This document shows, one piece after another, positions 1 through 64,000 of a stretch of 64,000 nucleotides of DNA. The translations under genes were made by a program, and so were the position numbers. The stretch covers positions 14,556 to 78,555 of the forward strand of contig JAWKSL010000002.1 in assembly GCA_041389085.1 (NCBI GenBank), given 5' to 3'. The notes under the pieces were generated by a model that saw only the letters and a program-made list of their open reading frames with translations, was not told the origin of the DNA and did no database searches. How positions within the stretch are numbered: the first letter of the stretch is position 1; each line of letters begins with the position of its first letter. The stretch is from Minisyncoccota bacterium (GTDB taxonomy: Bacteria > Patescibacteriota > Minisyncoccia > UBA6257 > 1-14-0-10-44-23).

Positions 1-1471
1 CATAGGGTTTAACCCCCTTGAGGTGACCAACCCAGAGCACAAGCACTTGGTAGCGAGTGGTTTGATGGGAATCTTTACCAAAATTTGGGCAAACGTATGG
101 TCTGCTCGAATGGAATACATCTTGAACAACGCTGTGCTCGCACTGCTTGATACTCCAGGATCAACACTTCTTGGTATAACGCGAATTTTGGTAGACAAAG
201 ACTACCGCCAAAAAGTTATAAACAACGTTAAAGACCCTGTTGTTCGTAGCTTTTGGGTAAACGAGTTTGAGGAGTGGCAGGACAAGTTTAGAAACGAAGC
301 TATCGCTCCTATTCAAAACAAGGTAGGGCAGTTTCTTTCTACTGCGCTGATTCGAAACGTTGTTGGCCAACCAACGAGCACTATCGACATATTCGATATG
401 ATGAACTCTAAGAAAATCTTTTTGGTAAACGTTTCTAAGGGGCGCATCGGAGAGGACAACAGCGCGCTGCTTGGAGCTATGCTTATCACTAAAATTCAGC
501 TTGCAGCGATGGAGCGCGTGCGCATCCTTGAAGAAGATAGAAAAGACTTCTATCTATATGTAGACGAGTTTCAAAACTTTGCTACCGATTCTTTCGCGAG
601 CGTACTTTCTGAGGCTCGTAAGTACCGACTTAACTTGATTATTGCTCACCAGTACGTTGGTCAGTTGGTTACTGATATGTCTACAAAAGTGCGCGACGCT
701 GTGTTTGGAAACGCGGGAACACTGATAACGTTTCGCGTTGGCGCAAGCGATGCAGAGTTTTTGGAAAAGGAATTTTCTCCAGAGTTTGATATTCAAGATA
801 TTGTAAACCTGCCAAACTACCACATTTATCTACGCCTTATGGTTGATGGAGTAAGTCGGCGCCCATTTTCAGCAAAGACTCTTCCGCCGTTTAAGCCTCC
901 TGTGCACGCTTTGACTGAACAGGAAATCATCGACCTTTCTCGCCAGCGCTATGCGCGAAACAGGCGTGATGTTGAAACTCTTATCAATAAATGGGCTGGG
1001 GGAGACGGAGCTGTTGAGGAAGGTGAATCTGGCAGCGCACCGGTAAAGCTGAAGAAAACAAAAGACGGTGAGTTCATAAAGGCGGCATGTAGCGTGCCAG
1101 GATGTGAGCGTGTGGCTAAACTGCGCTTTGCTCCAGACCCAAACAGGCCAGTTTACTGCTCTCCTCACCTTGAGGCTCTTGAAAACGGAGAGATAGAGCC
1201 GGTGAAAGTTCTTCGTGCTCCAAGTGAGGAGCGCCTAGAGCAGGCACTTGGTGGGTTGGCAGCACTTGGTATCGAATTTGAGCCAGGGAGTGGAAAGAGT
1301 AAGAAGAAAAAGAGAAAGCGAAGACGCGGTAAAAAGAAAGGAGGTGATAGACCGGCAGAAGTTTCTCTTTCAAGTCTTTCCTCGCCCGCAAATGAGAAGA
1401 AGGTAGCTGAGACAGATAAAAAAGAAGCTGTAGATAAAGAAGAGCTTCGAAAAATACTCTCAGGTGAATAA
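1..1471 (+). CDS. TraG/VirD4/TrwB-like (type IV secretion / conjugative coupling-protein-like) ATPase, C-terminal portion; 5'-partial at window edge; C-terminal Lys/Arg-rich tail and CxxC..C..H zinc-ribbon-like motif
   Basis: Open frame runs from nt 2 with no start codon. Motif block KDFYLYVDEFQNF...ARKYRLNLIIAHQYVGQL...FRVGA is nearly identical to the 808-aa ATPase at 39930..42356, its paralog in this window. Confidence 0.6.
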   Translation, partial: IGFNPLEVTNPEHKHLVASGLMGIFTKIWANVWSARMEYILNNAVLALLDTPGSTLLGITRILVDKDYRQKVINNVKDPVVRSFWVNEFEEWQDKFRNEAIAPIQNKVGQFLSTALIRNVVGQPTSTIDIFDMMNSKKIFLVNVSKGRIGEDNSALLGAMLITKIQLAAMERVRILEEDRKDFYLYVDEFQNFATDSFASVLSEARKYRLNLIIAHQYVGQLVTDMSTKVRDAVFGNAGTLITFRVGASDAEFLEKEFSPEFDIQDIVNLPNYHIYLRLMVDGVSRRPFSAKTLPPFKPPVHALTEQEIIDLSRQRYARNRRDVETLINKWAGGDGAVEEGESGSAPVKLKKTKDGEFIKAACSVPGCERVAKLRFAPDPNRPVYCSPHLEALENGEIEPVKVLRAPSEERLEQALGGLAALGIEFEPGSGKSKKKKRKRRRGKKKGGDRPAEVSLSSLSSPANEKKVAETDKKEAVDKEELRKILSGE

Positions 1472-1500
1472 AAATACCGCCCACTGGGCGGTATTTTACT
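1472..1500. terminator. bidirectional rho-independent terminator hairpin (ataccgcccactgggcggtat + T-run) between convergent genes
   Basis: Perfect inverted repeat followed by TTTT, located between the stop codons of the + ORF and the - strand efp. Confidence 0.5.
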
Positions 1501-2083
1501 AGATTGCTTCTTTGCCTTTTTCTACTCGAGTATCGTATTCACCAGTTTGAGTGTTCACGCGGATTATGTCTCCTACGTTTATGTGGAGCGGTACGTTTAC
1601 CTTTGCTCCTGTTTCAAGCATTGCTACTTTGTTTCCTCCACTTACGGTGTTTCCTTTTATGCTTGGCGGAGTTTCGGTTACCTTTAGGTCCATCTTTACT
1701 GGCACTTCAACAGAGATAACTTCACCGTTGAATTTAAGCGCAGTGATCATTTCGTTTTGCTTGATAAAGCGCACTTGTTCTTCTACTGACTCGGCTGGGA
1801 GTTCGAAGCGCTTTGATGGGTCGTCTTTTTTACAGAACCAGAACTGCCCACGGTTGTTGTAGAGGTATTTTATTTCCTCCTTCTCCATATCGGCTTCCTC
1901 AAAGGTTTCGTTCATGTGGAAGTTTCTCTGAAGCACCTTTCCGCTGATAAGGTTTTTCATTTCGGTCTGCATAACAGGCTTTCTTTGCTGCTTTCTCAAG
2001 AAAGCTGCGTTGATAACGAGGTATGGCTGACCTTCGTATACAAACACAACTCCTGGTTTTAGTTCTGAATATGATAGTGACAT
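1499..2083 (-). CDS. efp: elongation factor P
   Basis: Translation MSLSYSELKPGVVFVYEGQPYLV...GDIIRVNTQTGEYDTRV matches EF-P over its full length (195 aa). Start reassigned to the internal ATG at 2083; the ORF-track start at 2257 would give a non-homologous extension. Confidence 0.9.
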   Translation of the reverse strand: MSLSYSELKPGVVFVYEGQPYLVINAAFLRKQQRKPVMQTEMKNLISGKVLQRNFHMNETFEEADMEKEEIKYLYNNRGQFWFCKKDDPSKRFELPAESVEEQVRFIKQNEMITALKFNGEVISVEVPVKMDLKVTETPPSIKGNTVSGGNKVAMLETGAKVNVPLHINVGDIIRVNTQTGEYDTRVEKGKEAI

Positions 2084-2149
2084 ATTGTTATTTAGCTTAT
2101 AGCATATAGTAAATGAGTCGCTGGCATGTTGTAAATAGGCTCTCTTTTT

Positions 2150-3196
2150 ATGAAAAAAAGTTCTAAAACAGTTTTCGTTGGTCTTTCTGGAGGCGTAGAC
2201 TCTTCTGTGGCGGCTTTTTTGTTGCAAAAAGAAGGCTACAACGTAGTGGGGGTACACATTCGCTGCTTCAACGTAGACGGCTGCGCTGAAGACGACGCTG
2301 AAGATGCGCGGCGCGTTGCAGAAACGCTTGGGATACCGTTTTATGTTTTCGATTTTGAAAAGGAGTATAAGGAGATGGTGGTTGAATACATGGTGGCAGG
2401 CTACAAGCAGGGTATAACGCCAAATCCAGATGTGATGTGCAACTTAGAAATAAAGTTTGGGCTTTTTTACCGACGTGCTTTGCGTATGGGTGCTGACTAT
2501 GTAGCAACTGGGCACTATGCGCGCACTGATGGTGCACACCTTCTTTCAGGGCTTGATAAAGAGAAGGACCAGACATACTTCCTCTGGCGCGTTGGTGCTT
2601 CTCAACTGCCGCACATTCTTTTCCCACTTGGTGGTTTGCAGAAAGGAAAGGTTCGCGAGATAGCGAAAAAAGCGAGGCTTCATACTGCGACTAAGAAAGA
2701 CTCTCAGGGTGTGTGTTTTCTTGGAGAAATAAGTTTGCCAGAATTTTTGGCAACATTTATCCCGCAGAAAAAAGGGAGAGTGCTTGGCGCAGATGGAAGC
2801 GTGCTTGGCTCGCACAAAGGGGTACACAATTTTACGATAGGGCAAAGACACGGGCTTGGTATCGGTGGGTTTGCAAGCGCACAGTACGTGCTTCAGAAAG
2901 ATTTGGAAAACAACACTGTCGTGATCGGTGGGGCAGACGATGAACGAGCGTTTCGCAAAGAAATTTTTCTTATCGATATAAATGAGCTTACTGCTTTTAA
3001 AAACAATCAGGCAGTTTTAGTACGCTTTCGCTACCGCCAGCCTTTGATTAAAGCGCGAATAAAAAAAGCGAATGGGCACACTTCGATTGTTTTCGATACA
3101 CCGCAGCGGTTTATCGCTGAGGGACAGAGCGCTGTTTTGTATGACTTAAAGGGGAATAAGGTTTTTGGGGGAGGGATAATTGCGAGAACAGAATAA
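2150..3196 (+). CDS. mnmA: tRNA-specific 2-thiouridylase MnmA
   Basis: N-terminal PP-loop VFVGLSGGVDSSVAA, catalytic Cys region and 348-aa length fit MnmA. Confidence 0.9.
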   Translation: MKKSSKTVFVGLSGGVDSSVAAFLLQKEGYNVVGVHIRCFNVDGCAEDDAEDARRVAETLGIPFYVFDFEKEYKEMVVEYMVAGYKQGITPNPDVMCNLEIKFGLFYRRALRMGADYVATGHYARTDGAHLLSGLDKEKDQTYFLWRVGASQLPHILFPLGGLQKGKVREIAKKARLHTATKKDSQGVCFLGEISLPEFLATFIPQKKGRVLGADGSVLGSHKGVHNFTIGQRHGLGIGGFASAQYVLQKDLENNTVVIGGADDERAFRKEIFLIDINELTAFKNNQAVLVRFRYRQPLIKARIKKANGHTSIVFDTPQRFIAEGQSAVLYDLKGNKVFGGGIIARTE

Positions 3197-3634
3197 TGAA
3201 TTAAGAATACAGAATCAGGAATGATTTTAGATGTTAGATTTTGGATTTTAGAATATAGTCCTAGAGTAAGAATAATGAATAAAGAATAACCACGTCACCG
3301 CTTCAAACATAAATATAAACGCGATTTCCTACAAGTTTACCTCTATGATCGATCATAGAGGTAAGAGGGGGCTTTCGAGCGTAAAACTACGCGAAGAGGA
3401 AGAGGTGATTTTTTTGAAGATAAAAAGAAGAAACCCCGCACTCTGCCGTTGGCAAAGCGCGGGGCTCGAACTAGTGAAGGTGGGGGAAACCTCTTGGAGA
3501 AAAGGGGAAATTCGTGTGGAATGAGAAGGAGGTTTGACGCTATTGAGCAACCCCCACCTTCTCTATCATTATAACATATACGCTATATTTGTCAATAGGT
3601 AGGGATTTGGGGTGGTTTTGGTATGATTTAGATA

Positions 3635-5032
3635 GTGAATTTGGCTCATAGGTTTTTTGTAGCCTTAGTTTTGTTTTTGTGCGGAGTTTTTGTTGCTAGT
3701 TTTCTATCTCAATGGGGCAGTGCCCCTCTTTTTATATTAATTTTGAGTATTCTTCTTGCAGCGCTTTGCTATTTCTTTTCGTTGAGGTGGATGGCTATTC
3801 TGTTTATATTCTTCCTTCTCGGTGGTCAGTACTACCTTTTTGACGATAGGGCGTATCGGGCAAAGGAAATTGATTTTTCTAGTACTGAGTTTTCTGGCGA
3901 AGTTGTGCGGTATGAATATAAGCTTCGCAGCCAGGAGTTTGATGTTGTTTTAGATAGTGGCGCTAAGGTGCGTGTATATAGTGGCGTGGCTCCAAAGGTT
4001 TTTTATAAAGATAGAGTTTCTTTGTTTGGAGAAGCCTTGCCCCTTTCTTCTAATAGTGTGCGGTACTTTGAAAAGGAGGGAGTGAGTGCGACTATGGCTT
4101 TCCCTGAAGTGTCCATTTTAGGCTCCTCAGATTCTTTCCTTGGCGGTTTGTACAAATTTTCTGATCTCGTTTCTGCCCGCTTTGATCGATTTATTGGCGG
4201 GCAGGCTGGTGCGTTTATGGCTGGTATAACCTTAGGGACTGACTCTCGATTTTCTTCTGATCTTAAGCGTAAACTTTCTCTTACGGGTACTACGCATATC
4301 GTTGCTCTTTCGGGATACAACATTAGCATTATCGCCCTTTCTATTTCTTTATTAGCTTCTCGCTTTCTAAGATTGCGCGGAGCGTTTATTGCAAGCGTGG
4401 TTGCTATCTGTTTGTTTGTGCTTATGACTGGGGCGAGTGCAAGTGTGGTGAGGGCGGGGATAATGGGCATGCTAGTACTTTTGGCAAACCAGTTGGGTCG
4501 AGTTTACTCACTTCGAAACGCAATCGCCTTTAGCGCATTTTTGATGGTGCTTGTTAACCCTAAAGTTCTTGTGTTTGACCTTGGGTTTCAGCTCTCATTT
4601 TTAGCACTTATTGGAATAGTGTATTTTTCTCCGGTGATTAAAGGAGTGCTTGGGTTTGCTTCCGACAAAATTTCTATTGTGAAGGAAAGCTTAGCTATGA
4701 CTCTTGCTGCTCAGCTTGCGGTGATGCCACTGATTCTTTTCCAGTTTGGCTTTGTTCCAGTTTTTTCTATCTTTGCCAACGTACTCATTCTTACTTTTAT
4801 CCCACTTACTATGCTTTTGGGGCTTTTTATCTTTCTATTTAGTTTTCTGTCTGCATATTTGGCAGAATTTTTTGGATTACTTAGCCGAATAATTATAGGC
4901 TATATATTTTTCGTGATCGATTTCTTTTCTCGCTTCAGCGTGCAACTTGAGCTTGGATTTTTCTCTATCGTGTTTATGATTGCTTCATTCACCGGGCTAT
5001 TTATGGTTTTATATAAACAACGCAGTATATGA
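3635..5032 (+). CDS. comEC: ComEC/Rec2 family DNA-uptake channel, membrane (competence) domain
   Basis: Polytopic membrane protein carrying the LSLTGTTHIVALSGYNISI competence-domain motif. GTG start. Confidence 0.8.
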   Translation: MNLAHRFFVALVLFLCGVFVASFLSQWGSAPLFILILSILLAALCYFFSLRWMAILFIFFLLGGQYYLFDDRAYRAKEIDFSSTEFSGEVVRYEYKLRSQEFDVVLDSGAKVRVYSGVAPKVFYKDRVSLFGEALPLSSNSVRYFEKEGVSATMAFPEVSILGSSDSFLGGLYKFSDLVSARFDRFIGGQAGAFMAGITLGTDSRFSSDLKRKLSLTGTTHIVALSGYNISIIALSISLLASRFLRLRGAFIASVVAICLFVLMTGASASVVRAGIMGMLVLLANQLGRVYSLRNAIAFSAFLMVLVNPKVLVFDLGFQLSFLALIGIVYFSPVIKGVLGFASDKISIVKESLAMTLAAQLAVMPLILFQFGFVPVFSIFANVLILTFIPLTMLLGLFIFLFSFLSAYLAEFFGLLSRIIIGYIFFVIDFFSRFSVQLELGFFSIVFMIASFTGLFMVLYKQRSI

Positions 5033-5883
5033 GCGAACGAGGGAAGAAAATTGTATTTTTTAGCATTCTAGCTATAGCGCTTCTTTTTGACTTTTTCTTG
5101 TGGAAGAAAATATTTACTCTGCATGGAGCTTCGTCGCTTGAGGTTTATTTTCTCAATGTTGGGCAAGGGGATAGCACGCTTGTGCGGTTTCCTTCGGGCG
5201 CAACTATGCTTGTAGACGCTGGTCGGCCTGGCTCTTTAAACTTGGGTGAGCTCAATTCTTTTCTTTCCGGTGGCTATATTGACCTTATTGTTATGAGTCA
5301 TCCTGACTTAGACCATTTTGGAGGTATTGTAGACGTCATTAATACTTTCAAGGTTGGGGCTTTTGTGAGCTCTGGTCGAAAGTCTGATGGGGCTGAGTTT
5401 TTGGAGCTTCAGGATGCTCTCGAGGAGTCTGGCGTTGCTTCTATTGTTGTGAATGAAGGAGATGCTTTCCGTATTGATAACAATACGGTTGCAGTTTTGG
5501 CCCCTTCTTTTTCTGAAGCCTTGTCTGGAGAACAAAACGACTCTTCGGTGGTTTTGTATGTCGATACTGAAGGTTTGGACGTTTTGATTATGGGCGATGC
5601 GAGTACCGCAGTTGAAGAGCGGCTTGTAAGTGAATACGACGTAAAGGTAGACGTGCTTCGCGTTGGGCACCACGGATCCGATACAAGTTCTTCTGAGAAG
5701 TTTCTTCTTGAAGCCTTTCCTGCCTTTTCTATTATCTCGGTTGGCGAAAATTCTTATGGACACCCAACGAGTGAGGTGCTTAGAAGACTTATGTCGGTAA
5801 GCCGTGTATTTCGTACTGATGAGAGGGGTACGTTGCTTGTACGCGAGGCGCATGGAGAGGTTGAAGTGCTTAAGGCACGCTAG
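5029..5883 (+). CDS. MBL-fold metallo-hydrolase, ComEC C-terminal lactamase-like domain, encoded as a separate ORF with an N-terminal TM anchor
   Basis: Motifs HPDLDHFGG and VGHHGS (metallo-beta-lactamase fold). Overlaps the upstream ComEC ORF by 4 bp (ATGA). Confidence 0.75.
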   Translation: MSERGKKIVFFSILAIALLFDFFLWKKIFTLHGASSLEVYFLNVGQGDSTLVRFPSGATMLVDAGRPGSLNLGELNSFLSGGYIDLIVMSHPDLDHFGGIVDVINTFKVGAFVSSGRKSDGAEFLELQDALEESGVASIVVNEGDAFRIDNNTVAVLAPSFSEALSGEQNDSSVVLYVDTEGLDVLIMGDASTAVEERLVSEYDVKVDVLRVGHHGSDTSSSEKFLLEAFPAFSIISVGENSYGHPTSEVLRRLMSVSRVFRTDERGTLLVREAHGEVEVLKAR

Positions 5884-5924
5884 CTCTTCACGAGAAGGGG
5901 CTTTCTTGATACTCTAGGGCTTAT

Positions 5925-7316
5925 ATGAGAACTCTTATAAAAGAGACTGTTTCAAAGGTAGGCGAGACTGTGGAGCTTCAAGGCTGGATCGACAGTAGGC
6001 GAGACCACGGAAAGCTTATCTTTTTAGATATCCGCGACCGCAGCGGGGTAATTCAGGCCGTAGTAACTCCGAAAAGCGCTGCTTACGATAGCGCTCAAGC
6101 ACTGCGCGATGAATGGGTAGTGTCTGTAAAAGCTGAGATAAAGGAGCGCCCTGAGAAAATGGTAAACAAAGACCTTGCGACTGGTACGGTAGAGGCTTCT
6201 ATTGTTGAACTTACTATTTTAAATGAAAGCGAGACTCCACCAATTCCTGTACACGGAAGCGGACACGACATTGGAGAAGAGGCACGCCTCAAGTACCGCT
6301 ACATAGACCTTCGCCGTGAAAGAATGCAGCGGAACATTCGTTTGCGATCTGAACTCATCGATCGATGCCGACAATTTTTGTTTAAGCGCGACTTTGTGGA
6401 AATCGAAACTCCTATGCTTACTAAGAGCACTGCAGAGGGGAGTCGAGACTTTGTAGTCCCAAGCCGACTTCACCAAGGAAAGTTTTTTGCACTTCCTCAG
6501 AGCCCTCAGCAGTACAAGCAGCTTTTGATGACTGCTGGATTTGAGCGCTACTTCCAAATAGCTCGTTGTATTCGCGATGAAGACTTGCGCGCAGACCGTG
6601 GATTTGAACACACACAGCTCGACATGGAGGTGAGCTTTGTTGATCGCGAAGACGTACTCAACCTTGATGAGGAAATGATAACTACCGTAGTAGAGGCTAT
6701 GGGCTACACTATAAAGGAGAAGCCGTTTCCTCGCATAAGCTACAAGGAGGCGATGGAGAAATATGGGGCCGACAAGTTCGATATGCGTAGCGAGGAGGAC
6801 AAGAAAAATGGAGTACTCGCGTTTGCATGGGTTGTTGACTTCCCATTCTTTGAGAAGAATGAAGAAGGAGGGTGGACGTTTTCTCACAACCCGTTTTCTG
6901 CAGTACTTCCTGAGAGCCTTGATGATTTGATGGCAGGGAAGAATATAGAAAACATTATTTCTTCTCAATACGACCTTGTATGCAACGGGTTTGAAGTAGG
7001 AGGAGGAAGTGTGCGTGCTCACAAGCCAGAGTGGCTTACTGCAGCGCTTAAGATAATGGGATTTTCAGATGAAAAGATAGAAGCTGAGTACGGACACATG
7101 CTTCAAGCGTTTCGGCTTGGAACTCCGCCACACGGAGGGCTTGCTCACGGTATCGAGCGACTCGCTATGATACTTGCTGGTGAGGAATACTTGAGAGAAG
7201 TGCAGGCGTTTCCTCAAAGCAGTAGTGGGCGCACTGCAGTTATGGACGCTCCAACTGAGCTTGACGCTAAGCAGTTAAAGGAATTAGGTTTAGAAATAAA
7301 AAAACAAAAGAAATAG
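5925..7316 (+). CDS. aspS: aspartate--tRNA ligase, compact bacterial type lacking the GAD insertion
   Basis: Class II aaRS motifs LPQSPQQYKQLLM, FQIARCIRDEDLRADRGFEHTQLDME and GGGSVR; 463 aa. Confidence 0.85.
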   Translation: MRTLIKETVSKVGETVELQGWIDSRRDHGKLIFLDIRDRSGVIQAVVTPKSAAYDSAQALRDEWVVSVKAEIKERPEKMVNKDLATGTVEASIVELTILNESETPPIPVHGSGHDIGEEARLKYRYIDLRRERMQRNIRLRSELIDRCRQFLFKRDFVEIETPMLTKSTAEGSRDFVVPSRLHQGKFFALPQSPQQYKQLLMTAGFERYFQIARCIRDEDLRADRGFEHTQLDMEVSFVDREDVLNLDEEMITTVVEAMGYTIKEKPFPRISYKEAMEKYGADKFDMRSEEDKKNGVLAFAWVVDFPFFEKNEEGGWTFSHNPFSAVLPESLDDLMAGKNIENIISSQYDLVCNGFEVGGGSVRAHKPEWLTAALKIMGFSDEKIEAEYGHMLQAFRLGTPPHGGLAHGIERLAMILAGEEYLREVQAFPQSSSGRTAVMDAPTELDAKQLKELGLEIKKQKK

Positions 7317-7317
7317 T

Positions 7318-7797
7318 ATGAATCACCCAAAAGAAGAGAGAACACTAGTGCTTATAAAGCCTGACGCTATGCAGCGTGCTTTGCTCGGAGAAATTGTACA
7401 CCGCTTTGAGCGCAAGGGGCTTAAGATAATCGGTATGAAAATGGTTAGTATGAGCGACGCTCTTACTAAGAGCCACTACGAAAAGCTTGCTGATAAGCCA
7501 TTTTTTGAAGGACTTAAGAACTTTATGCAATCAAGCCCAGTAGTGGCTATGGTGCTTTCTGGAATTAACGCGGTTACCATTACCCGCACTCTTCTTGGGC
7601 CAACTAAGGGGTATGAAGCTCCAGCTGGCACAATCCGTGGAGACTTCGCTATGAGCATGCAGAGCAACCTTTGCCACGCAAGCGACCCAGAGGAAGATCC
7701 AGAGGCTGAGGTGAAGCGATTTTTCACTGATGAGGAGCTTTTCTCATATAAAAAGATCAACTTCGACATTCTTCACAGCCCAGACGAGCGAGAGTAG
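7318..7797 (+). CDS. ndk: nucleoside diphosphate kinase with a C-terminal extension
   Basis: ERTLVLIKPDAMQRALLGEIVHRFERKGLKIIGMKM and the active-site region HASD. Confidence 0.9.
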   Translation: MNHPKEERTLVLIKPDAMQRALLGEIVHRFERKGLKIIGMKMVSMSDALTKSHYEKLADKPFFEGLKNFMQSSPVVAMVLSGINAVTITRTLLGPTKGYEAPAGTIRGDFAMSMQSNLCHASDPEEDPEAEVKRFFTDEELFSYKKINFDILHSPDERE

Positions 7798-8312
7798 TAA
7801 GAATTTTTACTCCTCAACGTCTAATGATATACTGAGAGTAATCCCGCTCTGAAGTTTTTCTACAACTTTTGGCATCGGGATGGCAAATTGCTGCAAACCG
7901 TGGTTTGCTAGCTGAGCTAACCCACCTAGTTCTTACTAGGATTGCTGATGAGCGGGGTTCTTTTAGTTCTAGCCCCTTCTTAATGCAAAGTTCCTATACA
8001 TTCAAAATTGCTTCGATTTGCATTTCTTTCGCTCACTGTAGCTTTTCAGCCACTATCTCGCTCAAGAAATACAAATCTAAACAATTTTGCTAGCGAATAG
8101 CATTTCTTGCTCAAGAAGGAGCTAGAACTTCTTCGGGGAGTAGGCGCCAGCTGGCAGTTTTTCTTTTTATTGCTTTGTTCTCGCTTTTAACTTAGATTTT
8201 ATATACATGAATAGCGATTTATCTCGTATTCGAAATTTCAGTATCATAGCTCACCCCGATATACTCGCGCCAAGTCAAGCTTGGCTCGCCACGGGGCAGG
8301 CATAGACCATTT

Positions 8313-10109
8313 ATGAGTAACATTAGGAACTTCTCAATAATTGCCCATATCGATCATGGTAAGTCGACTTTAGCCGATAGAATGCTTGAGCTTACGAAGA
8401 CTGTTGAGGCGCGCAAAATGCAGGCGCAGCTTTTGGATAGTATGGATTTGGAGCGTGAGCGTGGAATTACCATCAAAATGGCTCCGGTCCGCATGGATTT
8501 TGAACACAAGGGCGACAACTTTATACTCAATCTTATCGATACTCCAGGGCACAGCGACTTTGGCTACGAAGTAAGCCGCGCTATGGCTGCTGTTGAGGGA
8601 GCGATTCTCTTAGTAGATGCGACGCAGGGAATACAGGCGCAAACTTTGGCGAACTTTGAAAACGCCAAAAAAGCAGGACTCACTATGATAGGAGTGGTAA
8701 ATAAAGTAGACGTTGCAAGCGAGACTCAGGTTGATAGTGCAATTCTTGACCTTGCAGACCTTCTTGGCCAGGACACAGACGACATAATTAAAGCGAGTGG
8801 AAAGACGGGGCTTGGAGTTATGGAACTTCTTGAGCGTATCGTTGCTGTTGTGCCAGCTCCAAAAGAGCAAGAATTTCCAAAGAAAGCAGGCCGCGCCCTT
8901 ATTTTCGATTCTCAGTACGATGAGCACCGCGGCATCATCGCTTTTGTGCGCGTATTTTCAGGCAGTTTTAATTTGAACGGTGACTACGGGTTTGTGGCTA
9001 CTGGCGCAAAGTTTAAGGCAAAAGATATAGGATATTTGCGCCCTGACTTTGTGACTGCTGAAACTTTGCATAATGGAGAAATAGGGTACATAGCGACTGG
9101 CATAAAAGACCCAGACGCTCTTTCTATCGGAGACACAGTATCTGAGGTGCTTGAGCCTGAAGTTGCTCTTCCTGGCTACAAGCCGATAAAGCCAGTAGTG
9201 TTTGTAAGCTTTTATCCTGAGGATGCGAGCTACTACGACGACTTTGTAAAAGCGCTTTCAAAGCTGCGCCTTTCTGACAGCGCGCTTACTTTCGAGCCAG
9301 ACAAGAGCGAAGTTTTAGGCCGTGGGTTTAAGGGTGGTTTTCTTGGGCGGCTTCACTTTGAAATTGTGAGCGAGCGTATCGAGCGCGAGTTCGATATCGA
9401 AACTATTTCTTCTTTCCCTTCTGTAGCGTATCGCGTGCGCGTAAAGGGAGACGATGATTGGATGGTGGTAAACAATCCAAAAGATTTTCCAGACGAGTAT
9501 CTAGAGGTAGAAGAGCCTATAACTGCCATTGAGGTGCTCACTAAGCCTGAGTACATGGGAGCAATTTTAGGACTTTCTGATTTGTATAGACTCAGCGATA
9601 TAGAAACGGTAAACGTTGGTTTTGATAGAGTGAAAATTTCAGCTAAGCTGCCACTCGCTGACCTTATTTCTGACTTTGATGACAAACTTAAGAGCGTATC
9701 TGCTGGGTTTGGATCTTTGTCTTACGAAGTTGTTGGCTATGCGAAGGGCAAGCTCGATAAGATGGAAATACTGCTTGCTGAAAACGTCGTTCCTGGGCTT
9801 ACGCGCATACTTCCTGTAGAAGACATTCCTTATGAAGCTCGTAAGACTACGGAGAAGCTTAAAGACCTGCTTCCTAAGCTTCAGTTTAAGCAGGCTATTC
9901 AAGCGCGCTACCGCGGGCGCATTATTGCACGCGAAACTTTGCCTGCGCTTAAGAAAGACGTAACCGGATATTTGTATGGAGGAGACAGAACTCGAAAGAT
10001 GAAACTTTGGAAGAAGCAGCAAAGAGGAAAGGAGAAGCTCAAGGAGCGCGGTGTTGGCAGTGGGGTGAGTGTACCAGCCGATGTGTTTAAGGAGCTGCTT
10101 AAAAAGTAG
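8313..10109 (+). CDS. lepA: translation elongation factor 4 (LepA)
   Basis: IRNFSIIAHIDHGKSTLADR G-domain, 598 aa and characteristic C-terminal domain. Confidence 0.95.
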   Translation: MSNIRNFSIIAHIDHGKSTLADRMLELTKTVEARKMQAQLLDSMDLERERGITIKMAPVRMDFEHKGDNFILNLIDTPGHSDFGYEVSRAMAAVEGAILLVDATQGIQAQTLANFENAKKAGLTMIGVVNKVDVASETQVDSAILDLADLLGQDTDDIIKASGKTGLGVMELLERIVAVVPAPKEQEFPKKAGRALIFDSQYDEHRGIIAFVRVFSGSFNLNGDYGFVATGAKFKAKDIGYLRPDFVTAETLHNGEIGYIATGIKDPDALSIGDTVSEVLEPEVALPGYKPIKPVVFVSFYPEDASYYDDFVKALSKLRLSDSALTFEPDKSEVLGRGFKGGFLGRLHFEIVSERIEREFDIETISSFPSVAYRVRVKGDDDWMVVNNPKDFPDEYLEVEEPITAIEVLTKPEYMGAILGLSDLYRLSDIETVNVGFDRVKISAKLPLADLISDFDDKLKSVSAGFGSLSYEVVGYAKGKLDKMEILLAENVVPGLTRILPVEDIPYEARKTTEKLKDLLPKLQFKQAIQARYRGRIIARETLPALKKDVTGYLYGGDRTRKMKLWKKQQRGKEKLKERGVGSGVSVPADVFKELLKK

Positions 10110-10170
10110 ACTAGAACCCCTCTAGAGTTATCTCTAGAGATAACTCTAGAAGATTGCTACGTAATTTAAT

Positions 10171-10206
10171 AAGCCAACAGTCATGCATGACTGTTGGCTT
10201 ATTCGG
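10171..10206. terminator. perfect palindrome aagccaacagtcatg/catgactgttggctt followed by a T-rich run; probable lepA terminator. A second palindrome lies at 10113..10145.
   Basis: 15-bp perfect inverted repeat. Confidence 0.5.
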
Positions 10207-10348
10207 TTGGGGCGCCTGAGTGCAGCCTCGGTTGCCCCGCAGGTGTCGCACTTCCAGCAGGCGCCGCAGCGTTGCACGGATCTTGCGCCACAGCTCAGGC
10301 GCTTTTTCACGGGTTTTGGTCTTCCGGCATGATTGCCTCCTTCTGAAT

Positions 10349-10582
10349 CTAGATATACCAGCTTGGCGGGCTCTTTTCAAGCTTAAAAAGCAATTGAGCC
10401 ACTACTGAGAATAGTGGCTCAAGCTGGTGGCTACCCATGGTACCGATGGGCTTCCTTCTTCTGGTGGGGGAGGTAAGGCGTTGCACTTTTCCCCTGACCT
10501 TCTTGTACCTCTTGCGAGCGTCTTGAATGATTCTTTTCACCTTGTCTTTCTTGCGAGGGCGGCGATTTTTCTTCTGTGCCAT
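10349..10582 (-). CDS. small, highly basic hypothetical protein (Lys/Arg-rich N-terminus)
   Basis: Strong RBS AAGGAGG 4 nt upstream of the ATG; 77 aa; no family recognised. Confidence 0.4.
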   Translation of the reverse strand: MAQKKNRRPRKKDKVKRIIQDARKRYKKVRGKVQRLTSPTRRRKPIGTMGSHQLEPLFSVVAQLLFKLEKSPPSWYI

Positions 10583-10811
10583 CGGGCCTCCTTCTTTTTC
10601 CTTTATCTATTTACTCTTTGTATTTCAAGTTGTGCTATACTGTGAGTGTAATGAGTACAGCAGTTACTTGCGGGATATCGACAATGTAACTTCTAAACAA
10701 TTTGTGGCAGAGGAGGCGCTCATCGCGCCTTTTCTGTTTTTTTGACTACCTTTTTACAAAGTGGTATTCATATTAGGTACTTCAACTAACCCACTTGAAA
10801 GGAGGTGGTTC

Positions 10812-10976
10812 ATGCTTCGCTTCTGCGATGCTTGTTGCACCCCCAAACGGTGGGTGTTAAAGAGACAGTCTGGTCAACAGACTTGTCGGGATTGCTCCGA
10901 GAAGGCAGTAGCGCCCCCTCCGACAGCAATCTGCTGCCGTTGTGGTGAAAACAAGCCAGTTCATCGCCACACCTGA
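10812..10976 (+). CDS. small Cys-rich protein (54 aa; CDACC, CRDC, CCRCGE motifs) that reads into a tandem repeat
   Basis: RBS AAGGAGGTG before the ATG. The ORF terminates inside the first repeat unit, and later units are open in other frames. Confidence 0.35.
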   Translation: MLRFCDACCTPKRWVLKRQSGQQTCRDCSEKAVAPPPTAICCRCGENKPVHRHT

Positions 10977-11370
10977 CAATGACAGTGTCAAAGTGCTACC
11001 AACCCCGACAGCGACCTGTTGCCGTTGCGGCGAACAAGGCGGTTGCACGCCACACGCCTGACGGTCCGGAGTGTCAAAAGTGCTGCCAACCCCCGACAGC
11101 GACCTGTTGCCATTGCGGTGAAAACAAACCGGTTGCACGCCACACGCCTGACGGTCGGGTGCAAAAGTGCTACCAGCGTCCGACAGCGACCTGTTGCCGC
11201 TGTGGTGAGAAAAAGCCGGTTCATCGGCGCACGCCAGACGGACCGGAGTGTGCGAGTGTTGCCGGCTAGACTACCAGCGTCCGACAGCGACCTGTTGCCG
11301 CTGTGGTGAAAAGCCGGTTCATCGGCGCGCATGAACGGCCCGGAGTGCAAAAAGTGCTACCAGCGGCTAA
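10890..11370. repeat. tandem direct repeat of about 5-6 units of 80-81 bp (consensus ccgacagcgacctgttgccgNtgNggNgaaaacaaRccggttSaNcgccacacgcctgacggtccggagtgNcaaaagtgctRccaRc); each unit encodes about 27 aa ..TATCCxCGENKPVxRHTPDGPECQKC..
   Basis: Direct reading of the sequence. The region is GC-rich relative to its flanks. Confidence 0.7.
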
Positions 11371-11385
11371 GGCGCGCGAGTTAGC

Positions 11386-11421
11386 GCACTGGGAAGGTAA
11401 TTCTTGCCAGTGCGTTTTTTT
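11386..11421 (+). terminator. rho-independent terminator (gcactggg...ccagtgc + TTTTTTT) closing the repeat locus
   Basis: 7-bp stem followed by a 7-T run. Confidence 0.55.
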
Positions 11422-11542
11422 ATTGCCGTTTTTTTTGATGATATAATTTTGTTGTGGTGTTGTGCATTCGAAGGGTTATCGTGACGTATACTCATTAAAC
11501 ACAAATTGGCATTGGGTCTATACTACAGTAACCACTTTGAGT

Positions 11543-12608
11543 GCGTAACTATTCGTGTGGTATATAATGAGGCTATATGGACTTCAGAAGAATGTTTCTT
11601 TAGTTGAATATACTTCTTTTTTAAGGTTGGAGGGCGGGCTGAAAACTTTGCTCTTGTTGAAAACTCGCTTGAGCTTGAGCGAGCGCTTTCTTCATATGCA
11701 GGAATGCTCCGATTACGTTTCTTGGGTATGGAACAAACACACTTATTTCTGACAAAGGGATTGAGGGGCTTGTAGTTATTCGCGAGGCGATGTGAAGCGC
11801 GATGGAAACGTGCTTATGGCCGATGCGGGAGTAGAGTGGGGTAGCTTTAGTAAAGACTTCGATTGAATCGAATTTGTGGGGGATGGAGCTTTTGAGCGGT
11901 ATTCCTGGCAGCGTTGGGGCTGCTATTTTTATAAACATTAGCGCTTACGGCCAGAGTGCTTCTGACACGGTGCTTTGGGTAGACGTTTTTGATAGGAGAG
12001 AAGATTGTGCGTCGGATGATTCGCGAGCATTTGCAGTGGGTTATAAGCAGTCTGTTTTTCAAGCGAAAGAAAAGGGGAATGTAATTCTGCGCGCTGCCTT
12101 CGAGCTTTCTCATGAGAACTACACCGCCGAGTATCAAGGGGCTCTCGATGTTGCCGCTGAGCTTTCTTTAGATACGAATAGTCTTGGTTCTCGAAGAAAT
12201 AATCCTTGAGGCGAGAAGCAGAGCAGGCTCTATATTTGAATATGGTAAAAGATGTCGTACCGCTGGCTCCTTTTTTAGAAACCCGCTTGTCACTGCGGAG
12301 CGAAGCAGAAAAGATTATCCAAGCTGACGAGTCGGGGAAGAGCACAGAGGCAATACGGAAAATGAATGCTGTTCATGGAGAGGGAGTGATCTACGCGTTT
12401 CTGCAGCACGTTATGCTTGCTGCTGGCTTTTCCAGGGGGCAGTGTTTGGCCTGTTTGTTTAAATGAAAAGAATTTGTTGAAGATGAGAATAAGGGCGAGG
12501 CTACAGCGCAGCAAATATACGATACGGCAAAGCAGATTGTGGCTACCTGCCAAGAAAAGCAGGGTGACTCTTGAACCTGAGGCTAGCCTTTTGGGTAAGT
12601 TTGACTAG
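11543..12608 (+). pseudogene. murB: UDP-N-acetylenolpyruvoylglucosamine reductase (MurB) reading frame broken by at least 4 frameshifts and in-frame stops
   Basis: MurB segments found in three different frames: NVSLVEYTSFLRLEGG; GTNTLISDKGIEGLVVI; DVKRDGNVLMADAGVEWGSF; VKTSIESNLWGMELLSGIPGSVGAAIFINISAYG; AFAVGYKQSVFQ...NVILRAAFEL; AGSFFRNPLV; VTLEPEASLLGKFD. They are colinear with E. coli MurB. Confidence 0.6.
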
Positions 12609-12687
12609 GAATTGGTAATTTTCCCTTTGGTGGCTCGTCTTGTATAATAGATAGTAAGAGGTCTATTATTCACCAATTTTGAAAACT

Positions 12688-13026
12688 ATGAAGCTAAACA
12701 TAAAGGCTACTGATTTGGAACTAAATGATGCGATGCGAACTTATATCGATGAGAAAATTGCATCGATCTCAAAATGGGTGAAACGCTACGACGGAGGGAA
12801 CGATTTGCTTTTAAACTTAGAGATAGCTCGCACTACTAAGCACCACCACAAGGGCGATGTGTTCTATGCAGAGGCTACCTTGCAGCTTCCTGACCGCGTT
12901 TTAAGGGCTGAGGTGACCGACTCTGATGTGAAGAAGGCACTTTTAAAAGTGCGTAGCATGCTCAAGCGCGATTTGCGTAAATACAAAACTGCGCGTATTT
13001 TCAAGATACGAAGGAAGGGGCGATAA
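12688..13026 (+). CDS. hpf: ribosome hibernation promoting factor / RaiA (S30AE family)
   Basis: MKLNIKATDLELNDAMRTYIDEKI... is typical of HPF. ATG at 12688 is preferred over the upstream TTG. Confidence 0.8.
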   Translation: MKLNIKATDLELNDAMRTYIDEKIASISKWVKRYDGGNDLLLNLEIARTTKHHHKGDVFYAEATLQLPDRVLRAEVTDSDVKKALLKVRSMLKRDLRKYKTARIFKIRRKGR

Positions 13027-13053
13027 AGAAGCCTGCCTTCCAACGGCTAATTT

Positions 13054-15426
13054 ATGTTGAACTTATTTAAGAAGAATTCTGGCTCTGCACAAATTCCGAG
13101 CCAGTTTAAACGATTTGTAGAACGAGTAAATGCACTCGAACCTGAAATATCTGCTCTCTCTGATGAGCAGCTTTTTGCTTCAACAGAAGCTTTCCGAAAG
13201 GAGCTTGCTGAGGGGAAGACTTTAGACAGTATACGAGACAGGGCCTTTGCGGTTGTGCGTGAGGTGGCAAAGCGTAGCCTTTCTCAGCGACACTTCGATG
13301 TGCAGCTTGTTGGAGGCGCGGTACTTGCTGATGGCGCTATCGCTGAAATGCGTACCGGAGAAGGAAAGACTTTGATGAGCACCCTGGCTATTTATCTTGC
13401 AGCGCTTGAAGGTAAGGGAGTGCACGTAGTTACGGTAAACGAATACCTGGCAAAGCGTGACACAGCCTGGATGGGCGAGATTTACCAGAAACTTGGGCTG
13501 AGCGTAAGTTGTTTGGTCCACGGAGGGGCTCTCCAGTTTGATCCTGCCTTTAAGGCAAGCGAGCAGGAGCAGCTTGCTATCGATGCGCAGCATGACTTGA
13601 CTGGTAGCTTTAAAATTCAGGAAGACTTTATGAAGCCAGTATCTCGTAAAGAGGCATACAACTGTGACATTACTCACGGCACAAACCATGAGTTTGGCTT
13701 TGACTACCTGCGCGACAACCTTGCAGTGAGTGTTGAAGCTCAAGTGCAGCGCGGTCAGCACTTTGCCGTAATAGACGAGGTAGACAGCATCCTTATCGAC
13801 GAGGCGCGCACGCCACTTATTATTTCTGCTCCAGACACAAAGAGCAGCGATCTATACAAAACATTTTCAAAAGTGGTTTCACGTTTGATTAAAGGAGAAG
13901 ACTACGAAGTAGATGAAAAGCTTCGCGCTGTTTCTATAACCGAGTCTGGAATTGCAAAGGTAGAGAAGGCGCTTGGTATAACCAACCTATATGAAGGACA
14001 GAACCTTACTTTGACTCACTACCTGCAAGAGTCGCTTAAAGCGCACGGAGTGTTTGAGCGCGACCGAGAATATGTAGTTCGCGATGGAGCTATCGTTATT
14101 GTCGACCAGTTTACTGGGCGTATGATGCCAGGGCGCCGATACTCTGGAGGGCTTCACCAGGCTATCGAAGCAAAAGAGGGGGTAGTAGTACAACAGGAAA
14201 GTAAGACATATGCCAGCGTTTCAATTCAGAACTATTTCCGCCTTTATACAAAGATTGCTGGTATGACAGGGACTGCTCAGACAAGCGCTGAAGAGTTTCA
14301 TAAAGTATACGGACTTGAGGTAGTGAGCATTCCAACAAACAAGCCAGTAGCTCGCGACGACAAGGGAGACGCTGTTTACAAGAGCATTGACGCAAAATAT
14401 AAGGCGATTGCTGCTGAGGTAAAGGAGCGAAGCGAAAAGGGGCAGCCGGTGCTTATCGGTACTGTTTCTATCGATAAAAATGAGCAGCTTTCTAGTTACC
14501 TAAGCCGTGCTGGTGTAGTGCACGAAGTTTTGAATGCGAAAAACAATGAAAAAGAAGGAGAAATTGTAGCTCAGGCTGGAAGAAAGGGTGCAGTAACAGT
14601 AGCTACCAATATGGCAGGGCGAGGAGTGGACATTAAGCTTGGAGGAAACCCAGGAACAAAGGAACTTTATGAAGAGGTGAAGGGGCTTGGAGGGCTCCAC
14701 GTTATCGGTACTGAGCGACACGAGAGTAGGCGTATAGACAACCAGCTTCGTGGACGCAGTGGCCGTCAGGGCGACCCAGGATCAAGCCAATTCTTCCTTT
14801 CAATGGAAGACGACCTTATGCGTATCTTCGGTGGTGGGCGTATGCAGTCGCTTATGGAGAAGCTTAACTTGCCAGACGATCAGCCTATTCAGGCTAAGAT
14901 GCTTTCTCGCGCTATAGAAAGTGCACAGACACGCGTAGAGGGGCACCACTTCGATTCTCGTAAACATCTTCTTGAGTACGACGATGTGCTCAACAATCAG
15001 CGCCTTGCTATCTACAAGAAGAGGCAGGAGCTTTTAGAGACTAAGGCTCCACTTCCTGTGCTTGGAACGCTCGACACATTCTGGATGGAGCACCTTGAGC
15101 AAATGGAGGCTTTGCGCGAAAGCGTGCGTCTTCGTGCTGTTGGTCAAAAAGATCCACTTGTTGAATACCGACGTGATGGACAGCAAATGTTCCACCAACT
15201 TGTTGAGGACTTCGACGGTTGGTATGCAGTAAATGCAGACAAATTTAAAAAGGCTGAAGGGGAGGCTCCGGCTGCTGCTATCGAAACTGAAAAGCTCGAA
15301 TTTAAGCATGAAGGCGGTATGCACGGCGGTTCCGAAAAGCCAGCAGATGGTGGCGATAAAGTAGGGCGCAACGATCCATGCCCATGTGGAAGTGGGAAGA
15401 AATATAAGAAGTGTCATGGAGCATAG
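13054..15426 (+). CDS. secA: preprotein translocase ATPase SecA
   Basis: DEAD-like motor motifs, 790 aa and the C-terminal zinc-binding [14 protein letters not shown]. Confidence 0.95.
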
Positions 15427-15598
15427 CTCTTTGGACATGAAGAAGTTCAAGATCAAAAATAGGTCTGTTGAGAAACTTCACCATTTTCGCTGTCAAGATT
15501 GCAATAAGTGGTGGACGGTAAATGATGCTCCGGCTTCAAAAAAGAGCTGGTTTTGCCCTTGGTGTGGGGCTAATCGTAGCTATAAGGTTGAAAAATAG
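15416..15598 (+). CDS. small zinc-ribbon protein (CxxC..CxxC), hypothetical
   Basis: [11 protein letters not shown]...WFCPWCG. Overlaps the secA stop; the start could alternatively be the ATG near 15437. Confidence 0.4.
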
Positions 15599-15640
15599 GC
15601 CTGTGCTACACTAGCAGTAAGTACAAGTAAGACTACTACT

Positions 15641-16033
15641 ATGGAAATACTATTTCTTATTGGGCGAATAATTTTGGGAGGGTTTTTTATTAAAAATGGT
15701 ATAGACCACTTTGGTAAGTTTGAGAAGAAAGTGGGCTATGCGCGCGTGCGCAACTTGCCGCTTCCGGTGCTTTCAGTAGCTGCCTCAGGGGTAGTTCTTC
15801 TTCTTTCTGGGATTGGCATTGTGCTCGGTGTATATACCTCGCTTGCTATCAGCGCGATGATAGCGCTTCTACTCTTGATTGCATTTCTTCTTCACCCATT
15901 TTGGCGCATGAGCGGAAGTGAGAGAGTAGGTGAATACCACTCATTTATGAACGTTATGGCTATCGTTGGAGCACTCCTCATGGTGCTTTACATGAGTGCT
16001 GGGCTTTACTGGCCATACGTAGTTAACCTCTAG
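15641..16033 (+). CDS. DoxX family membrane protein
   Basis: Four-TM small protein whose N-terminus RIILGGFFIKNGIDHF is DoxX-like. Confidence 0.65.
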   Translation: MEILFLIGRIILGGFFIKNGIDHFGKFEKKVGYARVRNLPLPVLSVAASGVVLLLSGIGIVLGVYTSLAISAMIALLLLIAFLLHPFWRMSGSERVGEYHSFMNVMAIVGALLMVLYMSAGLYWPYVVNL

Positions 16034-16037
16034 GTCT

Positions 16038-16247
16038 ATGGAGCGAACACGAGTAAAATCTTCAGACATCGCCAGCGTTGGCTACGACAAGGAAGCGCGC
16101 ATTCTTGAAGTTGAGTTTGTGCGTGGAAGCGTATACCAGTATGTAAATGTTGGTGAAAATGTTTACAACGAACTTATGGGTGCTGACTCTGCTGGCAACT
16201 ACTTCAATACCCACATCCGCGACCAGTATCAGAATACGAAAGTATAA
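16038..16247 (+). CDS. KTSC domain protein
   Basis: SSDIASVGYDKEARILEVEFVRGSVYQYVNV..YNELMGADSAGNYFNTHIRDQY matches the KTSC fold signature. Confidence 0.65.
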   Translation: MERTRVKSSDIASVGYDKEARILEVEFVRGSVYQYVNVGENVYNELMGADSAGNYFNTHIRDQYQNTKV

Positions 16248-16723
16248 TGAGTCCAGGACTTTACTACAGCAGGCCGCGAAAGCTCGTAGGTGTTTCTGTT
16301 ATTTTCCGAAATGGCAAAGGGGATTTTTTGATTGCAAAGCCGACATACCGAGAGGATTGGCTTTTTATTGGTGGGATTGTTGATGAAGAAGAGTCGCCCT
16401 TTGCAGCTGCTCTGCGGGAAGTAAAAGAGGAGATAGGGCTCGAATTCTCTTCACTTCCTTTGCTTTCAATTTGCCACGCCTCTGGCGATGAGCTTGTGCC
16501 TGACCACCTAAAGTTTTCTTTTGATGGAGGAGTGCTTACCGATGAGCAGATAAACTCAATCGTCTTACAAGAGAGTGAGCTTTCGGAGTATAAGTTTTTG
16601 CCGCTTGAGAAACTTGAGGGCTTAGTTACTCAAAGAAGTTTTGAGGTTGCTCAGCTTGCTCTCAAGAGCCAAGAAACTGGCAAGGCTTATTTTCTTGATT
16701 CGAGTGGAGTTGTGGAAATTTAA
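16247..16723 (+). CDS. NUDIX hydrolase
   Basis: Nudix box GGIVDEEESPFAAALREVKEEIGLE. Confidence 0.8.
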   Translation: MSPGLYYSRPRKLVGVSVIFRNGKGDFLIAKPTYREDWLFIGGIVDEEESPFAAALREVKEEIGLEFSSLPLLSICHASGDELVPDHLKFSFDGGVLTDEQINSIVLQESELSEYKFLPLEKLEGLVTQRSFEVAQLALKSQETGKAYFLDSSGVVEI

Positions 16724-16730
16724 ATAAAAC

Positions 16731-16756
16731 AAAAAAGGCCCTTAGGGCCTTTTTTG
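16731..16756. terminator. bidirectional terminator aaaaaaggcccttagggcctttttt
   Basis: Perfect hairpin flanked by an A-run and a T-run between convergent genes. Confidence 0.6.
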
Positions 16757-16765
16757 TTTTGTAAG

Positions 16766-17035
16766 CTATTCAGCTTGGGTGGTAGTCTCTGCTCCTTCGT
16801 CTGCTGGAAGGGTAAGGTCGATGTTTACATCGCTCTCTTCTTCCATCATTGTTTCGTCTTCCTCCATGGCTTCATCTTTGTCGCCGCTGAAGTAGAAGTA
16901 GAGTCCACCTACTACAAGGATCAGAATAAGGATTACCATCCACATCTTTCCCTTTCCACCTTCGTGGTGCATATCTCCGTTCATTGGAGTCTGCTGTGGG
17001 GCTTGCTGTGGAGCCTGTTGGTTTTGATCTTCCAT
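16766..17035 (-). CDS. small single-TM protein with Gln/Pro-rich N-terminus and acidic C-terminus, hypothetical
   Basis: ORF with a central hydrophobic helix; no recognised family. Confidence 0.4.
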   Translation of the reverse strand: MEDQNQQAPQQAPQQTPMNGDMHHEGGKGKMWMVILILILVVGGLYFYFSGDKDEAMEEDETMMEEESDVNIDLTLPADEGAETTTQAE

Positions 17036-17070
17036 AGGTTTGTCTTATTTGTAATGCCTTTATTCTAGCA

Positions 17071-17559
17071 CTATTGGCTTAAAGGCGCGACCGTTGTTCT
17101 CAGGGTTTGAGTCCCTGCTTGAGCAGGGTCTGGAGTGTCTTTTGAAAGGGTTATTTCTATCTCTACGGCATATATAGAGCCCTGACTTAACTCATTGAAG
17201 TTTAGGCTGTCTACTATAGTTTCTTCGCTATGGATACGCTCGGGTGTTTCCTCGCTATCCTTGCGAGTTAGCACGCCGTTGGTAAGCAGGTAGCCTACAT
17301 CAGTGTTTATTCCTGTGATGGTGAGTGAGCTTGTACCGACGTTGATACTGCTTGCCTGACGAATGTCGGTTTTAAGTGAGTTCATAATAAAGAGGAGCTC
17401 TCTATTTACTTCGGTGCTGGCTCTTTGCTGGCTCTCTACGCGGACTATAGTCATCAGTACGGCAGCAAGGAGGCCAAGGAGTACAACGAAGATGCCGAGG
17501 TATACAATGAGCTCTATGAGGGTGAGCCCGGCGGTCTTTGAAAGGCGGTTTTTAGCCAT
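17071..17559 (-). CDS. prepilin-type N-terminal cleavage/methylation domain protein (type IV pilin / pseudopilin)
   Basis: N-terminus MAKNRLSKTAGLTLIELIVYLGIFVV carries the class III signal with the conserved Glu. Confidence 0.75.
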   Translation of the reverse strand: MAKNRLSKTAGLTLIELIVYLGIFVVLLGLLAAVLMTIVRVESQQRASTEVNRELLFIMNSLKTDIRQASSINVGTSSLTITGINTDVGYLLTNGVLTRKDSEETPERIHSEETIVDSLNFNELSQGSIYAVEIEITLSKDTPDPAQAGTQTLRTTVAPLSQ

Positions 17560-17675
17560 ATTCTATATTGTAGCAAAGAGTCTGGACAAAATTGGCATAT
17601 CTTGTATACTTGTGGGCAAGTCAATATTTGGGCTAGTCAGATAGGCATCTGGCTAGGCTCTATTTTATTCAAAAC

Positions 17676-18377
17676 ATGACAACAGAAACAAAGAACAGTG
17701 TGAAAGTAGACGAAGTGCTTCTGGAGCAAATGGCTCAGGAAGGGCTCGTTTTTGGTCGTCGTAAGGCTCGTACCAACCCAAAGATGAAGGGATACATCTT
17801 CGCAACTCGCGCTGGATTCGAATTTTTCGATCTTGAAAAGACCGCTACAAAGCTTGAAGAGGCAAAGACTTTCCTCGCTTCTGTAGCAAAGACTGGCAAA
17901 CCAATCCTTTTCGTAGGAAGCACTCCAGCTGCTGCGGCTGCTGTAAAGGCTACTGCTGAAAAGTTTAAGGCTCCATTTGTAGTTCACCGATGGCTTGGAG
18001 GAACTCTTACCAACTTCGACACTATTCAGACTCGTCTTAAGTACTACCTAACGCTTAAGGCTGACAAAGCTTCAGGGCGTCTTGATAAGTACACTAAAAA
18101 GGAGCGAACTCAGTTTGATAAGGAGCTTGAGAGACTTTCAACTCTCTTTGGAGGCCTTGAAGGACTTAACTCAATGCCAGGAGCTGTTGTAGTAATGAAC
18201 GCAAAGGCTCACGACATCGCAGTAAAGGAAGCTGTCATCGCAGGAGTTCCTGTAGTAGCTTTGGTAAACACCGACACCAACCCAGCTGGAATTGATTACG
18301 TAATTCCAGGAAACGACAACTCAGTTGCAAGTATTGGTTGGGTAATGAAGCAGCTTGAAGGAGCTATTAGTAAGTAA
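17676..18377 (+). CDS. rpsB: 30S ribosomal protein S2
   Basis: FGRRKARTNPKMKGYIFATRAGFEFFDLEKT and VPVVALVNTDTNP. Confidence 0.9.
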   Translation: MTTETKNSVKVDEVLLEQMAQEGLVFGRRKARTNPKMKGYIFATRAGFEFFDLEKTATKLEEAKTFLASVAKTGKPILFVGSTPAAAAAVKATAEKFKAPFVVHRWLGGTLTNFDTIQTRLKYYLTLKADKASGRLDKYTKKERTQFDKELERLSTLFGGLEGLNSMPGAVVVMNAKAHDIAVKEAVIAGVPVVALVNTDTNPAGIDYVIPGNDNSVASIGWVMKQLEGAISK

Positions 18378-18486
18378 GTTTAGAGAAGATAAATTTGAAT
18401 CGTCGCTAAAGCGACGTACCCGTTTATGAGATGATTTTCATCTCATAAACCTAAAGGTTCATAAACGAAAATCATACAAACGAGCA

Positions 18487-18936
18487 ATGTCAGCATCAGC
18501 ACAAGACGTAGCAAAGCTACGAGAGCAAACTGGAGCAGGAATCATGGTTTGTAAAGAAGCGCTTTCTGAGGCAGGAGGTGACTTTGATAAAGCACTTGAA
18601 ATAATTAAGGCAAAGGGAATAGCGAAGGCAGATAAGAAGAGCGACCGCGAAGCGGGAGCTGGATATCTTGAAAGCTACATTCACCAAGGACGAGTAGGTG
18701 TTCTTTTGCAGGTAAATGCTGAAACTGACTTTGTAATCAGAAACCAAGACTTCCAGGACATGGCGAAGAACCTTACTCTTCACATCAGCGCTATGCTTCC
18801 TGAAACTGTTGAAGACCTTTTGGCGCAGCAGTATGTAAAAGACCCAAGTCTGACCGTACAAGAGTACGTAAAGAGCGTGATCGCAAAGGTGGGGGAGAAC
18901 ATAACTATCGTAAAGTTCACCCACTACAGCGTGTAG
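18487..18936 (+). CDS. tsf: elongation factor Ts, short form
   Basis: N-terminal UBA-like VAKLREQTGAGIMVCKEAL and the GVLLQVNAETDFV block; 149 aa. Confidence 0.85.
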   Translation: MSASAQDVAKLREQTGAGIMVCKEALSEAGGDFDKALEIIKAKGIAKADKKSDREAGAGYLESYIHQGRVGVLLQVNAETDFVIRNQDFQDMAKNLTLHISAMLPETVEDLLAQQYVKDPSLTVQEYVKSVIAKVGENITIVKFTHYSV

Positions 18937-18948
18937 CGCCTGCTATTT

Positions 18949-19308
18949 GTGAGTATAAATCTTATTCTTGAACTCATACTCCTTATCACTGGAGTAGCTT
19001 CTATACTTATAATTGTTCGGGCATTGCCTCGCACTTCTGAGCTTACCTCTGAAGAGCTTGCTCGATACGCTTTGAGGCCTCGCCTTAAAAAGCTCTGGGC
19101 CTGGACATTAAGCATTTCGCACGATATTTCTACGAGTGCATACAAATACTTTATGCGCGTTGTGGCCTACTTTTCAAAGCACACCCACCGCATAAGTACA
19201 TACTCTATTGCTCGTGTAGAAAAGATGAAAAGCGATAAGCGCGAAGCTATAGCGAGCGAAAAGGAGAAAGAGGAAAGTTCTGAGGTAGCCCTTGAAGATA
19301 GGGGGTAG
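18949..19308 (+). CDS. hypothetical protein with an N-terminal TM helix
   Basis: ORF only. Confidence 0.35.
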   Translation: MSINLILELILLITGVASILIIVRALPRTSELTSEELARYALRPRLKKLWAWTLSISHDISTSAYKYFMRVVAYFSKHTHRISTYSIARVEKMKSDKREAIASEKEKEESSEVALEDRG

Positions 19309-19417
19309 TTGATATACTATTTGCCATATATCTAAATGCGTAGGTAGCGCAACGTGTTCGAACGGGCTGCCAGCGAGAGTCCTTTGAACTGAATTTGCTC
19401 CTTGTACAAAACAAAAT

Positions 19418-19501
19418 GCGTAGGTACCGAAGTGGTCAAACGGGACTGGCTGTAGACCAGTTGGCTTTATGCCTTCGGGGGTTCGAATCCCTCCCTGCGC
19501 A
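19418..19501 (+). tRNA. tRNA-Tyr (anticodon GTA), type II with long variable arm
   Basis: Manual fold: acceptor GCGTAGG/CCTGCGC, 3-bp D stem, anticodon stem ACTGG/CCAGT with loop CTGTAGA, T arm GGGGGTTCGAATCCCTC. CCA not encoded. Confidence 0.85.
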
Positions 19502-19633
19502 CTGCTTCGCAAAATAAATAGCAACTCTTGAAAGAGTTGCTATTTATTTTAGCTTCGCAGTGCTTTGCACAAGAGCGTCGCGAACAGTGTACTGCGTAGC
19601 CTTGGCGAAGCAGTAGTCTGTTAAAGTAGTTGT

Positions 19634-19876
19634 ATGTACTATGTTTACATTATCGAAAGCCTAAAAGATCAGACTCGATACGTCGGTCATACATCTCATA
19701 CACCCAGCAAGAGACTTGATGAGCATAATCGTGGCTTAAATGCTTACACTAAGGCTCGTGCTCCTTACAAAATTGTTTGGTATGGTGCTTTTTTAGAGAA
19801 ACAAAAAGCTAAGGCTTTCGAAGAGTACTTAAAGCATGGCTCTGGCCATGCTTTTGCGAAGAAGAGACTTGTATAG
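19634..19876 (+). CDS. GIY-YIG nuclease superfamily protein (stand-alone domain)
   Basis: MYYVYIIESLKDQTRYVGHTSHTPSKRLDEHN is the canonical GIY..YIG..R..EH signature. Confidence 0.7.
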   Translation: MYYVYIIESLKDQTRYVGHTSHTPSKRLDEHNRGLNAYTKARAPYKIVWYGAFLEKQKAKAFEEYLKHGSGHAFAKKRLV

Positions 19877-19988
19877 GTAAATCCCTACCTACCGGCAGGC
19901 CTCCTTCTGCGCACTATAAAAATGAAAGTGACCCACGACGATCTCCAGAACACCTGGAGTTTTTCTCGTCGCGGGTCGTGCCCCAACC

Positions 19989-20264
19989 TTACGCGCATGG
20001 ATCTCCTCCTCGTTGGAAGTGCGCGATGTAGTAGTCGACAACCGTGTCGCAGTGGGCCTTGCGCTGACCCGCCTTTTCGCGCCCTGCAAGGTTCATGTCT
20101 GCGAGCTGCCTATCTACCACGTCTTGGCCGTAACCCTTCACATCGTTGACAAGGATCCAGACCACAACGCTCATGCGGTCTAGACCCATCGCAATCATCT
20201 CCTGAATGCGGTCAAGGATGAGCTTAGGGTCGATGTTCTCCCTCCCGTTTAGGTGTTGTGCCAA
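19989..20264 (-). CDS. hypothetical protein encoded in a short GC-rich island; TTG start after GGAGG
   Basis: ORF preceded by an RBS. Local GC content is clearly higher than in neighbouring genes. No family recognised. Confidence 0.3.
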   Translation of the reverse strand: MAQHLNGRENIDPKLILDRIQEMIAMGLDRMSVVVWILVNDVKGYGQDVVDRQLADMNLAGREKAGQRKAHCDTVVDYYIAHFQRGGDPCA

Positions 20265-20391
20265 TTGGCACCTCCTTTCACGGGGGTCCTATTTATAGAA
20301 ATAGCATAAATTCACGAATGTGCAAATCCTGAGCCGACTAACTGACTTGAGCATTGTATCTTTCGTTTATCCTTGTTACCATTCTTCCTAT

Positions 20392-20462
20392 GCCTGGGTA
20401 GCTTAGTGGTAAAGCAACGGTTTTGTAAACCGTGGACGGGAGTCCGATTCTCCCCCTAGGCT
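20392..20462 (+). tRNA. tRNA-Thr (anticodon TGT)
   Basis: Acceptor GCCTGGG/CCTAGGC, D arm GCTTAGTGGTAAAGC, anticodon stem ACGGT/ACCGT with loop TTTGTAA, T arm GGGAGTCCGATTCTCCC. Confidence 0.85.
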
Positions 20463-20465
20463 CAT

Positions 20466-21254
20466 ATGTCAAAAACTTTTTACGATATGCCCGAATATCG
20501 CAAGAAGCAGAGTGCTATTACTCGATCTAGGTGGCAGTCTGGAAAGTTTGATTTTCTCCGTAAACAAGAGAAGCGCCTTTGTGTACGCAAGGATTGCTCA
20601 CAGAGCTTCGATGTAGCTCCATCTGATTTGAAAAAGTACTGTTCTTCTTCATGTGCGGCTTCGGTGAGCAATGCTCAGCGCAAAATTTCTCGTTCTACAA
20701 AGGAGAAGATCGCAAAATCTGTAAGGAAAGCGTTTTCTGGCAGGAATCACCCGCTTAAGGGGAAGCAGCTTGTTGCGCGCAAACAAGCTCAGTGCGCTAA
20801 TGAGCTTTGTGGTAAAATATTCAAGTTTGAACGCTGGAAAAAGCGTCAGTTTTGTAGCGCAGATTGCGCTATACGTGCAGTTGGCTCTCGACCAACCTCT
20901 CCTCGCGCTGCTCGTGCTAAAGCGGGCGTTCGCAAGGACTTGGGCGACGTATACTTTTTTAGTAGGTGGGAGGCAAACTATGCACGTGCTTTAAATCTTC
21001 TCGGTATAAAATGGGTTCACCAACCTAAGACCTTTTCTCTTAAGACTCAAAAATATACTCCTGACTTTTATCTACCGGAAAGTGATGAGTATGTAGAGAT
21101 TAAAAACTTTTTATCTGATTATTCGCGCAAGAGGGATAGTGAGTTTCGAGAGTTATATCCTGATCTTAAATTGACATTAATTCTTAAGGAGGATTATTTG
21201 AAGTTGCAGGACAAGCTTGCATCAAAAATTAAAACATGGGAATATAGTCGCTAA
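20466..21254 (+). CDS. hypothetical protein with two N-terminal Cys4 zinc-ribbon-like repeats and a C-terminal Vsr/DUF559-like (PD-(D/E)xK-type) endonuclease-like region
   Basis: Repeated C-x3-C...YCSSSC and C-x3-C...FCSADC; C-terminus YFFSRWEANYARALNLLGIKWVHQP...YTPDFYLPESDEYVEIK. The family call is pattern-based. Confidence 0.45.
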   Translation: MSKTFYDMPEYRKKQSAITRSRWQSGKFDFLRKQEKRLCVRKDCSQSFDVAPSDLKKYCSSSCAASVSNAQRKISRSTKEKIAKSVRKAFSGRNHPLKGKQLVARKQAQCANELCGKIFKFERWKKRQFCSADCAIRAVGSRPTSPRAARAKAGVRKDLGDVYFFSRWEANYARALNLLGIKWVHQPKTFSLKTQKYTPDFYLPESDEYVEIKNFLSDYSRKRDSEFRELYPDLKLTLILKEDYLKLQDKLASKIKTWEYSR

Positions 21255-21277
21255 GCTTTGACACTGTCAGAGTTTAT

Positions 21278-21541
21278 GCCGACGTAGCTCAGGGGTAGAG
21301 CACTTCCATGGTAACTCGCTTGAGTTTGCCCATTGGTGTCGCAAGGCACCTCTTGTATCCCGAATAACGGTTAAAGACCCATGGAGGGTTCAGACCGTGG
21401 CCTCTAATGAGGCCCGAACGACTGACAAGGGATTCCTTATTTTAATAAGGAAAAGATACAGTCTAGCCTCCCGATATTCCATGATTTAAGCGGGAGTGTA
21501 AGCGAAGGAAGGGGTCGCGAGTTCAATTCTCGCCGTCGGCT
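21278..21541 (+). tRNA. tRNA-Thr (anticodon GGT) interrupted in the anticodon loop (between positions 36 and 37) by a 192-nt insertion
   Basis: Exons fold into a canonical tRNA: acceptor GCCGACG/CGTCGGC, D arm GCTCAGGGGTAGAGC, anticodon stem CTTCC/GGAAG with loop AUGGU|AA, T arm GCGAGTTCAATTCTCGC. Confidence 0.75.
21313..21504 (+). ncRNA. candidate small group I intron inside tRNA-Thr(GGT)
   Basis: Insertion follows U36 and ends in G (omega-G). It contains R-like GGTTCAGACC and S-like AAGATACAGTCTAGCC core elements. At 192 nt it is comparable to the Azoarcus tRNA-Ile intron, which sits at the same loop position. Confidence 0.55.
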
Positions 21542-21626
21542 CAGCTATTGCGTTTTCTAGGGCTTTTTGGTATTGTTTGTGGCATTCAACTAGAGCCCCT
21601 CAGCGGGGCGCAATAGACCAAAGTTT

Positions 21627-21803
21627 ATGGCAGATTCAAAATTTTCAAAGAATATAGTAAAGCTACGTTGCGTAGAGTGCAATAAAACAAACTATTTCAC
21701 CCGCAAGAACAAAAAGACTGTGGAGCGCAAGCTCGAGTACAGCAAGTTTTGCAATCATAAAGACTGCAGAAAGCACACTACCCACAAAGAAGCGAAGAAA
21801 TAG
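21627..21803 (+). CDS. rpmG: 50S ribosomal protein L33 (zinc-ribbon type)
   Basis: 58-aa ORF below the track cutoff: MADSKFSKNIVKLRCVECNKTNYFTRKNKKTVERKLEYSKFCNHKDCRKHTTHKEAKK. Confidence 0.85.
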   Translation: MADSKFSKNIVKLRCVECNKTNYFTRKNKKTVERKLEYSKFCNHKDCRKHTTHKEAKK

Positions 21804-21828
21804 AGCCCTTGAAGGGCTTATTTCTTTA
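21804..21828 (+). terminator. terminator hairpin agcccttgaagggct + T-run after rpmG
   Basis: Inverted repeat followed by a T-run. Confidence 0.5.
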
Positions 21829-21831
21829 GGT

Positions 21832-21865
21832 TTCAACGGCTCACACATACGTGTGAGCCGTTGAA
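21832..21865. repeat. 34-bp perfect palindrome ttcaacggctcacacATACgtgtgagccgttgaa; member of a dispersed element family (second copy at 50818..50853)
   Basis: Near-identical palindrome is present at both loci, each adjacent to a tRNA gene. Confidence 0.7.
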
Positions 21866-21881
21866 ATTAGGGGCAATTTCT

Positions 21882-21956
21882 GCGATAGTAGGTGAGTTCT
21901 CTGGGCGCATCGGTTAACTGGTAAACCAGCGGTCTCCAAAACCGCGACTGGGGGTT
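21882..21956 (+). tRNA. tRNA-Trp (anticodon CCA), CCA encoded
   Basis: Acceptor GGGCGCA/TGCGCCT (G1-U72), D arm GGTTAACTGGTAAACC, anticodon stem GCGGT/ACCGC with loop CTCCAAA, T arm. Confidence 0.9.
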
Positions 21957-22040
21957 CGAGTCCCTCTGCGCCTGCCATTTGATTTTTTATTTTCGTATCG
22001 CTACTCTGCCTGTAGGCCCTAACCATTGAAAGGAGGGAAT

Positions 22041-22412
22041 ATGGAGCAGGATCTTGATCTGGCCGCTGTCAGTGACTTCCTTCTGGGTTTCGACAATTTC
22101 GAGAGGTTGTCGCAGGGGAGCTACGCTCTTGTTCGCCAAGATGGCAAGGTGGGGCTGGTTTGCATCTCTCGTTTGCAAATCATCGTTCCTGTCGAGTTCG
22201 ATTCGGTGTCTCTCCTCTTCGAGGGGCCGTACGCCCTTGTTGGCTCTGGCCGCAATCACGGCCTGTACTTTCTTGAAGCTCCCGATCTCTTGCTTGAGCT
22301 CGAGTACAGCTTTATCCGCCACGTGGTGGGCCCGCTCTTTCGCGTTCAGCAAGGGTCCTCACGGTGGGGACTCTTCAACGCAGAAGACGGAACCCTTCGG
22401 TGGAAGGAGTAG
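22041..22412 (+). CDS. hypothetical protein with WG-type repeats, in a GC-rich segment
   Basis: RBS AAAGGAGGG before the ATG. Repeats occur at SYALVRQDGKVGLV, PYALVGSGRNHGLYF and RWGLFNAEDGTLRW. A hairpin plus T-run terminator follows at about 22425..22460. Confidence 0.45.
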   Translation: MEQDLDLAAVSDFLLGFDNFERLSQGSYALVRQDGKVGLVCISRLQIIVPVEFDSVSLLFEGPYALVGSGRNHGLYFLEAPDLLLELEYSFIRHVVGPLFRVQQGSSRWGLFNAEDGTLRWKE

Positions 22413-22471
22413 CGCGCATGCCCCCCGCTAGACTATGTTTGGCGGGGGTTTGATTTTTTATATCGGAATTC

Positions 22472-22494
22472 GCGTCCCTCTGCGCCTGCCATTT
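22472..22494 (+). repeat. direct repeat of the 3' end of tRNA-Trp (gtccctctgcgcctgccattt; about 22 nt identical to 21938..21959), candidate attR-like scar
   Basis: Exact duplication of the tRNA 3' terminus about 535 bp downstream of the intact gene. Confidence 0.7.
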
Positions 22495-23303
22495 TTGAAA
22501 AGTGCTATAGTCTTTGATTTTTATTGACAGGAATTTACATGTATTGTTGACTTATTAAGTCGGCGTTTTGCTGGCTTGGAGGCGGCTTTGCCGTGTAGGC
22601 TATGAAACCCAAGGAAACAGAGACCGAGATTGTCCAGGATGACGAGGAAGAGAGGAGTAAGGGTGCAGATACTGCACTCGATGAGCTTGGTGAGAAGCTG
22701 ATCGAAGCTGCTCGTCGCAGCGGTATCCCGATGATCTTCAACCGCGACGGCCGTAGCTTCAGCTTCTAGTGCCTCTTGCACCATCGACGGAGACGCACTG
22801 TTCACTAGCTATTGGCTTCGCACAGCATGGCGTTGAGTTCAGGATGAACTTCGATGGCTAGCTGTAAGAGGGCCTTTGCGCTTTGCGCTGAGGCCCTTCA
22901 TATTTGACAATTTTTTCATATTAAATAGACTGTGTTTCGTAAGTTTCGGAATAAAGAAACATCGATTGCCGCTATAATGCTTGAGGATTCACTCCTTAGG
23001 CAAGGCAGGAGCCCAAACCAGACGAGTGCCAAACACGCAGGTGTTGCTCTGTCTGGGGTTAAAGGAATGGCATATGACTGGCTGCGTACTGGTCGAGGAG
23101 TAGACTCTCGTGAGAGAGGTTGCGCCTTCTGCCATCTCCTGAGTAGGGAGATTCCTCCCGAAATTGGAGGTTTCTAACCTCCAAGGCTAAACCAAGACTT
23201 ACACCATTGGCCACCGATCCCTTAGGGGTGAGGTGGCCGCTTTATTTATAAACAAGCTCTTTGACTTTTTGGGGGGCGAAAGATAGAGTGAGTGGGTTCT
23301 TGT

Positions 23304-23627
23304 ATGGACAGTACGCAGGATAAAGCAGGACTTGAAAAAGAGCTTTTAGAACTAAAAAGGAAGCGAGACGCTCAAGTTCATAGGATTTTCTATCTTATGT
23401 TTGAGTTTGTTTTTATTTTCGGCATTCCTGGCTTTTTAGGGCTTTACCTCGGGAAGCTGCTCGATGAGCGTTTTTCTACTGGCAGAATCCTTACCCTTTC
23501 GCTCATAGCACTGGCGTTTGTACTAAGCTGGGCGATGATAATTCTCCGCTATAAGCGCGTTATGGCAGGGGTTCGTGCTACTGAAACAAGGATTGAGGAT
23601 ATAAAAAAGAAACTCGGAAATGTTTAA
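23304..23627 (+). CDS. AtpZ/AtpI-like small membrane protein preceding the ATP synthase operon
   Basis: Two-TM protein (FIFGIPGFLGLYLGKLLDERF) immediately upstream of and overlapping atpB. Confidence 0.55.
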   Translation: MDSTQDKAGLEKELLELKRKRDAQVHRIFYLMFEFVFIFGIPGFLGLYLGKLLDERFSTGRILTLSLIALAFVLSWAMIILRYKRVMAGVRATETRIEDIKKKLGNV

Positions 23628-24420
23628 GGAGCTTTTTACAAAAACTGAAACCATTCCAAGCGTTTCACCAGACGTAGTTTTTAAGATTGCAGGCTGGCCA
23701 ATTTCAAACAGTGCGCTCCAGATATTTTTCATACTGATACTCGTTATTCTCTTTAACTACTTCGTTGTTCGAAGATTTAGCCTTATCCCTAAAACAAAAC
23801 TTCAACATGCTGTAGAGGGGCTTTACGAATCGATGGTCACCTTCGTAAAGCAGATCACAGGTAGCGAGCAGAAGGCAAAAGAGGTTATGCCTCTCATATT
23901 GAGCCTTTTTGTGTTTGTGGGGCTTTCAAACCTTATAAACTTCATCCCTGGGCTTACCAGCTTTACCTATAACGGGGTGCCAATATTTAGGACTCCAACG
24001 AGCGATTTTAACACTACCTTTAGTATGGCTTTGGCAGTGATTGTTTACATTCAAATCGCCGCAATTCGAAAGAGCGGGATATTTACCTATATTGGAAAAT
24101 TTGTGCAGATCAAGGAAGTATATCAAAGCTTTAAAAAGGGTATTGGAGAGGGGTTTACCTCTCTTATTGGCTTCTTTGTGGGGCTTTTGGACATCATTAG
24201 CGAGGTAGCTAAAGTTTTCTCGCTTTCTTTGCGTTTATTTGGTAATATCTACGCGGGTGAGGTGCTTCTGGTAATGATCTTTGGAGCCCTCGCTTTTGCA
24301 TTACCGAGCGTGTGGATGGGGCTTTCGCTCTTCTTTGGAGTGATACAGGCTATCGTTTTCGGAGCACTTGCTGCCGCTTACTATGCTTCTTCAGTCGATG
24401 AGACTGAGCCTGAGGCATAG
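23620..24420 (+). CDS. atpB: F0F1 ATP synthase subunit a
   Basis: Conserved LSLRLFGNIYAGEVLL with the essential Arg. Confidence 0.9.
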   Translation: MFKELFTKTETIPSVSPDVVFKIAGWPISNSALQIFFILILVILFNYFVVRRFSLIPKTKLQHAVEGLYESMVTFVKQITGSEQKAKEVMPLILSLFVFVGLSNLINFIPGLTSFTYNGVPIFRTPTSDFNTTFSMALAVIVYIQIAAIRKSGIFTYIGKFVQIKEVYQSFKKGIGEGFTSLIGFFVGLLDIISEVAKVFSLSLRLFGNIYAGEVLLVMIFGALAFALPSVWMGLSLFFGVIQAIVFGALAAAYYASSVDETEPEA

Positions 24421-24494
24421 CTGGCGTTTGCAATTGATTGCAGACCCTTTTTATTTCAAAAAAACGAAACAATTAAAAAAATAATTACAAACAT

Positions 24495-24710
24495 ATGGAA
24501 GTAGAAGCAGCACGACTTATTGCAAAAGGAATGATCGCACTTGCAATGCTTGCAACCGCGATCGGAGAAGGGTACATCGTAGGAAAGGCTTTGGAAGCTA
24601 TCGGACGAAACCCAGACGCTGGAAGTTCTATCTTTTCAAAGATGATTATCGGAGTTGCGATGGCGGAAAGTACCGCTATTTACGCAATGGTTCTCTTCTT
24701 TGTTATTTAG
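24495..24710 (+). CDS. atpE: F0F1 ATP synthase subunit c
   Basis: Hairpin proteolipid with GRNPD loop and MAESTAIYAMV helix 2. Confidence 0.9.
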   Translation: MEVEAARLIAKGMIALAMLATAIGEGYIVGKALEAIGRNPDAGSSIFSKMIIGVAMAESTAIYAMVLFFVI

Positions 24711-24734
24711 TCTTAATTCACACGATCAAACGCT

Positions 24735-25232
24735 ATGAACGAAGTACTTGGGAAAATCGGATTTGATTGGCACTTAGCTATCATAAACTTTGTCAACATT
24801 TTCATTATCTTTTTAGTACTTAAAAAATGGGCGTTTGGTCCTATTGGCAAGCTCATCGAGGAGCGACGCAGTCGCGTGGAAGTGAGCCTGAGAAACGCTG
24901 AAGACGCAAAGCGAGCAAGCGAGCTTGCTGAAAAGGAGCGCGAAGACATACTTCTTGGCGCTAAAAAAGAGGCAACTTCAATTATTGAGAGAGCTTCAAA
25001 AGAAGGTGAAGGTATACTTGAGCACTCACGCGGGAAAGCCTTGCATGAGCGCGATGACATTCTTCACAAAGCATCTCTTGAGATAGCTGAAGGAAAGCGT
25101 AAAGCAGAAGGAGAGCTCAAGGAACACGCAGCAGAGCTTATATCAGCTTCAGTAAAGAAAATTCTTCGCTCTGAGGTTGATAACGATATGAACGAGAGAA
25201 TTATAAAGAAGAGTAAGCGAATCAATGCTTAA
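24735..25232 (+). CDS. atpF: F0F1 ATP synthase subunit b
   Basis: N-terminal TM helix followed by a long charged helix; operon position. Confidence 0.85.
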   Translation: MNEVLGKIGFDWHLAIINFVNIFIIFLVLKKWAFGPIGKLIEERRSRVEVSLRNAEDAKRASELAEKEREDILLGAKKEATSIIERASKEGEGILEHSRGKALHERDDILHKASLEIAEGKRKAEGELKEHAAELISASVKKILRSEVDNDMNERIIKKSKRINA

Positions 25233-25605
25233 GGGAGCTGACATAGCAAAGAGCCTTAAGGCTTCTCTTGATGAGGGGCAAGATGTAAAGGCGGTATCAA
25301 AAAACTTTTTCTCTTTTGTGGAGAAGTTTAACTTGTGGCACACACTTCCTGCTGTTGTTGAGGCGCTTTCTGCAAAGACTGCTAGCGATGAAGCTGAGGT
25401 TGTAGTGGTACGGGCTTCTCATCCGCTTACTAAGACTTCAGAGTCTGATATTCGCCGTATTACCGGCGCAGGTTCTTCTACTCCAGTAGAGTACGTAAAA
25501 GACGATGAAGTTGTAGGGGGCTTTATTGCTCGCTACAAAGGGAGAGAGTTTGAGGGAAGCTTTGGTCGCGTTATTGGTTCACTTAAAAAAATGATTCAAG
25601 AATAA
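25225..25605 (+). CDS. atpH: F0F1 ATP synthase subunit delta, truncated form (126 aa)
   Basis: C-terminal OSCP/delta motif [20 protein letters not shown]; operon position. Confidence 0.7.
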
Positions 25606-25606
25606 T

Positions 25607-27100
25607 ATGAGCGTAGAGAAACTCGTTGCTGAGATTAAAAAGAAAATTGAAAGTGTAGATGTAGACCTTACAAACCAGGAGGTTGGTCGCGTTGTTGAGA
25701 GCTCTGACGGAATAGCGGTTATTGCAGGACTTAGCGGATGTCAGGCGAGCGAAATGCTTGAGTTTGAGGGCGGAGCAATGGGAATTGCGCTTAACTTGGA
25801 AAGTGAAAGCGTGGGAGCAATTATTCTTGGTGAGTTTAGTGCTATCAAAGAAGGCGCAAGCGTAAAACGCACAGGAAAGGTTTTGCAGGTTGGTGTTGGC
25901 GAGGGAGTACTTTCTCGCATAGTAGACCCTCTTATGAACCCGCTTGATGGAAAGGGAGGTATCGATACTGATGCTGACATGTACATTGAGAGGAAAGCTG
26001 CCGGTGTTATGGCTCGAGAAGGAGTAAATCAGCCTCTTCAGACAGGAATTAAGGCTATCGATGCTCTTACTCCAATTGGGCGAGGACAGCGTGAGCTTAT
26101 TATTGGTGACAGGCAGACAGGAAAGACTACTGTTGCTATCGACACTATCATTAACCAAAAGGGTAAGGGGATTAAATGTGTATACGTAGCTATCGGTCAA
26201 AAGAAGAGTAAGGTAGCCCGTATCGTGCGCACACTCGAAGACGCTGGTGCTATGGAATACACCACTGTTGTATTTGCGGGAAGCAGTGAGAGTGCTGCGC
26301 TTTCATATCTTGCGCCGTACACGGGGGCTGCTATCGCTGAGTACTTTATGGATAAGGGGCAGGACACCCTTGTTGTGTACGACGACTTGAGTAAGCACGC
26401 TGTGGCTTATCGAGAAATTTCTCTTCTTCTTCGCCGCCCACCAGGACGTGAAGCATATCCTGGAGACGTTTTCTACCTTCACAGCAGACTTTTGGAGCGT
26501 GCATGTCGCCGAAACTCTAACCACGGTGGTGGTTCTATGACAGCACTTCCAATTATTGAAACTCAGGCAGGAGATATTAGTGCATACATTCCAACAAACG
26601 TTATTTCTATCACTGACGGGCAAATCTTCCTTAAGACTGATTTGTTCTACAAAGGAATTCGCCCTGCTATCGACGTAGGAAACTCAGTTTCTCGTGTGGG
26701 AGGAAGCGCACAAATTAAGTCTATGAAAAAAGTTGCTGGTCCGGTAAAGCTTGGACTTGCGCAATTCCGCGAGCTTGAAAGCTTTTCTCAGTTTGCCAGC
26801 GATCTTGATGCTGACACTAAGGCAAAGCTTGATCGTGGAGTTCGTATGACTGAAGCCCTTAAGCAAGACCAGAACAAGCCGATCAACGTATCTGAGCAGG
26901 TTGCTTGGATTTACTATGTAACAAAAGGACACACTGATGCACTTGATGTTGCTGATATCGTTGCAACTGAGCAGGCGTTTTATGAATACCTTGATGCTTC
27001 TAAGAAAGACCTTCTTGCAGCTATCGCTACTGGATGGGATGAAGAGGTAGAAGGAAAGCTTGCGAAGGCTATTGAAGAATTTAAGAGTATGCGTGTTTAA
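25607..27100 (+). CDS. atpA: F0F1 ATP synthase subunit alpha
   Basis: Walker [10 protein letters not shown]; 497 aa. Confidence 0.95.
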
Positions 27101-27108
27101 ACAGGGGT

Positions 27109-29419
<2,311 letters not shown>

Positions 29420-29423
29420 GCTC

Positions 29424-29660
29424 ATGAAACTAACTATCGTAAGCGTTCAAGGAGTTCAGTTTACGGGAGATGTAGAGAAATTTAGCATTTCTACAAGCTC
29501 TGGCGTCATTACAGTACTTCCGCACCACATTCCGCTCATATCTGAGCTTGTTGCTGGTACGGTACACATAACTGAGAATAAAGAAGAGAAAACTTTTGAA
29601 ATTGGAGGGGGAGTGCTTGAAATTCGCAAGGACAATAGCGCTGTAGTGCTCGCTTCGTAG
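29424..29660 (+). CDS. atpC: F0F1 ATP synthase subunit epsilon, short form (beta-sandwich only)
   Basis: MKLTIVSVQGVQFTGDVEKFSISTSSGVITVLPHHIPLIS. Confidence 0.75.
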   Translation: MKLTIVSVQGVQFTGDVEKFSISTSSGVITVLPHHIPLISELVAGTVHITENKEEKTFEIGGGVLEIRKDNSAVVLAS

Positions 29661-29698
29661 TCTGTGGTACAATAGTGGAAAAGTTAATAGGCTATTTT

Positions 29699-31060
29699 AT
29701 GTTTAAAAAACTCTTCTTTTTCGTTTTTGTGGCTCTATTGTTTAGCTTCTCTTTCAGCGCTCATGCAGCCGACCGCTACTGGGTTGGTGGTACTGCAAGT
29801 TGGGATGGCACCGCCGGCACAAAGTGGGCTGCAACCTCAGGTGGGGGTGGTGGGCAGGCTATACCTACTACTAGTGATACTTGCTATTTTGATGCGAGTT
29901 CGAGTGGGGTCGTTACTGTTGCTGCTGGAAACACGGGTTGCGGCGACATAGATTTTACAGGATTTACCGGTACGCTTGCTGGCTCAGCGAGTTTAACTAT
30001 CGCTGGAAGTCTTACTCTTGATGACACTATGACCAATAGTTACACCGGTGCTTTAACTTTTTCTTCTACTGGAAGTGAAACAATAACCTCTGATGGTGTT
30101 GCCTTGGATAGTAACGTTACGTTTAACGGAGTGAGCGGAGTTTTTGCTCTTGCAGATGCATTTGAAACTGGTAGTACGCGCACAGTGACGCTCACAAATG
30201 GTACTTTCGATGCTAACGATCAAAACTTTACTGCTGGCTTTTTTAACTCCTCAAACTCAAATACGCGCACTGTTACAATGGGCGATGGTGTTTGGAGTTT
30301 GAGTGCAGTTGATGGAAATCTTTTAAACCTTAGCACTGATACAAACCTTACATTTACTGCTGGGGCAAACCCGATTCTTTTTACTGGAGACTCAGCTTCA
30401 GGACAAAACCGCTATTGGCTTGTGACTTTAGAGGAAGACTCTCCAGCACTAAGCGTTATGGATGGTGCTGGCAATATTCGCATTAATGGTGGTTCGACGG
30501 TGGGCGACCTGTATTTCGATCCTGAGTTTGCAGGTGCTTTTGCTTTTACTTCTTCGGCTGGTGCGCACATTTATGGTGACCTTACCCTTTCTCCAAACAT
30601 GTCAATGTTTTGGGGAACGAACTGTGTATGTGTATTTGGTAGTGGTGCTACTACTACCATTACTACCAATGGGGTAGATATGCACTCATACTTCCAAATT
30701 GGTCAGCCGGGGGAAAGTGATCGAGTGTTTGTGCTCCAAGACGATATTTATAGCTCAGGCTGGCTGTATATGGGCTTTGTGGCAGGAACATTTGATGCGA
30801 ATGGAAACGATATAACTATTGATGAAACACAGTGGGGTCCTGACTATTCAGGAGCCTTTCAATCAAATGCTGGACTTATTTCTCTTGGTGCGCTTGAAAA
30901 TGATAGCCGTACTATACTAATGGGTGAGGGGACATGGAATGTTCCAGCTTTTCTTACCACGACTGGATTTGTTGAGGTGAATCCAGAAACGTCAACGCTG
31001 ATACTGAACGGCACTACTCCACTTATCGAGGGTCAAACACCTTCTATAACTTCACCGTAG
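29699..31060 (+). CDS. secreted beta-helix-like repeat protein (Thr/Gly/Ser-rich, signal peptide); probably the N-terminal part of a longer gene interrupted downstream
   Basis: Signal peptide MFKKLFFFVFVALLFSFSFSAHA. Repetitive T/G/S/N-rich beta-solenoid-like sequence. The reading frame continues, in shifted frames, through 31066..31330 into the next ORF. Confidence 0.5.
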   Translation: MFKKLFFFVFVALLFSFSFSAHAADRYWVGGTASWDGTAGTKWAATSGGGGGQAIPTTSDTCYFDASSSGVVTVAAGNTGCGDIDFTGFTGTLAGSASLTIAGSLTLDDTMTNSYTGALTFSSTGSETITSDGVALDSNVTFNGVSGVFALADAFETGSTRTVTLTNGTFDANDQNFTAGFFNSSNSNTRTVTMGDGVWSLSAVDGNLLNLSTDTNLTFTAGANPILFTGDSASGQNRYWLVTLEEDSPALSVMDGAGNIRINGGSTVGDLYFDPEFAGAFAFTSSAGAHIYGDLTLSPNMSMFWGTNCVCVFGSGATTTITTNGVDMHSYFQIGQPGESDRVFVLQDDIYSSGWLYMGFVAGTFDANGNDITIDETQWGPDYSGAFQSNAGLISLGALENDSRTILMGEGTWNVPAFLTTTGFVEVNPETSTLILNGTTPLIEGQTPSITSP

Positions 31061-31332
31061 AAGCTTTGGCCTCAACTACTCCGTATGCTAATGAAGGATA
31101 TGGAAATCGCGATACTCTTACCACGCTTACCTTTGGCTCGAACTCTCAACAAACTATTCAAGGCACTTTAACGCTTAAGGGGTGGATGCAAATGAGCGTC
31201 TTGAGCTTCGTTCTGATGCCAGTGGAACACAGTGGCAAATTAATCCTCAAGGGCGTAGGGTTATTGACTACGTAGATTTTAAGGATTCGTACAACGTAAA
31301 TTACGAAGGAGATTCTCTACGATGACGATAGC

Positions 31333-31812
31333 TTGGATTCAGGGAATAATCGAGGTTGGAGATATGATCAAGTTACTGAAGCGGGTCCTTCTGGGAGTGC
31401 GGGAGGTGGTGGATTAAGCTCATCATCAAAATCACGCCAAAGCAGCAACTCTAGTCCATCGAATATAATTCAACAAATTCAGGATAGAATAGCGGAATTG
31501 CGGCGACAACTTCATGAGCTTCAGGGTGAGGGCGCTAGTGATTTTGCTCTATACCGTACGCTCTTGCGTGGTATGCAGGGTGAGGATGTGCGTTACTTGC
31601 AGACGCTTTTGAATAAGCTAGGTTTCCCAGTTGCAAGTAGCGGCCCTGGATCGACTGGAAATGAAACAAGCCTCTTTGGACAACTTACACACGACGCTGT
31701 GGTGAAGTTGCAGGCGGCTCATATTGCGGAAATTCTTACTCCGGCTGGACTTTCTGCTCCAACTGGAATTGTTGGTCCTGCCACACGAGCTTGGTTACAA
31801 AACAATCAGTAG
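31333..31812 (+). CDS. peptidoglycan-binding domain (PG_binding_1-like) protein; likely the C-terminal part of the disrupted surface protein upstream (TTG start as drawn)
   Basis: MQGEDVRYLQTLLNKLGF...FGQLTHDAVVKLQAAH matches the PGBD signature. The translatable segment SDASGTQWQINPQGRRVIDYVDFKDSYNVNYEGDSL in a third frame links the two ORFs. Confidence 0.5.
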   Translation: MDSGNNRGWRYDQVTEAGPSGSAGGGGLSSSSKSRQSSNSSPSNIIQQIQDRIAELRRQLHELQGEGASDFALYRTLLRGMQGEDVRYLQTLLNKLGFPVASSGPGSTGNETSLFGQLTHDAVVKLQAAHIAEILTPAGLSAPTGIVGPATRAWLQNNQ

Positions 31813-32022
31813 CTCTTTATCCGCATAGGTGAACCTGCTACTATTCAGGGGTTATTTGCCTTTGTAGCTTCCTCCTACTCCTCCAACTGGCGGATTCGGA
31901 GGACTATGCAATGGACCCCCGCGTGGCTTTGCCATGCTGCAGTAGAGCCTTCTTGTCTTACGCAAAGGCTCACTGCGGGGCACAGTAGAACAATCCGTCC
32001 TACCGCGCCCGACTTGCCTGAC

Positions 32023-32097
32023 GCCCTCATAGTTCAATGGATAGAACAACTCCGTCCTAAGGAGGAAATCTGGGTTCGATTCCTGGTGAGGGCACCA
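32023..32097 (+). tRNA. tRNA-Arg (anticodon CCT), CCA encoded
   Basis: Acceptor GCCCTCA/TGAGGGC, D arm GTTCAATGGATAGAAC, anticodon loop GTCCTAA, T arm CTGGGTTCGATTCCTGG. Confidence 0.85.
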
Positions 32098-32433
32098 TAT
32101 CCTCGTATTTACACCTTTACTCTAGAATTAACACAGGATATTTTCCTTATTTTCTTTGTCGCTCACTTTTAACGGTTACCTAGCCTATTAAAAGCTTGCT
32201 TCTTGAAAATAAAGAAAATACCCTCGTTAAACTCTAAATAAAAGTGTAAACACGGGGATTTTTAATTAAGAGCAGCAGCTACTACTCAGAGATAGGGAAA
32301 GTGCTCTTACACAGGCACGATTTGTGTTTTATGCGTAAATTTGCCTATAATTAGCTTAGATTTGATTTGGTCGAATCTCTTTAGCTGCTCCCCAGGCGTT
32401 AAAGATTACAAATTAAACGTTTAAACATATCGA

Positions 32434-32607
32434 TATGGCAAAAGAGCCACTAGAATTTTACGACGTTAAGAGTAAGTCAAAGTTTACTACCGCTGAATAC
32501 CGCATCGAGGTAAAGGGGGGACGAAACTTTGCAGTGACCAAGAGCCAAGCAGGTCCACACGAATGCTGGCGCGTAGTATCAAAGGATTTCGCGGAAGCGA
32601 ACAAGTA
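32434..32607 (+). CDS. small hypothetical protein (57 aa); weak RBS
   Basis: ORF MAKEPLEFYDVKSKSKFTTAEYRIEVKGGRNFAVTKSQAGPHECWRVVSKDFAEANK, followed by a strong terminator (aaaagcccctcaggggtttttg). Confidence 0.3.
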
Positions 32608-32686
32608 GAAGTCACTTTCACTAGTGAAAAAACAAAAGCCCCTCAGGGGTTTTTGTTTTACCCTTGAATTGACTATATTTATCTAC

Positions 32687-32775
32687 GGAGAGGTGGCTGA
32701 GTGGTTGAAGGCGGCGCTCTCGAAAAGCGTTGTGCGGCTTATACCGTACCGAGGGTTCAAATCCCTCCCTCTCCG
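32687..32775 (+). tRNA. tRNA-Ser (anticodon CGA), type II
   Basis: Acceptor GGAGAGG/CCTCTCC, anticodon stem GCGCT/AGCGT with loop CTCGAAA, long variable arm, T arm GAGGGTTCAAATCCCTC. Confidence 0.85.
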
Positions 32776-32867
32776 CTTGCTATGGCGAACTACGGCGGGC
32801 AAGGCTTCTAAGTTTAGGGGTTCGTAGTGTGTTAATCTTTTTATATACAATTAATCTCTAAATACTT

Positions 32868-33215
32868 ATGTCTCGTACCGAACCAACAAAGGTGCCTGCA
32901 AAAGGTTTTTACCGCCACTATAAGCATGACCCAAACGGATCTTTTGGAAATTTTACCTATGAGCTTGTAGCTCTTGGCTACCACACTGAGGAGGATGGTG
33001 TGCATTTCATTGTCTACCGTCCTCTTTATAAGGAGGCTCAGGTTTATCAAGCCTCTCAGCGATTTGGTCTTCTTTGCGCTGACGTGCGTCCGCTTTCAAT
33101 GTGGATGGAAACTGTTGAGAAAGATGGAAAGGTTATGCCACGCTTCGAACTCATTACCGATGAGGTAGAGATAGCTAAGCTTGAGGGTTTGCGCGACCAA
33201 ATGTATTCGTCTTAG
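32868..33215 (+). CDS. DUF1653 family protein
   Basis: GFYRHYKHDPNGSFGNFTYELVALGYHTEEDGVHFIVYRPLY matches the DUF1653 core. Confidence 0.6.
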   Translation: MSRTEPTKVPAKGFYRHYKHDPNGSFGNFTYELVALGYHTEEDGVHFIVYRPLYKEAQVYQASQRFGLLCADVRPLSMWMETVEKDGKVMPRFELITDEVEIAKLEGLRDQMYSS

Positions 33216-33253
33216 CTACTGCCCCGGAAGGATTTCCGGGGCTTCACATTTCT

Positions 33254-33594
33254 ATGTCTAAAAAATTTCTTCTGGAATTGCACACAAAGTTCCCGCTGAT
33301 TTTAAAAGGGCTCTTGCTTTCGACAAGCGCGCTTTAAAAGCATGGGAAGATATTACTCCTTTAGCGCGCAACGAGTGGATATGCTGGGCGATTTCCGTGA
33401 AAAGTATCGAAAAGCGCAAAGAACATATCGGTAGGGTTGTTTCAGAGCTTAAAGAGGGAAAGCGCCGCCCGTGCTGCTGGTATGGATGTGTGCATAGGAA
33501 GGACAAAGAGCTTAGTCCTTCACAGCGATTTATCTTAAAGAAAGTCTTAGCTAAAAGACTTGTGGTTATCAGTAATTTTTGCGGTATAATTTAA
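33254..33594 (+). pseudogene. YdeI/OmpD-associated family protein; apparent -1 frameshift in an A6 homopolymer near 33260
   Basis: Family motif ...VPADFKRALAFDKRALKAWEDITPLARNEWICWAISVKSIEKRKEHIGRVVSELKEGKR lies in frame +2 relative to the only ATG (MSKKFLLE...). One extra A in the AAAAAA run would give a continuous 109-aa protein. Confidence 0.5.
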
Positions 33595-33600
33595 GTATCT

Positions 33601-36600
33601 GTGAAACGATTAACGTACTCAATTTTAGCGATAGCGCTTGTTAGCGTTTTTGCTGTTTCTTATACGGCTTCGGGGCAGTCGCTTCTTCCATCAGGTAGTG
33701 GGTTTGTAGACCCCCGCACTACAGGGGGCATTCAAACTCCAAGTGCTGGAAGTTTTGATAGTGGAGGTACTGGAGGCGTACTAGACCCTGTTATTGGTCC
33801 GATTCAGAGCATAGTTCCGACAGCTCCAACGACTGGTGGAATTTCTCCAACCCCGGTAAGTCCAACGCCAAGCAGCCCAACAAGTCCAACTCGCACTACA
33901 ACTCCAGTAGACACTGTTTACATACCGATCGACATAAATCCAACCCCGGTAAGTCCAACGCCAAGCAGCCCAACAAGTCCAACAACGCCGACTGGTGGAA
34001 CTTTTGTGCCGACAGTGCCAACTACTCCTACCGCACCAATAGCACCGACGACTCCGGTGGATGAGACTCCTACCACTGGCGGAACTTTTGTAGACCCTGT
34101 TGATGTAACCCCTGAGCCTGAAACTAGAGACGAAGTTTTTGTAGACCCGGTAGATATTGATGAAACTTTCAATGGCGGAGTTGTTGATCTTGGTGGCGAC
34201 GGAGAACAGAGCGCTAAAGAAAGAGATGAAAATATTGTTCGTATTTGCACAGAGAAAGATTCGAGTGCTGATTGTCGTGAATGCTGTGACGCAATTTATA
34301 CGCCAATAATTCGCGCGTGTTCAAGTTATTCAAATGATACTGAGCGCAACAGCTGTGTTCGGAACAATCAAAATTCTCAAGCAAGCTGCAATGCTTCCTG
34401 CAATGCACTTTCGGCTAGTTTTGGAGGAGGGAGCTCTCCAGTAAGTAGCGGAGGCTCATCTGGAGGTGGCTCAAGCTCTGCTGGTAGAGTTTATATCCCT
34501 AAAGATACTCCGATAAAAGTTACCGAAGAGATAACTACCGTACCGGAAACTTCCCAGAAAGTTCGTACTGTTCGAACATACATCGATACAAACACGCAGG
34601 TTAGTCTTACGCCGCAGAAGGATTTCATCGAGGTTGCTGTTCGAAAAGACATTCCTGTAGTTTCAAGCGTAGATTTTGTTTCGTTTGAAAACGTGCCTAC
34701 CGCTGGCTCACTCCTTGCGGCTATTACTCGAAGCGAGGTGGGTGTAGATGCAAACGGAGACGTTCTACTTATGAGCGACGCTGATAGTGTGGCTGAAGTT
34801 CTTGAGCGGCGAGCGACTGTTGGTGATTTTTTTGCTGGACTTGGTAGCGCTGTGACAAATGCATTTGATTCAATTTTTGATGCTATTGGCTCACTCTTTG
34901 TATCTGCCGATGATGACATTGAAACAGTGGCGCTCGTGGAAGATAGTTCAAGCACTTTTGAGTCTGGATGTGAGTTAAAAAACCAATGTACTGGAAGCTG
35001 TACCGTTGCTTCTGGTCAAGCGGGGATTTGTGTAAGTAGCGCACGCGAGGTCTCTGGATGGGGAAGTGGAATCGATTCTTCTGGGAAAATTATTCCAGCA
35101 AAGCCTGGTGAGAGCGCCGCATTTTTGACTGGCACTGAGTCTGTTTGTTCGTGCGAAGAAGCAGAGGATTTGCCACTTCCTTTACCAAAGGAAGACGGGC
35201 CAATGTGTGCCGGGGAGCTTGCTGATAGCGGCTCGATACCAAGTATCGAGCCTGGGTTTAGCTACACTATTCCAGAAGAAGGATTTGATTTTTCTGCCGA
35301 TGCAGGTGGGACTACTTGTGAAGAAAAGCTCGTATGTGTTGGCGAGGCAAAGCAATGCGACACTATAACTCAGAATGGCCGAGAAGTTGAAGTTTGCTGG
35401 ACTGAGTGTGTAAACGAGAAAGTGCAAAATGTCTGTGAAACGACAGGGCGGCAGAGTGGAGATAGTTTTGAGTCAGACATAATAGCTAAGCTTGAGCTTA
35501 CTGCTCAGCTTGCTTGTGAGGCACAGGCTGGTGCGCAGGTTGCTGAAAGTAACGAAGTAAAAAGCCTTGCTGTTTGTGGGGCACAAGGATTCACTTGTGA
35601 TCCAGATGCAGAAAATTGTGATTGCAGTGTTACTGTCGATATAGAATTTACCTGTACTGTAGATACAGAAAGTGTAAAGGCACTTGCTGCTACGTATAAG
35701 ACACAGGAGAGCAACTCAGAGCAAAGCGGCACCGTCGACTCTGCAAGTAGTGGTGGTTCGGCAAAACAGGGAAGTACAAAGTCTGCTTCAAATGTTCATG
35801 TTTCTGGAGGAGGAACTATTGAGGTTGATCTTTCTGCTACATGGGATCGCTTACAGGTATGTAGCCTAGAGTCTGGCTCTACCGTTAATGTAAAAAGTGC
35901 AGGAGGAGCTTCTACTGATGATGGAGGGGGAGACGATGGTGGCGGTGATAGTGATGGTGGTGGTGGAGGCGGTGGTCAAGCTGGCGATTCTGAAGACTCT
36001 CTTCTTGATGAGATTGCAAAGCTGCTTGGTGGTATTTTTGGAGGCGGTTCAAATAGTGCAGAAACTCCTGCCCAAAAAGAAACGACTACAGAGGAAGATA
36101 CGACTCAAAAAGATGACGATACACAAGATAGTGAGCCAGGATTTTTGGAGCGTCTCGCTGGCAATTTGGGAGAATTTCTTGACGGACTTTTTGGTGGTAA
36201 CGAGGAAGACTTGCGCGATGGCCTTACTGGAAATGAGGATGATATAGCATTTGAAGATGGAAACTCCGTAGCACCAACTCCTACTTTTGAAGACGAAGAT
36301 GAAGACGTTGCTATTGAAGATGGCGGCGAAGATGATACGAGCTTACCAGAGAATGACTCTGACAATACTGACAACGTAGACGTAGAAGACCTTAGTGGCC
36401 CTACTGAAAACCCAACTGCTGTTGTGCCTGGAAACTCTGTAGCTCCAACTCCTGAAGAAGAAGAAGAAGAAGACGTAGTAGTAGAAGAACCTACTGATAC
36501 TGACGAGGGCGATGAGGCTGGCGACAACGTTCCTGAGCGCGACAGTGGCCACCCAGGTATTGATGATGTAGTACGTGATTTGTTTGACGACGGCACCGAT

Positions 36601-37974
36601 ACTGTTGAAGTTCCAGTAGAAGATGCTGAGCCTATAGAGGAAGATGAGCCAATAGCTGAGAATATCGAGAAAGAGCACCCGCCAATTTGGGATCTTGGTC
36701 GTTATGACACCCCTCCTCCGGTAATCGGTGATCAAAAGGAGGAAAAGCCTCCTGTTTACGGACAATGTACGCCGCCAATGCTTGGTAATTCGCTAAAGAG
36801 TGGGTATAGCTACAATACACTTGAGGCTAGCGACGTAGTTAGCCCTGCAGCATTGAAAGAGAAGGTGGGAATTCTACTCTCTGCTATGACAGCTCAAGGC
36901 GATGCAACCCAAAAGGCTGCTTTATTGAATGAAGTGGCAAGTATTGCAAGTTGTCAGCCGATTCAATGTTCTGCAAATAGCTGGTGTGGTGTTGAAGTAG
37001 TGCTCGATGGAAGCAAGAAAGGAGCTCCACACCCTGATTTCCCTGAAATTCAATGTGTTTGTGGTGCTGGCGGCCCATCTGTCGGAACTAACACCGTAGA
37101 GACTCTAAAGACTGAAGAGAAAAAGGAGGACGTAAAAGAGGAAGAGCAAACTGGCCCTGTATCATGTGTGGCAAAAGAAGCGCCACAGTGTGGTGGTGCA
37201 TGTACTGCTGAAGAAGGAGGTGGTACTTGTGGTGCTGCGCAGTTTGGTCCATTTAGTAGCTGTGATGCTGTAGATCCAAAAGATCAATTTCCAGGGGAAG
37301 CGGCAAGTGGAATGACTAAGGAGCAGTGGGATGCGGAAGTAGATAGGCTTAGCGGAGCGAACGATCTTTTGGGAGGCGGATTGGCAGGTGGCTCTCATGA
37401 GGAGGGTGGAGAGTGCCACAGCTTTACCATTCAAGCCAAGGCATGTAGCTGCTCTGGCGTTCCGAAGAAAGAAGAAACCCCAGCCCCGACAGGTGAAGTA
37501 CCTGCGAACTCTGTAGTTCCTCCAGTTCCTACTCCGAATGAAACCAAGGATAGGCAACCAGAAGTTTCTCCTGAGAAGAGGCAATGCAAAGTTCGATATG
37601 CTGTTTTGAAGTATGGTGACTGTACTCGCTGTCACACATTCGCAAATGCTGTGCAGGGAGAGCTTTCGAATCTCGGTGCTTCATCCGAGGGGCGCATTAG
37701 TTACAACCTTAGCCTTGGTAAGGGGGCGGTTGGTTACGCTGAAGCAGTTTCAGTGGCAAACCCACGCCAGATTCCAGTAGTTGTTCTTCTGGCAGACACT
37801 GACTGCGATGGCGTTTATGATCGGTACCAAGTTTTTGCCGATGGGCCTGCGAGTGGATCTTCTCCATCGAGCCTTACTTCTCGCGTGAGTGCTGCTATTC
37901 GAACTTCAGGCAGAGGTACTGGATGGTATGGAGATGCTGGGCGATTATCAAAGTTTAACTCTGTAGCACGATAA
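33601..37974 (+). CDS. giant secreted/surface protein (1457 aa) with signal peptide, Pro/Thr-rich linker, several Cys-rich modules and a long Asp/Glu-rich region
   Basis: GTG start and N-terminal signal peptide. NPTPVSPTPSSPTSPT repeated exactly twice. Multiple Cys clusters; acidic low-complexity region between aa 780 and 1000. The frame is uninterrupted. Confidence 0.7.
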   Translation: MKRLTYSILAIALVSVFAVSYTASGQSLLPSGSGFVDPRTTGGIQTPSAGSFDSGGTGGVLDPVIGPIQSIVPTAPTTGGISPTPVSPTPSSPTSPTRTTTPVDTVYIPIDINPTPVSPTPSSPTSPTTPTGGTFVPTVPTTPTAPIAPTTPVDETPTTGGTFVDPVDVTPEPETRDEVFVDPVDIDETFNGGVVDLGGDGEQSAKERDENIVRICTEKDSSADCRECCDAIYTPIIRACSSYSNDTERNSCVRNNQNSQASCNASCNALSASFGGGSSPVSSGGSSGGGSSSAGRVYIPKDTPIKVTEEITTVPETSQKVRTVRTYIDTNTQVSLTPQKDFIEVAVRKDIPVVSSVDFVSFENVPTAGSLLAAITRSEVGVDANGDVLLMSDADSVAEVLERRATVGDFFAGLGSAVTNAFDSIFDAIGSLFVSADDDIETVALVEDSSSTFESGCELKNQCTGSCTVASGQAGICVSSAREVSGWGSGIDSSGKIIPAKPGESAAFLTGTESVCSCEEAEDLPLPLPKEDGPMCAGELADSGSIPSIEPGFSYTIPEEGFDFSADAGGTTCEEKLVCVGEAKQCDTITQNGREVEVCWTECVNEKVQNVCETTGRQSGDSFESDIIAKLELTAQLACEAQAGAQVAESNEVKSLAVCGAQGFTCDPDAENCDCSVTVDIEFTCTVDTESVKALAATYKTQESNSEQSGTVDSASSGGSAKQGSTKSASNVHVSGGGTIEVDLSATWDRLQVCSLESGSTVNVKSAGGASTDDGGGDDGGGDSDGGGGGGGQAGDSEDSLLDEIAKLLGGIFGGGSNSAETPAQKETTTEEDTTQKDDDTQDSEPGFLERLAGNLGEFLDGLFGGNEEDLRDGLTGNEDDIAFEDGNSVAPTPTFEDEDEDVAIEDGGEDDTSLPENDSDNTDNVDVEDLSGPTENPTAVVPGNSVAPTPEEEEEEDVVVEEPTDTDEGDEAGDNVPERDSGHPGIDDVVRDLFDDGTDTVEVPVEDAEPIEEDEPIAENIEKEHPPIWDLGRYDTPPPVIGDQKEEKPPVYGQCTPPMLGNSLKSGYSYNTLEASDVVSPAALKEKVGILLSAMTAQGDATQKAALLNEVASIASCQPIQCSANSWCGVEVVLDGSKKGAPHPDFPEIQCVCGAGGPSVGTNTVETLKTEEKKEDVKEEEQTGPVSCVAKEAPQCGGACTAEEGGGTCGAAQFGPFSSCDAVDPKDQFPGEAASGMTKEQWDAEVDRLSGANDLLGGGLAGGSHEEGGECHSFTIQAKACSCSGVPKKEETPAPTGEVPANSVVPPVPTPNETKDRQPEVSPEKRQCKVRYAVLKYGDCTRCHTFANAVQGELSNLGASSEGRISYNLSLGKGAVGYAEAVSVANPRQIPVVVLLADTDCDGVYDRYQVFADGPASGSSPSSLTSRVSAAIRTSGRGTGWYGDAGRLSKFNSVAR

Positions 37975-37978
37975 GAAT

Positions 37979-38239
37979 ATGAAAAAAGCTATAATCATTT
38001 CTTTGATAGCAATAGTTCTTGGAGCAGCGGGCTATTTTGGATTTACCTATCTACAAAATGCTGCACCAGCTGCAGATGATCTGGAGGTCAGTGCTGTAAG
38101 TGAGGAGTTCGAGGCAGCCCTTCGTGAATGTGTGGGTGGCCGCATATCTGATGAGAGGCTCGTCGAGATTCGTAACATTAGTATCGATGAGCTCACTGAT
38201 GCTGAGTATGAGATAGTGTTTGTGGAGTGCGCTCAATAA
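37979..38239 (+). CDS. small membrane-anchored hypothetical protein
   Basis: N-terminal TM helix; acidic ectodomain with two Cys. Confidence 0.4.
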   Translation: MKKAIIISLIAIVLGAAGYFGFTYLQNAAPAADDLEVSAVSEEFEAALRECVGGRISDERLVEIRNISIDELTDAEYEIVFVECAQ

Positions 38240-38327
38240 TTTCTAAATTGTAAAAAGGCTTCAAAAAGGCATATTGACAAATATGCCTTTTTGATATATA
38301 CTTATAGATAGTGAAAGGAGGCCCATC

Positions 38328-38723
38328 ATGAAGACGATGCTGTTTCTCCTGCTCTGCGTGTTGTCTCTCATGGTGGGAGGCCCCGCAGCTGGACAGGAAG
38401 TGCTTCTTCAGAGCACCAAGACTCTTGACCACCGGGCCGTGGTGCGAGTCTACAACCCCAGTCAGTCTCACGCTGCGAAGGTGAGCTGGGAGGGGGAGCT
38501 TCAGGGAGTTGTCGCTCCTCAGAGCTCGCGAACGATTACGATCATTCGCGAGCACCTCGACAGTTTGGCAATGCTTCGCCTGGAAGCGCGCTACTACGAG
38601 GAAGGTTGCGACATTCCGTGCGACATGTGCGAGACGAGCTTCACCTTGTTCCTCATGGACAAGGAAGTGAGCGAAGCTCTCACCTGGCGCCTCGATGCTC
38701 CCTATGCGCGGTTGGGTCAATGA
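38328..38723 (+). CDS. small secreted hypothetical protein in a GC-rich island
   Basis: RBS GAAAGGAGG; signal peptide MKTMLFLLLCVLSLMVGGPAAG; four Cys near the C-terminus. GC content is well above the local average. Confidence 0.5.
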   Translation: MKTMLFLLLCVLSLMVGGPAAGQEVLLQSTKTLDHRAVVRVYNPSQSHAAKVSWEGELQGVVAPQSSRTITIIREHLDSLAMLRLEARYYEEGCDIPCDMCETSFTLFLMDKEVSEALTWRLDAPYARLGQ

Positions 38724-38740
38724 CTCAGCCGCCAATCGCG

Positions 38741-38774
38741 AACCCGCCTTTTTACCGAGGCGGGTTTGTCGTTT
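38741..38774 (+). terminator. rho-independent terminator aacccgcctttttaccgaggcgggtttgtcgttt
   Basis: GC stem followed by a T-run. Confidence 0.6.
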
Positions 38775-39179
38775 ATAAAAGTTTGGAAAAGTTTTTAGAA
38801 AATTTTAAAGGCCCCCGTGCAGATTGGAGCCTGCGGTCGAGGGCCTTGTGCGGCGCGATCTCAGTGATGAGTGTTTCGCATTCGCGAAGGTGTCTCGCTA
38901 TTTTCGCCGAGACTTAGGAGCGAGTGTTCGCGAGGTTTGAACCGAGAGGAGAGTTGGTTCGTTTCGCTACTTGCTCGTCACTTTTTTCGCGCGGTGTGTG
39001 AAGCTTAGGACGTGCGGGGATCGCTCAGGAATCGAGGATATCGAAGCTGGGGGTTAGCCCTTTCGACTCTGTACGATGACTGCGTCTTTCAACTCACACT
39101 TCAAGGATCTGAATATAGTTTAGCAGAAATTTTACTTGCTTTCATCTGGCGGCACGCTAGAATTGTGAATATCTTTTTA

Positions 39180-39250
39180 GGGCTTATAGTGAAGCGGTAT
39201 CACGCATCCATGGCATGGATGAGTTCGGGGTTCGACTCCCCGTAAGTCCA
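39180..39250 (+). tRNA. tRNA-Ala (anticodon GGC) with G3:U70
   Basis: Acceptor GGGCTTA/TAAGTCC including the G3-U70 Ala identity pair, D arm GTGAAGCGGTATCAC, anticodon stem CATCC/GGATG with loop ATGGCAT, T arm CGGGGTTCGACTCCCCG. Confidence 0.8.
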
Positions 39251-39432
39251 CCCTAGCGACCCCTGCCTGCCGGCAGGCAGGGGTTCATAAGTCCGGTACG
39301 GTCCACACAAATAGGTTTTCGGGAGTTAGTGCTTACTACGCAAAAGCCAGATTGCTGTTTGTAGATAAATCAAAGATTTATACAAACAGGGAAGACTCTC
39401 CCTAGGTCCACCAATTGCGTTAGAATAACGAT

Positions 39433-39933
39433 ATGAAGAAGGTTTGCGTGAACGATAAATGGCAGAGTGATTATTGCTATACACCTACTGAGCCGGTAGG
39501 GAAGAATTTTGATCCAGATTTTAAGCCGCAGCTTACTCCAGCTGAAATGCTTGAGCTTGGAGTTTTTGACGGCGTGTATTTTAACGATAAGCCAGGAGAG
39601 TTTCCAAAGAGTTGGTTTACGAAAGCAAAGCTTTCTTTAGATAGAGACCCGAGGATAAACTTTTTTAAAGTAAATGCATCGAAGCCACTTTCGTACTGGC
39701 GAGAGAAAGGATGGATTTATAAAGATGATCCGCGCGGTTGGTTTCAGTGGTACGCGCGCTACTACATGGGACGAAGAATTCCAAAAGAAGATGCTCGGCA
39801 AATTCGCAGATGGAAAGCTTTTACTCGACACATTTCTCAACTAACTAAACACTGCAGACCGGGAGATTTTTCTTGTAGAAAAAAGCAGCGACAAGCGCTG
39901 CTTCATTGGGCTTACGATAGTAGGAAATTTTAG
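39433..39933 (+). CDS. conserved hypothetical protein (motifs GWFQWYARYYMGRR and RRWKAF)
   Basis: 166-aa ORF with a distinctive Trp/Arg-rich motif; the family looks familiar but I cannot name it with confidence. Confidence 0.5.
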   Translation: MKKVCVNDKWQSDYCYTPTEPVGKNFDPDFKPQLTPAEMLELGVFDGVYFNDKPGEFPKSWFTKAKLSLDRDPRINFFKVNASKPLSYWREKGWIYKDDPRGWFQWYARYYMGRRIPKEDARQIRRWKAFTRHISQLTKHCRPGDFSCRKKQRQALLHWAYDSRKF

Positions 39934-42356
39934 ATCTCAGGGAAGGGGACTTTTGGTTCTGGTTTCTTTTCAACGACTTCAAACTTTTTCATAATTTCCG
40001 CTACCACTACTTCTTTGTCGCGTCCGTAGGTGAGGCGAGAAAATTCTACTGCTTGGTCTTTTACTGCTTGGTCTCCTGGGGTTGGTGGGAGTGTAGCGAT
40101 ACTAAATGGCTGAGAGGTTTGTCCGTTGATAAGGAGCTTGAGGTAGCAGTGGTAGTTGTCGATGTTGATAAGATCTTTTTGAGTGAAGGTTGGGCCGAAT
40201 TGTTTTTCTAAAAACTCTCCATCTTCTGCTCCAACTCTAAAGCTTGCTATCGAGCCAACGTTTCCAAACACAGACTTTTTAATCTCGTCGCTGAGCTGTC
40301 CGATAAACTGGTGGGCGATAGTAAGGTTGAGCTTATACTTTCGCGCTTCAGAAAGAATAGTTTGAATTGAGTCGGTGGTAACGTTTTGAAACTCGTCGAT
40401 GTAGAGGTAAAAAGGCTTTCGATCTTTCTCTGCTGTGTCGGTGCGAGAGAAGGAAGCCATAAGAATTTTTCCTACTATGAGCAGACCGATGAGGTTTGAG
40501 TTTAGAGCTCCGAGGCGGCCCTTTGAAAGGTTTATGAGCAGTATCTTTCCTTCGTCCATAACCTGGCGCATGTTGATCGAGCTTTTCTCTTGGGTAACTA
40601 TCGGACGCATTATTTCGTTTGAAAGGAAGGTGTCGAACTTTGAAGACACATACGGAACTATGTTTTGCAGGCTTGCTTCTCCTCCGGCTTTTTCAGCTAC
40701 TTCTTTCCAGAAGGTTTTTACGAGTGGGTTGGTTGTTTTTGAGAGCTTGTAGTTTCTAAACTCCTTATCGACAAAGACGCGGTTTATCTCAAGCAGGGTG
40801 TTGCCACTTTCTGGGTCGTCCATCACCAGCGCAGTCGCGTTTCTAAAGTACTGCTCAAACATAGGGCCACCAGCAGTCTTCATGTCGTAGAGCTTGTTAA
40901 ATATCTCAAGCAGTTCGTTGATAATGAAGGTTTTTTGTTCTGGGAAGGCTGGATCGTACTCAAGCAGGTTTAGTCCGAGTGGGCGAGATACGTCGCCTGG
41001 GTTGAAGTAGATAACGTCTTTTATGCGTTCTTTCGGAATGTGGGTGAGGAGCGTTTCACAGGCATCTCCGTGTGGATCGATAAAACAAACACCCTTTCCG
41101 TTTTGAATGTCTTGGATAGCCATGTTTTCAAGAAATACAGATTTACCAGTTCCTGTTTGACCAATTACGTAGAAGTGGCGCTCGCGGTCTTTGTCTGAGC
41201 TGCGCACTGGAATTGTTTCTGAGCGGTAAATGTTGTTTCCAAGAAGAAGGCCTTCGCGCGGAATGTTGTTTGGCACTGGAGCGTACTTTGCTTTGGTGCT
41301 AGCGAGGTTTGAAATGCCAAGCTCAGTGTTTGGTAAGTGGACTATGCTTGCGAGCTCTTCAGTTGAAAGGTAGGAAACAAAAGCCTTGTCGGGAAGGCGG
41401 AAAGAAAAGTTGTAGATAAGGCGCTGCAAGTTTCGCCCCTTTTGCCTTGCTCCTTTCCACTCGTTTACTTCTGGTTGGGTGAATTGTTGAAGCGGGTTTT
41501 CTATTTCTGAAAGGAGGGCGTCTGCTCTTTCTTGCGTTTGTGCGCTGGCTACGAGCCGAAGGTTTGTCGTGAAAAGCACTTTTTGGCTTTTGCGTTCGAT
41601 AAGGTCGATAAGGCTTTGGTTGAGTACTGGCTGGATTTGAGGAGTGTCTTCTTTCTTTTGTGCAGTGCTAGACTTTTTCATTTCTTGGCGAGCCTGAGAA
41701 ACAGTCTTTCCTTGCCTAAGGTGTTTTGAAAGGCCAAAGAGGTGTTGGTGGGCTGATGATGGAGCTTTCTCGAGTACGAGCTGAAGAACGAGCCCTTCGT
41801 TTTGCTCTGCGGCTCGAGAGAAGGCGCTTAAAATGCTTCCCAGTGGATCTGACTCTATAGACTGGTATGTTTTGAGCGGGAGGTATTTATCTTTCACCTT
41901 TAGGCTGCTGGCACTGACCGCGCTTTGTGGGTGGAAGATTGTGTAGTCTGAACTTTCCTCGATATGTGCTTGAGGATAGACTCCTTCGATAGCTTTTTGG
42001 GTACTTGCTGCATAATTCTTCGGCACTGCAAGATACATTGCTAGTTCTTTGCTGGTGCTTGGCATGGCAATTTCGAAGCTGAAGAAAACCGGGCCCTTTA
42101 GTAGGGTAGTGAGCTTGCCAACGCGGATGTTTGAGAGCTGGCTAAAAAGCTGCTCCATCATCGCTATTTTTTCTTTAAGGTTTTGGCTGCCTTGAGGTCT
42201 ATCTTCTTTGTTGAGCTCGCGCGGGAGTTGGATTTTTAGAAGTTTGAGTTGAAGGGAACGCTTGATAGCGTTTTTCTTCTGGAGACGCTGAAGAAGCCAA
42301 AATATGAGAACGGCGAGTACGACTAGGATTATAAGTATTGAAACAACAAGCTTCAT
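39930..42356 (-). CDS. TraG/VirD4/TrwB-like membrane-anchored ATPase (type IV secretion / DNA-transfer coupling-protein-like), full length
   Basis: N-terminal TM helix, Walker A VIGQTGTGKS, Walker B/arginine-finger block KPFYLYIDEFQNV...ARKYKLNLTIAHQ. Paralog of the partial ORF at 1..1471. Confidence 0.7.
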   Translation of the reverse strand: MKLVVSILIILVVLAVLIFWLLQRLQKKNAIKRSLQLKLLKIQLPRELNKEDRPQGSQNLKEKIAMMEQLFSQLSNIRVGKLTTLLKGPVFFSFEIAMPSTSKELAMYLAVPKNYAASTQKAIEGVYPQAHIEESSDYTIFHPQSAVSASSLKVKDKYLPLKTYQSIESDPLGSILSAFSRAAEQNEGLVLQLVLEKAPSSAHQHLFGLSKHLRQGKTVSQARQEMKKSSTAQKKEDTPQIQPVLNQSLIDLIERKSQKVLFTTNLRLVASAQTQERADALLSEIENPLQQFTQPEVNEWKGARQKGRNLQRLIYNFSFRLPDKAFVSYLSTEELASIVHLPNTELGISNLASTKAKYAPVPNNIPREGLLLGNNIYRSETIPVRSSDKDRERHFYVIGQTGTGKSVFLENMAIQDIQNGKGVCFIDPHGDACETLLTHIPKERIKDVIYFNPGDVSRPLGLNLLEYDPAFPEQKTFIINELLEIFNKLYDMKTAGGPMFEQYFRNATALVMDDPESGNTLLEINRVFVDKEFRNYKLSKTTNPLVKTFWKEVAEKAGGEASLQNIVPYVSSKFDTFLSNEIMRPIVTQEKSSINMRQVMDEGKILLINLSKGRLGALNSNLIGLLIVGKILMASFSRTDTAEKDRKPFYLYIDEFQNVTTDSIQTILSEARKYKLNLTIAHQFIGQLSDEIKKSVFGNVGSIASFRVGAEDGEFLEKQFGPTFTQKDLINIDNYHCYLKLLINGQTSQPFSIATLPPTPGDQAVKDQAVEFSRLTYGRDKEVVVAEIMKKFEVVEKKPEPKVPFPEI

Positions 42357-42366
42357 TATTGAGCTT

Positions 42367-42768
42367 TTAGTTATCTATTTTTCTTGCTTGAAGAAGTTTT
42401 TCGTAATATTCGTCTACGAGTTTGTCGTGGAGCGAGTCTACTATGTAGGCGTCTCCAGTTTTTCGTGCATCTGCTACTGCTTTTGCTATTCCTTTAGTAA
42501 GTGACTCTTCGAGGAGGTGGTTGAGCGCCTGCTGCGCTTGGTCGGTAAGCTGTGTGTTTGGCGCGGTAGCTTGCACTTGCTGGGTTTGGTCGTGTGCTAC
42601 AAACTCGCTGGTGCTTTGAGCCTCTTCTTGAATGTGATCCTTGAGTACTTCAGAGAAGGCAGGCTTCTCTTCAAACGCCATGCCTTTTTCTGCCGCTTCC
42701 TTTTTCTTCTCTTGCAGTTTTTGTTCTAGACTTTCTATTTCTTTTTGGAAAATATCGCTTTCGTTCAT
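42367..42768 (-). CDS. hypothetical coiled-coil/acidic protein, immediately upstream of and co-oriented with the VirD4-like ATPase
   Basis: 10-bp spacing to the ATPase start suggests a probable operon; no recognised family. Confidence 0.45.
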   Translation of the reverse strand: MNESDIFQKEIESLEQKLQEKKKEAAEKGMAFEEKPAFSEVLKDHIQEEAQSTSEFVAHDQTQQVQATAPNTQLTDQAQQALNHLLEESLTKGIAKAVADARKTGDAYIVDSLHDKLVDEYYEKLLQARKIDN

Positions 42769-42818
42769 GGTAAAATCTATATGTAGTATTAGCTGAATTA
42801 TATCACGAGCTTTTCTAT

Positions 42819-43352
42819 ATGAAGCTGTTTGACGATGTAAATTTTCACATGCACGAGGAGGCCTCGCGGCTGCTGTTTAATGTACTCGCAGCTTTTATTG
42901 TGACCTTCGTTTTGGCCCACGTATATTCGCTTCTTGTGCCTTGGTACGTCTTTATTGCTGGATACCACATACACCACTTCTACCACGGTATGGTCTTACT
43001 CGCGATCTCCGCTATCGTTGGTATCGTAACTATTAACGACAAAGTTCGTCATTTCTTTAGTTATGTGGTTGGTATCGGAATAGGGCTGATTATTGATGAG
43101 CTTGGACTGCTACTAAGCTGTACGGGGGAAAGGATCGACATTAGTTGTAGATACTTTTTTCCGAGTCGGTTTGACGCTGTGGCTATAGTCTCTGCGATAC
43201 TTCTCATTTTTATATTCTTTGGGGATAAGCCGATACATTGGTTTTTGCCGAAAAGTTGGCACGTACATCCGGCTATGGATAAGAGTGTGGGGCAGCACGT
43301 AACCGATCTTGGAAAGGCGATTGGTAAGAAAATAACAAACACGAACAGTTAG
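42819..43352 (+). CDS. hypothetical polytopic membrane protein
   Basis: Four predicted TM helices; His-rich loop YHIHHFYHG. Confidence 0.45.
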   Translation: MKLFDDVNFHMHEEASRLLFNVLAAFIVTFVLAHVYSLLVPWYVFIAGYHIHHFYHGMVLLAISAIVGIVTINDKVRHFFSYVVGIGIGLIIDELGLLLSCTGERIDISCRYFFPSRFDAVAIVSAILLIFIFFGDKPIHWFLPKSWHVHPAMDKSVGQHVTDLGKAIGKKITNTNS

Positions 43353-43468
43353 ATATGAAAAAGCACAAAAAACACACAAGCGAGGCAGCTCACCATGATG
43401 CCTCAATGATTCACCTTCCGAAGGTGAAAAAGCGAAAGATTAGTGGCGCTGGGTAGCACTAGGCGCTT

Positions 43469-44926
43469 TTGGGCTTTATCGTATTTTCAATTGTTCGTGC
43501 GGCCTTAGCTCCCGTTGAATACGAAACTGAAATGGTAAGTCGTGCTGATCTTGAAAAAACTATCAGTGTGACGGGGCAGATTCACTCAAAGCAGACTGCG
43601 GTGGTGAGCTTCCCGGTAACTGGTACGCTTTCAGAGCTCAATTTTGAAGTAGGTGAATATGTAGAGGAGGGGCAGGTGCTCGCTCGCCTTCGTGCAAGCG
43701 ACATAGTGCGCTCACTTACTCAGGCTCAAGCAGAGTACAACGCTGCTCTTACTGCACTAAGCAACGAGTCGCTTCAGCGCGATGACCGCGTGAGCGAAAA
43801 CAACCAAGACCTTCGCGATACTTATGCGAGCGCGCCTTCAGTATTTTCTGATATTTATGTGTACGCACAGCAGGCTCAAAACACCTTTGAGAGCTTTATC
43901 GATTCAGATGGAGATAGAGTGCAGGACGATCTTGATGACTCAATTCAGGGAGATAAGTGGATCGATGGGATAAATAACAGCGTGTGGCCAAACAGAAAGG
44001 CACTCAAAAAGCTCACTACGCTTCTTGCAAACTTCCCAATCGGGGCTAGCGATGAAACCGTAGATGAAACTTTGGCGCAGGTGCGTCCAGAGCTTCTAAC
44101 GATTCGAACCGGGCTCGTAGCTCTGCAATCAGCTCTCTACCAGGTAGATGAAGACGATATTGCAGCTGCTACGCTTTCAGCCTACCGAAGCGATGTGACT
44201 GACGCAATATCCGACATAAACGCAGCACTTAGTGCCGAGTTCGAGCTTGGAAACGACATTGCCAACCAGGGAGAGACAAACTCGTTTAACTTCAACGACA
44301 CTCAAGCAAACTACAACAGTCAGCTTGCGACAGTAAACGTAAAAGAGGCTGCTCTTTCTCGTGCACAGGGAGACTTGAGCGATACGGTGCTTAGAGCGCC
44401 AATCAGTGGAATTATCGCTCGAAAGAGCTTTGAGATAGGAGAGCGTGTAAGTGCTGGCTCTGAGGTTTATTACATTATCGATGCTGATAATCTTGAGATT
44501 CGTGCAAACGTGCCAGAAGTAGACATTGGCGACCTATCAAGTGCTCAGTCTATCTTTGCTATCTTCGACGCGCTGAGCTTCGATGAAGAGTTTGGACTTA
44601 GCCTTGAGCGCATCGATCCAGACCAGACAAACATAGACGGAGTTGTTTACTACCGCAGTATTTTTACCATCAACGACTTAGATGAGCGCTTTAAGCCAGG
44701 AATGAGCGCTGACGTAACTGTCGTGGTAGATAGTAAGGAAAATGTGCTTTCTATACCGCGCCGAGTTGTTGCTGGCCAAAATGGTACTGCAACGGTGCGT
44801 GTGCTTACTGAAAACAACGAAGTAGAGGAGCGTGAAGTAAAGCTTGGGCTTAGAGGAGACTTCTTGGTTGAAGTTTTGTCTGGCCTCTCAGAGGGAGAAA
44901 ACATAATTTTATCGGAGCGTGAATAA
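43469..44926 (+). CDS. HlyD-family periplasmic adaptor (membrane fusion protein) of an ABC exporter
   Basis: Biotinyl/lipoyl-like hairpin VTGTLSELNFEVGEYVEEGQVLARL, coiled-coil middle section, and C-terminal beta-barrel ending ...[13 protein letters not shown] start as drawn; an internal ATG is an alternative. Confidence 0.7.
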   Translation: MGFIVFSIVRAALAPVEYETEMVSRADLEKTISVTGQIHSKQTAVVSFPVTGTLSELNFEVGEYVEEGQVLARLRASDIVRSLTQAQAEYNAALTALSNESLQRDDRVSENNQDLRDTYASAPSVFSDIYVYAQQAQNTFESFIDSDGDRVQDDLDDSIQGDKWIDGINNSVWPNRKALKKLTTLLANFPIGASDETVDETLAQVRPELLTIRTGLVALQSALYQVDEDDIAAATLSAYRSDVTDAISDINAALSAEFELGNDIANQGETNSFNFNDTQANYNSQLATVNVKEAALSRAQGDLSDTVLRAPISGIIARKSFEIGERVSAGSEVYYIIDADNLEIRANVPEVDIGDLSSAQSIFAIFDALSFDEEFGLSLERIDPDQTNIDGVVYYRSIFTINDLDERFKPGMSADVTVVVDSKENVLSIPRRVVAGQNGTATVRVLTENNEVEEREVKLGLRGDFLVEVLSGLSEGENIILSERE

Positions 44927-45647
44927 ACCACTTGTTGAGCTTAAAGGTATTGAGAAAGTGTATGGGAATGGAGAAACAGTAACTCGTGCACTTGCTGGTA
45001 TAGACCTTGAAATACAGGAAGGGGAGTTTGTATCGATTATGGGGCCAAGCGGTAGCGGAAAAAGCACGCTCATGCACATCCTTGGTTTCTTAGATAAGCC
45101 TTCAAAGGGGAGCTACCACTTCAGTGGAAAGCTTATTCACTTTTCTGACGACGACTACCTTGCTGCTCTACGCAACAAGACTACCGGCTTTATCTTCCAG
45201 GCTTTCAACCTGCTTCCGCGAACAACTGTGCTTGATAACGTGATTTTGCCATTGCTTTATGCTGGCGAGCACTCAAAGGAACATATGCGTGAGCGTGGGC
45301 TTGCTGTGCTTGATGCTGTTGGTATGAGCCACCGAGTTGGGCACTTCTCAAATCAGCTTTCTGGAGGAGAGAAGCAGCGCGTTGCTATCGCTCGCTCGCT
45401 TATCAACGATCCGAAAGTTATCTTTGCTGACGAGCCAACAGGAAACTTGGATAGTAAGAGCGGAAGCCAGATTATGGAAATCCTTCAAGATTTAAACGAA
45501 GAGGGGCGCACCATTATTCTTGTAACTCACGAAAGTTTTGCCGCAGAGGCAGCTAAGCGCATTGTGCACATCAAAGACGGCTCCATCCTCAACGATAGTG
45601 TTGTGAAGAAGCGCCGCATCGCAAAGAAGGGAGAGTTTCTTAAGTAG
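44919..45647 (+). CDS. ABC transporter ATP-binding protein (MacB/LolD-like)
   Basis: [35 protein letters not shown]. Confidence 0.9.
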
Positions 45648-45653
45648 GTATTT

Positions 45654-46889
45654 ATGGACTTTATTGAGAATTTTAACACAGCGCTTCGAGCATTGCGCGT
45701 TAATAAAGGACGAAGTTTTTTGACTATGCTTGGCATAATCATCGGGATTTCATCCTTTATTTTGGTGAACTCTTTGGGAGCTGGTGCTCAGAGTCTTATT
45801 CTTGATCAGGTCCGTCGCATTGGTTCTAACCTTGTTGCTGTACTTCCGGGAGCTAGTGAGGAAAACGGCCCTCCTGCTGGAGTGTTTGGAATTCAGATAA
45901 CTACACTTAAGCGCGAAGATATAGAAGTGTTGGCAAAGAATATTCCTGCTGTTGAAGCGAGCACCGGCTATGTACAAGGGGCGGAGATAATGACGTTTGA
46001 AAACGAAAGCCGTGCGTATAGCTACTTTGGAACTATGGCTACCTATCCATTGGTGCAAAACAGTAGCGTTGAGAAGGGGAGGTTTTTTTCTGAAGAAGAA
46101 GAGCGAAGCGGTGCGCGCGTAGTGGTGCTTGGAAGCGAAGTGGCTGAGGAAATGTTTCCAAACGTAGACCCGATTGGGAAGCGCGTGAAGCTTCAAACAG
46201 GGAGCTTTCGCGTGATTGGTGTGCTTAAAGAGCGTGGGGCGACTGCTTTTCAAAACTTTGATACGGTATTTTTCGTGCCGCTTACAACAGCGCAAAACCA
46301 GATGCTTGGTATTCGCTACTTAAACCTTGCTCACTTAAAAATCTCAGATGAAAGTGCCCTTCCTGCGGCTATGGAGCAGGCGAGAGAAATACTGCGTGAG
46401 CGACATAAAATTTCAAACCCTGAGGCTGATGACTTTCGCGTAAGCTCTACGGCAGAAATCTTGAGCTTGCTTACTACAGTAACTAACGCCTTGAAATTCT
46501 TCCTTGTTGGTATTGCTGCTATGAGTTTGATTGTAGGAGGGGTTGGGATTATGAACATTATGTATGTCAGCGTGTCTGAGAGAAGCTACGAAGTAGGCCT
46601 TCGAAAGGCAGTTGGCGCTCCATACATGCGCATACTTTCGCAGTTTTTAACTGAGGCGATCATTGTGACTTTGATCGGAGGAATTGTTGGTATACTGCTT
46701 GGCGTACTTTTAAGCTTTTTGATCGCTACGGTTGTTACGCTCCTTGGGTTTACCTGGGAGTTTGTAGTTCCTGTAAGCTCGGTCGTACTTTCATTTGTAA
46801 TTTCCAGCGCTGTAGGGCTTTTCTTTGGCGTGTATCCCGCCAAGAAAGCGGCCGATATGACGCCGATCGAAGCATTGAGGTCAAACTAA
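45654..46889 (+). CDS. ABC transporter permease (FtsX/MacB-like)
   Basis: N-terminal TM, large periplasmic domain, and C-terminal FtsX 3-TM bundle with the conserved GVGIMNIM. Confidence 0.85.
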   Translation: MDFIENFNTALRALRVNKGRSFLTMLGIIIGISSFILVNSLGAGAQSLILDQVRRIGSNLVAVLPGASEENGPPAGVFGIQITTLKREDIEVLAKNIPAVEASTGYVQGAEIMTFENESRAYSYFGTMATYPLVQNSSVEKGRFFSEEEERSGARVVVLGSEVAEEMFPNVDPIGKRVKLQTGSFRVIGVLKERGATAFQNFDTVFFVPLTTAQNQMLGIRYLNLAHLKISDESALPAAMEQAREILRERHKISNPEADDFRVSSTAEILSLLTTVTNALKFFLVGIAAMSLIVGGVGIMNIMYVSVSERSYEVGLRKAVGAPYMRILSQFLTEAIIVTLIGGIVGILLGVLLSFLIATVVTLLGFTWEFVVPVSSVVLSFVISSAVGLFFGVYPAKKAADMTPIEALRSN

Positions 46890-46890
46890 T

Positions 46891-48117
46891 ATGAAGCCCT
46901 TTCTAAGAATGTTTTCTATAGCTATGAGTGCCATTCGCTCGCAAATGAGTCGAAGCGTTTTGACGATGCTTGGGATAGTTATCGGCATTATGCTGGTGAC
47001 TATTGTTATGAGCGTTGGTGCAGCTGTAGAAGCCTTTATTATTGGCCAGGTAGAAAGCTTTGGAAGCGACGTTATATCTGTAGAGGTGCGCGCTCCCGGG
47101 CTTGGAAACGCTGGCGTGGGGATAGTCGTCACTACGATGAAGATAGCGGATGCTACGGCTATCGCTAAGCTTCCCGATGTGGACGAAACATATGCTGGCT
47201 ACTTAAGCCAAGCTGCTGTATCGGTAGATGGGCGTATAAAGAAGGCAAATCTTTTTGGTGTGAGCGAGGCGTACGTGAGAATAGACGATGCGCCTATAGC
47301 TCAGGGGCGATTTTTCTCTGAAGATGAAGACCGTTCGCTATCGCGCGTTGTTGTTTTGGGTAGCGAGATAGCGGAAACATTTTTCCCTTCCGGAAACGCG
47401 GTTTCAAACTCGATTAAAATAGACGGAAGCAACTATCGAATTATTGGTGTGTTTGAGCCACGTGGGGCTGCTGGTTTTTTTGATCGCGACAATATAGTAG
47501 TTATGCCAGTGCAGACTTTGCAGAGCCAAATAGCTGGAGTGGACTACGTATCGTTCATCGTGGCGAACTTGAACGATGCTGATAAGGCACTTCGGGCAAA
47601 AGCTGACATAGAGGAGCTGATGCGTGTGCGCCACAAGATATCTTCACCTGATAGAGACGACTTTGCAGTGTTTACTATTCAGGAAGCCAGGGAGCTCACC
47701 GGAACTATTTTGTTTGGTTTGCAAATTTTGCTTCTCGCCTTGGCGAGTATATCGCTTGTAGTAGGAGGGGTGGGAATTATGAACATTATGTACGTCAGTG
47801 TTTCGGAGCGTACGTTTGAAATAGGGCTTAGAAAGGCTATTGGAGCTCGGTATAAAGACGTGCTTTTGCAGTTTCTTATCGAGGCGAGTGTTTTGACTCT
47901 TTTGGGCGGAATAATTGGCATAGCGCTTGGAATAGGGGTTTCTTACTTGGCTTCAGTCTTTGCTCAGAAAGCAGGCTTTGACTGGCAGTTTATCGTTGGA
48001 TTTGGATCTATATTTGTAGCCCTTGGGTTTTCTATGGCCGTTGGCATTATCTTCGGACTCGCCCCTGCTAAAAAAGCTGCGAAACTTGAGCCTATAACGG
48101 CTTTGCGCTACGAATAG
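46891..48117 (+). CDS. ABC transporter permease (FtsX/MacB-like), second paralog
   Basis: Same architecture; GVGIMNIMYVSVSERT. Confidence 0.85.
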   Translation: MKPFLRMFSIAMSAIRSQMSRSVLTMLGIVIGIMLVTIVMSVGAAVEAFIIGQVESFGSDVISVEVRAPGLGNAGVGIVVTTMKIADATAIAKLPDVDETYAGYLSQAAVSVDGRIKKANLFGVSEAYVRIDDAPIAQGRFFSEDEDRSLSRVVVLGSEIAETFFPSGNAVSNSIKIDGSNYRIIGVFEPRGAAGFFDRDNIVVMPVQTLQSQIAGVDYVSFIVANLNDADKALRAKADIEELMRVRHKISSPDRDDFAVFTIQEARELTGTILFGLQILLLALASISLVVGGVGIMNIMYVSVSERTFEIGLRKAIGARYKDVLLQFLIEASVLTLLGGIIGIALGIGVSYLASVFAQKAGFDWQFIVGFGSIFVALGFSMAVGIIFGLAPAKKAAKLEPITALRYE

Positions 48118-48140
48118 CCGCTCTGATATACTGAGGGCAT

Positions 48141-49106
48141 ATGAAAAATATCAATACCGCAAGAGATTTCTTTTTGTATCTTTTTGCGACTGTGGCTGCT
48201 ATCTTTAGCGCCGTAAACATTATCGTATTGCTCTGGCAATACATAAATTATTTCTTCCCAGCTCCGTTTAGCTACTATTACGACGGGGTGAGTGGAGCTA
48301 TGAGATTTTCCATCTCAAGCTTAATCATCATCTTCCCACTCTACGTGTGGGTGATGTGGAGTCTTGGAAAAGACATCGATAGGCACCCTGAAAAGAAAGA
48401 CTTCTGGGTGCGCAAGTGGCTTATCTACATAACGCTTTTTGTAGCAGCGATGACCATGATTGTAGACTTGGTTGTTGTACTTAACACTTTCCTTGGCGGA
48501 GACTTTGCCGCTCGCTTTGTATTGAAGGCGCTTGCAGTGCTTGTTGTAGCGGCTGCGGTGTTTTCTTACTACACCTTCAACTTGAAGCGTGAGAGTGGGA
48601 AAGGACTTTCTACTCGAAAGACAATTGCTTGGGTGTCTTCAACAGTGCTTCTTGCTTTGATCGTTGGTGCATTCTTCATCGTAGGTAGCCCTGCGACAAG
48701 CCAAGACAAGCAGCTTGATAGCGAGCGTGTAGCCCACTTGAGCCAAATACAGTGGCAGGTGCTCGACCACTGGCGCCAGTCTGACGTACTTCCAGAAACT
48801 CTCGATGAGCTTAACGATCCTATAATTGGATTTGAAACTCCACGCGATCCAGAGACTCGCGAAGACTACGAATACACTAAGACTTCTGACCTTAGCTTCG
48901 AGCTCTGCGCTACCTTTGCAAGCGAGAGCCGAGACTTCGATCCTGAAGCCACCGATAGCTACGACGAGCGCGCAGCTATCGATTCTGGTGCCTACTATGG
49001 TGGGTATGAAGATTCTCGCTTCTGGCAACACGGAGAAGGAAGAACTTGCTTCGAGAGAACGATAGACCCTGAGAAGCACGCAGCTCCAAAGCCAGTTTAC
49101 TACTAG
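48141..49106 (+). CDS. DUF5671-like membrane protein
   Basis: Four N-terminal TM helices plus an acidic C-terminal extracytoplasmic region. The family call is tentative. Confidence 0.45.
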   Translation: MKNINTARDFFLYLFATVAAIFSAVNIIVLLWQYINYFFPAPFSYYYDGVSGAMRFSISSLIIIFPLYVWVMWSLGKDIDRHPEKKDFWVRKWLIYITLFVAAMTMIVDLVVVLNTFLGGDFAARFVLKALAVLVVAAAVFSYYTFNLKRESGKGLSTRKTIAWVSSTVLLALIVGAFFIVGSPATSQDKQLDSERVAHLSQIQWQVLDHWRQSDVLPETLDELNDPIIGFETPRDPETREDYEYTKTSDLSFELCATFASESRDFDPEATDSYDERAAIDSGAYYGGYEDSRFWQHGEGRTCFERTIDPEKHAAPKPVYY

Positions 49107-49157
49107 TATAAAAATGCTGAGAGCCGCCAACCCTAACGGGATGGCGGCTCTTTGCGT

Positions 49158-50042
49158 TCAGGCGAGCTCTCGTACAGGCGCGGCGGTGAGCCGAATCTGC
49201 ATGCGCTTGCTGCGCATCTTGATGTTTTTGGTGATGCCGAACCACTGGAGGGTCCAGATGAGGTAGCCTGTTGTGTCTACCTGCCACCATTTTTCGCCTT
49301 GGAACATCCACCACTTCTCATGGTGATGGTTGTTGTGCCAGCCCTCGCCACCCACAAGGAGCGCGAGGAGGAAGCTGTTGCGACTGGTGTCTTTCGTCTG
49401 GTAGGGACGCTTGCCCCAGAGGTGTGCCAGAGTGTTGATGGTGCTGGTAGCCTCTCCGAGCACTGCGGTGCTCAGGAAGAAAGAAATCAGCAAGCAACTC
49501 CACCCTCCGTAGAGGTAGCACGCTAGGCCCAGAAGGGCGAAGGGTACTATCTGTAGCCTCTCGAGCCACATGAGCTCGGGGAACTTGGCGAAGTCGGGGA
49601 TCTTCTTCTTGTAGTCGAGCTTGGGCCACCTGCTCAAGAACCAGCCCCACTGAGCGTAGGCAAAGCCGTGCTGAGTCGGGGAGTGCTTGTCGATGGGCTC
49701 GTCGCTGTTCCTGTGGTGGTCGCGATGTTCAGCTGCCCACCAAAGCGGGCCCTTTTGCATCGCGGTGCAACAGATCGCTCCCAGAACGAATTGAGAGAAG
49801 CGCTGGAAGCGCAACTCGTAGGTTCGGTGTGAGAAGTAGCGATGAAGACCGCCGGCTACCGCAAGCGCGCGTACGCGCCAGAGGATGAAGCCAAGCAGGT
49901 AGTCGCGCCAGCTTGCGTCGATGACGCCAGTAGCGTGAAGGACGATGCCCAGAACACCGAGAGTCTTCACGAGGAGGAACCCGATGGTGGTAGGGCTGAG
50001 CCAGTCGACCTTGGGCCGAGCAGCGTTTGTCGCCGTAGTCAT
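49158..50042 (-). CDS. acyl-lipid/acyl-CoA delta-9-type fatty acid desaturase
   Basis: Three His boxes HRYFSH, HRDHHRNSDEP and HNNHHHEKW. Strongly GC-rich relative to the rest of the window. Confidence 0.85.
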   Translation of the reverse strand: MTTATNAARPKVDWLSPTTIGFLLVKTLGVLGIVLHATGVIDASWRDYLLGFILWRVRALAVAGGLHRYFSHRTYELRFQRFSQFVLGAICCTAMQKGPLWWAAEHRDHHRNSDEPIDKHSPTQHGFAYAQWGWFLSRWPKLDYKKKIPDFAKFPELMWLERLQIVPFALLGLACYLYGGWSCLLISFFLSTAVLGEATSTINTLAHLWGKRPYQTKDTSRNSFLLALLVGGEGWHNNHHHEKWWMFQGEKWWQVDTTGYLIWTLQWFGITKNIKMRSKRMQIRLTAAPVRELA

Positions 50043-50111
50043 TTACTGACCTCTCTTTCGGCCTTTGGCCAGTGGTGCAAGGGGAATTCCTTACCCCTCT
50101 AGATTAGCACG

Positions 50112-50739
50112 TTAGCGTTTTCGAATGTAAGGCTTGACTGGTATGAGGAAACAAGACCCTATAAGGGAGATAGCGACTACTGCACCGATCAGGATTGGGA
50201 AGCCTTGGTTTGTCGCTATATACCCTCCGACTGCTGCAAAGGCTGCGCTGGTGATGTCGGTAAGAGTAAAGTAAACGCCCCACTCAACTCCTTCTTTTGC
50301 TCTGTCGATATGGCGGGTAAACATAGCCATGTAGGTAGGGAAGGTGAAGGCAGTGAAAATTCCGTAGATAAACTGCACGAGGTAAAGCTCTCCTGGGGTG
50401 TCGACGATGAGGTAGGTGAGTGGCATAAGGGAAATAAGGAAGGTAAAAACTATCATGAGCCAGAAGTCGTCTTTCTCGCCACGAATTTTGTCGATGATGT
50501 GAGCTATCGGAATTTGTAAAATGCTTTTGGTGAATAGGAAGATGGCAGCGGAAATTCCGGCTACTTCCGCGCTTCCGCCAACGATAAAGTCTTCAACAAA
50601 GAGTGCGAAGATAGGGCCTTAGGAGTCCTGAGGCACCGATGAGGATGGTGTCGGACATAATAAGGAAGCGCACTACGGGGTTTATATCGGCAAGGAAGTA
50701 GTGCATTTTTGATACTGCACGCTTTGTATGGTGGTTCAT
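50112..50739 (-). pseudogene. MFS transporter remnant: only about half a transporter, with a +1 frameshift
   Basis: MNHH...IMSDTILIGASGLL in one frame continues as GPIFALFVEDFIVGG...LIPVKPYIRKR in another. About 215 aa across 6 TM, against roughly 400 aa expected. Confidence 0.5.
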
Positions 50740-50776
50740 ATAGCTTCATTATAGGGCAGGTTTTACCCTGCCTAAA

Positions 50777-50980
50777 TTTAACGGCTCACAAACTCCAAGG
50801 AAGTACCGAATCGCGAAGTTTAACGGCTCACACGTACGTGTGAGCCGTTAAACTGGCTAGGCATCCCCAGTCTTGGCTGTCTTTCGCCCTTGCGGGCTCA
50901 AGACGAAGACTGAGAAGCCGTTAAAAGGATTGCCTAGAATGCAGTATTTATGCCTATTCTGTCCGTGTGAGCCGTTTAAC
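50777..50980. repeat. MITE-like element of about 205 bp bounded by 14-bp terminal inverted repeats (tttaacggctcaca / tgtgagccgtttaa). It contains the 36-bp palindrome gtttaacggctcacacgtacgtgtgagccgttaaac (50818..50853), also seen at 21832..21865.
   Basis: Direct sequence comparison; lies immediately upstream of tRNA-Ser(TGA). Confidence 0.55.
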
Positions 50981-51016
50981 TTGATTCTTATCTCTTAATT
51001 CTATATTCTAGTCCTA

Positions 51017-51107
51017 TTGGAGAGGTGGCTGAGTGGTCGAAGGCGGCTGTCTTGAAAACAGTTGGGGGTTCATAGCCTCCCGTGGGTTCGAATCCCACCC
51101 TCTCCGC
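51017..51107 (+). tRNA. tRNA-Ser (anticodon TGA), type II, CCA encoded
   Basis: Acceptor GGAGAGG/CCTCTCC, anticodon stem GCTGT/ACAGT with loop CTTGAAA, long variable arm, T arm GTGGGTTCGAATCCCAC. Confidence 0.9.
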
Positions 51108-51685
51108 CAAAGTCGAGATCCGAGCGCCCCTTGGGATCTGTTTTCTGTGGATAACTCATCTTGTATTAGCTTTTACTTTTTGTATAATATATATGAACGG
51201 TATGTTCTTTGAAATCAATTGTGTAGAAGTGGTTATTGCTTCGGAGATATAGATAGCTTAGCTTTAAGCTATTTGACGCCTCCTAGATTTGGGAGGGGAT
51301 TTCGCTCCTGGCATCCTTACTAGAGTCTCTCTAGAGTAGTAAGAGATGTCGAAGAGGGGCGATTTTAGGCAACAGAAGCATTTAAAAAAAATGATTGTTT
51401 GTCGGGACTACCCATAACTGCGGTTATTGGTACTACCGGAAGGTTGATCGAACTAATAACCGCGCGAATGGGTGTGTCCAAATATTATTATAAATATAAC
51501 CGTTCACCTTAATATAGAACTATCATGAAACACCTGATTAAAAGAACTGCACAACTGTACCTTCCGTATGACGGGGCGGCTGAATTAAAGCATGAAATTT
51601 TTCAGGGCTTTGTGAATACTACTTCAAGTAGTACGTATCCTGCGAGATTTGCTTTGCTAGCCGCCTCGTAGTTGTTTTTTATATT

Positions 51686-52012
51686 ATGTATTCTTTCCCA
51701 GAGTTGATTAAGAGAATTAGAAATGAGGCCAACCTTACACAGGTTGAATTTGCGAAGGCTCTAAATGTCTCAACTATCCTTGTTTCAATGGTCGAGACTG
51801 GCCAAAAGGAGGTTTCAAAGAAATTTCTTCTTCGACTTGCTGAGAGTTTAAATGTTCATCCGTCGTCTATTACCCCTTTTCTTTTTACTGAAGAAGGTGC
51901 TTCTATTGACCAACTTTCTACTATAGAAAGAAAATTTGTTGTGTGGGGTGAGAGAATGCAGGATTATTTAATACGAGATCGAGCACATCTTTTGCGCCAG
52001 TATGCGAATTAG
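51686..52012 (+). CDS. XRE-family helix-turn-helix protein
   Basis: ELIKRIRNEANLTQVEFAKALNVSTILVSMVETGQKEVS is the canonical Cro/C1-type HTH. Overlaps the RT gene by 11 nt. Confidence 0.7.
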   Translation: MYSFPELIKRIRNEANLTQVEFAKALNVSTILVSMVETGQKEVSKKFLLRLAESLNVHPSSITPFLFTEEGASIDQLSTIERKFVVWGERMQDYLIRDRAHLLRQYAN

Positions 52013-53003
52013 ACGGTACCCTAAGCTGGGGATAAGAAGCAAAAATGAGCTCGCAAAGCGCTTAAGTCACAAAAATTTTTCTACAAAAAATTCTCTTGCC
52101 CTTGTGAATGACGTTATTTCTAATTTCGATTTTTATTGGCATGACAATAAAAAGGAGTCAAATCCTCAAAAAAAGAAATATGTGCGCAGTGCAAAGTATA
52201 GCCCACTAGGAAAATTACTTACTAAAATTAACTCTAGAATTCTTGCTCCTTACGACAAGCTATTGCCAGGATTTATCTTTGGAGGCGTTCAGGGATTAAA
52301 CCATAAAGCGGCAGTGGCTTATCTCCTTGGGCAAAAAAGAAAGCGAGTTCTTTTGAAGGTGGATATCTCTAGGTTTTTTGAACAGATTAAAGATGAGAGG
52401 GTTTTCGATTTTTTTAAGCATAAGTGTGAATGTGGGGTGAGAGGGGCCAAGCTTTTAGCTAGTTTGTGTACCGTTCCCATTGGTCCTAAAAACTTTCCTA
52501 CGTCACATATCAGGACTATTGCTCGTGGCTTTGCTACGTCTCCTCGTCTCGCAATCTGGTGCAATTTAGACACTTTTATTAAACTTGACCGTCTTATTCG
52601 CACTGAATTGCGTGGTAAGGATCCGAGAATTGCAATTTATGTTGATGATATAGGCGTGACTGCAAGCAGAGTTTCAGTTGAGCAAATGGCTCTTCTTTAC
52701 AAAAAAATCGAAAAATTACTCCAGGAGGATAGAAATCAGGGCCTGCCACTTAATGCAGAGAAAACAAGAATAATAGAGCATACTGGGAAAACTTTTGACG
52801 GAAATGGTGTATTAATAACTAGTGAGTGGGGCTATGAGCACTTAGGGGCGCAAATGAAAAGAAATTCCTTAACGATTGGGAAAAAGACAAAAGCAAAATT
52901 AATTGATGTGACACAGAAGTGGGAGCGTGGTGAAGGTGGTATGCTGGTTAAGCTTCGTCGCAAAGCTTTATTGCGTCATAAGAGGTACATGGAGTCGGCT
53001 TAA
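52002..53003 (+). CDS. reverse transcriptase, 333 aa, RT domain only; retron-/Abi-/defence-associated type
   Basis: RT motifs in order: motif 1/2 YVRSAKYSPLGKLLTKINSRIL and PGFIFGGVQGLNHKAAVAY; motif A LLKVDISRFFEQI; motif B ARGFATSPRLAIWCN; motif C IAIYVDDIGV; motif D/E GLPLNAEKTRII. No maturase or endonuclease extension. Confidence 0.75.
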   Translation: MRIRRYPKLGIRSKNELAKRLSHKNFSTKNSLALVNDVISNFDFYWHDNKKESNPQKKKYVRSAKYSPLGKLLTKINSRILAPYDKLLPGFIFGGVQGLNHKAAVAYLLGQKRKRVLLKVDISRFFEQIKDERVFDFFKHKCECGVRGAKLLASLCTVPIGPKNFPTSHIRTIARGFATSPRLAIWCNLDTFIKLDRLIRTELRGKDPRIAIYVDDIGVTASRVSVEQMALLYKKIEKLLQEDRNQGLPLNAEKTRIIEHTGKTFDGNGVLITSEWGYEHLGAQMKRNSLTIGKKTKAKLIDVTQKWERGEGGMLVKLRRKALLRHKRYMESA

Positions 53004-53012
53004 TCAATACAA

Positions 53013-53040
53013 AAAAGGCCCTTGCGGGCCTTTTTAGTTT
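53013..53040. terminator. bidirectional terminator aaaaaaggcccttgcgggccttttt; the same hairpin recurs at 54475 and 55927
   Basis: Perfect hairpin with flanking A- and T-runs. Confidence 0.6.
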
Positions 53041-53162
53041 TCTTAGAGGTACTCGTTGATGGGACTTTGATTTTATTGTCAGTTTTAATAGCTGTGGTAG
53101 GATCTTTTTAGTTCATTTCACCCCGAAATTAGTTTCGGGTCAAACCACGAAAGTGAGGCACT

Positions 53163-54417
53163 ATGCGTACTGCACTTGCAGCTTTCCTTGTAGTTCTGTG
53201 TAGCCTTTGGGCTGCCGCAGCGGCTGTTGCCGATCCGGTGACGGTGCGTGTGAAGAGCAACGATGGCTCCTACTCATACGTGACGCGAGACCTTCCAGCT
53301 TCGAGCTGTGAGGTTTGGACCATCGATTTTCGGCGCGATGACGGAACGATTTGGGGCAGTGAATCTGCCCGGCCCGATCGCGCTGGCGTCGAAGATCGGG
53401 CAGCGAAGTACAACAACTTCCTGAGTTGGATCGGACAATCTCGGGAAGTCGAAGTCGAAGGAGCACTACAACAACCCCTCTCCTGCGTACTGTTCGGTTT
53501 TCAGTAGTGATACTGCAATGCTGGACAAGTTGCGTGGAGACGGGGAGGTGAATTTTCCATTCAAGACGTTGGCAAAAGCTCAGAATGAGGTCTTGGAAAG
53601 GATCCGAAACTATGTGGCAGGGGCAAGGACCTACTACGAGCAGTTCAAAGCTGCTCCCGGGCGGTCTTTCATGGAGTACGGGCGAGTCTTGGCTGACGGA
53701 ATGGCTAAGACGCAGAAGATTGAGCAGGAGCTGCTCACGCCCGCTCTGAGGTTGCCATTTGAGGTGATGAATCCCGATGGTTTTGCTCCTTTCCTAACTG
53801 GCATCGACGAGGAGGGTGTCACTTGGATGCGCTCTTGGGCTCGCGCAGTGCGAGCTGAGGAGCCGAGAATTCAGCAAGGGATTCGGACTATTCAGCAAGT
53901 GATGCGCGATAATCAAAAAGATGCACGCGAGAACTCTCGTGAGTATGACGCTGCAGTTGCTAGGATTGAGCGTCTTCGGCGCGACATCCGCAACGCCCGT
54001 GATCCTCGTATGATCGACATCCTTGAGAGGGATTTGGCGCGAGCCGAAGAGAAGCGTGACTACGCCATGGAAAGGCAATGGAGTTTTGATGAGCAGAGGG
54101 AGGCAAATGAAGAGCGAATCCGCAATCTGCGTGAGCGTGAGCTCGAGGTTCCCGAGAAGCTTTCGTTCATTCTTCAATTTTCCTACAGCTGTGGTTGCGC
54201 ACTGGAAGTGAGCGAGGTGTTTGAAGATGGCGATAGGGAGGGGGATGGTGTGGAGCGACTTAGCGATCGTTGCTCTGTATGTGGCGGTAGCGGTAAGGTT
54301 GATGTCATGGAGAACGGTGAGCTTTGGCGAGACTACATCAAGCGAATCCCAATCTCCGCGCGACCTCCGGCGCGGCGGATTACCTGCCCTGAGTGCGGTG
54401 GCACTGGCAAGCGGTGA
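53163..54417 (+). pseudogene. secreted protein with charged coiled-coil region and C-terminal DnaJ-type CxxCxGxG zinc-finger motifs, copy 1; frameshifted (split 53163..53507 and 53518..54417)
   Basis: N-terminal 45 aa are identical to copy 2. An insertion/duplication around 53400..53480 (KYNNF... versus EHYNNPSP) shifts the frame. C-terminus CSVCGGSGKV...CPECGGTGKR. Confidence 0.5.
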
Positions 54418-54474
54418 CCCACCTTGTGAGGCCTGGCGTTCTACGGAACGCCAGGCCTTTCGTTTTTTAATATC

Positions 54475-54765
54475 AAAAAAGGCCCTTGCGGGCCTTTTTA
54501 GTTTTCTTAGAGGTACTCGTTGATGGGACTTTGATTTTATTGTCAGTTTTAATAGCTGTGGTAGGATCTTTTTAGTTCATTTCACCCCGAAATTAGTTTC
54601 GGGTCAAACCACGAAAGTGAGGGCACTATGCGTACTGCACTTGCAGCTTTCCTTGTAGTTCTGTGTAGCCTTTGGGCTGCCGCAGCGGCTGTTGCCGATC
54701 CGGTGACGGTGCGTGTGAAGAGCAACGATGGCTCCTACTCATACGTGACGCGAGACCTCCCGGTC
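54475..54765 (+). repeat. about 290-bp near-identical direct repeat of 53013..53300, covering the terminator, the promoter region and the first about 45 codons
   Basis: Direct comparison. Both repeats include a truncated '...INEYL*' 3' gene end on the minus strand; an intact copy of that gene lies at 55967..56782. Confidence 0.8.
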
Positions 54766-55869
54766 TCAAGCTGTGTTCTCTGGACTGTCGACTTCCGTCG
54801 AGATGATGGAACAGTTTGGGGTAGCGAGTCTGACTCTGACAAGGCTAGGGTTGAAAAGAGGGCGGCAGCATCTCGCGCGTTTGTTAGTTTGATAGACGCT
54901 CTTGCGAAGTCTTCTTCACAAGAACACTATAACAACCCCTCTCCTATGTATTGCTCGGTTTTTAGTAGTGATACTAAGATCTTGGGTAAATTGGGTGGAG
55001 ATGGTGAGGGAAATTTTCCATTCAAGGTCTTTAGCAATGCCCGGGCCGATGTTCGTTCAAGAATTGTAAATTTTTCAACTGGCGTGCGAACTTACTACGA
55101 ACAGTTCAAGTCTGCTCCCGGGCGGTCTTTCATGGAGTATGGGCGCGCCTTGGTTGATGGAATGGCAAAGGTGCAGAAAATTGAGCAACAAATGCTGTCC
55201 CCATCTCTCAGCTTGCCGTTTGAGCTTACGAGCTCGAATGGCTTTGAGCCGTTCTTTATTGGACTCGACCGTGAGGGTACTGCGCGGATGCGTTCTTGGG
55301 CTCGTTCTATCCAAGGAGAGGAGGCGATCATCCAAAAGGAGATTGAGACTGTCCGGTGGGCAATGCGTGAAAACAAAAAGCTCGCCGGCCTCTACTCACG
55401 TGAGCATGATGTTGCGGTTGCGAAGATTGAGCGCCTTAGGCGCAGGCTGCGCTCGGAGCGCGATCCTGAAAGGATTGATGCTTTGAAGCAGGATTTAGAT
55501 CTCGCAATTGAAAAGCGTGATCGCGCTCTTGAGCGGCGCTGGGAGTTTGAACAGATTGAAGATGACGATGAGGAGAAGCTTTTCGATCTCCGTGCGCGCG
55601 AAGGTAAAATTCCTGATAGGCTTTCATTTGTTTCTAGTTTTGCTCGTAGCTGCGGCTTCGAGTTAGATGCTGAGACGGTCTTTGGTAGTCCCGACCCAGG
55701 TCAAGAAGCGAGCGGGGATAGTTGTCCTACCTGCAAAGGCACTGGACGAATTCATCCTCAACGTCGTTCTTCTTCGGACGATGCTCCTCCTGGCTCTAGT
55801 ACAGCCAGTCCTGCACTTTCGGAGTCTGGAGAAACTTGCCCCACATGCGGTGGCACTGGCAAGCGGTGA
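54628..55869 (+). CDS. secreted protein with charged coiled-coil region and two C-terminal CxxCxGxG zinc-finger motifs, copy 2, intact (413 aa)
   Basis: Signal peptide MRTALAAFLVVLCSLWAAAAAVA; ER/K-rich helical region; CPTCKGTGRI...CPTCGGTGKR. GC-rich. Confidence 0.55.
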   Translation: MRTALAAFLVVLCSLWAAAAAVADPVTVRVKSNDGSYSYVTRDLPVSSCVLWTVDFRRDDGTVWGSESDSDKARVEKRAAASRAFVSLIDALAKSSSQEHYNNPSPMYCSVFSSDTKILGKLGGDGEGNFPFKVFSNARADVRSRIVNFSTGVRTYYEQFKSAPGRSFMEYGRALVDGMAKVQKIEQQMLSPSLSLPFELTSSNGFEPFFIGLDREGTARMRSWARSIQGEEAIIQKEIETVRWAMRENKKLAGLYSREHDVAVAKIERLRRRLRSERDPERIDALKQDLDLAIEKRDRALERRWEFEQIEDDDEEKLFDLRAREGKIPDRLSFVSSFARSCGFELDAETVFGSPDPGQEASGDSCPTCKGTGRIHPQRRSSSDDAPPGSSTASPALSESGETCPTCGGTGKR

Positions 55870-55966
55870 CCCACCTTGTGAGGCCTGGCGTTCTACGGAA
55901 CGCCAGGCCTTTCGTTTTTTAATATCAAAAAAGGCCCTTGCGGGCCTTTTTAGTTTTCTTAGATTC

Positions 55967-56782
55967 TTAGAGGTACTCGTTGATGAGTTCTTCTATTGCT
56001 TCATTGAGGTAGTCGATTACGTCTTCTACTTCGTTGAAAGCTTGTGAGTAGTCGTTGTCGTCGAGCTCGTCCTCAGCATCGTCGAGTGCATCTTCTGCAT
56101 CTTCAAGTGAGTCTTCTGCATCGCGTACGTCTAGTCCGTAGTTGTCTGCATCATTTATCGCATCGTCTACGAAGTCGAGCATTTCTTCTGCAAAGTCGAT
56201 AGCGTCTTCAACAGCTGCTTCGTTTTTGCTGGTGCGTCCCTCTGTGTCTTCGATGTAGTCTTGAGTTAGCTCAGCTGCATCGCGAGCAAAGGTTGCTACA
56301 ACTTCTGCTTGGTAGTAGTCAGCGTCTCTGCGAGCGTCGTCTGCTTCATCTACCCAGTCCTGCGCGAAGTCCATTTGGTCTTCTGCAAGGTTGATCGCGT
56401 CGTTGAAGGTGTTCTCATCGTCTGCATCGTCTATCGCGTCTTCAAGGTCGTCGATAGCGTCTTCTGCATCTTCGATTGCATCTTCAGCAACTGCGTTGCT
56501 TGAGTTGTTGTATCCTGGCCCTACTGGAGTTACTACTGGTGGGTAGTAAGTAGGGTAGGTAGGATAGGTTGGATAATAGTTTTGGCTTTGAAGCGCTTGA
56601 ATTTGCGCCAAAAGCTGGTTGATCAACGCTTGAAGCTGTTGGATCTGCTCCTGCTCGTTTGAGTAGGTGTTGTAGGTAGGTGGGTATGCAACTATTGAAA
56701 GGGCTTGAGCTTTCCCTGCTGGAAGAGCAATAGAAAGAGCTGCCACTACCATCGCTGCAAACACTGATACTTTCTTAAACAT
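55967..56782 (-). CDS. secreted, extremely acidic repeat protein (EDAIDDAEDA-type repeats; PTY repeats)
   Basis: Signal peptide MFKKVSVFAAMVVAALSIALPAGKAQA, then YPTYPTY and a D/E/A-rich repetitive region. The 3' end lies inside the third copy of the repeat/terminator module. Confidence 0.5.
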   Translation of the reverse strand: MFKKVSVFAAMVVAALSIALPAGKAQALSIVAYPPTYNTYSNEQEQIQQLQALINQLLAQIQALQSQNYYPTYPTYPTYYPPVVTPVGPGYNNSSNAVAEDAIEDAEDAIDDLEDAIDDADDENTFNDAINLAEDQMDFAQDWVDEADDARRDADYYQAEVVATFARDAAELTQDYIEDTEGRTSKNEAAVEDAIDFAEEMLDFVDDAINDADNYGLDVRDAEDSLEDAEDALDDAEDELDDNDYSQAFNEVEDVIDYLNEAIEELINEYL

Positions 56783-56855
56783 TTTTATAAAATTAGTACT
56801 AATTTGTATTGGCCCCGATAATAACAGATATGCCCTCTTTTGGCAAGAAAAGGGC

Positions 56856-57863
56856 CTAATTTTGAGCAAAGTGTGGATTTACCATCTCAAACCTATTGTC
56901 GAGGCTAAATCGGCCGCCACGGGTGATAAATAGGGCTGAGAGCACGCCAAAGAGGGTAACGTGGCTGCTGACTTCTTCCCCAAAGTAGAAGAATGAGAGG
57001 GTAAGAACTATAAAGGTAACAGCGGTGACAAGCCGGGTGCGAAGCCCAAGGATAAGTGCTGTGCCAAGAACTACTTCGATAATGCCGGTAGCGAAGACCC
57101 ACATGTGTACGTCTACTGGAACTACATTCATAAGGCCGAAGTTTTTGATTACCATTTCGGTAACGTGTGGGTTGAGCATCTTTTCATAGATACCAAGAAA
57201 GACCATTGCTCCTCCAATGCCGACACGAAGAATAAGTGGGATGATTGAGCGGAAGCGCTGGAGGGCGGTAGTGATGTTTGGAATGTTGAGCAAGTCATCT
57301 ACGCCTGGTCGCTTGTGGTTGAGGAAAAGTAGTGCAACTGCCGCTGCGAGAACCTCAAAATTTCCAATTGCGTAGAAGTCTTTGGTGAGGGCAAATACGT
57401 AGAGCAAGATCGTGATTAAAATGACTGGTGCTATAAGTAGTCCGGCAAGCATAAAGAAGCCAAGAAGAATTTGGATAAGACCTAAGTACGTGTAGCCAGG
57501 AAAGGCAGGAGAAATAAGCCAGCCTCCGGTGCCTGCGCCGATAAGGGCGATACCAAGAGAGAGGCGCAAAATCCAGGGAATAAACTCTACGTAGTTGTCT
57601 GCTTTCTCACGGATAGTGGAAATTTCTTGCTTACAGAAGGGGATAACTTGCGCGATGATGAACAGGAGCGCTGCGACTGCTACCGTAGAGAGGATAAGCA
57701 CCATGTTGTGCGGCGAGTTGAACACTTCCATGAGAAACTGCTTGTCGCCTCCGAGCTGGCCGGTAAAATCGTTTTCTTCTACGAGGTAGCGGATGTGGGC
57801 AAAGGCCTTGAGGGGTAAAAATGCCGTAAAAATAGAGAGGAGTGTAAGGAACTTTTTGCGCAT
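56856..57863 (-). CDS. polytopic membrane protein, DoxX-like C-terminal half
   Basis: About 8 predicted TM helices; C-terminal part resembles the DoxX family. Confidence 0.45.
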   Translation of the reverse strand: MRKKFLTLLSIFTAFLPLKAFAHIRYLVEENDFTGQLGGDKQFLMEVFNSPHNMVLILSTVAVAALLFIIAQVIPFCKQEISTIREKADNYVEFIPWILRLSLGIALIGAGTGGWLISPAFPGYTYLGLIQILLGFFMLAGLLIAPVILITILLYVFALTKDFYAIGNFEVLAAAVALLFLNHKRPGVDDLLNIPNITTALQRFRSIIPLILRVGIGGAMVFLGIYEKMLNPHVTEMVIKNFGLMNVVPVDVHMWVFATGIIEVVLGTALILGLRTRLVTAVTFIVLTLSFFYFGEEVSSHVTLFGVLSALFITRGGRFSLDNRFEMVNPHFAQN

Positions 57864-57904
57864 ATAGTTTTTGTTTTTGGATTTGCTATTATTATCTCAC
57901 CTAT

Positions 57905-59164
57905 ATGGCAAAAAATACACCGTTTGAGAACTATCTTAAAAACTTAAAAAAAGCAGGAGCGCTTCTTTCTCTGACAGATGGGCAGTTTAAGGCGTTTCAG
58001 GAGAGCGAAAACATTTTTGAAAAAGAAATTGAGTTTGAGCTCGACAGTGGTGAGAAGAAAAAAGTGAATGCATACCGCGTACAACACAATAGTGCACGTG
58101 GTCCGTACAAAGGTGGAATTCGTTTTCACCAAGATGCGAATTTGGATGAAGTAAAAAGCCTTGCAAGTCTTATGAGTTTGAAGTGCGATGTTGTAGACAT
58201 TACACTTGGAGGTGGAAAGGGTGGTGTAGAAATTGACCCGAAAGGATTGAGTGCTTCTGAAATAGAGCGACTTTCACGCGCGTACTTTAGAGCAGGTGCA
58301 GAGGCGGGAATATTTGGCGTAGACAGAGACATTCCAGCTCCAGACGTAAACACGACGCCGCAGATAATGGGGTACATGCTCGATGAGTATGAAAAAGTCA
58401 TTGGTAAGAAAGAGCCAGGGGTAATAACGGGAAAGCCGCTTGAAATTGGTGGAAGTCGCGGACGCAGCTACTCTACCAGCCAGGGAGGATTTTATGTATT
58501 TGAATACTTAGCCAAGGAATACTTCGCCGGGAAAGTGCCTGCGGACATAACTGTTGCTATACAAGGATTTGGAAACGCAGGAGCAGAGTTTGCTCGTGTG
58601 CTTCACAGCCACGGCTACCGCGTAGTCGCTGTATCTGACTCTCGTGGTGGAGCGCACTGTGAAAACATGTGCGACATTTCTGCGCTTGAAAACACGAAGC
58701 GTGAAAAGGGCTCAGTAGCAGTAGAGAGTGCAGGAATTAGTATTATTACAAACGAGGAACTCCTTGCACTTGAAGTTGACGTGCTTGTACTCGCTGCTTT
58801 AGATGGTGTGGTACACGCTGACAATGCAGGTGCGGTACGCGCGAAAATGATACTTGAACTTGCGAATGGTCCGGTAACTGTGGAAGCTGACGACATTCTT
58901 CAGAAGAAGGGGATTGTGGTTGTGCCTGACATATTGGCAAACGCTGGGGGAGTAAGTGTGTCTTACTTTGAGTGGGTGCAAAACCGCAGTGGCGACCAGT
59001 GGGAAGAAGACTACGTAAACAACCGTTTGCAGAAGATGATGGAGAAGAGCGCTCAGGACGTTGTTGACTTAGCAAAGAAACACGCAAGCTCACTTCGAAT
59101 GGGTGCATTTGTTTTGGGAATGAGCAGAATAATGCGAGCGATGGAGCTTCGCGGAAGGAAATAG
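57905..59164 (+). CDS. gdhA: Glu/Leu/Phe/Val-family amino-acid dehydrogenase, most likely glutamate dehydrogenase
   Basis: Catalytic Lys block KCDVVDITLGGGKGG and the GFGNAG Rossmann motif; 419 aa. Confidence 0.85.
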   Translation: MAKNTPFENYLKNLKKAGALLSLTDGQFKAFQESENIFEKEIEFELDSGEKKKVNAYRVQHNSARGPYKGGIRFHQDANLDEVKSLASLMSLKCDVVDITLGGGKGGVEIDPKGLSASEIERLSRAYFRAGAEAGIFGVDRDIPAPDVNTTPQIMGYMLDEYEKVIGKKEPGVITGKPLEIGGSRGRSYSTSQGGFYVFEYLAKEYFAGKVPADITVAIQGFGNAGAEFARVLHSHGYRVVAVSDSRGGAHCENMCDISALENTKREKGSVAVESAGISIITNEELLALEVDVLVLAALDGVVHADNAGAVRAKMILELANGPVTVEADDILQKKGIVVVPDILANAGGVSVSYFEWVQNRSGDQWEEDYVNNRLQKMMEKSAQDVVDLAKKHASSLRMGAFVLGMSRIMRAMELRGRK

Positions 59165-59168
59165 TTTC

Positions 59169-60032
59169 GTGAAAATTTCTGAAAAATCCTTAGGAATTGT
59201 CGCTGGAGGTGGCGGAATGCGCTGCGCTTATAGTGCGGGTGTGCTTTACGCCTTAGCAAAGGAGCTTGAGCTTAAGGCGCCAAAATACCTGGTTGGAAGT
59301 AGCGGTACTGCAGCTACGGCTTTAATGTATGCGCTCAAGGAATATGAGCTTTTGAAGAGAGTGTGGATAAAAGACCTTTCTCTAGAAGAGCACCGCAGAC
59401 TTATTGCACGCTGGCGACTTTTAAAAATATTTGATGTGGACTATTTGGTAGATGAAATCATTAAGCCTTACGAGCGGCCAGCTCACGACAAAATTTTGCG
59501 TGAGAGCAGGACCAATCTTTTTCTCGCTGCTACCGGTGCGGACAATGGGCGTGTAGACTTTTTTGACGTACGAAAAGAGAAAAAGCACGCGGTGTATGAG
59601 ATACTTCGTGCCTCGAAAGCTATACCAGTAGCGTTTCGGCGCAAGGTCATGCTTGCTGGGCGGCGCTATGTAGACGGGGCTATTGGCGCACCGCTTGTAG
59701 ACAGTGTGCGTTTTCTTGAAGAGAAGGGGGCAAAGAACGTTTTAGTGATCAAAAATGAGTACGGTATACCGTTTACCAACAAAGTGATGTTTTGGATTTA
59801 CTCATGGCTCGTAAACAAGCGACTCGGGAAATCTATACGCCGCTACGTGCGACAAAATGATAGAGACATCCTTGCTCTTGAGGGAGTAAACGTTTTTATT
59901 CTTGAGCCAAGCCGTCGACTTAAGGCGAGCTCGCTCAGTTTGAAGCGAGAGAAGCTTGAAGACGCCTTTAACTTGGGAGTTTCAGACGTGAAAACGAGCG
60001 GGAGTTTGCACTCGTTTCTCGCGCATTTGTAG
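59169..60032 (+). CDS. patatin-like phospholipase
   Basis: Oxyanion motif GGGMRCAYSAGV and GSSGT nucleophile elbow (GxSxG). GTG start. Confidence 0.8.
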   Translation: MKISEKSLGIVAGGGGMRCAYSAGVLYALAKELELKAPKYLVGSSGTAATALMYALKEYELLKRVWIKDLSLEEHRRLIARWRLLKIFDVDYLVDEIIKPYERPAHDKILRESRTNLFLAATGADNGRVDFFDVRKEKKHAVYEILRASKAIPVAFRRKVMLAGRRYVDGAIGAPLVDSVRFLEEKGAKNVLVIKNEYGIPFTNKVMFWIYSWLVNKRLGKSIRRYVRQNDRDILALEGVNVFILEPSRRLKASSLSLKREKLEDAFNLGVSDVKTSGSLHSFLAHL

Positions 60033-60154
60033 TTGTGCCGGAGGTGGGACCCCGATGCTTCGAGCGGGGCATGCTTGAACTCTCACGCCGTTAGGCACAG
60101 GATTTTGCCCCGATGGGAATTTAAAAATTCCAACGGGGTAAAAATCCTAACTTT

Positions 60155-60238
60155 GGTGCCGGAGGTGGGACTTGAACCCACACACCTTGCGGTACGGGGT
60201 TTTGAATCCCGCGCGTCTACCAGTTCCGCCACTCCGGC
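60155..60238 (-). tRNA. tRNA-Leu (anticodon CAA), type II
   Basis: Reverse complement folds with acceptor GCCGGAG/CTCCGGC, D arm GCGGAACTGGTAGACGC, anticodon loop TTCAAAA, long variable arm and T arm GTGGGTTCAAGTCCCAC. CCA encoded. Confidence 0.85.
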
Positions 60239-60364
60239 ATATGCCTTGGATCTCGTGGTCGCCATAGGCGACTAAATCTACCAGTTTCCGCCACTTTACT
60301 CGCCTCTGGCAGTCCGGCATGTTTACTTATACATTTAAGGTCAGATGTCTGCTAAAATCAAGGT

Positions 60365-61574
60365 ATGAATCAGCAGCCACTTCCACAAGCAGAGCCTGTT
60401 TTTCTTGTTGAAACAGATAAGATTGTCGCAAACCCTTATCAGCCGCGACGACATTTTGATGAAGAAAAGCTTAAGGACTTGGCGAACTCTATTCGTGAGC
60501 TGGGAATTTTGCAGCCACTAGTAGTAACTAAAGTAGAAGAAGACAGTCCGCAGGGGCTTGCTATTCGCTACGAGCTTATCGCCGGAGAGCGACGACTTCC
60601 GTGCATCTCGCATGCTTGGGCTTGCTCGTGTGCCAGCTATTGTGAAGAACGTGAAACTCGATCAGCACCGCCTTGAAATGGCGATTGTTGAAAACGTGCA
60701 GCGCGCAGACCTTAACGCTATTGAAGCTGCAAAGGCTTACAATCGTTTGCAGGATGAGTTTAATCTCACGCAACGTGAGATAGCGAGCAGGGTAGGAAAG
60801 AGTAGAGCTTCGATTGCAAACACAATGCGCCTTTTGAGTTTGCCAAGCGAAGTGCAAGAGGCAGTTGGCTCTGGGAGGGTAAGCGAAAGCCAAGCGCGCC
60901 TTTTGATGACTATCGACGATGCGGCGAGTCAGAGCAGAATTTTTAAAGAAATATTGTTTAAGAACTTAAGTGTTCGTGAACTTAAGAATGAAATAGAGAA
61001 GTATCGTCGCGATGCTCGTGTACCACAAAAGCAATCTATGTTTAGCAGAGACCCTGTGGCTCTAAACCTGCAGAGAGCTCTTGAAGAGTTTTTGGGTGCT
61101 GATGTGCGCCTTGATTCGAGCGGAGAGAGCGGAAAGATAACAATTCGTTTTCAATCTAAGGAAGAGCTTCAGGCTATTGTAGAAAAGATGACCTCACACG
61201 AGAGTGTTGATACGCACCAGACTGTAAGCAATATGTATGAGCGCACTCAGCAGACCGATGTAAGCGGCATGATGGGACTTGATACCTCACTTTCAGAACC
61301 ATCCTCCTTCGCTAACCCTCCTTCGCACGAAGCTACGGAAGGGCAAGGAGCTATGGCGGACAAGGAGCCTGTGCGCGAAGAGCCTGTTCAAGTAGAAAAT
61401 AGTTTTGATATGAGCGACGTTGTTGCGCCACCAGCTGTACAGTCAGAAATAGAAGATACTTTCCACACTACTGAGCAAGCGCATGAAGATTCTTTGCCGA
61501 TGGAGCAGCCTGAGCACGACATACTTGCTAGCTACGGATTTGGAGGAGAGGATACGCAAAGCAACTCTTTTTAA
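60365..61574 (+). CDS. parB: ParB/Spo0J partition protein, apparent +1 frameshift near 60598 (split ORFs 60365..60676 and 60558..61574)
   Basis: ParB box YELIAGERRL...RASRMLGLARVPAIV is split between two frames at cttCCgtgc. HTH and C-terminal dimerisation regions follow. Confidence 0.7.
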
Positions 61575-61619
61575 AAATAAACACCCCATGCGCGTGAACG
61601 CATAGGGTGCAAGCTGCGC

Positions 61620-61889
61620 CTAGCAACCGTAGGGTTGAGGCGTCTGTGTTTGGAGTTGCTCGGTGCTTGATGCGACGGAGTGCACGCTGAGAGCGCAGTC
61701 GCTCAGGTCTTGCCCGGTGACTCCCTTGCACACTTCGGTGAAGAAGGCTCCCCACTGAGCCTTGGCTTCTTCAGCACAGATCTTGTCGTCGGCGATGAGG
61801 CCGGCGACGATCTTGATTGGCTCGCTGTTGAGTGGGAAGTCGACGATCTTGTCGCCGCAGCAGATGCGCAAACGAAGCTGCTTTTGCAT
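61620..61889 (-). CDS. small Cys-containing hypothetical protein in a GC-rich segment
   Basis: RBS GGAGGG 5 nt before the ATG; 89 aa; no family recognised. Confidence 0.35.
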   Translation of the reverse strand: MQKQLRLRICCGDKIVDFPLNSEPIKIVAGLIADDKICAEEAKAQWGAFFTEVCKGVTGQDLSDCALSVHSVASSTEQLQTQTPQPYGC

Positions 61890-62093
61890 GATTCCCTCCA
61901 GGGTTGTGACTTATGTCTTATATCGCTTTCCTTTTGTAGCGTCAAGCTACTTTTTCCCCTTTGCAGCTTTGGCGGCTTCTTTCTTCTTTCGCTTTTCAAG
62001 AGCCTCTTGCCCCCGCGTGCTTCACGCGCTGTAGTAAAGCCCAACAGTCAGGCTGGGGCTTACTACGGGGCTACGCTTGCTTCTTCTGGATTT

Positions 62094-64000
62094 CTACTTC
62101 TTTCCTTTCGCAGCTTTCGCGGCCTCTTTCTTCTTTCGCTTTTCAAGAGCCGCTTGCTTCTCTTCTGCGGTGCGTGCTACTGGTGGAACTTTGGTTGGGT
62201 CTTCCCAGGTGGCAAAGTCGCAGTCTGGGTAATTGTTGCAGCCATAAAAGAGGCGGCGGCCACGTCCTCGGGTACGCTTTGCTACGAGCTCGTCTCCACA
62301 TTCAGGGCACTTAACTCCTGTTTTTTGCGGCTCGTTTTCTTTGAGCGGCTTGGCATTTTTACAGTCAGGGAAGGCGGTGCAGGCAAGGAACTTTCCGAAG
62401 CGGCCAAACTTTATCGCCATTTGTGCTCCACACTTTTCACACTTTTCATCGACAACTTCTTCATTGTGCTCTTTGTTTACCTCAGCCATTTTCTCTTCGA
62501 GGTTTTTGTGGAATGGCCCGTAGAACTCTTTCATTATCTTTCGCCAGTCGGCTTTTCCGCTTGCTATTTTGTCGAACTCTTCTTCCATGTTTGCGGTAAA
62601 CTCGAGGTCTACTATTTGAGGGAAGTGTTCTACAAGGAGTTTGTTTACCATTTCTCCGATTTCGGTTGGCTTAAATTTGCCAGCATCTTTTTCTACATAG
62701 TTGCGGGCTTGGATGGTTGAAATAGTTGGCACGTAGGTTGATGGGCGGCCGATACCAAACTCTTCGAGGGTTTTGATAAGGCGTGCTTCACTGTAGCGTG
62801 GTGGTGGTTCGGTAAAGTGCTGTGTTGGGATTACTTGTGCGAGGGTGAGTTTTTCACCTTCGGTAACTTCTGGGATTTCGCGCTCTTCAAACTTTTGTGA
62901 AAATACTTTCAGGAACCCGTCGAACACGAGCTGGCTTCCACTAGTGGTGAGCTGGTAGGTTGAGTTTCCTTTTGCATCTACTTCGAGCTTGCGCGTTTTA
63001 AAACGTGCCTCTGGCATCTGTGAGGCCATAAAGCGCTGCCAGATAAGGCGGTAGAGCTTTCGCGCACCTTCTTCTTTTACGGTTATGTCTTCTGCTGTTG
63101 CTGTGCTTGTTGGGCGGATAGCTTCGTGAGCTTCTTGCGCAAGCTTTGATTTACCCTTAAAGGTTCGTGGGGTTTCAAGTGCGTACTCGTTTCCGAAGGT
63201 TTGGCTAAGATATTCTTTTGCAAACACGAGAGACTCTTTAGAAAGGTTTACTGAGTCGGTTCTCATGTAGGTGATGAGTCCGTTTTCGTACAGCATTTGC
63301 GCAAACATCATGGTGCGCTTTGCTGAATAGCCAAGGCGCGCACTTGCTGTTTGCTGGAGGGTGCTTGTCGTAAATGGAGGGAGGGGAGAGCGCTTCTTTT
63401 CTCCTTCGGTGAGTGAGGCGACGGTGTACTCTGCATTTTTCAAATCTTGCTCAATTTCATCTGCAGTTGTTTTGTTTGGAATCGCGAACTTATCGAGTGT
63501 TTTGTCGTCTTTCTTTTTTAGATCGATAAGGAAGGGCTCTGCCTTTTTGTTTTTCACCTCAGCTTGAATACTCCAGTACTCTTCTGGCTTGAAAGCTTTG
63601 ATTTCGTTTTCGCGATCGACAATAAGGCGCAGTGCTACTGATTGCACGCGACCAGCTGATAGGCCCTTTGCTACTTTTTCCCAGAGAAACGGTGAAAGCT
63701 CGTATCCTACGATGCGGTCGAGTACGCGGCGTGCTTGCTGGGCATCTACAAGCTCATCGATGATGTCGCGTGGGTTTTCGAGCGCGTGGTGAATAGCCGA
63801 CTTGGTGATTTCATGAAAAACAATACGTTTGATTGGAGGCTCTTTTCTTGGAGCTCTAAGTCAACTTTCATTGGGCGCTTACCATGTACCTTTCCTTTTA
63901 CTATTTGCTCAAGGTGCCAGGCAATTGCTTCTCCTTCGCGGTCTTCATCGCTTGCAAGAATAATGTTGGTGCTTTTGCTTGCGAGCTTCTTAATTTCGTT
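62094..64000 (-). CDS. topA: DNA topoisomerase I (3'-partial view: gene start lies beyond the window end); apparent frameshift near 63850..63870 between the Toprim domain and domain 2
   Basis: Toprim [16 protein letters not shown] in one frame upstream; [13 protein letters not shown]...[15 protein letters not shown] continues in another. C-terminal C4 zinc ribbons CEKCGAQM...CTAFPDC and CPECGDEL...CNNYPDC, plus a Lys-rich tail. Confidence 0.85.

Follow-up and report, generated by a model that had tools for sequence, protein, structure and literature searches.

The locus lies in a 64,000-nt stretch of a Patescibacteria genome of Paceibacteria type, referred to below as the window, whose genes in this region run in the order rpsB, tsf, tRNA-Tyr, a GIY-YIG ORF, tRNA-Thr(UGU), an endonuclease-like ORF, tRNA-Thr(GGU), rpmG, tRNA-Trp, two segments named here S1 and X, and the atp operon. 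Elsewhere in the window, at 3635-5032, a ComEC-type competence protein is encoded. The features around tRNA-Trp are given below; L001 denotes the 6.25-kb Logan contig that served as the close comparison and that carries P0001, the nearest relative of the protein encoded in S1.

21861..21889, + strand: promoter-like site upstream of tRNA-Trp, TTGAAA-17-GATAGT with TG, conserved in L001
21903..21977, + strand: tRNA-Trp(CCA), intact, with encoded CCA (ARAGORN, Rfam); putative regenerated target gene on the attL side
21949..21980, + strand: repeat copy 1, putative attL core, with the exact block at 21960-21980
21978..21990, + strand: TTTGATTTTTTAT motif, copy 1, directly 3' of the tRNA
21981..22462, + strand: S1, made up of a spacer with ribosome-binding site, the WG ORF and a terminator; GC-rich, 91% identical to L001 160-629
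22041..22412, + strand: WG-repeat protein of 123 aa with three WG repeats and no evident signal peptide (Pfam PF14903)
22422..22461, + strand: intrinsic-terminator-like hairpin (22422-22448) followed by a TTTGATTTTTTAT T tail (motif copy 2, 22449-22461)
22457..23247, + strand: 791-nt segment holding repeat copy 2 and all of X, absent from L001; its junction is ambiguous over an ATTT microhomology
22463..22494, + strand: repeat copy 2, putative attR core and displaced tRNA fragment, 28/32 against copy 1
22513..22524, + strand: TTTGATTTTTAT motif, copy 3, 18 nt past repeat copy 2
22602..22769, + strand: orphan 55-aa ORF in X (ORF55), putatively coding, GC3 0.62, whose sole database match is itself
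22904..22931, + strand: promoter-like site inside X, TTGACA-16-TAGACT, 10/12 positions
22932..23250, + strand: candidate structured RNA in X, proposed from its folding z-score
23261..23289, + strand: promoter-like site of the atp operon, in the right-hand conserved flank, which aligns with L001 from position 623
from 23304, + strand: atpI-like gene

The 3' end of tRNA-Trp recurs downstream of the gene, on the same strand. A repeat finder returned TTCGAGTCCCTCTGCGCCTGCCATTT at 21955-21980 and TTCGCGTCCCTCTGCGCCTGCCATTT at 22469-22494, that is, a 26-nt repeat of the form TTCG[A/C]GTCCCTCTGCGCCTGCCATTT with 25 of 26 positions identical, within which the exact block measures 21 nt (21960-21980 and 22474-22494). 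The copies lie 514 bp apart from start to start, with 488 bp between the 26-nt units. The earlier note, which had recognized the repeat from the letters alone, had therefore to be corrected in its measures: it had placed the first copy at 21938..21959, taken the exact match for 22 nt and the insert for 535 bp. Its main observation was confirmed, since a search for the exact 21-mer with up to 3 mismatches allowed recovered these two copies and no other in the 64 kb, while 100 shuffles yielded none. Copy 1 spans the 5' strand of the T-stem, the T-loop, the 3' strand of the T-stem, the 3' strand of the acceptor, G73, the CCA and TTT. When the alignment was extended to 32 nt (21949-21980 against 22463-22494), 28 positions were identical and all 4 mismatches fell within the first 11 nt (P=0.009). 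The two copies thus match at 21 of 21 positions from T-loop G59 to the CCA and the TTT behind it, and every mismatch lies 5' of G59, where a similarity of 7/11 persists (chance P about 0.008-0.02). The observed attR junction reads ...TTTGATTTTTTATATCGGAATTCGCGTCCCTCTGCGCC..., and the junction sequence TATATCGGAATTCGCGTCCC is not tRNA sequence. A further motif accompanies the repeat: the window contains 4 occurrences of TTTGATTTTT against 0.53 expected, and three of these sites flank the two cores, one adjoining the end of core 1, one 7 nt ahead of core 2 and one 18 nt behind it; a role as terminator tails or as arm sites for recombination is conceivable. Judged from its sequence, the repeat is real and non-random, and its geometry fits that expected of an attL/attR pair arising from a crossover in the T-loop.

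The WG ORF, preceded by the ribosome-binding site AAAGGAGGGAATATG, is the sole gene in the interval between the copies. Its product belongs to the Pfam family WG_beta_rep (PF14903) with a score of 26.7 bits, just above the cutoff of 25.6, and the hairpin and T tail that follow it agree with the previous description of a single WG-repeat ORF with its own terminator. The elevated GC content claimed for the segment was likewise borne out: it amounts to 0.54 in the insert and 0.56 in the ORF, the window averaging 0.466 (sd 0.037, 500-bp windows), and only 1.9% of the 500-bp windows are as GC-rich as the insert. GC3 is 0.67 in the WG gene and 0.38-0.46 in the atp genes. By these measures, the cargo of S1 is compositionally foreign. 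Among 5.8 billion proteins a single close relative was found, P0001, with 92% identity; the 715 distant homologues at E<=1e-3 are nearly all long multi-repeat WG proteins, and among ten whose records were consulted is a 168-aa protein listed under Candidatus Taylorbacteria. Differences between the WG gene and the P0001 gene are distributed 7/4/20 over the three codon positions, with a single in-frame indel of 3 nt, and the resulting dN/dS of 0.16 (dS 0.27, pS 0.22) marks a real gene under purifying selection. Synonymous divergence of the WG gene (pS 0.22) is lower than that of the seven adjacent atp genes pooled (pS 0.47; binomial P=3e-6) which, together with the foreign composition, suggests that S1 has been shared by the two lineages more recently than the core genes; the low value could instead reflect codon or GC constraint, given that the synonymous divergence of atpE is as low as that of the WG gene. 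A single-sequence AlphaFold model of the WG protein was uninformative (pLDDT 40). Exact-protein look-ups of L33, the WG ORF (123- and 128-aa starts), ORF55 and AtpI returned no further contigs.

Segment X, which follows the second copy, also carries an ORF, for which a homology search found no relative. The candidate RNA behind its internal promoter-like site (319 nt, MFE -123.9 kcal/mol) gave a z-score of -4.46 on the + strand and -3.2 on the - strand and ends in a hairpin, GGCCACC...GGTGGCC (23209-23238), and a T-rich tail. It matched no Rfam family even at E<=10, and had no similarity to the intron of the neighbouring tRNA-Thr. Two ideas about X were dropped: a third, degenerate att copy at its right end, where only ATTT matches, and an origin by tRNA-primed reverse transcription, the reverse transcriptase of the window being retron-like and 29 kb away.

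Two genomes were available for comparison. In L001, tRNA-Trp is followed by the same spacer and by the WG gene with its terminator, behind which the atp promoter and atpI come at once. This contig is collinear with the window over positions 21854-22456 and again from 23241 on; the WG gene occupies the same place in it with 91% nucleotide identity, and the window has 791 nt extra (22457-23247), that is, repeat copy 2 and what follows it. This block is bounded by the ATTT microhomology and is the only large indel in 5.6 kb of alignment; since L001 lacks it, the polymorphism concerns what lies behind the scar and not S1. The tRNA-Trp of L001 differs from that of the window at 16 positions, compensatory changes among them, amid flanks about 90% identical, which points to several recombination events at the locus, and the displaced fragment carries the allele of the window's own tRNA (T66) and not that of L001. 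The second genome, L084 (JGI contig Ga0210057_1000661), has a tRNA-Trp identical to that of the window (75/75), also after rpmG, and the 62 nt of downstream flank that it offers match neither S1 nor X; an identical tRNA gene with a wholly different flank indicates that its position is variable. No empty site, with tRNA-Trp directly followed by the downstream flank, was found among the relatives searched, L001 carrying the WG gene and L084 giving 62 nt, and the comparison with an empty site proposed in the earlier note thus yielded a filled one in which the second copy and the stretch 22457-23247 (791 nt) are missing. A look-up of AtpE returned only L085, a 1.1-kb Logan contig of the same strain (from SRR32608987) that is 100% identical to the window over 1128 bp and does not reach the site. 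Homology searches with AtpI matched the source MAG and L001 only, a scan of genome_contigs with AtpB gave relatives at <=63% identity without tRNA-Trp/atp synteny, and no further relatives with the locus were present in the collections searched.

No integrase or recombinase (PF00589, PF00239) turned up when about 44 ORFs from across the window were scanned against Pfam, in keeping with the claim that no integrase is left, and the WG ORF is the only one in the interval between the copies. The phage and plasmid databases, to which the earlier note had looked for relatives of the WG ORF, contained none: WG and X had no match in phage or plasmid collections, either as DNA or as protein, nor in IMG/VR, and neither PHROGs nor PADLOC gave a match for WG, ORF55 or an 81-aa ORF. 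A scan of the viral contigs of IMG/VR with the core found two phage tRNA arrays carrying tRNA-Trp sequence and no attP site. No cognate autonomous element combining the same att core with an integrase was found among these viral contigs or in the phage and plasmid collections. A scan of JGI metagenomes with a 48-nt query from the anticodon stem to the CCA, which detects only copies with an anticodon arm, returned a chromosomal tRNA-Trp and nothing else. Between 21000 and 23500, no attC, IntI or attI of integron type was found; the inverted repeats reported there are a hairpin downstream of rpmG (21831-21866) and a distant 83% pair, and the hairpin of the WG terminator was picked up in a scan for terminators.

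The tRNA-Trp gene is not the only one in the window accompanied by pieces of itself. Of nine tRNA genes in the 64 kb, five have such self-fragments, and same-strand flank scores reached >=28 in 5 of 16 flanks, the opposite-strand control never exceeding 19. The 3' fragments of the other genes are as follows.

60101-60033: downstream copy of tRNA-Leu, last 16 nt exact
about 39280-39313 and 39388-39413: two degenerate copies of tRNA-Ala, from the T-arm to the 3' end

In all three of these 3' fragments (one of tRNA-Leu, two of tRNA-Ala) the block of high identity starts in the T-loop, like that of tRNA-Trp. The tRNA-Leu copy has 24 extra nt in its T-loop, at position 59/60, and ends in CAA, and 5' fragments of the same gene lie upstream as well. 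The tRNA-Ala downstream copy ends in CCACCA, and the tRNA-Ala gene itself encodes no CCA. Just upstream of the genes for tRNA-Tyr and tRNA-Arg lie 5' fragments that end near the anticodon loop. Recombination at tRNA genes is thus recurrent in this genome, and the fragments are most simply read as the outcome of successive integrations at tRNA genes that were later eroded almost completely, as in a small genome with a deletion bias.

The two copies at tRNA-Trp are probably, though far from certainly, an attL/attR pair that marks site-specific integration into the T-loop, and S1 would be what survives of the cargo or the whole of it. On this account, a circular DNA bearing a look-alike of the tRNA-Trp T-arm (attP) would have recombined with the chromosomal tRNA-Trp by a crossover inside the T-loop. 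The inserted DNA would have supplied a new 3' end that kept the tRNA gene intact (21955-21977), the original 3' end would have been displaced downstream (22474-22494), and 22463-22473 would be the half-site of the element, so that its resemblance to the T-stem is only partial. The enzyme was presumably a tyrosine integrase. Its gene and the rest of the element may have been deleted, or may never have resided on the S1 piece and have acted in trans; S1 might still be able to excise. The 3' end of tRNA-Trp would serve as a stacking site, at which S1, the newest unit, adjoins the tRNA and the foreign-looking X stands behind the displaced fragment and before the atp promoter; since new elements enter beside the intact tRNA gene, X should be the older of the two and have been pushed away. 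The predicted attP junction of the circular form reads ...TATATCGGAATTCG[A/C]GTCCCTCTGCGCCTGCCATTTGATTTTTTATTTTCGTATCG... and the predicted empty attB ...GGGGGTTCGAGTCCCTCTGCGCCTGCCATTTTTGAAAAGTGCTATAG..., and the attP core is expected as TTCGNGTCCCTCTGCGCCTGCCA, without the 5' half of the tRNA. L001, which has the cargo and no attR, obliges this account to assume one further deletion or more, or else a separate gain with later loss of attR: it may have deleted attR and X between TTGATTT and TTTATTT, or have gained S1 separately and then shed some 40 nt flanked by two ATTT repeats; alternatively, the displaced fragment and X may never have been present there. The integration scar proposed in the earlier note is accordingly upheld as to the repeat, which runs from the T-loop to the CCA and TTT, and as to the foreign cargo; it found no backing in an empty site, the polymorphism lies behind the scar, and any satellite-like mobility is conjectural.

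The same structure might have arisen in other ways. Entry of the DNA by a route needing no integrase is a minority possibility, and it could have taken one of two forms: either a foreign piece made of a tRNA-Trp 3' end and the WG gene, circularised or anchored on one side, was taken up by natural transformation and joined by RecA-dependent or homology-facilitated illegitimate recombination (HFIR), which duplicated the short homology, or a block of new tRNA-Trp and S1 replaced most of the old tRNA-Trp, of which copy 2 is a remnant. The competence protein of the window speaks for such uptake, and the 28-nt tRNA-Trp 3' end common to relatives and phage tRNA arrays would be a possible homology anchor; however, a homology of 21-26 nt at best just reaches the length that RecA-mediated exchange usually requires, and an illegitimate event should have left a random junction, whereas the blocks of tRNA-Trp, tRNA-Ala and tRNA-Leu all start inside the T-loop. 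Gene replacement would account for the 16 differences with compensatory changes that the tRNA-Trp of L001 shows amid flanks about 90% identical, and both 5' and 3' self-fragments at other tRNAs of the window resemble remains of old genes, although neutral decay of such a remnant predicts neither the 7/11 similarity upstream of G59 nor the clustering of the mismatches there. Less probable again is that the WG gene is a resident, the L001-like order of tRNA-Trp, WG and atp ancestral, and the 791-nt block 22457-23247 the actual insertion, with a tRNA-Trp 3' fragment captured elsewhere by imprecise excision or illegitimate recombination. That block is indeed the sole actual difference between the two close genomes, it is bounded by the ATTT microhomology in an alignment of 5.6 kb with no other large indel, and its ORF is an orphan of foreign composition. 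Yet an ad hoc source has to be invoked for a fragment that matches the window's own allele (T66) and not that of L001; the start of the fragment in the T-loop, the GC3 richness of the WG gene and its low dS are left unexplained, and L001 need only have lost the stretch between TTGATTT and TTTATTT for the same data to result.

A variant of the integration reading, which we hold to be a long shot, takes S1 for a complete non-autonomous integrative cassette with a single gene (514 bp including one core), moved in trans by a T-loop-specific integrase encoded on a phage or another element, with the 3' end of tRNA-Trp as an integron-style acceptor at which S1, then X, stack and are lost. It is compatible with the fact that S1 lies flush with both sites (ribosome-binding site, ORF, terminator, core), with the 13-nt TTTGATTTTTTAT motif on both sides of the reconstructed attP, and with a dS of the WG gene below that of core genes. 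It is highly improbable that the second copy has a function of its own, as a tRNA-like 3' module giving the downstream transcript a processing or CCA-adding signal or acting as a decoy: the CCA has been kept, and the tRNA-Ala copy ends in CCACCA behind a gene without an encoded CCA, but the copy at tRNA-Trp has neither a 5' acceptor strand nor a T-stem partner (CGGAA faces CCCTC), it is absent from L001, and the tRNA-Leu copy, broken by its 24-nt insertion, ends in CAA. A chance match or an assembly chimera is hardly credible at all. The source is admittedly a metagenome-assembled genome and the independent contig of the same strain, L085, does not cover the site, but none of the 100 shuffles produced a match, the left part of the structure recurs independently in L001, and the junction 22459-22473 is unique and not derivable from tRNA-containing variants: since TATATCGGAATTCGCGTCCC is not tRNA sequence, two strain variants threaded through a shared tRNA k-mer could not yield it. 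The idea that copy 2 is the 3' exon of a split tRNA-Trp was rejected, there being no 5' fragment upstream.

Overall, we read the locus as a CIME-like islet that has undergone erosion, at a tRNA gene serving as an integration hotspot. For islands with displaced fragments, Islander gives totals of 3760 (3' fragments) and 159 (5' fragments), and 1836 of its islands have sites in the T-stem region (PMC4383910); partial tRNA genes from such integrations are common across prokaryotes (PMC9897764). In common with tRNA-integrated islands and prophages (Reiter 1989; Williams 2002; PMC4383910; PMC9897764), the locus has an intact tRNA gene and a 3' fragment on the same strand, an identity block from the T-loop to past the 3' end, foreign cargo, and a hotspot at which units stack as in tandem arrays; those elements measure kilobases to tens of kilobases against 0.49 kb here, and no empty site or attP was found for S1. 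Seen through the tests of Islander, the tDNA is intact and its displaced fragment lies on the same strand and on the correct side, and the identity is exact from T-loop G59, the T-loop being one of the canonical crossover subsites (anticodon loop, T-loop, T/acceptor junction), T/J included in its list (PMC4383910); without an integrase gene, S1 would nevertheless fail its filters.

CIMEs, described in Streptococcus thermophilus, are att-flanked remnants of integrative elements without recombination and transfer genes; those described span several kilobases and have known cognate ICEs. S1 resembles them in its attL/attR-like flanks (cores 25/26 identical, 21 nt exact, their function as sites being presumed) and in having no integrase, and like them it might in principle be excised in trans or undergo accretion. 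It differs in its 0.49 kb, in that no helper was found and in that one att site is missing in L001. With integron cassettes S1 shares the size of about 0.5 kb, the single ORF and the stacking at one acceptor site, whereas it has no imperfect palindrome of attC type, no IntI and no attI, uses a tRNA T-arm as its site and brings its own terminator. The feature is thus of a known kind, a CIME-like tDNA island junction, atypical only in its size of about 0.5 kb without a recombinase gene, and as displaced tRNA fragments are standard markers of past integration, the finding is in itself ordinary. What it adds is the picture of a streamlined Patescibacteria genome struck repeatedly at its tRNA genes, at five of nine in 64 kb, in which the inserted DNA would have eroded to 20-500 bp, with one small selected gene as the sole survivor in one case. 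Were the 0.5-kb unit truly mobilisable in trans, it would rank among the smallest integrative cassettes known and would point to a tRNA-based system of cassette capture in a phylum with poorly charted mobile elements.

Group I introns also interrupt tRNA genes in Patescibacteria (PMC13011429), and a putative one lies within the window itself, 360 nt upstream. S1 is of another kind: it follows a complete tRNA, codes for a protein and diverges by codon position accordingly, begins at the T-loop and not at the anticodon loop, lacks a U/omega-G boundary and has no Rfam match, and its interpretation as an intron was rejected. The upstream intron lies in tRNA-Thr(GGU) at 21278-21542; its putative group I class is assigned by its U36 and omega-G boundaries, and both exons of the gene match the intronless tRNA-Thr gene of L084.

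The tRNA-Trp gene of the window (21903-21977) was compared with its counterpart in the sole close relative, the Logan contig L001 (82-156), and the two were found to differ at 16 of the 75 positions, with compensatory changes at acceptor pair 7:66 and in both the D-stem and the anticodon stem. Despite these differences, the flanks of the two genes are about 90% identical. Moreover, L084, a JGI contig of a more distant relative than L001, carries a tRNA-Trp exactly matching that of the window. Taken together, these sequence comparisons imply that the tRNA-Trp gene was replaced in L001. The 3' end of the window's tRNA-Trp was also found in phage tRNA arrays of two IMG/VR contigs, L082 (253 kb; 2911-2955) and L083 (50 kb; 127-202), where it forms the final 28 nt of a tRNA-Trp sequence. 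The L083 match is a called tRNA-Trp gene, and that of L082 lies shortly 3' of a called tRNA-Trp (2821-2898) and resembles a partial copy. These arrays are possible recombination partners, or possibly mark a host link.

Around both att cores, that is, the tRNA-Trp 3' end and its displaced copy, there are three copies of the motif TTTGATTTTT(T)AT (21978-21990, 22449-22461 and 22513-22524), and just one further TTTGATTTTT was found in the 64-kb window, which makes four in all (0.53 expected); the motif could serve as a terminator tail or as a recombination arm site. Segment X, the DNA following the displaced copy, contains a candidate RNA:

22932-23250, + strand, candidate structured RNA (MFE -123.9 kcal/mol, z -4.46)

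This candidate, which is missing from L001 and matched no Rfam family, ends in a hairpin and is preceded by a promoter-like site of its own at 22904-22931.

Displaced fragments also accompany other tRNA genes of the window:

60154-60238, - strand, intact tRNA-Leu(CAA), flanked by self-fragments at 60033-60101 and 60277-60317
39180-39252, + strand, tRNA-Ala, with two 3' self-copies downstream
39280-39313 and 39388-39413, + strand, degenerate tRNA-Ala copies in series, each from T-arm to 3' end
19334-19369, same strand as the gene, 5' fragment of tRNA-Tyr, 45 nt upstream of the intact tRNA-Tyr
31986-32002, same strand as the gene, 5' fragment of tRNA-Arg, 20 nt upstream of the intact tRNA-Arg

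The tRNA-Leu(CAA) gene is preceded by fragments of its own 5' acceptor and D-arm and followed by a copy spanning the variable arm to the 3' end, whose final 16 nt are exact and whose T-loop is interrupted at position 59/60 by an inserted hairpin of 24 nt; the fragments on either side are remnants of an older tRNA-Leu copy. Between tRNA-Ala and its first downstream copy lies a perfect GC-rich palindrome (about 39262-39286), and the second copy terminates in CCACCA, although the gene itself has no encoded CCA. Both the tRNA-Tyr and the tRNA-Arg 5' fragments stop near the anticodon loop, which fits either the rarer '5' tDNA fragment' class or relics of intron or gene replacement.

A tRNA-Thr(GGU) gene, detected neither by ARAGORN nor by Rfam, is interrupted by a putative intron:

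21278-21542, + strand, intron-containing tRNA-Thr(GGU)
21313-21504, + strand, 192-nt intron, last base G
21278-21312, + strand, exon 1, last base U36
21505-21542, + strand, exon 2

Exons 1 and 2 are 97% and 92% identical, respectively, to the intronless tRNA-Thr(GGU) of L084, and the intron contains AAGATACAGTC. Divergent group I introns at 36/37 have been described in tRNA-Thr of Patescibacteria (PMC13011429), and the putative intron is of this same class. A nested tRNA-Thr(CGU) was found in the Levybacteria contig L037 (MFOV01000014.1, about 12270-12520), where an intact-looking 5' half to position 35 and its matching 3' half from position 36 enclose a complete tRNA-Thr(CGU), from which they are separated by spacers of 13 nt and 16 nt, respectively. 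The two spacers are complementary to each other, and a second, orphan 3' half follows. This arrangement is either a tRNA split at 35/36 by a tRNA-bearing insert or a series of integration scars.

GC content also rises to 0.55-0.61, from a mean of 0.47, in further short patches at 19900-20300, 10700-11400, 38300-38800 and 49000-50000, the first of which lies between tRNA-Tyr/GIY-YIG and tRNA-Thr and lacks a convincing ORF. Stand-alone nuclease genes are interspersed among the tRNA genes, and a reverse transcriptase gene follows tRNA-Ser(UGA) at a distance of about 0.9 kb:

20466-21254, + strand, 262-aa endonuclease, C-terminus endonuclease I / Holliday-resolvase-like
19634-19876, + strand, 80-aa GIY-YIG protein
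52002-53003, + strand, reverse transcriptase (best PADLOC match retron RT type VI, E=1.6e-24)
53010-55963, after the reverse transcriptase gene, tandem duplication, period about 1465 bp

The position of the 262-aa endonuclease gene is kept in L084, and the tandem duplication comprises two paralogous uncharacterised ORFs.

Follow-up and report, generated by a model that had tools for sequence, protein, structure and literature searches.

A Δ9-type membrane fatty-acid desaturase gene, probably acquired as a single gene by horizontal transfer, in a Candidatus Paceibacterota genome

Introduction

How does a gene for a membrane fatty-acid desaturase come to be in the genome of a tiny symbiotic CPR bacterium, and what could its product do there? 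By published accounts (for example PMC10031880), CPR bacteria cannot build their own membrane lipids, which are thought to be taken from hosts. The gene lies in a Candidatus Paceibacterota genome, in a 64-kb stretch of DNA that was analysed as a whole (the window) and whose gene content is typical of CPR. The original prediction for this locus was a recently acquired lipid-modifying island, in which the desaturase had arrived together with a fragment of an MFS transporter beside a MITE-like element and tRNA-Ser.

The best explanation as a whole, to which we assign a probability of about 0.8, is that the gene encodes a functional Δ9-type desaturase and was horizontally acquired as a single gene. 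The foreign gene, about 970 bp long, would have been inserted between the 3' ends of a native half-size MFS gene and a native DUF5671 gene (Table 1). The transfer is an ordinary single-gene event, with no lipid island.

Table 1. Features of the desaturase locus, in window coordinates
Feature	Position	Strand	Basis or remark
DUF5671 membrane protein gene, native, convergent with the desaturase	48141..49106	+	Pfam PF18920, 85 bits
Imperfect 21-nt inverted repeat (hairpin)	49113..49158		Between the DUF5671 and desaturase stop codons
GC-rich block, extent of compositionally foreign DNA	49115..50084		Likelihood change-point, 200-nt GC profile
Δ9/SCD-type membrane fatty-acid desaturase gene	49158..50042	-	294 aa, intact
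Spacer from MFS stop to desaturase start, 69 nt	50043..50111	-	Read from the sequence
Native half-size MFS transporter gene, 6-TM, 208 aa	50112..50739	-	Frame analysis, alignment to sister contig L001
REP-like palindromic repeat cluster, TTTAACGGCTCACAC / GTGTGAGCCGTTAAA	50774..50982		Includes a perfect 19+19 palindrome, 50817-50854
tRNA-Ser(UGA), divergent from the MFS gene	51019..51109	+	ARAGORN; Rfam tRNA, 58.5 bits

The desaturase and its predicted activity

The desaturase belongs to the membrane-bound fatty-acid desaturase superfamily, since it passes the curated cutoff of Pfam FA_desaturase (PF00487; 62.2 bits against 29.7, residues 45-241). The three His boxes noted in the original prediction are all present in the order HX4H, HX2HH, HX2HH (HRYFSH at 67, HRDHH at 106 and HNNHH at 236), and they align with the boxes of mammalian SCD1. 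Outside the boxes, H120 (in DKHSP) and N203 and H207 (in NTLAH) align to the SCD1 motifs DPHN and NSAAH, and presumably have the metal-ligand roles that these residues have in the SCD1 structures. In a 60-sequence alignment of homologues, H67, H72, H106, H109, H110, H120, N203, H207, H236, H239 and H240 are all invariant.

SCD1 is the sole solved relative found with phmmer (4ymk, E 3.9e-26 over residues 10-280). An AF2 model of the desaturase (pLDDT 90.2, pTM 0.87) is matched by Foldseek to the SCD1 structures 4YMK, 6WF2 and 4ZYO (E 2e-12, TM 0.81, rmsd ~3.3 Å over ~294 columns), with the next matches at TM 0.44 or below. On this predicted model, we are confident that the protein has the four-TM "mushroom" fold of SCD1. 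It differs from SCD1 in sequence (~28% identity), in lacking the eukaryotic N-terminal extension, and in its electron donor, which must be another one because cytochrome b5 and b5-reductase are absent in bacteria.

The protein also resembles bacterial and cyanobacterial Δ9 desaturases (the acyl-lipid DesC, and the acyl-CoA or phospholipid enzymes of Acinetobacter, Pseudomonas and Ralstonia) in its motifs and its size, DesC-like proteins having ~275-320 aa. Plasmid-borne genes annotated as desC1, acyl-CoA desaturase or Δ9 acyl-phospholipid desaturase are 36-40% identical to it, and no match in the plasmid collection exceeds 40% identity. Most of the top matches are named stearoyl-CoA (Δ9) desaturase by JGI. 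Unlike these bacterial enzymes, it is not an NCBIfam DesA equivalog (NF049918; 75.2 bits against a cutoff of 400), and its host is a CPR bacterium without lipid synthesis.

The gene product would be an acyl desaturase of the Δ9/stearoyl-CoA-desaturase type with four helices, a di-iron centre and a requirement for O2, receiving electrons from a small redox carrier of the ferredoxin or flavodoxin type encoded elsewhere. Most likely it would put a cis double bond into scavenged saturated C16/C18 acyl chains, probably chains already esterified in phospholipids, and so may allow an organism without fatty-acid synthesis to tune the fluidity of its membrane where the habitat is oxic or cold. The data show the fold, the metal ligands, the selection on the gene, its foreign composition, its insertion context and its patchy distribution; we infer the Δ9 regiospecificity, the form of the substrate (lipid or CoA), the electron donor, the physiological role and the donor lineage.

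Two points count against this reading of the function. The 64-kb window shows no gene for an electron donor, an acyl-CoA synthetase or an acyltransferase. An anaerobic life is assumed for many CPR, and an O2-dependent enzyme would be useless there. In the Pseudomonas desBC and Mycobacterium desA3/Rv3230c pairs an oxidoreductase adjoins the desaturase, which is not so for the window gene.

A different chemistry within the superfamily (another regiospecificity, a hydroxylase or a ketolase) or an inactive relic is unlikely. Regiospecificity is unreadable from sequence, and both the low DesA equivalog score and the lack of a redox partner in the window are compatible with another activity. On the other side, SCD/Δ9-type proteins supply all of the best matches in sequence and fold, and Δ9 enzymes share the spacing of the His boxes as well as the motifs GEGWHNNHH and NxxxH. 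As for a relic, the dN/dS of 0.084 against the sister strain speaks against it and suggests that the intact gene is under purifying selection.

Foreign composition and origin of the desaturase

The desaturase is much more GC-rich than its surroundings, as originally noted. It has a GC of 0.591 and a GC3 of 0.769, whereas the 39 other ORFs of the window have a GC3 of 0.440 ± 0.060 with a maximum of 0.587 (z = 5.5), and its Karlin codon-bias distance is the top value in the window (z = 3.3). A two-boundary likelihood change-point over 47000-52000 delimits a block with a GC of 0.592, against 0.455 outside, which corresponds to the desaturase gene alone. Around this block there is no trace of an integrase or a transposase, nor of flanking repeats, direct or inverted, and the stretch from 48141 to 51019 contains no mobility genes; this lack of a mobility signature counts against the best explanation.

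At the same junctions, the desaturase is shared with one sister strain only, at 91% nucleotide identity. In fetched flanks of up to ±10 kb (many contigs being shorter), there is no desaturase near DUF5671 at 17 GTDB loci or near the half-size MFS gene at 57 JGI loci, and it is also absent from the corresponding neighbourhoods of 3 further CPR loci. The 17 GTDB DUF5671 loci (37-47% identity) have no neighbours in common with the window, and synteny is equally lacking around the DUF5671 proteins that come next in similarity (55% identity). The collections hold no intermediate relatives of the window's lineage, so the time of acquisition is bounded by the sister strain only. The desaturase gene bears the marks of horizontal transfer, being atypical in composition, patchy in distribution and missing from the orthologous site in relatives, and to this extent the original prediction is borne out.

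Apart from the copy in the sister strain, the closest homologues reach no more than 53% identity to the desaturase, and the best outside relatives about 50%, a distance much too great for a recent donor, which counts against the best explanation. The top outside homologues (P0013, P0006 and P0003) lie on contigs of 70-71% GC with free-living gene content. The neighbour-joining tree groups the desaturase with a CPR desaturase, L024 H2, in 31 of 60 bootstraps, so that a transfer within CPR or an older residence of the gene in CPR is possible, another point against the best explanation. The ~70%-GC carriers of the best outside relatives are soil bacteria.

Other Patescibacteria contigs (L024, L092 and L027) also carry fatty-acid desaturases, and in at least two of them the gene is similar to the window gene, GC-enriched, and located elsewhere. 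The trait is therefore patchy in Patescibacteria and not unique, and its presence in a CPR host that lacks lipid synthesis is less unexpected than first claimed. L024 H2, on a Harrisonbacteria-like contig, and the P0008 homologue on the Patescibacteria contig L092 share the subfamily (42-47% identity) and are likewise single genes with a GC3 above that of their neighbours (0.73 and 0.70). They differ in lying in unrelated contexts, and they are no closer to the window desaturase than non-CPR homologues are. Judged from these comparisons, the three genes are probably separate acquisitions.

Comparison of two sequences, the window and the sister strain, gives a dS of 0.158 for the desaturase, 0.29 for the 3' part of the MFS gene, 0.64 for its 5' part, 0.70 for DUF5671 and 0.69 for FtsX (Fisher p for a recombination signal, 5e-12 and 8e-8). 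The desaturase and the adjoining MFS 3' part are far less diverged than the flanks, which suggests that homologous recombination has moved this segment, a candidate tract at about 49045-50470, from one related strain to another since their divergence.

These data also bear on the idea that the desaturase is an old gene, vertically inherited or passed within CPR, with a high GC3 that is gene-specific and not a mark of recent transfer. The raised GC3 of the same-type genes on L024 and L092 would fit such a history, as would the weak grouping with L024 H2, and the low dS could reflect constraint at synonymous sites. Yet the three CPR desaturases, 42-47% identical among themselves, resemble one another no more than they resemble genes of 70%-GC bacteria, they share no context, and the gene is absent from the homologous site everywhere else that was sampled. 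No known mechanism would raise the GC3 of one gene in a small genome by 30 points above the genome. An old gene is unlikely.

The neighbouring half-size MFS gene

The MFS gene lies directly upstream of the desaturase on the same strand. Its frame in this assembly is broken by a 1-nt insertion near 50620, and the ORF is intact in sister contig L001; the NCBI annotation (P0244) covers the downstream 166 aa only. The repaired protein matches only the first half of Pfam MFS_1 (up to position ~176 of 347), which corresponds to the N-terminal six-helix half of a canonical 12-TM MFS protein. It differs from the canonical form, which has two six-helix halves and ~400 aa, in being conserved at its full length of ~205 aa and 6 TM across CPR, and by inference would need to pair up as a dimer to work.

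Proteins of this family have 203-218 aa and ~70% identity across many CPR classes. The gene has a host-like GC of 0.475 and a dN/dS of 0.02 against the sister strain, and tRNA-Ser is a recurrent upstream neighbour of the half-size gene (in L027, L029, L031 and ~17 of the 57 JGI loci). For these reasons the ~205-aa MFS is a native conserved CPR family, not the debris of a decayed transporter. The original description of a half-length, frameshifted fragment was right about the half length, the frameshift and the position upstream on the same strand, but the length is that of the orthologues, and the frameshift is the gene's sole departure from them. If the MFS gene and the desaturase are co-transcribed, the frameshift could have polar effects, which counts against the best explanation.

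The proposal of a horizontally acquired lipid-modifying island beside tRNA-Ser, with the desaturase and an MFS remnant (one half of a 12-TM protein, in decay) brought in as a unit, is very improbable and already largely refuted. It drew on the adjacency and shared strand of the two genes and on the tRNA and repeats nearby; the low-divergence block, moreover, reaches into the MFS 3' part, and on one other CPR contig, L027, a desaturase is likewise found near the half-size MFS gene and tRNA-Ser. Against this, the MFS family is CPR-wide, the gene has a host-like GC and a low dN/dS, none of the 57 half-size MFS loci has a desaturase nearby, and the L027 desaturase is of a different type (30% identical), on the other side of the MFS gene and in the opposite orientation. 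The compositional boundary leaves the MFS gene out, and the foreign block holds one gene. The locus has no integrase, transposase or att-type flanking repeats of a tRNA-associated genomic island, and the desaturase is on the 5' side of tRNA-Ser with the native MFS gene between them.

A chimeric contig or a mis-binned fragment from a GC-rich organism, which the abrupt composition jump and the lack of a record for the exact desaturase and DUF5671 proteins in the contig look-up might suggest, is hardly credible, given that independent Logan assemblies of the sister strain from five runs have the same MFS-desaturase-DUF5671-FtsX order with junction spacers 94-96% identical.

Implications for lipid use in CPR

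The desaturase is itself a conventional enzyme, and its transfer a conventional event. If maintained as an O2-dependent activity, it would mean that some CPR can still edit stolen lipids and live where oxygen is available, and its foreign composition could point to the donor lineage, possibly that of the host. A wider proposal is that high-GC bacteria, possibly the hosts themselves, serve as a recurrent source of single GC-rich Δ9-desaturase genes for CPR/Patescibacteria, that the enzymes desaturate host-derived phospholipids in place, and that the genes spread among related CPR strains by homologous recombination. We regard this as doubtful at present; if true, a desaturase would mark an oxic lifestyle as well as the host or donor lineage. 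The literature searched yielded no description of fatty-acid desaturases in CPR/Patescibacteria and no citation of the SRA run; the desaturase in PMC9948471 is a carotenoid desaturase. The correction of the MFS gene matters for annotation, in that the ~205-aa form is a conserved CPR family.

Intergenic features and repeats

A functional linkage between half-size MFS genes and desaturases had been suggested by two of the first four loci (the window and L027), and was rejected when no desaturase was found in the flanks of the 57 JGI loci.

In NCBI, the DUF5671 protein has a counterpart of 100% identity, P0124, from a Candidatus Paceibacterota MAG, and P0244, the annotated part of the MFS protein, bears the name Candidatus Paceibacterota as well. 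The hairpin between DUF5671 and the desaturase (I1) is 81% complementary with a 4-nt loop, and is a probable bidirectional terminator for the two convergent genes, a putative function. In the spacer upstream of the desaturase, which is 94% identical in the sister strain, GAGAGG stands 7 nt before the ATG (50050-50055; CCTCTC on the + strand). No sigma-70-like promoter was found in this spacer, and a promoter and terminator scan around the desaturase gave nothing over the shuffled background.

The repeats and tRNA-Ser(UGA) beyond the MFS gene are present as predicted, but the MITE reading of the repeats is doubtful: they are short REP-like palindromes with no target-site duplication seen. The inverted arms of the cluster are 17-22 nt long, at 50774/50816 and 50961-50982. 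The palindromic repeat TGTGAGCCGTT and its complement have 6 matches, against 0.05 expected by chance. The motif occurs at one other site in the 64 kb, as a bare palindrome at 21831-21866 just upstream of tRNA-Trp.

Desaturase gene and predicted enzyme

The only solved structures matched by the desaturase are the mouse and human stearoyl-CoA desaturases (phmmer, E 3.9e-26 and 5.9e-25, residues 10-280). Its His boxes supply H67 and H72 (HRYFSH), H106, H109 and H110 (HRDHH) and H236, H239 and H240 (HNNHH), along with the further residues H120, N203 and H207 (NTLAH), and all of these are invariant across a 60-sequence alignment and present in the window protein. An AlphaFold2 model made from this alignment (mean pLDDT 90.2, pTM 0.87) gives TM-scores of 0.80-0.81 against 4YMK, 6WF2 and 4ZYO, while subsequent PDB matches score 0.44 or less. 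Most close homologues carry the JGI name stearoyl-CoA (Δ9) desaturase, and plasmid-borne relatives with 36-40% identity are annotated as acyl-CoA desaturase, desC1 or Δ9 acyl-phospholipid desaturase. By fold and ligands the protein is classed as a Δ9/SCD-type desaturase, with a predicted regiospecificity and substrate. It scores 75 bits against the NCBIfam DesA equivalog, below the threshold of 400. A GAGAGG motif lies 7 nt ahead of the ATG. A promoter and terminator scan of the locus gave nothing above background, and the gene may be transcribed by read-through from the MFS gene or from an unrecognised promoter within the 69-nt spacer.

Features of the desaturase locus and its surroundings (window positions unless contig L024 is named)
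Feature	Position	Strand	Match or remark
Desaturase ORF	49158-50042	-	294 aa; Pfam FA_desaturase, 62 bits (cutoff 29.7)
3' hairpin of desaturase	49113-49158		Inverted-repeat search
GC-rich block	49115-50084		GC 0.592 within, 0.455 outside (two-boundary likelihood scan)
DUF5671 gene, 3' half	48620-49106	+	Abuts desaturase; dS 1.19, dN 0.058 (5' half, dS 0.41)
MFS-like gene	50112-50739	-	Directly upstream of desaturase, same strand; frame broken once
Palindromic repeat cluster	50774-50982		Between MFS start and tRNA-Ser
Perfect 19+19 palindrome	50817-50854		Within the cluster
Other copy of palindrome	21831-21866		37 nt ahead of tRNA-Trp
tRNA-Ser(UGA)	51019-51109	+	
Candidate type VI retron	51230-53003	+	3' side of tRNA-Ser
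Structured non-coding stretch	51230-51530		MFE -101.7 kcal/mol, z -5.9
HTH protein of candidate retron	51686-52012	+	PADLOC HTH_VI, 46.5 bits
Reverse transcriptase of candidate retron	52002-53003	+	Overlaps HTH gene; RT_VI, 84.7 bits; NCBIfam retron St85 RT, weak
GC-enriched block	53000-56000		GC 0.51-0.52
Patatin-like phospholipase	59169-60032	+	Pfam PF01734, 70.6 bits; about 9 kb from desaturase
L024 FA_desaturase gene	3558-4457	+	<10 kb from L024 DUF5671 gene
L024 FA_desaturase gene	19483-20304	-	<10 kb from L024 DUF5671 gene

Composition, distribution and origin

The desaturase has a GC content of 0.591 and a GC3 of 0.769, against 0.440 ± 0.060 (maximum 0.587) for the 39 other window ORFs (z = 5.5), and no other ORF departs as far in codon usage from the remainder of the window (z = 3.3). 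The original prediction had described a gene with all three His boxes and far richer in GC than those around it, and both points hold, the desaturase being the strongest outlier in the proposed comparison of GC and codon usage. From its boundaries, the GC-rich block consists of the ORF, its 3' hairpin and a leader of about 40 nt, and nothing else. The neighbours are host-like in composition (MFS GC 0.475, DUF5671 GC 0.473).

The sole close relative, P0001 (97% amino acid identity), is found in the sister strain, which keeps the gene order MFS-desaturase-DUF5671-FtsX with spacers 94-96% identical. A chimeric contig is ruled out by this agreement, since the sister strain was assembled independently, from five SRA runs whose contigs (L001-L005) are mutually identical. 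Neither a desaturase nor shared neighbours occur at 17 GTDB DUF5671 loci (37-47% identity; fetched flanks up to ±10 kb, several contigs shorter), and none of 57 JGI loci has a desaturase near the half-size MFS gene (fetched flanks up to 10 kb per side, many contigs just 1-6 kb). One of three further half-MFS loci (L027/L028) has a desaturase, 30% identical, beyond tRNA-Ser and in the opposite orientation. The outlying composition, the synteny found only in the sister strain and the absence from the 17 and 57 loci agree with the predicted horizontal acquisition. The original observation is confirmed and its interpretation partly supported: the desaturase is probably a horizontally acquired, functional single gene, and desaturases are not unique to this CPR lineage.

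The remaining homologues are at most 53% identical. The desaturases P0013, P0006 and P0003 (GC3 about 0.93) lie on contigs of 70-71% GC, with neighbours including aconitase, KdpD, rhamnosidase and HpaB. P0008 lies on a contig of 47% GC and its NusG clusters at at least 90% identity with a 'Patescibacteria group bacterium' protein, and the Harrisonbacteria-like contig L024 carries two desaturases, one of which (H2) shares 42% identity with the window desaturase. GC3 exceeds that of the neighbours in P0008 (0.70) and H2 (0.73). Together with the L027/L028 gene, these indicate that desaturases are patchy yet recurrent in Patescibacteria, and to call such an enzyme unexpected in this host overstates the case. 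A distance tree puts the window gene next to H2 in no more than 31 of its 60 bootstraps and points to no particular donor lineage. The L024 desaturases adjoin ATP-citrate-lyase-like or succinyl-CoA-ligase-like genes, and one has a GC3 of 0.73 on a contig of 0.52 GC.

The MFS neighbour and tRNA-linked repeats

The MFS gene had been called a half-length, frameshifted fragment. The frame is indeed broken in the window copy, which has one extra base near 50620, but a length of 208 aa is normal for the family, and the sister strain has an uninterrupted ORF of that size. A search with the 208-aa protein returned hundreds of proteins; the best 120, of 203-247 aa, share 67-75% identity with it and have names from Magasanikbacteria, Giovannonibacteria, Yanofskybacteria, Harrisonbacteria, Brennerbacteria, Niyogibacteria, Microgenomates and others. 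The dN/dS between the two strains is 0.02, and tRNA-Ser lies just upstream of the half-size gene in contigs L027, L029 and L031 and at about 17 of the 57 JGI loci. The intact sister ORF, conserved length, low dN/dS and recurrent tRNA-Ser all point to a native, conserved, half-size (6-TM) transporter that is full-length for its family. Its sole anomaly is the frameshift, which may be a real mutation or an assembly error. That a half transporter should be conserved so strongly (about 205 aa, about 70% identity, many CPR classes) suggests that its function is important and that it acts as an obligate dimer. In NCBI, P0244 is the annotation of the window gene's 3' part and lies on the same contig as P0124. 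The anticodons of the tRNA-Ser genes preceding half-MFS genes vary across CPR.

No integrase or transposase lies between DUF5671 and tRNA-Ser, and the GC-rich block has neither direct nor inverted repeats on its two sides. With a foreign block of one gene and a native MFS neighbour, the proposed acquired island of both genes falls away. The desaturase is on the 5' side of tRNA-Ser.

The repeat cluster ahead of tRNA-Ser contains TGTGAGCCGTT and its complement. Apart from the copy near tRNA-Trp there is none elsewhere in the 64 kb (6 matches, 0.05 expected), and the palindrome TTTMAACGGCTCACAC...GTGTGAGCCGTTKAAA lies a short way ahead of both the tRNA-Trp and the tRNA-Ser gene. Sister-strain contigs stop inside or near it, as a dispersed repeat would predict. 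A REP-like element is one possible identity, a site regulating tRNA genes another.

Selection and probable recombination

The desaturase has a dN/dS of 0.084 against the sister strain and is therefore maintained. Its dS is 0.158, compared with 0.70 for the whole DUF5671 gene, 0.69 for the FtsX permease, and 0.64 and 0.29 for the 5' and 3' parts of the MFS gene (contrasts along the region, Fisher p 5e-12 and 8e-8). In a sliding window, divergence is 1-6% from about 49045 to about 50470 and 10-23% outside. When a gene is GC-rich and the genome around it leans towards AT, synonymous changes should build up faster, not slower. On the simplest reading of the two sequences, the last common ancestor of this segment in the two strains is younger than that of its flanks, which would mean that homologous recombination carried it between them. 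The diverged 3' half of DUF5671 beside it suggests a recombination breakpoint or a fast-evolving extracellular domain.

Host context and possible variable region

The DUF5671 protein is 100% identical to P0124, 'MAG: DUF5671 domain-containing protein [Candidatus Paceibacterota bacterium]', an NCBI protein encoded on a contig of 88,330 bp. Other window genes encode ComEC, F-type ATP synthase, SecA, LepA, S2, EF-Ts, a MacAB-like pump and a patatin-like phospholipase, and many ORFs have no family match; this content is consistent with a CPR genome. CPR genomes have been reported to lack membrane-lipid synthesis (PMC10031880). The enzyme would be a di-iron, O2-dependent desaturase with four helices embedded in the membrane. 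Drawing electrons from a carrier of ferredoxin or flavodoxin type whose gene lies elsewhere, it would turn saturated acyl chains (C16/C18) into monoenes with a cis-Δ9 double bond. Because no fatty-acid or acyl-CoA metabolism is evident within the window, phospholipid-bound chains are a somewhat likelier substrate than acyl-CoA. The phospholipase plausibly serves lipid scavenging or remodelling in the same genome, and the desaturase would benefit the cell by letting it adjust membrane fluidity with lipids it has scavenged.

Beyond tRNA-Ser, the candidate retron occupies a low-GC (0.39) block. The strongly structured stretch ahead of its HTH and reverse transcriptase genes has no Rfam match and could be the msr-msd RNA. 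In the GC-enriched block that follows, searches of Pfam, NCBIfam and PADLOC gave no significant family for ORFs 53163-53507, 53518-54417 and 54628-55869. As a whole, the DNA between tRNA-Ser and about 56 kb resembles a variable region of mosaic make-up.

Follow-up and report, generated by a model that had tools for sequence, protein, structure and literature searches.

The palindromic sequences at two loci of the window (the whole stretch of 64,000 nucleotides, or 64 kb, analysed here, from a Candidatus Paceibacterota MAG) are, in the reading that we favour on balance, copies of a short interspersed REP-like hairpin repeat of the terminator type that is dispersed in the Patescibacteria. Copy 1 (21831-21866) is located between rpmG and tRNA-Trp, and copy 2 (50817-50854), accompanied by half-copies, in the divergent spacer between a fragmented minus-strand MFS gene and tRNA-Ser(tga). 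An earlier note on this DNA had reported palindromes at both sites, had placed both copies between genes and had considered a REP-like repeat family as one possible explanation. It was right about the sites and their intergenic position, and the family is borne out by 68 loci with exact 12-nt arms in a species-representative genome collection, approximately 53 of which come from Patescibacteria. The closest further relatives of one window protein are ~62% identical.

Copy 1, to which no strand is assigned, has 16-bp arms (TTTCAACGGCTCACAC / GTGTGAGCCGTTGAAA) and a 4-nt loop, ATAC, which is not palindromic; it begins 28 nt after the rpmG stop codon, ends about 36-41 nt before tRNA-Trp and has a predicted RNA fold of -29.9 kcal/mol (z -9.6). 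Its arm has the form ttCAACGG...CCGTTGaa and not ttAACGG, a base change that is compensated on both arms. Copy 2, also without an assigned strand, is a perfect 38-bp palindrome, AGTTTAACGGCTCACACGT followed directly by ACGTGTGAGCCGTTAAACT, with 19-nt arms that are 100% complementary and enclose no loop; its RNA fold reaches -31.5 kcal/mol (z -7.2), and its central 28 nt are identical in the family copies of two other loci (L044 and L155). The earlier description of a perfect palindrome of 34-36 bp holds for copy 2, where it extends over 38 bp, but not for copy 1, with its ATAC loop and the arm base CAACGG. Within the 64 kb, the exact 12-mer AACGGCTCACAC occurs five times, solely at the two loci, with one additional copy carrying one mismatch at 50780; six of the seven occurrences of the 9-mer AACGGCTCA (0.44 expected) are likewise found at these loci. 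No further family copies were detected in the window, relaxed searches included.

Copy 1 would be redundant as a terminator, since rpmG already possesses a canonical intrinsic terminator at 21803-21819 (plus strand; GAGCCCTTGAAGGGCTT then ATTTCTTT). The outer end of its right arm coincides with the -35 hexamer of the sole predicted tRNA-Trp promoter, which is of the sigma-70 type (21861-21889, plus strand; TTGAAA, 17-nt spacer, TG-GATAGT; consensus match only), and copy 1 may represent a surplus hairpin lodged between the terminator of rpmG and the promoter of tRNA-Trp. Copy 2 sits in a divergent promoter region. Because a T-rich tail is missing from both copies and copy 2 does not follow a gene, we regard both as family copies without an evident terminator job.

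Another important question is whether the segment of approximately 205 bp around copy 2 (50777-50980) is a mobile unit, as the earlier note had proposed, describing it as a MITE bounded by 14-bp terminal inverted repeats (TIRs). Besides copy 2, this region contains a solitary left-arm copy at 50774-50791 (plus strand; AAATTTAACGGCTCACAA; 94% identical to the copy 2 left arm), a solitary right-arm copy at 50961-50982 (plus strand; GTCCGTGTGAGCCGTTTAACTT; 90% identical to the copy 2 right arm, half-loop GT.C included) and a partial right-arm remnant of 10 nt at 50916-50925 (plus strand; AGCCGTTAAA), the last of which was absent from the earlier note. An unrelated imperfect hairpin with no match elsewhere is also part of the cluster (50868-50912, plus strand; -21.8 kcal/mol, z -2.4). 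The right-arm copy ends 36 nt before tRNA-Ser(tga), and the copy 2 locus lies 36-170 nt upstream of this gene. The order of the arms is L, L, R, R, R, which is nested and not tandem. The left TIR (50777-50790) is indeed complementary to the right arm of copy 2 (50839-50852) at 14 of 14 positions, but the outermost arms (50774-50790 and 50966-50982) are only 88% complementary over 17 nt (inverted arms of 22 nt at 91% are also present), and they pair with the inner palindrome too. A second internal inverted repeat, ctaggca/tgcctag, is present as well (50858-50864 and 50932-50938), but by our own rough estimate a 7-nt inverted repeat within 200 nt is at about chance level. Folding of the segment, also suggested earlier, showed that a 221-nt stretch at copy 2 is far more stable than its shuffled versions (z -6.1 on the plus strand and -8.9 on the minus strand), because of its complementary arms.

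Inverted terminal arms and a strong fold would be expected of a non-autonomous TIR-bounded MITE; the palindrome at 21831 would then be a collapsed copy, formally two abutting TIRs placed back to back, and TTAGG is indeed found on both flanks of copy 1. Terminal inverted repeats and an intergenic position are also shared with MITEs such as Correia elements. We nevertheless consider this reading quite improbable. The inner 106 nt of the segment (50855-50960) match neither other parts of the window nor any of 190 related loci, no target-site duplication was found at the 205-bp borders, and a search of the window, plasmids and phages revealed neither an IS nor a transposase bearing these ends. Target-site duplications, which the earlier note had proposed to tabulate, are no better represented in the family: flanking direct repeats across 54 copies are no commoner than in a shifted control, the TTAGG pair being an isolated case. 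Moreover, the unit elsewhere is always the hairpin alone. Since its inner DNA matches nothing else, we read the segment as a local cluster, apparently an intact copy and three eroded half-copies gathered together with unrelated DNA, and not as a transposable unit; in this respect it resembles a small BIME-type cluster. It is possible that one copy was split at its apex by DNA containing another copy. Integron attC sites (57-141-nt imperfect palindromes with extrahelical bases, in cassette arrays) were also considered and rejected, the elements being solitary, 27-40 nt long and perfect in their arms; the attC ends RYYYAAC/GTTRRRY are fitted by copy 2 alone (GTTTAAC/GTTAAAC). Just upstream of the cluster, the MFS transporter gene is reduced to fragments of 114 aa and 48 aa (50112-50739, minus strand) and is probably a pseudogene.

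The strong fold of the 205-bp stretch (z -6 to -9) would also fit a non-coding RNA gene, for example the msr-msd of a retron or a guide unit of the TIGR stem-loop type, associated with the type VI retron found at 51140-53003, directly after tRNA-Ser(tga). This retron has the published order of ncRNA, small protein, HTH and RT: a structured stretch at ~51190-51510, closed by GAACGGTAT/ATAACCGTTC (z -4.9), a candidate small-protein ORF at 51525-51671, an HTH protein at 51686-52012 (PADLOC HTH_VI, 7.7e-13) and an RT at 52002-53003 (RT_VI, 1.6e-24). The HTH and RT pair is found 700 nt downstream of the 205-bp stretch, and TIGR stem-loop arrays with palindromic stems do exist in Patescibacteria; even so, we give this reading almost no credence. 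An msr-msd was rejected because tRNA-Ser and its terminator lie between the stretch and the retron, which has its own candidate ncRNA in the structured region upstream of it. A TIGR array, for which the criteria were palindromic stems that surround a box C, two spacers and a box D, a tandem arrangement and an adjacent tas gene, was rejected because the loops of 0-14 nt are too short, box C (TGATGA) was not seen in 50770-50990, the arms are nested, and no Nop-domain protein was found among the annotated ORFs of the window. Transposases and integrases were likewise not found among the annotated ORFs of the 64-kb window, nor was an island att repeat of the tRNA-Ser 3' end found in it. Rfam searches gave only tRNAs and noise, both at the gathering threshold for the whole window and in E-value mode for 50700-51020, and the palindrome occurs in many genomes beside varied genes.

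These data raise a key question: do the two loci belong to a true family, or are they ordinary terminator hairpins that evolved independently and share their stem sequence by coincidence? The 68 loci were obtained in a scan of one genome per species (596 Gb) for AACGGCTCACAC-N(0-30)-GTGTGAGCCGTT, in which only exact arms were accepted. The Patescibacteria hosts represent at least three deep lineages and include Saccharibacteria (10 loci in 9 MAGs), Kaiser-, Taylor-, Morani-, Pacei-, Doudna-, Harrison- and Yanofskybacteria, as well as unlabelled MAGs, two of which (22 copies) are connected to labelled Paceibacterota by synteny or by common repeat units. Exact copies reach 12 and 10 in two MAGs, with degenerate ones in addition, and the number of copies seen in a genome is low, about 12-16 at the most; the distribution within Patescibacteria is patchy, few species representatives being matched. 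The matches outside Patescibacteria (one orthologous locus in ~10 Rothia assemblies, one locus in Pseudoflavonifractor and three singletons) are taken as chance hairpins, and Rfam found nothing at their hairpins. In the Rothia assemblies (L003, L005, L022, L023, L025, L038, L045, L049, L058 and L065), the orthologous intergenic hairpin has identical 12-nt arms and a 14-20-nt loop and is flanked by the same two genes, and the match is probably due to chance. Some Actinobacteria host Saccharibacteria. The viral contigs, plasmids and phages that were scanned contained 0 family copies.

Coincidence would account for these few non-Patescibacteria matches, and the window does contain 28 perfect hairpins whose stems measure 9 bp or more, the majority of which are unique terminators. 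A relaxed metagenome scan with 10-nt arms, kept out of the statistics because of its mixed content, also yielded, among the matches listed, one 12-member orthologous locus and probably unrelated matches inside long ORFs. However, it would be difficult to explain in this way five exact 12-mers in 64 kb, or the 12 and 10 copies in single MAGs. At approximately one strong hairpin per 6 kb, we roughly estimate that fewer than one chance match would be expected in Patescibacteria, and on this rough estimate the matches observed there exceed chance ~100-fold. In addition, we examined 218 other strong hairpins from 1.26 Mb of retrieved DNA, and the only arms among them that recur between unrelated contigs are variants of the same core, that is, AACGGCTCA with a different inner stem (L042, L055, L070, L086 and L164), which were not selected by the search pattern. 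An origin by coincidence is therefore highly improbable in our view, and we regard the family as real and lineage-restricted. We did not find it described in Rfam or in the searchable literature, where nothing relevant turned up on the sequence, on REP/RAYT in the Patescibacteria or on CPR uptake sequences.

The repeated unit outside the window is the hairpin of roughly 27-40 bp with perfect arms; the flanks are unique, the loop varies from 1 to 14 nt in length and flips in orientation, and neither cargo nor a recurrent neighbouring gene was found across the family loci. The constant part is the stem base, AACGGCTCA(C)(AC), with its reverse complement; the apical stem and the loop vary. Outside the stem base, there are 2-3 base pairs that are variable yet complementary. 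The two positions outside AACGG are complementary in 50 and 47 of 54 copies, compared with ~26-28 in shuffles (our statistics pool copies from a few multi-copy MAGs, and this covariation test was also rerun without the largest group). These outer two pairs are of 3-4 types, and complementarity reaches chance level by position 4-5. This extent defines the unit as a stem of ~14-15 bp whose middle is conserved. The 2 nt flanking the 54 copies are complementary, not direct, and the flank consensus is A/T-rich (AAAWTA-stem-TAWTTT), with an A-run opposite the T-rich side of many copies. Half-sites accumulate beside full palindromes, with 13 within 250 nt compared with ~3 expected (e.g., L043, L074, L115 and L155). 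In one Patescibacteria MAG, each of two family copies (L006 136-160 and L014 2468-2492) is followed by the promoter-like string aatggcgTATAT, and the repeated unit there seems to be the hairpin plus a -10-like box.

One result counts against the explanation that we favour: the centre is self-complementary in 8 of the 13 copies having 4-nt centres (p=2e-7), for which selection for an RNA hairpin does not account. As a counterpoint, long perfect palindromes are generally common in the genome from which the window comes. Numerous examples with loops of 0-2 nt and a total length of 26 to 40 bp were observed (3337-3364, 10121-10150, 10168-10203, 19511-19550 and 39259-39284 in the window), most of them unique and located at the ends of genes or tRNAs. 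Bacteria with SbcCD do not usually maintain such long perfect palindromes stably, and they may be tolerated or generated in this genome.

With gene contexts assigned by a simple longest-ORF rule, 38 of the 54 Patescibacteria copies (70%) follow the 3' end of a gene or tRNA at a distance of at most 150 nt. At least four T in the next 8 nt follow 28 of these 38, compared with a background of 21%, and five copies begin 9-13 nt after a tRNA. Because most copies adjoin 3' ends and are flanked by A- and T-runs, it is plausible that the family consists of bidirectional intrinsic terminators: transcribed from either side, the copies would fold into a 14-19-bp stem that would also protect the 3' end. 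The terminator role suggested in the earlier note is therefore plausible for the family, but finds no T-rich tail to support it at the two window copies. The association with tRNA genes, also proposed there, is not significant: a tRNA is no more than 300 nt away from 10 of 56 copies, and the expectation from intergenic positions of the same loci is 12.4% (p=0.15); half of these 10 copies are downstream of the tRNA, not upstream.

A comparison with a related genome provides additional evidence on the turnover of the element. One locus (L063), from the MAG with 10 copies, is syntenic with the window and contains a homologue of the ORF at 18949-19308, tRNA-Tyr, tRNA-Thr, rpmG and tRNA-Trp; in the rpmG region, 72% of the nucleotides are identical. 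Nine nucleotides past tRNA-Tyr, L063 has the start of a family copy; in the window, this slot is occupied by the unrelated palindrome at 19511-19550, which has 19-bp arms. Conversely, the rpmG-tRNA-Trp spacer of L063 contains the rpmG terminator and no family copy. Since the element occupies different slots in related genomes, it is gained and lost and not inherited as an orthologous terminator. The earlier note had allowed that its palindromes might simply align to a conserved intergenic terminator in related taxa; this is contradicted by the non-orthologous sites at which the element sits in related genomes. In the slot after tRNA-Thr, L063 (6580-7440) contains, as seen by eye, an ORF with a LAGLIDADG-like motif followed by two apparent tRNA halves ~200 nt apart, for which ARAGORN called no tRNA and Rfam gave no intron match. 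After tRNA-Thr in the window, there is a Cys-rich ORF (20466-21254) with a weak match to phage endonuclease I (1.2e-4, below the curated cut-off); homologues of this ORF, which lies beside copy 1, were not found near other family copies.

The most peculiar copies are those in coding DNA. In four Kaiserbacteria-type genomes (L004 5123-5149; L062 6857-6883; L189; L190), a 27-nt family palindrome lies in frame inside murD and encodes TAHT(T/P)CEP. The right arm is identical in all four, the left arm has one synonymous mismatch in two of them, and the MurD proteins are 63-84% identical to the L004 query. An insertion was rejected because the alignment of MurD with its homologues is gap-free at this place, and it is very unlikely that an exact 27-mer arose by chance from ancestral murD codons. 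In view of the missing indel, the murD case would fit sequence-specific selection or gene conversion better than insertion, and it points to selection for, or conversion to, a specific sequence.

The murD copies are the main reason why we keep as a serious, although rather unlikely, rival the reading in which the palindrome is a recognition site for a conserved trans-acting factor of Patescibacteria and not a selfish or structural repeat, the stem base AACGGCTCA being what is selected. Candidates for such a factor would include proteins that bind DNA or RNA, nucleases, processing or termination factors, and receptors for DNA uptake (cf. the Neisseria DUS pairs). Several features agree with it: the identity of the arms in at least three deep lineages at non-orthologous sites, the concentration of conservation at the stem base with a variable apex, the exact in-frame palindrome in murD without an indel and with an invariant right arm in four genomes, and the tandem half-sites beside some copies (L115, L155 and the window). 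Set against these are the spacing of the half-sites, which varies from 0 to 30 nt and therefore excludes a rigid dimeric operator, the patchy distribution among Patescibacteria, with few species representatives matched, and the lack of any recurrent regulon-like gene in the neighbourhood of the copies. Away from palindromes, solitary half-sites show hardly any enrichment (60 8-mer matches compared with 38 expected), and no candidate factor was found in this analysis. For a dimeric operator or parS, rejected on the same grounds of spacing and neighbouring genes, a search of the whole 64 kb with up to 3 mismatches allowed also revealed no canonical parS. T4SS coupling-protein-like ATPases, ComEC split over two ORFs and ParB are encoded in the window (2-1471, 3635-5883, 39930-42356 and 60558-61574).

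The role of an uptake receptor deserves separate discussion. Inverted pairs of DUS form terminators, and the layout of the family resembles such pairs: as in Neisseria DUS and Pasteurellaceae USS pairs, a conserved 9-12-nt inverted word forms the outer stem of A/T-flanked bidirectional terminators, and the lineages are naturally competent, ComEC being present in the window. However, uptake sequences occur roughly once per kb, and we estimate the density of the family at ~1 per 12-30 kb on copy-bearing contigs, which is far lower; solitary copies and copies in coding regions are rare. The DUS has a CTG core, from which the word of the family differs. A DNA uptake sequence was thus rejected, the 9-mer being found only 7 times in 64 kb and the 8-mer being near chance off palindromes (60 vs 38). 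In its general form, the proposal, in which a factor conserved throughout the Patescibacteria recognises the hairpin with the stem base AACGGCTCA/TGAGCCGTT as a sequence-specific signal, is a tentative and somewhat doubtful one. If it is true, the factor would act in termination or RNA processing, in recombination or gene conversion, or in DNA uptake, and the signal would account for the same 9-12-nt word at non-orthologous sites in Saccharibacteria, Paceibacteria and Doudnabacteria, for the covariation of the outer pairs and for the in-frame murD palindrome without an insertion.

The REP-like reading, which we prefer, relies on the traits that the family has in common with known repeats, being a short extragenic palindrome in multiple copies at non-orthologous intergenic sites. 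Like the REP/BIME/REPIN elements of Proteobacteria, which are mobilised by RAYT Y1 transposases, family members are 20-40-nt extragenic palindromes at gene 3' ends, with a conserved stem and a variable loop, without cargo or target-site duplication, in either orientation and in occasional local clusters, and in both cases a function in termination and mRNA stabilisation is proposed. Nevertheless, there are differences. REP families are usually species-specific, whereas the arms of our family are common to several classes, which is unusual. REP arms are imperfect and those of the family perfect, and the copy number of the family is low by comparison (2 loci per 64 kb in the window, up to about 12-16 per MAG). 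The GTAG/CGTC tag of REPs was not evident in the family copies and flanks inspected; tagged REP super-families (GTAG, CGTC) have been described (PMC3733652). If the reading is correct, the element may be spread in trans by an enzyme or a conversion process with specificity for the stem base in single-stranded or cruciform DNA, which would resemble REP with its RAYT/Y1 transposase, but no RAYT-like or Y1 (HUH) transposase was found in the 64-kb window or between paired copies of other loci. Small hairpin repeats are also represented by the Rickettsia palindromic elements (RPEs) and by the mitochondrial hairpin elements (RHE; PMC2800124). RPEs can lie in frame within genes, as the murD copy does, but the murD copy is not an insertion, and the element of our family is much shorter than an RPE.

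Extremely little is known about the non-coding DNA signals of Patescibacteria (CPR), which make up a large part of bacterial diversity. A hairpin word common to distant classes could serve as a marker for transcript 3' ends and for genome annotation, and also as a handle on the enzyme or binding protein that reads it; moreover, the family offers a test case for the spread of short palindromes without transposon hallmarks. For the window itself, the message is modest, and the link with tRNA genes is incidental.

Two further observations concern the window outside the two loci. The ORF at 33601-37974 encodes 1457 aa and has no Pfam match at E<=0.001. Downstream of the retron, a module of ~1.46 kb is tandemly duplicated (53010-54473 and 54474-55963), its pieces being 77-100% identical. 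The module includes two genes of no assigned function with CXXC motifs, and terminator pairs are repeated within it at 53012, 54429/54476 and 55881/55928.

Follow-up and report, generated by a model that had tools for sequence, protein, structure and literature searches.

Known Type VI retrons

Type VI retrons are defined by a Cro/C1-type HTH protein of 91-110 aa whose gene lies upstream of, or overlaps, the reverse transcriptase (RT) gene; immediately before the HTH gene lies the gene for a small accessory protein (SP) that has a hydrophobic C-terminal helix (PMC7736814). Their hybrid RNA is a single structured transcript in which an msr-msd-like region and the SP coding sequence (CDS) are joined, and its long-range pairing is conserved (Zhang et al. 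2025). The precedents for this type comprise a hybrid RNA, a translationally repressed SP, msDNA-dependent derepression, and an HTH protein that represses reverse transcription or that serves as an antitoxin binding the RT; in the characterised systems the HTH protein is an antitoxin and/or a repressor of reverse transcription, and little or no msDNA is found at rest. Type VI retrons are the least understood of all retrons, and the switch from cDNA to toxin is left open in two 2025-2026 preprints. An earlier note on the DNA considered here had called the effector logic of such a system unknown; it has since been addressed for Type VI (bioRxiv 10.1101/2025.10.22.683967; 10.64898/2026.04.27.721009).

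We describe here a related locus in a 64 000-nt stretch of a Minisyncoccota bacterium contig (hereafter the window, to which all coordinates refer); all features of the module lie on the plus strand. An XRE/Cro-type HTH protein of 108 aa (51686-52012) and a 333-aa retron-type RT whose active site is YVDD (52002-53003) are encoded by genes that overlap by 11 nt, all as the earlier note had reported, and ∼545 bp of highly structured sequence lies 5′ of the pair. We conclude that the locus is probably an RT-coupled toxin system against phages, namely a Type VI retron of a divergent clade widespread in Patescibacteria, because RT_VI and HTH_VI are the top profiles for its two proteins, its closest folds are those of retron RTs, it is syntenic with a Type VI retron of a Yersinia phage, and it has an a2/a1-like stem with a conserved G, without any signal of a group II intron or a diversity-generating retroelement (DGR). 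The assignment to type VI of Mestre et al., which the earlier note had offered, is borne out by the top PADLOC matches and by the closest folds. Type VI retrons as a kind are already known.

Retron-Vpa2 of the “Large” lineage (bioRxiv 10.1101/2025.10.22.683967), which we compared by its published description, has the same order: an RNA with an embedded toxin ORF, then HTH, then RT. Its hybrid RNA is ∼470 nt, as compared to ∼490 nt predicted here, and in both retrons the toxin CDS forms a hairpin arm of its own and there is an a1/a2-like long-range stem. Both also have a short conserved element in the msd loop that is proposed to address the control of toxin translation. In Retron-Vpa2 this element is a 7-nt direct repeat whose cDNA would pair with the riboregulator, whereas in the window the loop of the msd-like hairpin can base-pair with the toxin leader itself, and the pairing would be between RNA and RNA, before reverse transcription. 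The SP of Retron-Vpa2 has 55 aa, whereas the candidate toxin in the window's clade has 21-31 aa.

Yersinia phage vB_YenM_56.17 carries a bona fide Type VI retron (locus L083) of the Retron-Sen3/cl2075 lineage, with the order SP-HTH-RT and overlapping HTH and RT genes, and the gene order of this retron equals that of the window (small ORF, then HTH overlapping RT). As here, the SP coding region in this lineage is under RNA structural selection and has a conserved ncRNA upstream; a hydrophobic C-terminal SP helix is a further likeness (GRAVY 1.28 for the Yersinia C-terminus, 1.17 for the window peptide). The window RT shares 25% identity with this lineage, and BLASTP detects no similarity between the HTH proteins, that of the Yersinia phage retron included. 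Unlike the window's peptide, the SP of the lineage has 54-79 aa and a lysine-rich N-terminus; its hosts are Proteobacteria, where it often occupies P2-like prophage hotspots, and the ssDNA of Sen3 is constitutive.

A Type VI retron from Candidatus Levybacteria, Mestre-729, has already been catalogued, and so likewise stems from a CPR bacterium (Khan et al., PMC10849725). It is the sole CPR Type VI retron tested so far, and it gave no RT-DNA on PAGE (PMC10849725). The assay used a predicted ncRNA unlike the window's hybrid RNA, and the ncRNA prediction published for Mestre-729 is not similar to the RNA of the window's family.

Putative promoter and predicted hybrid RNA

A block of nucleotide conservation shared with related loci (51141-51220) covers a putative promoter at 51161-51188, which has a -35 element TTGTAT (51161-51166), a 16-nt spacer, and a -10 element TATAAT (51183-51188), with a predicted transcript start at ∼51195. 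The -35 (TTGnnn) and the -10 (TATAAT or TATACT) align across 23 loci. A consensus promoter scan made no call at 51161-51188, because the -35 matches the consensus at only 3/6 positions; we infer from the sequence that this element acts as a promoter. The 9-mer TGTGGATAA (51146-51154), 6 nt 5′ of the -35, is identical to the DnaA-box consensus. It is found at the same promoter offset in 18 of 53 unique related loci and inverted in one further locus, and it need not be part of the retron mechanism.

The predicted hybrid RNA (∼490 nt, ∼51195-51685) has an msr-msd-like domain in its 5′ two-thirds and a toxin hairpin in its 3′ third. The latter is an arm of ∼100 nt (51571-51669) that embeds the micro-ORF, with its start codon within the stem, and is followed by a T-run (51674-51679). 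Hairpin and T-run may act as a terminator or attenuator that sets the 3′ end of the hybrid RNA. The conserved promoter at one end and the hairpin and T-run at the other suggest that the msr-msd-like region and the micro-ORF lie on a single transcript.

The segment 51230-51700 folds better than every one of 100 dinucleotide shuffles (z = -5.96). The helices include 51571-51582/51658-51669, enclosing an apical helix at 51618-51623/51627-51632, as well as 51419-51431/51452-51464 and 51310-51322/51337-51350; the inverted repeats listed in the earlier note are all present, each within predicted helices. In the RNA, 86.3% of alignment cells are paired, as compared to 79.1% in shuffles (0/500 attain 86.3%) and 39-47% with the partners slid against each other, and 58 of 85 pairs have changed on both sides. 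The unit is AT-rich as had been said (GC 0.39 against 0.466 for the whole window). The region upstream of the HTH gene, which had been described as ∼570 bp of structured, non-coding sequence, is indeed structured, its fold beating shuffles and its helices covarying across relatives, but it is not entirely non-coding, since a conserved micro-ORF lies inside it.

The msr-msd-like non-coding domain (51194-51506) has five stem-loops (51250-51275, 51277-51298, 51302-51362 with a variable apex, 51368-51403, and 51405-51479). A search for a1/a2-type repeats and a priming G, as the earlier note had suggested, found an a2/a1-like stem that closes the domain, pairing TGAACGGT at 51194-51201 with ACCGTTCA at 51499-51506, and a conserved candidate G following a2. 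Across loci, ∼13 different complementary haplotypes occupy the position of this stem, and in alignment A2 7/7 of its pairs have changed on both sides. The candidate priming (branching) G, at 51204, is 2-3 nt past the a2 arm, which matches where the branching G lies in canonical retrons; its column holds G in 19 of 23 sequences.

The last of the five stem-loops, a long and conserved hairpin here called SL-E (51405-51479), is most likely the msd template, as it is the hairpin nearest a1. Its main stem is 93.6% paired, with 9 of 11 pairs changed on both sides, and its apical loop, here called loop L, is CGGAAGGT (51437-51444), within which ACCGG is invariant. A search for a counterpart of the 7-nt direct repeat of Vpa2 found a repeat of the CGGTTAT type at 51231-51237 and 51421-51427; covariation links its 5′ copy to the descending strand of SL-E, which could alternatively pair with the direct repeat at 51233-51237. 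We also sought a 3′-end wrap-back helix like that of Vpa2, for which only a 3-bp invariant GAC/GTC contact is predicted, too weak to claim.

Two further long-range helices join the 15 nt that immediately precede the toxin hairpin to the non-coding domain. The first, H2, pairs CAATTGT (51216-51222) with ACAACTG (51551-51557); it is paired in 94% of cells across 56 unique loci, with 6 of 7 pairs changed on both sides, and in 85.7% of cells in alignment A2. The second is an 8-bp pseudoknot or kissing contact between loop L and site S, ACCTTCCG (51559-51566), which lies just 3′ of the H2 3′ arm and 5 nt before the toxin hairpin. In alignment A2 all cells of the L-S pairing are paired; at least eight distinct compensatory haplotypes occur in ∼50 loci, and divergent loci have unrelated complementary 8-10-mers at the same L and S offsets. 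The basal stem of the toxin arm is 99.3% paired, with 9 of 12 pairs changed on both sides, and its apical stem covaries too.

Candidate toxin reading frame

The SP-like candidate toxin is encoded by a micro-ORF at 51592-51660, which lies in frame +1 of a longer, 48-aa ORF (51525-51671, frame 0). In 54 of 58 unique loci it starts with ATG and encodes a peptide of 21-31 aa, with the consensus MKWLRxLRIILQIIRILxDLLR over ∼22 codons. Codon variability falls from position 3 to position 1 to position 2, a coding signature, and at nucleotide identities of ≥60% a fraction of 0.41-0.52 of the changes is synonymous. The peptide is cationic, amphipathic, and hydrophobic (GRAVY +1.17, net charge +4); it falls in no known SP cluster, and the small peptides had no profile match in PADLOC. 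Gene callers and a human reader alike would choose the wrong frame for the effector of this module.

The window copy of the micro-ORF translates as MKFFRAL*ILLQVVRILRDLLC*, since a TGA (51613-51615) interrupts it at codon 8. Some relatives carry TGG at this codon, and TGA is a normal stop codon in the window's genome; the window copy of the retron may therefore be disarmed by a nonsense codon in its toxin ORF. It is possible, if somewhat doubtful, that the module in this genome is a decaying remnant that has lost its defence function along with its toxin ORF, as the genuine stop here and the interrupted micro-ORF of one other locus (L049) would suggest. Yet, the RT, the HTH protein, and the promoter are intact, none of the covarying RNA pairings is broken, and the peptide past the stop is still near the consensus, so that the TGA may be recent, a variant or error of metagenome assembly, or read through. 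The window locus itself carries a modest message, being a recognisable member of a known family whose toxin gene is possibly broken.

We think it improbable that the true effector and SP counterpart is instead the 48-aa frame-0 ORF, with the frame +1 peptide a by-product of RNA constraints. Frame 0 is open in all relatives, for at least 49 codons in 63/63 unique loci, possesses an ATG, and stops 5-20 nt short of the HTH gene; its size fits that of the SP proteins (54-79 aa) in known Type VI retrons, and two RNA anchors lie a multiple of 3 nt apart in 47 of 48 loci, in keeping with frame 0. However, open-frame length is a weak coding test, the controls being nearly as long: 71% of minus-strand controls have at least 44 open codons. 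Frame +1 coding accounts for most of the multiple-of-3 spacing, except in the stretch from site S to the frame +1 ATG. Moreover, frame 0 lacks a coding signature, its third codon position being the least variable and its synonymous fraction only 0.05-0.19, and in the two bins of greater divergence the part of it 5′ of the frame +1 ATG lacks periodicity. What look like conserved “motifs” of frame 0 are sites of RNA pairing at which residues change non-conservatively; “LPY” is site S, and the residues vary (L/Y/H/F/R) as the RNA pair covaries. Nor is the frame-0 peptide hydrophobic (GRAVY -0.06). We rejected the 48-aa ORF as the SP toxin because codon-position and synonymous counts gave no sign of protein-level selection, and the frame +1 peptide was found; the 48-aa ORF could serve as a leader ORF or be a by-product.

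With the frame +1 micro-ORF as the candidate toxin, the arrangement recalls type I loci such as hok/mok/sok, in which the start of a tiny hydrophobic toxin is buried in an mRNA hairpin and a longer out-of-frame ORF overlaps it. This is an analogy of logic only and implies no homology; there is no antisense RNA here, and control in the window would instead fall to the RT together with its cDNA and the HTH protein.

RT and HTH proteins

The RT is a compact protein without extra domains and in particular without a maturase or endonuclease domain, as had been described. We place its start at ATG 52002 rather than at GTG 52104 of the public annotation, because residues 6-34 are conserved in the family. 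It matches Pfam RVT_1 (3e-10), and in the search against retron, DRT, Abi, and group II models that the earlier note had called for, PADLOC RT_VI came first (84.7 bits, 1.6e-24), followed by RT_IV (48.2 bits). The AlphaFold2 model of the RT has a pLDDT of 95, and a Foldseek search of the PDB with this model gave retron RTs as all of the top 12 matches (TM 0.56-0.72), with DRT9 at rank 13, and group II and DGR RTs below all retron RTs. A search of the single RT sequence against solved structures by sequence gave no match. The ITG of the Yersinia RT, corresponding to the VTG motif, aligns to HTG in the window's RT family, and the NAxxH motif is partly kept, with NARKH of the Yersinia RT aligning to xAVxH of the family, where the window has AAVAY.

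The HTH protein matches Pfam HTH_3 (5e-12), and its best PADLOC profile is HTH_VI (46.5 bits, 7.7e-13). Its size of 108 aa and the overlap of its gene with that of the RT fit the published Type VI definition (PMC7736814). The linkage of the two genes, which the earlier note had proposed to check, holds throughout, the HTH gene lying directly 5′ of the RT gene in 79/79 related loci that have upstream DNA. Counting against the Type VI assignment, the RT_VI score of 85 bits compares with 329-346 for two proteobacterial reference RTs, and the HTH_VI score of 46 bits with 114-120 for canonical members.

The weak RT_VI score, together with weak matches to Drt3a and AbiA, the DRT9 fold at rank 13, the incomplete NAxxH, and the lack of RT-DNA from the Levybacteria representative, might be taken to mean that this is a defence RT in the manner of UG/DRT or Abi and not a true retron, its RNA being a scaffold or some other template that yields no 2′-OH-branched msDNA. 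We regard this as very improbable: the RT_VI score exceeds every DRT or Abi profile by >50 bits, the first 12 fold matches are all retron RTs, an a2/a1 stem with a conserved G is the priming architecture of retrons, and Type VI retrons are known to lack msDNA at rest. That the RT is of the group II intron or DGR kind is effectively refuted, since the matches that point to group II are weak (NCBIfam group_II_RT_mat at 32.6 bits against a cut-off of 300; a group II maturase at E = 5.6e-4 as the sole PDB match of the RT family profile), the RT lacks a maturase or endonuclease domain, Rfam has neither a group II intron RNA nor a retron family here (only tRNA reached any family's gathering score), a repeat search found no template/variable (TR/VR-type) pair, and group II and DGR RTs rank lower by fold.

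Proposed mechanism

For the locus as a Type VI retron, we propose a mechanism by analogy with known systems. As in Retron-Vpa2 and Retron-Sen3, the RT, the HTH protein, and the hybrid RNA would assemble into a complex. In the resting state the peptide toxin would be kept off by an RNA fold that blocks translation, by the HTH protein, or by both, with the HTH protein neutralising the toxin and restraining reverse transcription. Phage cues would then allow cDNA (msDNA) to build up from the a1-proximal hairpin; with SL-E copied, or masked by msDNA, loop L would leave site S, the leader would be remodelled, and the toxin would be translated. The peptide would harm the membrane and thereby arrest growth before the phage cycle ends.

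We suggest only tentatively that the RT-sensitive switch is an RNA pseudoknot, in which the msd loop pairs with the toxin leader, and copying or cDNA titration frees the leader and turns on a toxin of ∼22 residues that lies out of frame within a longer, non-conserved ORF. The cDNA of loop L would have the same sequence as leader site S; on the other hand, site S is 33 nt upstream of the micro-ORF ATG, a distance that counts against the proposed release mechanism. If this switch is real, its wiring would be unlike the direct-repeat model proposed for Retron-Vpa2, and it would be a minimal, fully sequence-defined case of cDNA-controlled translation. The clade offers many natural variants, and within it three long-range RNA pairings and a toxin ORF of 21-31 aa are defined by covariation alone; these pairings provide precise sites for compensatory mutagenesis.

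Distribution and genomic setting

The family has 433 homologues at E ≤ 1e-10. Among the 120 homologues listed, the named ones are all Patescibacteria (Paceibacterota, Saccharimonadales/Saccharibacteria), bar one labelled “bacterium”. The earlier note had expected such a system to be unusual in a CPR-like genome, which does not hold for an RT family with hundreds of members of which the named ones are Patescibacteria; Type VI retrons are common there, and these ultra-small, host-dependent bacteria often retain a 1.9-kb reverse-transcriptase defence module. A genome-collection scan with a single-protein query gave one locus, in Wolfebacteria, and no relatives of the retron were found in viral contigs. 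The retron module is the sole conserved unit, with no neighbouring gene common to >6 of 65 loci.

The adjacency of the module to tRNA-Ser(TGA) (51019-51109) stands for the window and fails as a trait of the family. Insertion targeted to tRNA genes finds no support across loci, as a tRNA or tmRNA is near only 9 of 40 loci and its identity varies. The module had also been called a repeat-bounded island, which the repeats do not support: the near-identical repeat of ∼295 nt (an exact core of 149 nt at 53010-53158 and 54474-54622, followed by 211 nt at 90%) has both its copies 3′ of the retron, where they belong to a tandem duplication of the downstream gene. The intrinsic terminator hairpin that a terminator scan found 3′ of the RT gene (53012-53035) is part of the upstream region of this duplicated gene and recurs at 54476-54499.

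Classification of the locus

The XRE HTH gene (51686-52012, 108 aa; Pfam HTH_3, 5e-12) and the reverse transcriptase (RT) gene (52002-53003, 333 aa; RVT_1, 3e-10) overlap by 11 nt and the RT carries a YVDD motif. Coordinates, overlap and motif agree with the earlier note, whose tentative assignment to Type VI retrons is also supported. In the profile search that it had proposed against retron, DRT, Abi and group II models, RT_VI comes out on top: it is the best PADLOC match of the RT (84.7 bits, 1.6e-24; runner-up RT_IV, 48.2 bits), and HTH_VI is that of the HTH protein (46.5 bits, 7.7e-13). RT matches to the NCBIfam retron St85, group II, Drt3a and AbiA models all fall far under cut-offs, and in an Rfam scan tRNA alone reaches gathering score, with no intron or retron family. 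When an AlphaFold2 model of the RT (39 homologues, pLDDT 95) was compared with the PDB by Foldseek, ranks 1-12 were all retron RTs (Eco2/Ec67, Ec86, Eco8, type I-A and Eco7), with DRT9, R2, G2L4, DGR and group II RTs lower. These results support a Type VI retron belonging to a divergent clade widespread in Patescibacteria.

Type VI is defined by a clade-3 RT with a 91-110-aa Cro/C1-type HTH protein, often accompanied by a small auxiliary protein (Mestre et al., PMC7736814). The bona fide Type VI retron of Yersinia phage vB_YenM_56.17 has the same gene order (54-aa ORF, 105-aa regulator, overlapping RT) and scores 346 bits for RT_VI and 121 bits for HTH_VI; the window proteins fall far below these values and are therefore distant Type VI members. 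The two RTs share 25% identity (E = 1e-14), and BLASTP finds no similarity between the HTH proteins. The public RT annotation begins at GTG 52104 (299 aa); the longer, 333-aa form is preferable because residues 6-34 are kept across the family and ATG 52002 overlaps the HTH stop codon.

Distribution in Patescibacteria

The search gave 433 RT homologues (E <= 1e-10), the best 120 of them 53-60% identical; all those named among these 120 are Patescibacteria (Paceibacterota, Saccharimonadales/Saccharibacteria) bar one labelled 'bacterium'. The window RT itself is found at 100% identity in a Candidatus Paceibacterota MAG, and the single genome locus recovered is from Wolfebacteria. We compared 81 related loci, and in all 79 with upstream DNA the RT is immediately preceded by the HTH gene, confirming the linkage on which the earlier reading depended. 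No neighbouring gene is conserved beyond the module (even the most frequent neighbour cluster, a DNA methyltransferase, is limited to 6 of 65 loci), and no family member was found among IMG/VR viral contigs.

Such a system had been thought unusual in a CPR-like genome, a view contradicted by the breadth of the clade. Nor are Type VI retrons new to CPR bacteria, since one from Candidatus Levybacteria has already been catalogued and tested (PMC10849725). In the supplement of that study, the tested 'ncRNA' of entry 703 (Psychrobacter) appears to encode a portion of the HTH protein, and that of entry 729 (Levybacteria) is unlike the hybrid RNA of the present family; because of these mismatches, the zero RT-DNA for both entries may reflect wrongly chosen RNA segments.

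Structure of the upstream RNA

The region 51230-51700 is predicted to fold at -151.8 kcal/mol (z = -5.96; none of 100 dinucleotide shuffles reaches this), and every inverted repeat reported earlier sits in a predicted helix, in keeping with the structured RNA proposed there. Nucleotide conservation among loci starts at 51141, right after tRNA-Ser(TGA) (3' end at 51109), with a promoter-like block, followed by 51395-51579. Pairing was measured on A2, an alignment of 23 upstream sequences, using RNAalifold plus a named structure: 86.3% of cells are in standard pairs, as compared to 79.1% in 500 shuffles, none of which reached the observed value, and to 39-47% with partners slid by 1-3 columns. 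Changes on both sides affect 58 of 85 pairs, the covariation that the note had proposed to look for.

An a2/a1-like stem (51194-201 with 51499-506) closes the 5', msr-msd-like part of the structure, with covariation at 7/7 pairs and ~13 haplotypes; the G just after a2, present in 19 of 23 sequences, is a candidate priming G. SL-E, the hairpin nearest a1 (51405-79), is 93.6% paired, and its loop L (CGGAAGGT, 51437-44) pairs with site S (ACCTTCCG, 51559-66), located 5' of the candidate-toxin hairpin. This L-S contact is paired in 100% of cells with at least 8 compensatory haplotypes, and divergent loci carry unrelated but complementary 8-10-mers at the two offsets. A long-range helix, H2 (51216-22 with 51551-57), adjoins S. 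The toxin arm (51571-51669; base 99.3% paired, T-run after it) buries the micro-ORF start codon in the predicted fold. A CGGTTAT-type direct repeat has a 5' copy at 51233-37 and a second on the ascending strand of SL-E (51419-51431). Covariation links the 5' copy to the descending strand (51455-51459; 5/5 pairs double-changed), with which it can pair as an alternative. This points to two folds that exclude each other, or to a site open to cDNA competition.

A micro-ORF within the RNA

Nearly all loci have a frame-0 ORF of 44-61 aa whose end is 5-20 nt from the start of the HTH gene (51525-51671 in the window). We rejected it as a conserved protein: variability is lowest at its third codon position, just 5-19% of changed codons are synonymous, and residues of its 'ELCLPY' motif switch non-conservatively (L/Y/H/F/R).

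Frame +1 of the same stretch (51592-51660) encodes a 21-31-aa peptide, consensus MKWLRxLRIILQIIRILxDLLR, that begins with ATG in 54 of the 58 unique loci, the most divergent included. In this frame the third codon position varies most and the second least, whatever the divergence bin, and between pairs at least 60% identical in nucleotide sequence, synonymous differences make up 41-52% of the altered codons. The upstream region is thus structured RNA as earlier claimed, though not wholly non-coding. The peptides (GRAVY +1.17, net charge +4, 64% I/L/V/M/F/W, hydrophobic moment 0.69) resemble the hydrophobic C-terminal helix of SP, the small toxic protein, of the Yersinia retron.

The window peptide reads MKFFRAL*ILLQVVRILRDLLC; its in-frame TGA (51613-15) corresponds to TGG in two relatives. 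This codon serves as a normal stop in the genome: it terminates 11 of 52 long ORFs, and with the standard code 82% of the window is coding. This copy may therefore be disarmed. A second locus, L049, also has a stop inside the conserved micro-ORF (MKK*LRIL...), and in two others, L011 and L052, frame 0 is cut short by early stops with frame +1 intact. These stops fit frame +1 as the selected frame, with occasional toxin loss.

Possible mechanism

Retron-Vpa2 forms a complex of RT, HTH and a ~470-nt hybrid RNA joining the msr-msd region to the SP coding sequence; at rest msDNA is undetectable and reverse transcription is restrained by the HTH, phage recombination proteins allow msDNA to accumulate, and SP translation is derepressed only with msDNA (bioRxiv 10.1101/2025.10.22.683967). 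In Retron-Sen3 the HTH acts as antitoxin to SP and also binds to the RT, and the system is triggered by RecBCD inhibition (bioRxiv 10.64898/2026.04.27.721009).

The analysis establishes which components the locus has, that they are linked, how the RNA pairs and that the micro-ORF is coding. Analogy with both systems suggests that RT, HTH and hybrid RNA would form a complex, with RNA structure and/or the HTH keeping the toxin silent; phage attack would induce cDNA synthesis from the a1-proximal hairpin, followed by toxin translation and growth arrest. More speculatively, and specific to this clade, SL-E might be copied, or its loop titrated by cDNA with the sequence of S, freeing S and H2 and remodelling the toxin leader. 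For Retron-Vpa2 a different model, based on a direct repeat, has been proposed. The clade-level RNA and micro-ORF features, absent from both papers and not the subject of any paper in the literature collection searched on retrons in Patescibacteria, merit experimental test.

The 9-mer TGTGGATAA (51146-51154), an exact DnaA-box consensus, precedes the putative -35 element of the retron by 6 nt. Of 53 unique related loci, 18 have it at this distance from the promoter, and another locus has it inverted. It could couple retron transcription to DnaA/replication state, or be an HTH operator.

Genomic surroundings

The low GC of the retron unit (0.39, versus 0.466 for the window) supports horizontal acquisition; neither integrase nor att-like repeat is present. 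Adjacency to a tRNA, previously read as a mark of mobility, does not generalize: only 9 of 40 loci have tRNA or tmRNA genes within 2.5 kb, of varied identities. The duplicated terminator module noted after the RT exists, but as the start of a downstream gene's tandem duplication (53010-54417 and 54474-55869), both copies of which lie downstream rather than flanking the retron, which gives no support to a repeat-bounded island. Some 295 nearly identical nt, starting 7 nt past the RT stop codon, span the terminator hairpin and 5' UTR. The gene product looks secreted, carries a pair of CxxCxGxG motifs at its C-terminus and matches no Pfam family; copy 1 is split by a frameshift into 114- and 299-aa ORFs, and copy 2 encodes 413 aa.

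Palindromic units (TTTAACGGCTCACA / TGTGAGCCGTTAAA; 6 matches versus 0.5 expected) occur just upstream of tRNA-Ser(TGA) (four, 50777-50979) and of tRNA-Trp (two, 21832-21865). What had been taken for a MITE-like element beside the module looks like a recurring element tied to tRNA genes, not to the retron. A GC-rich patch (49000-50456; 0.55-0.60 versus 0.47) contains a minus-strand fatty-acid desaturase gene (49158-50042), adjoined by a 114-aa MFS transporter fragment (50112-50456, minus strand) that is probably a gene remnant.
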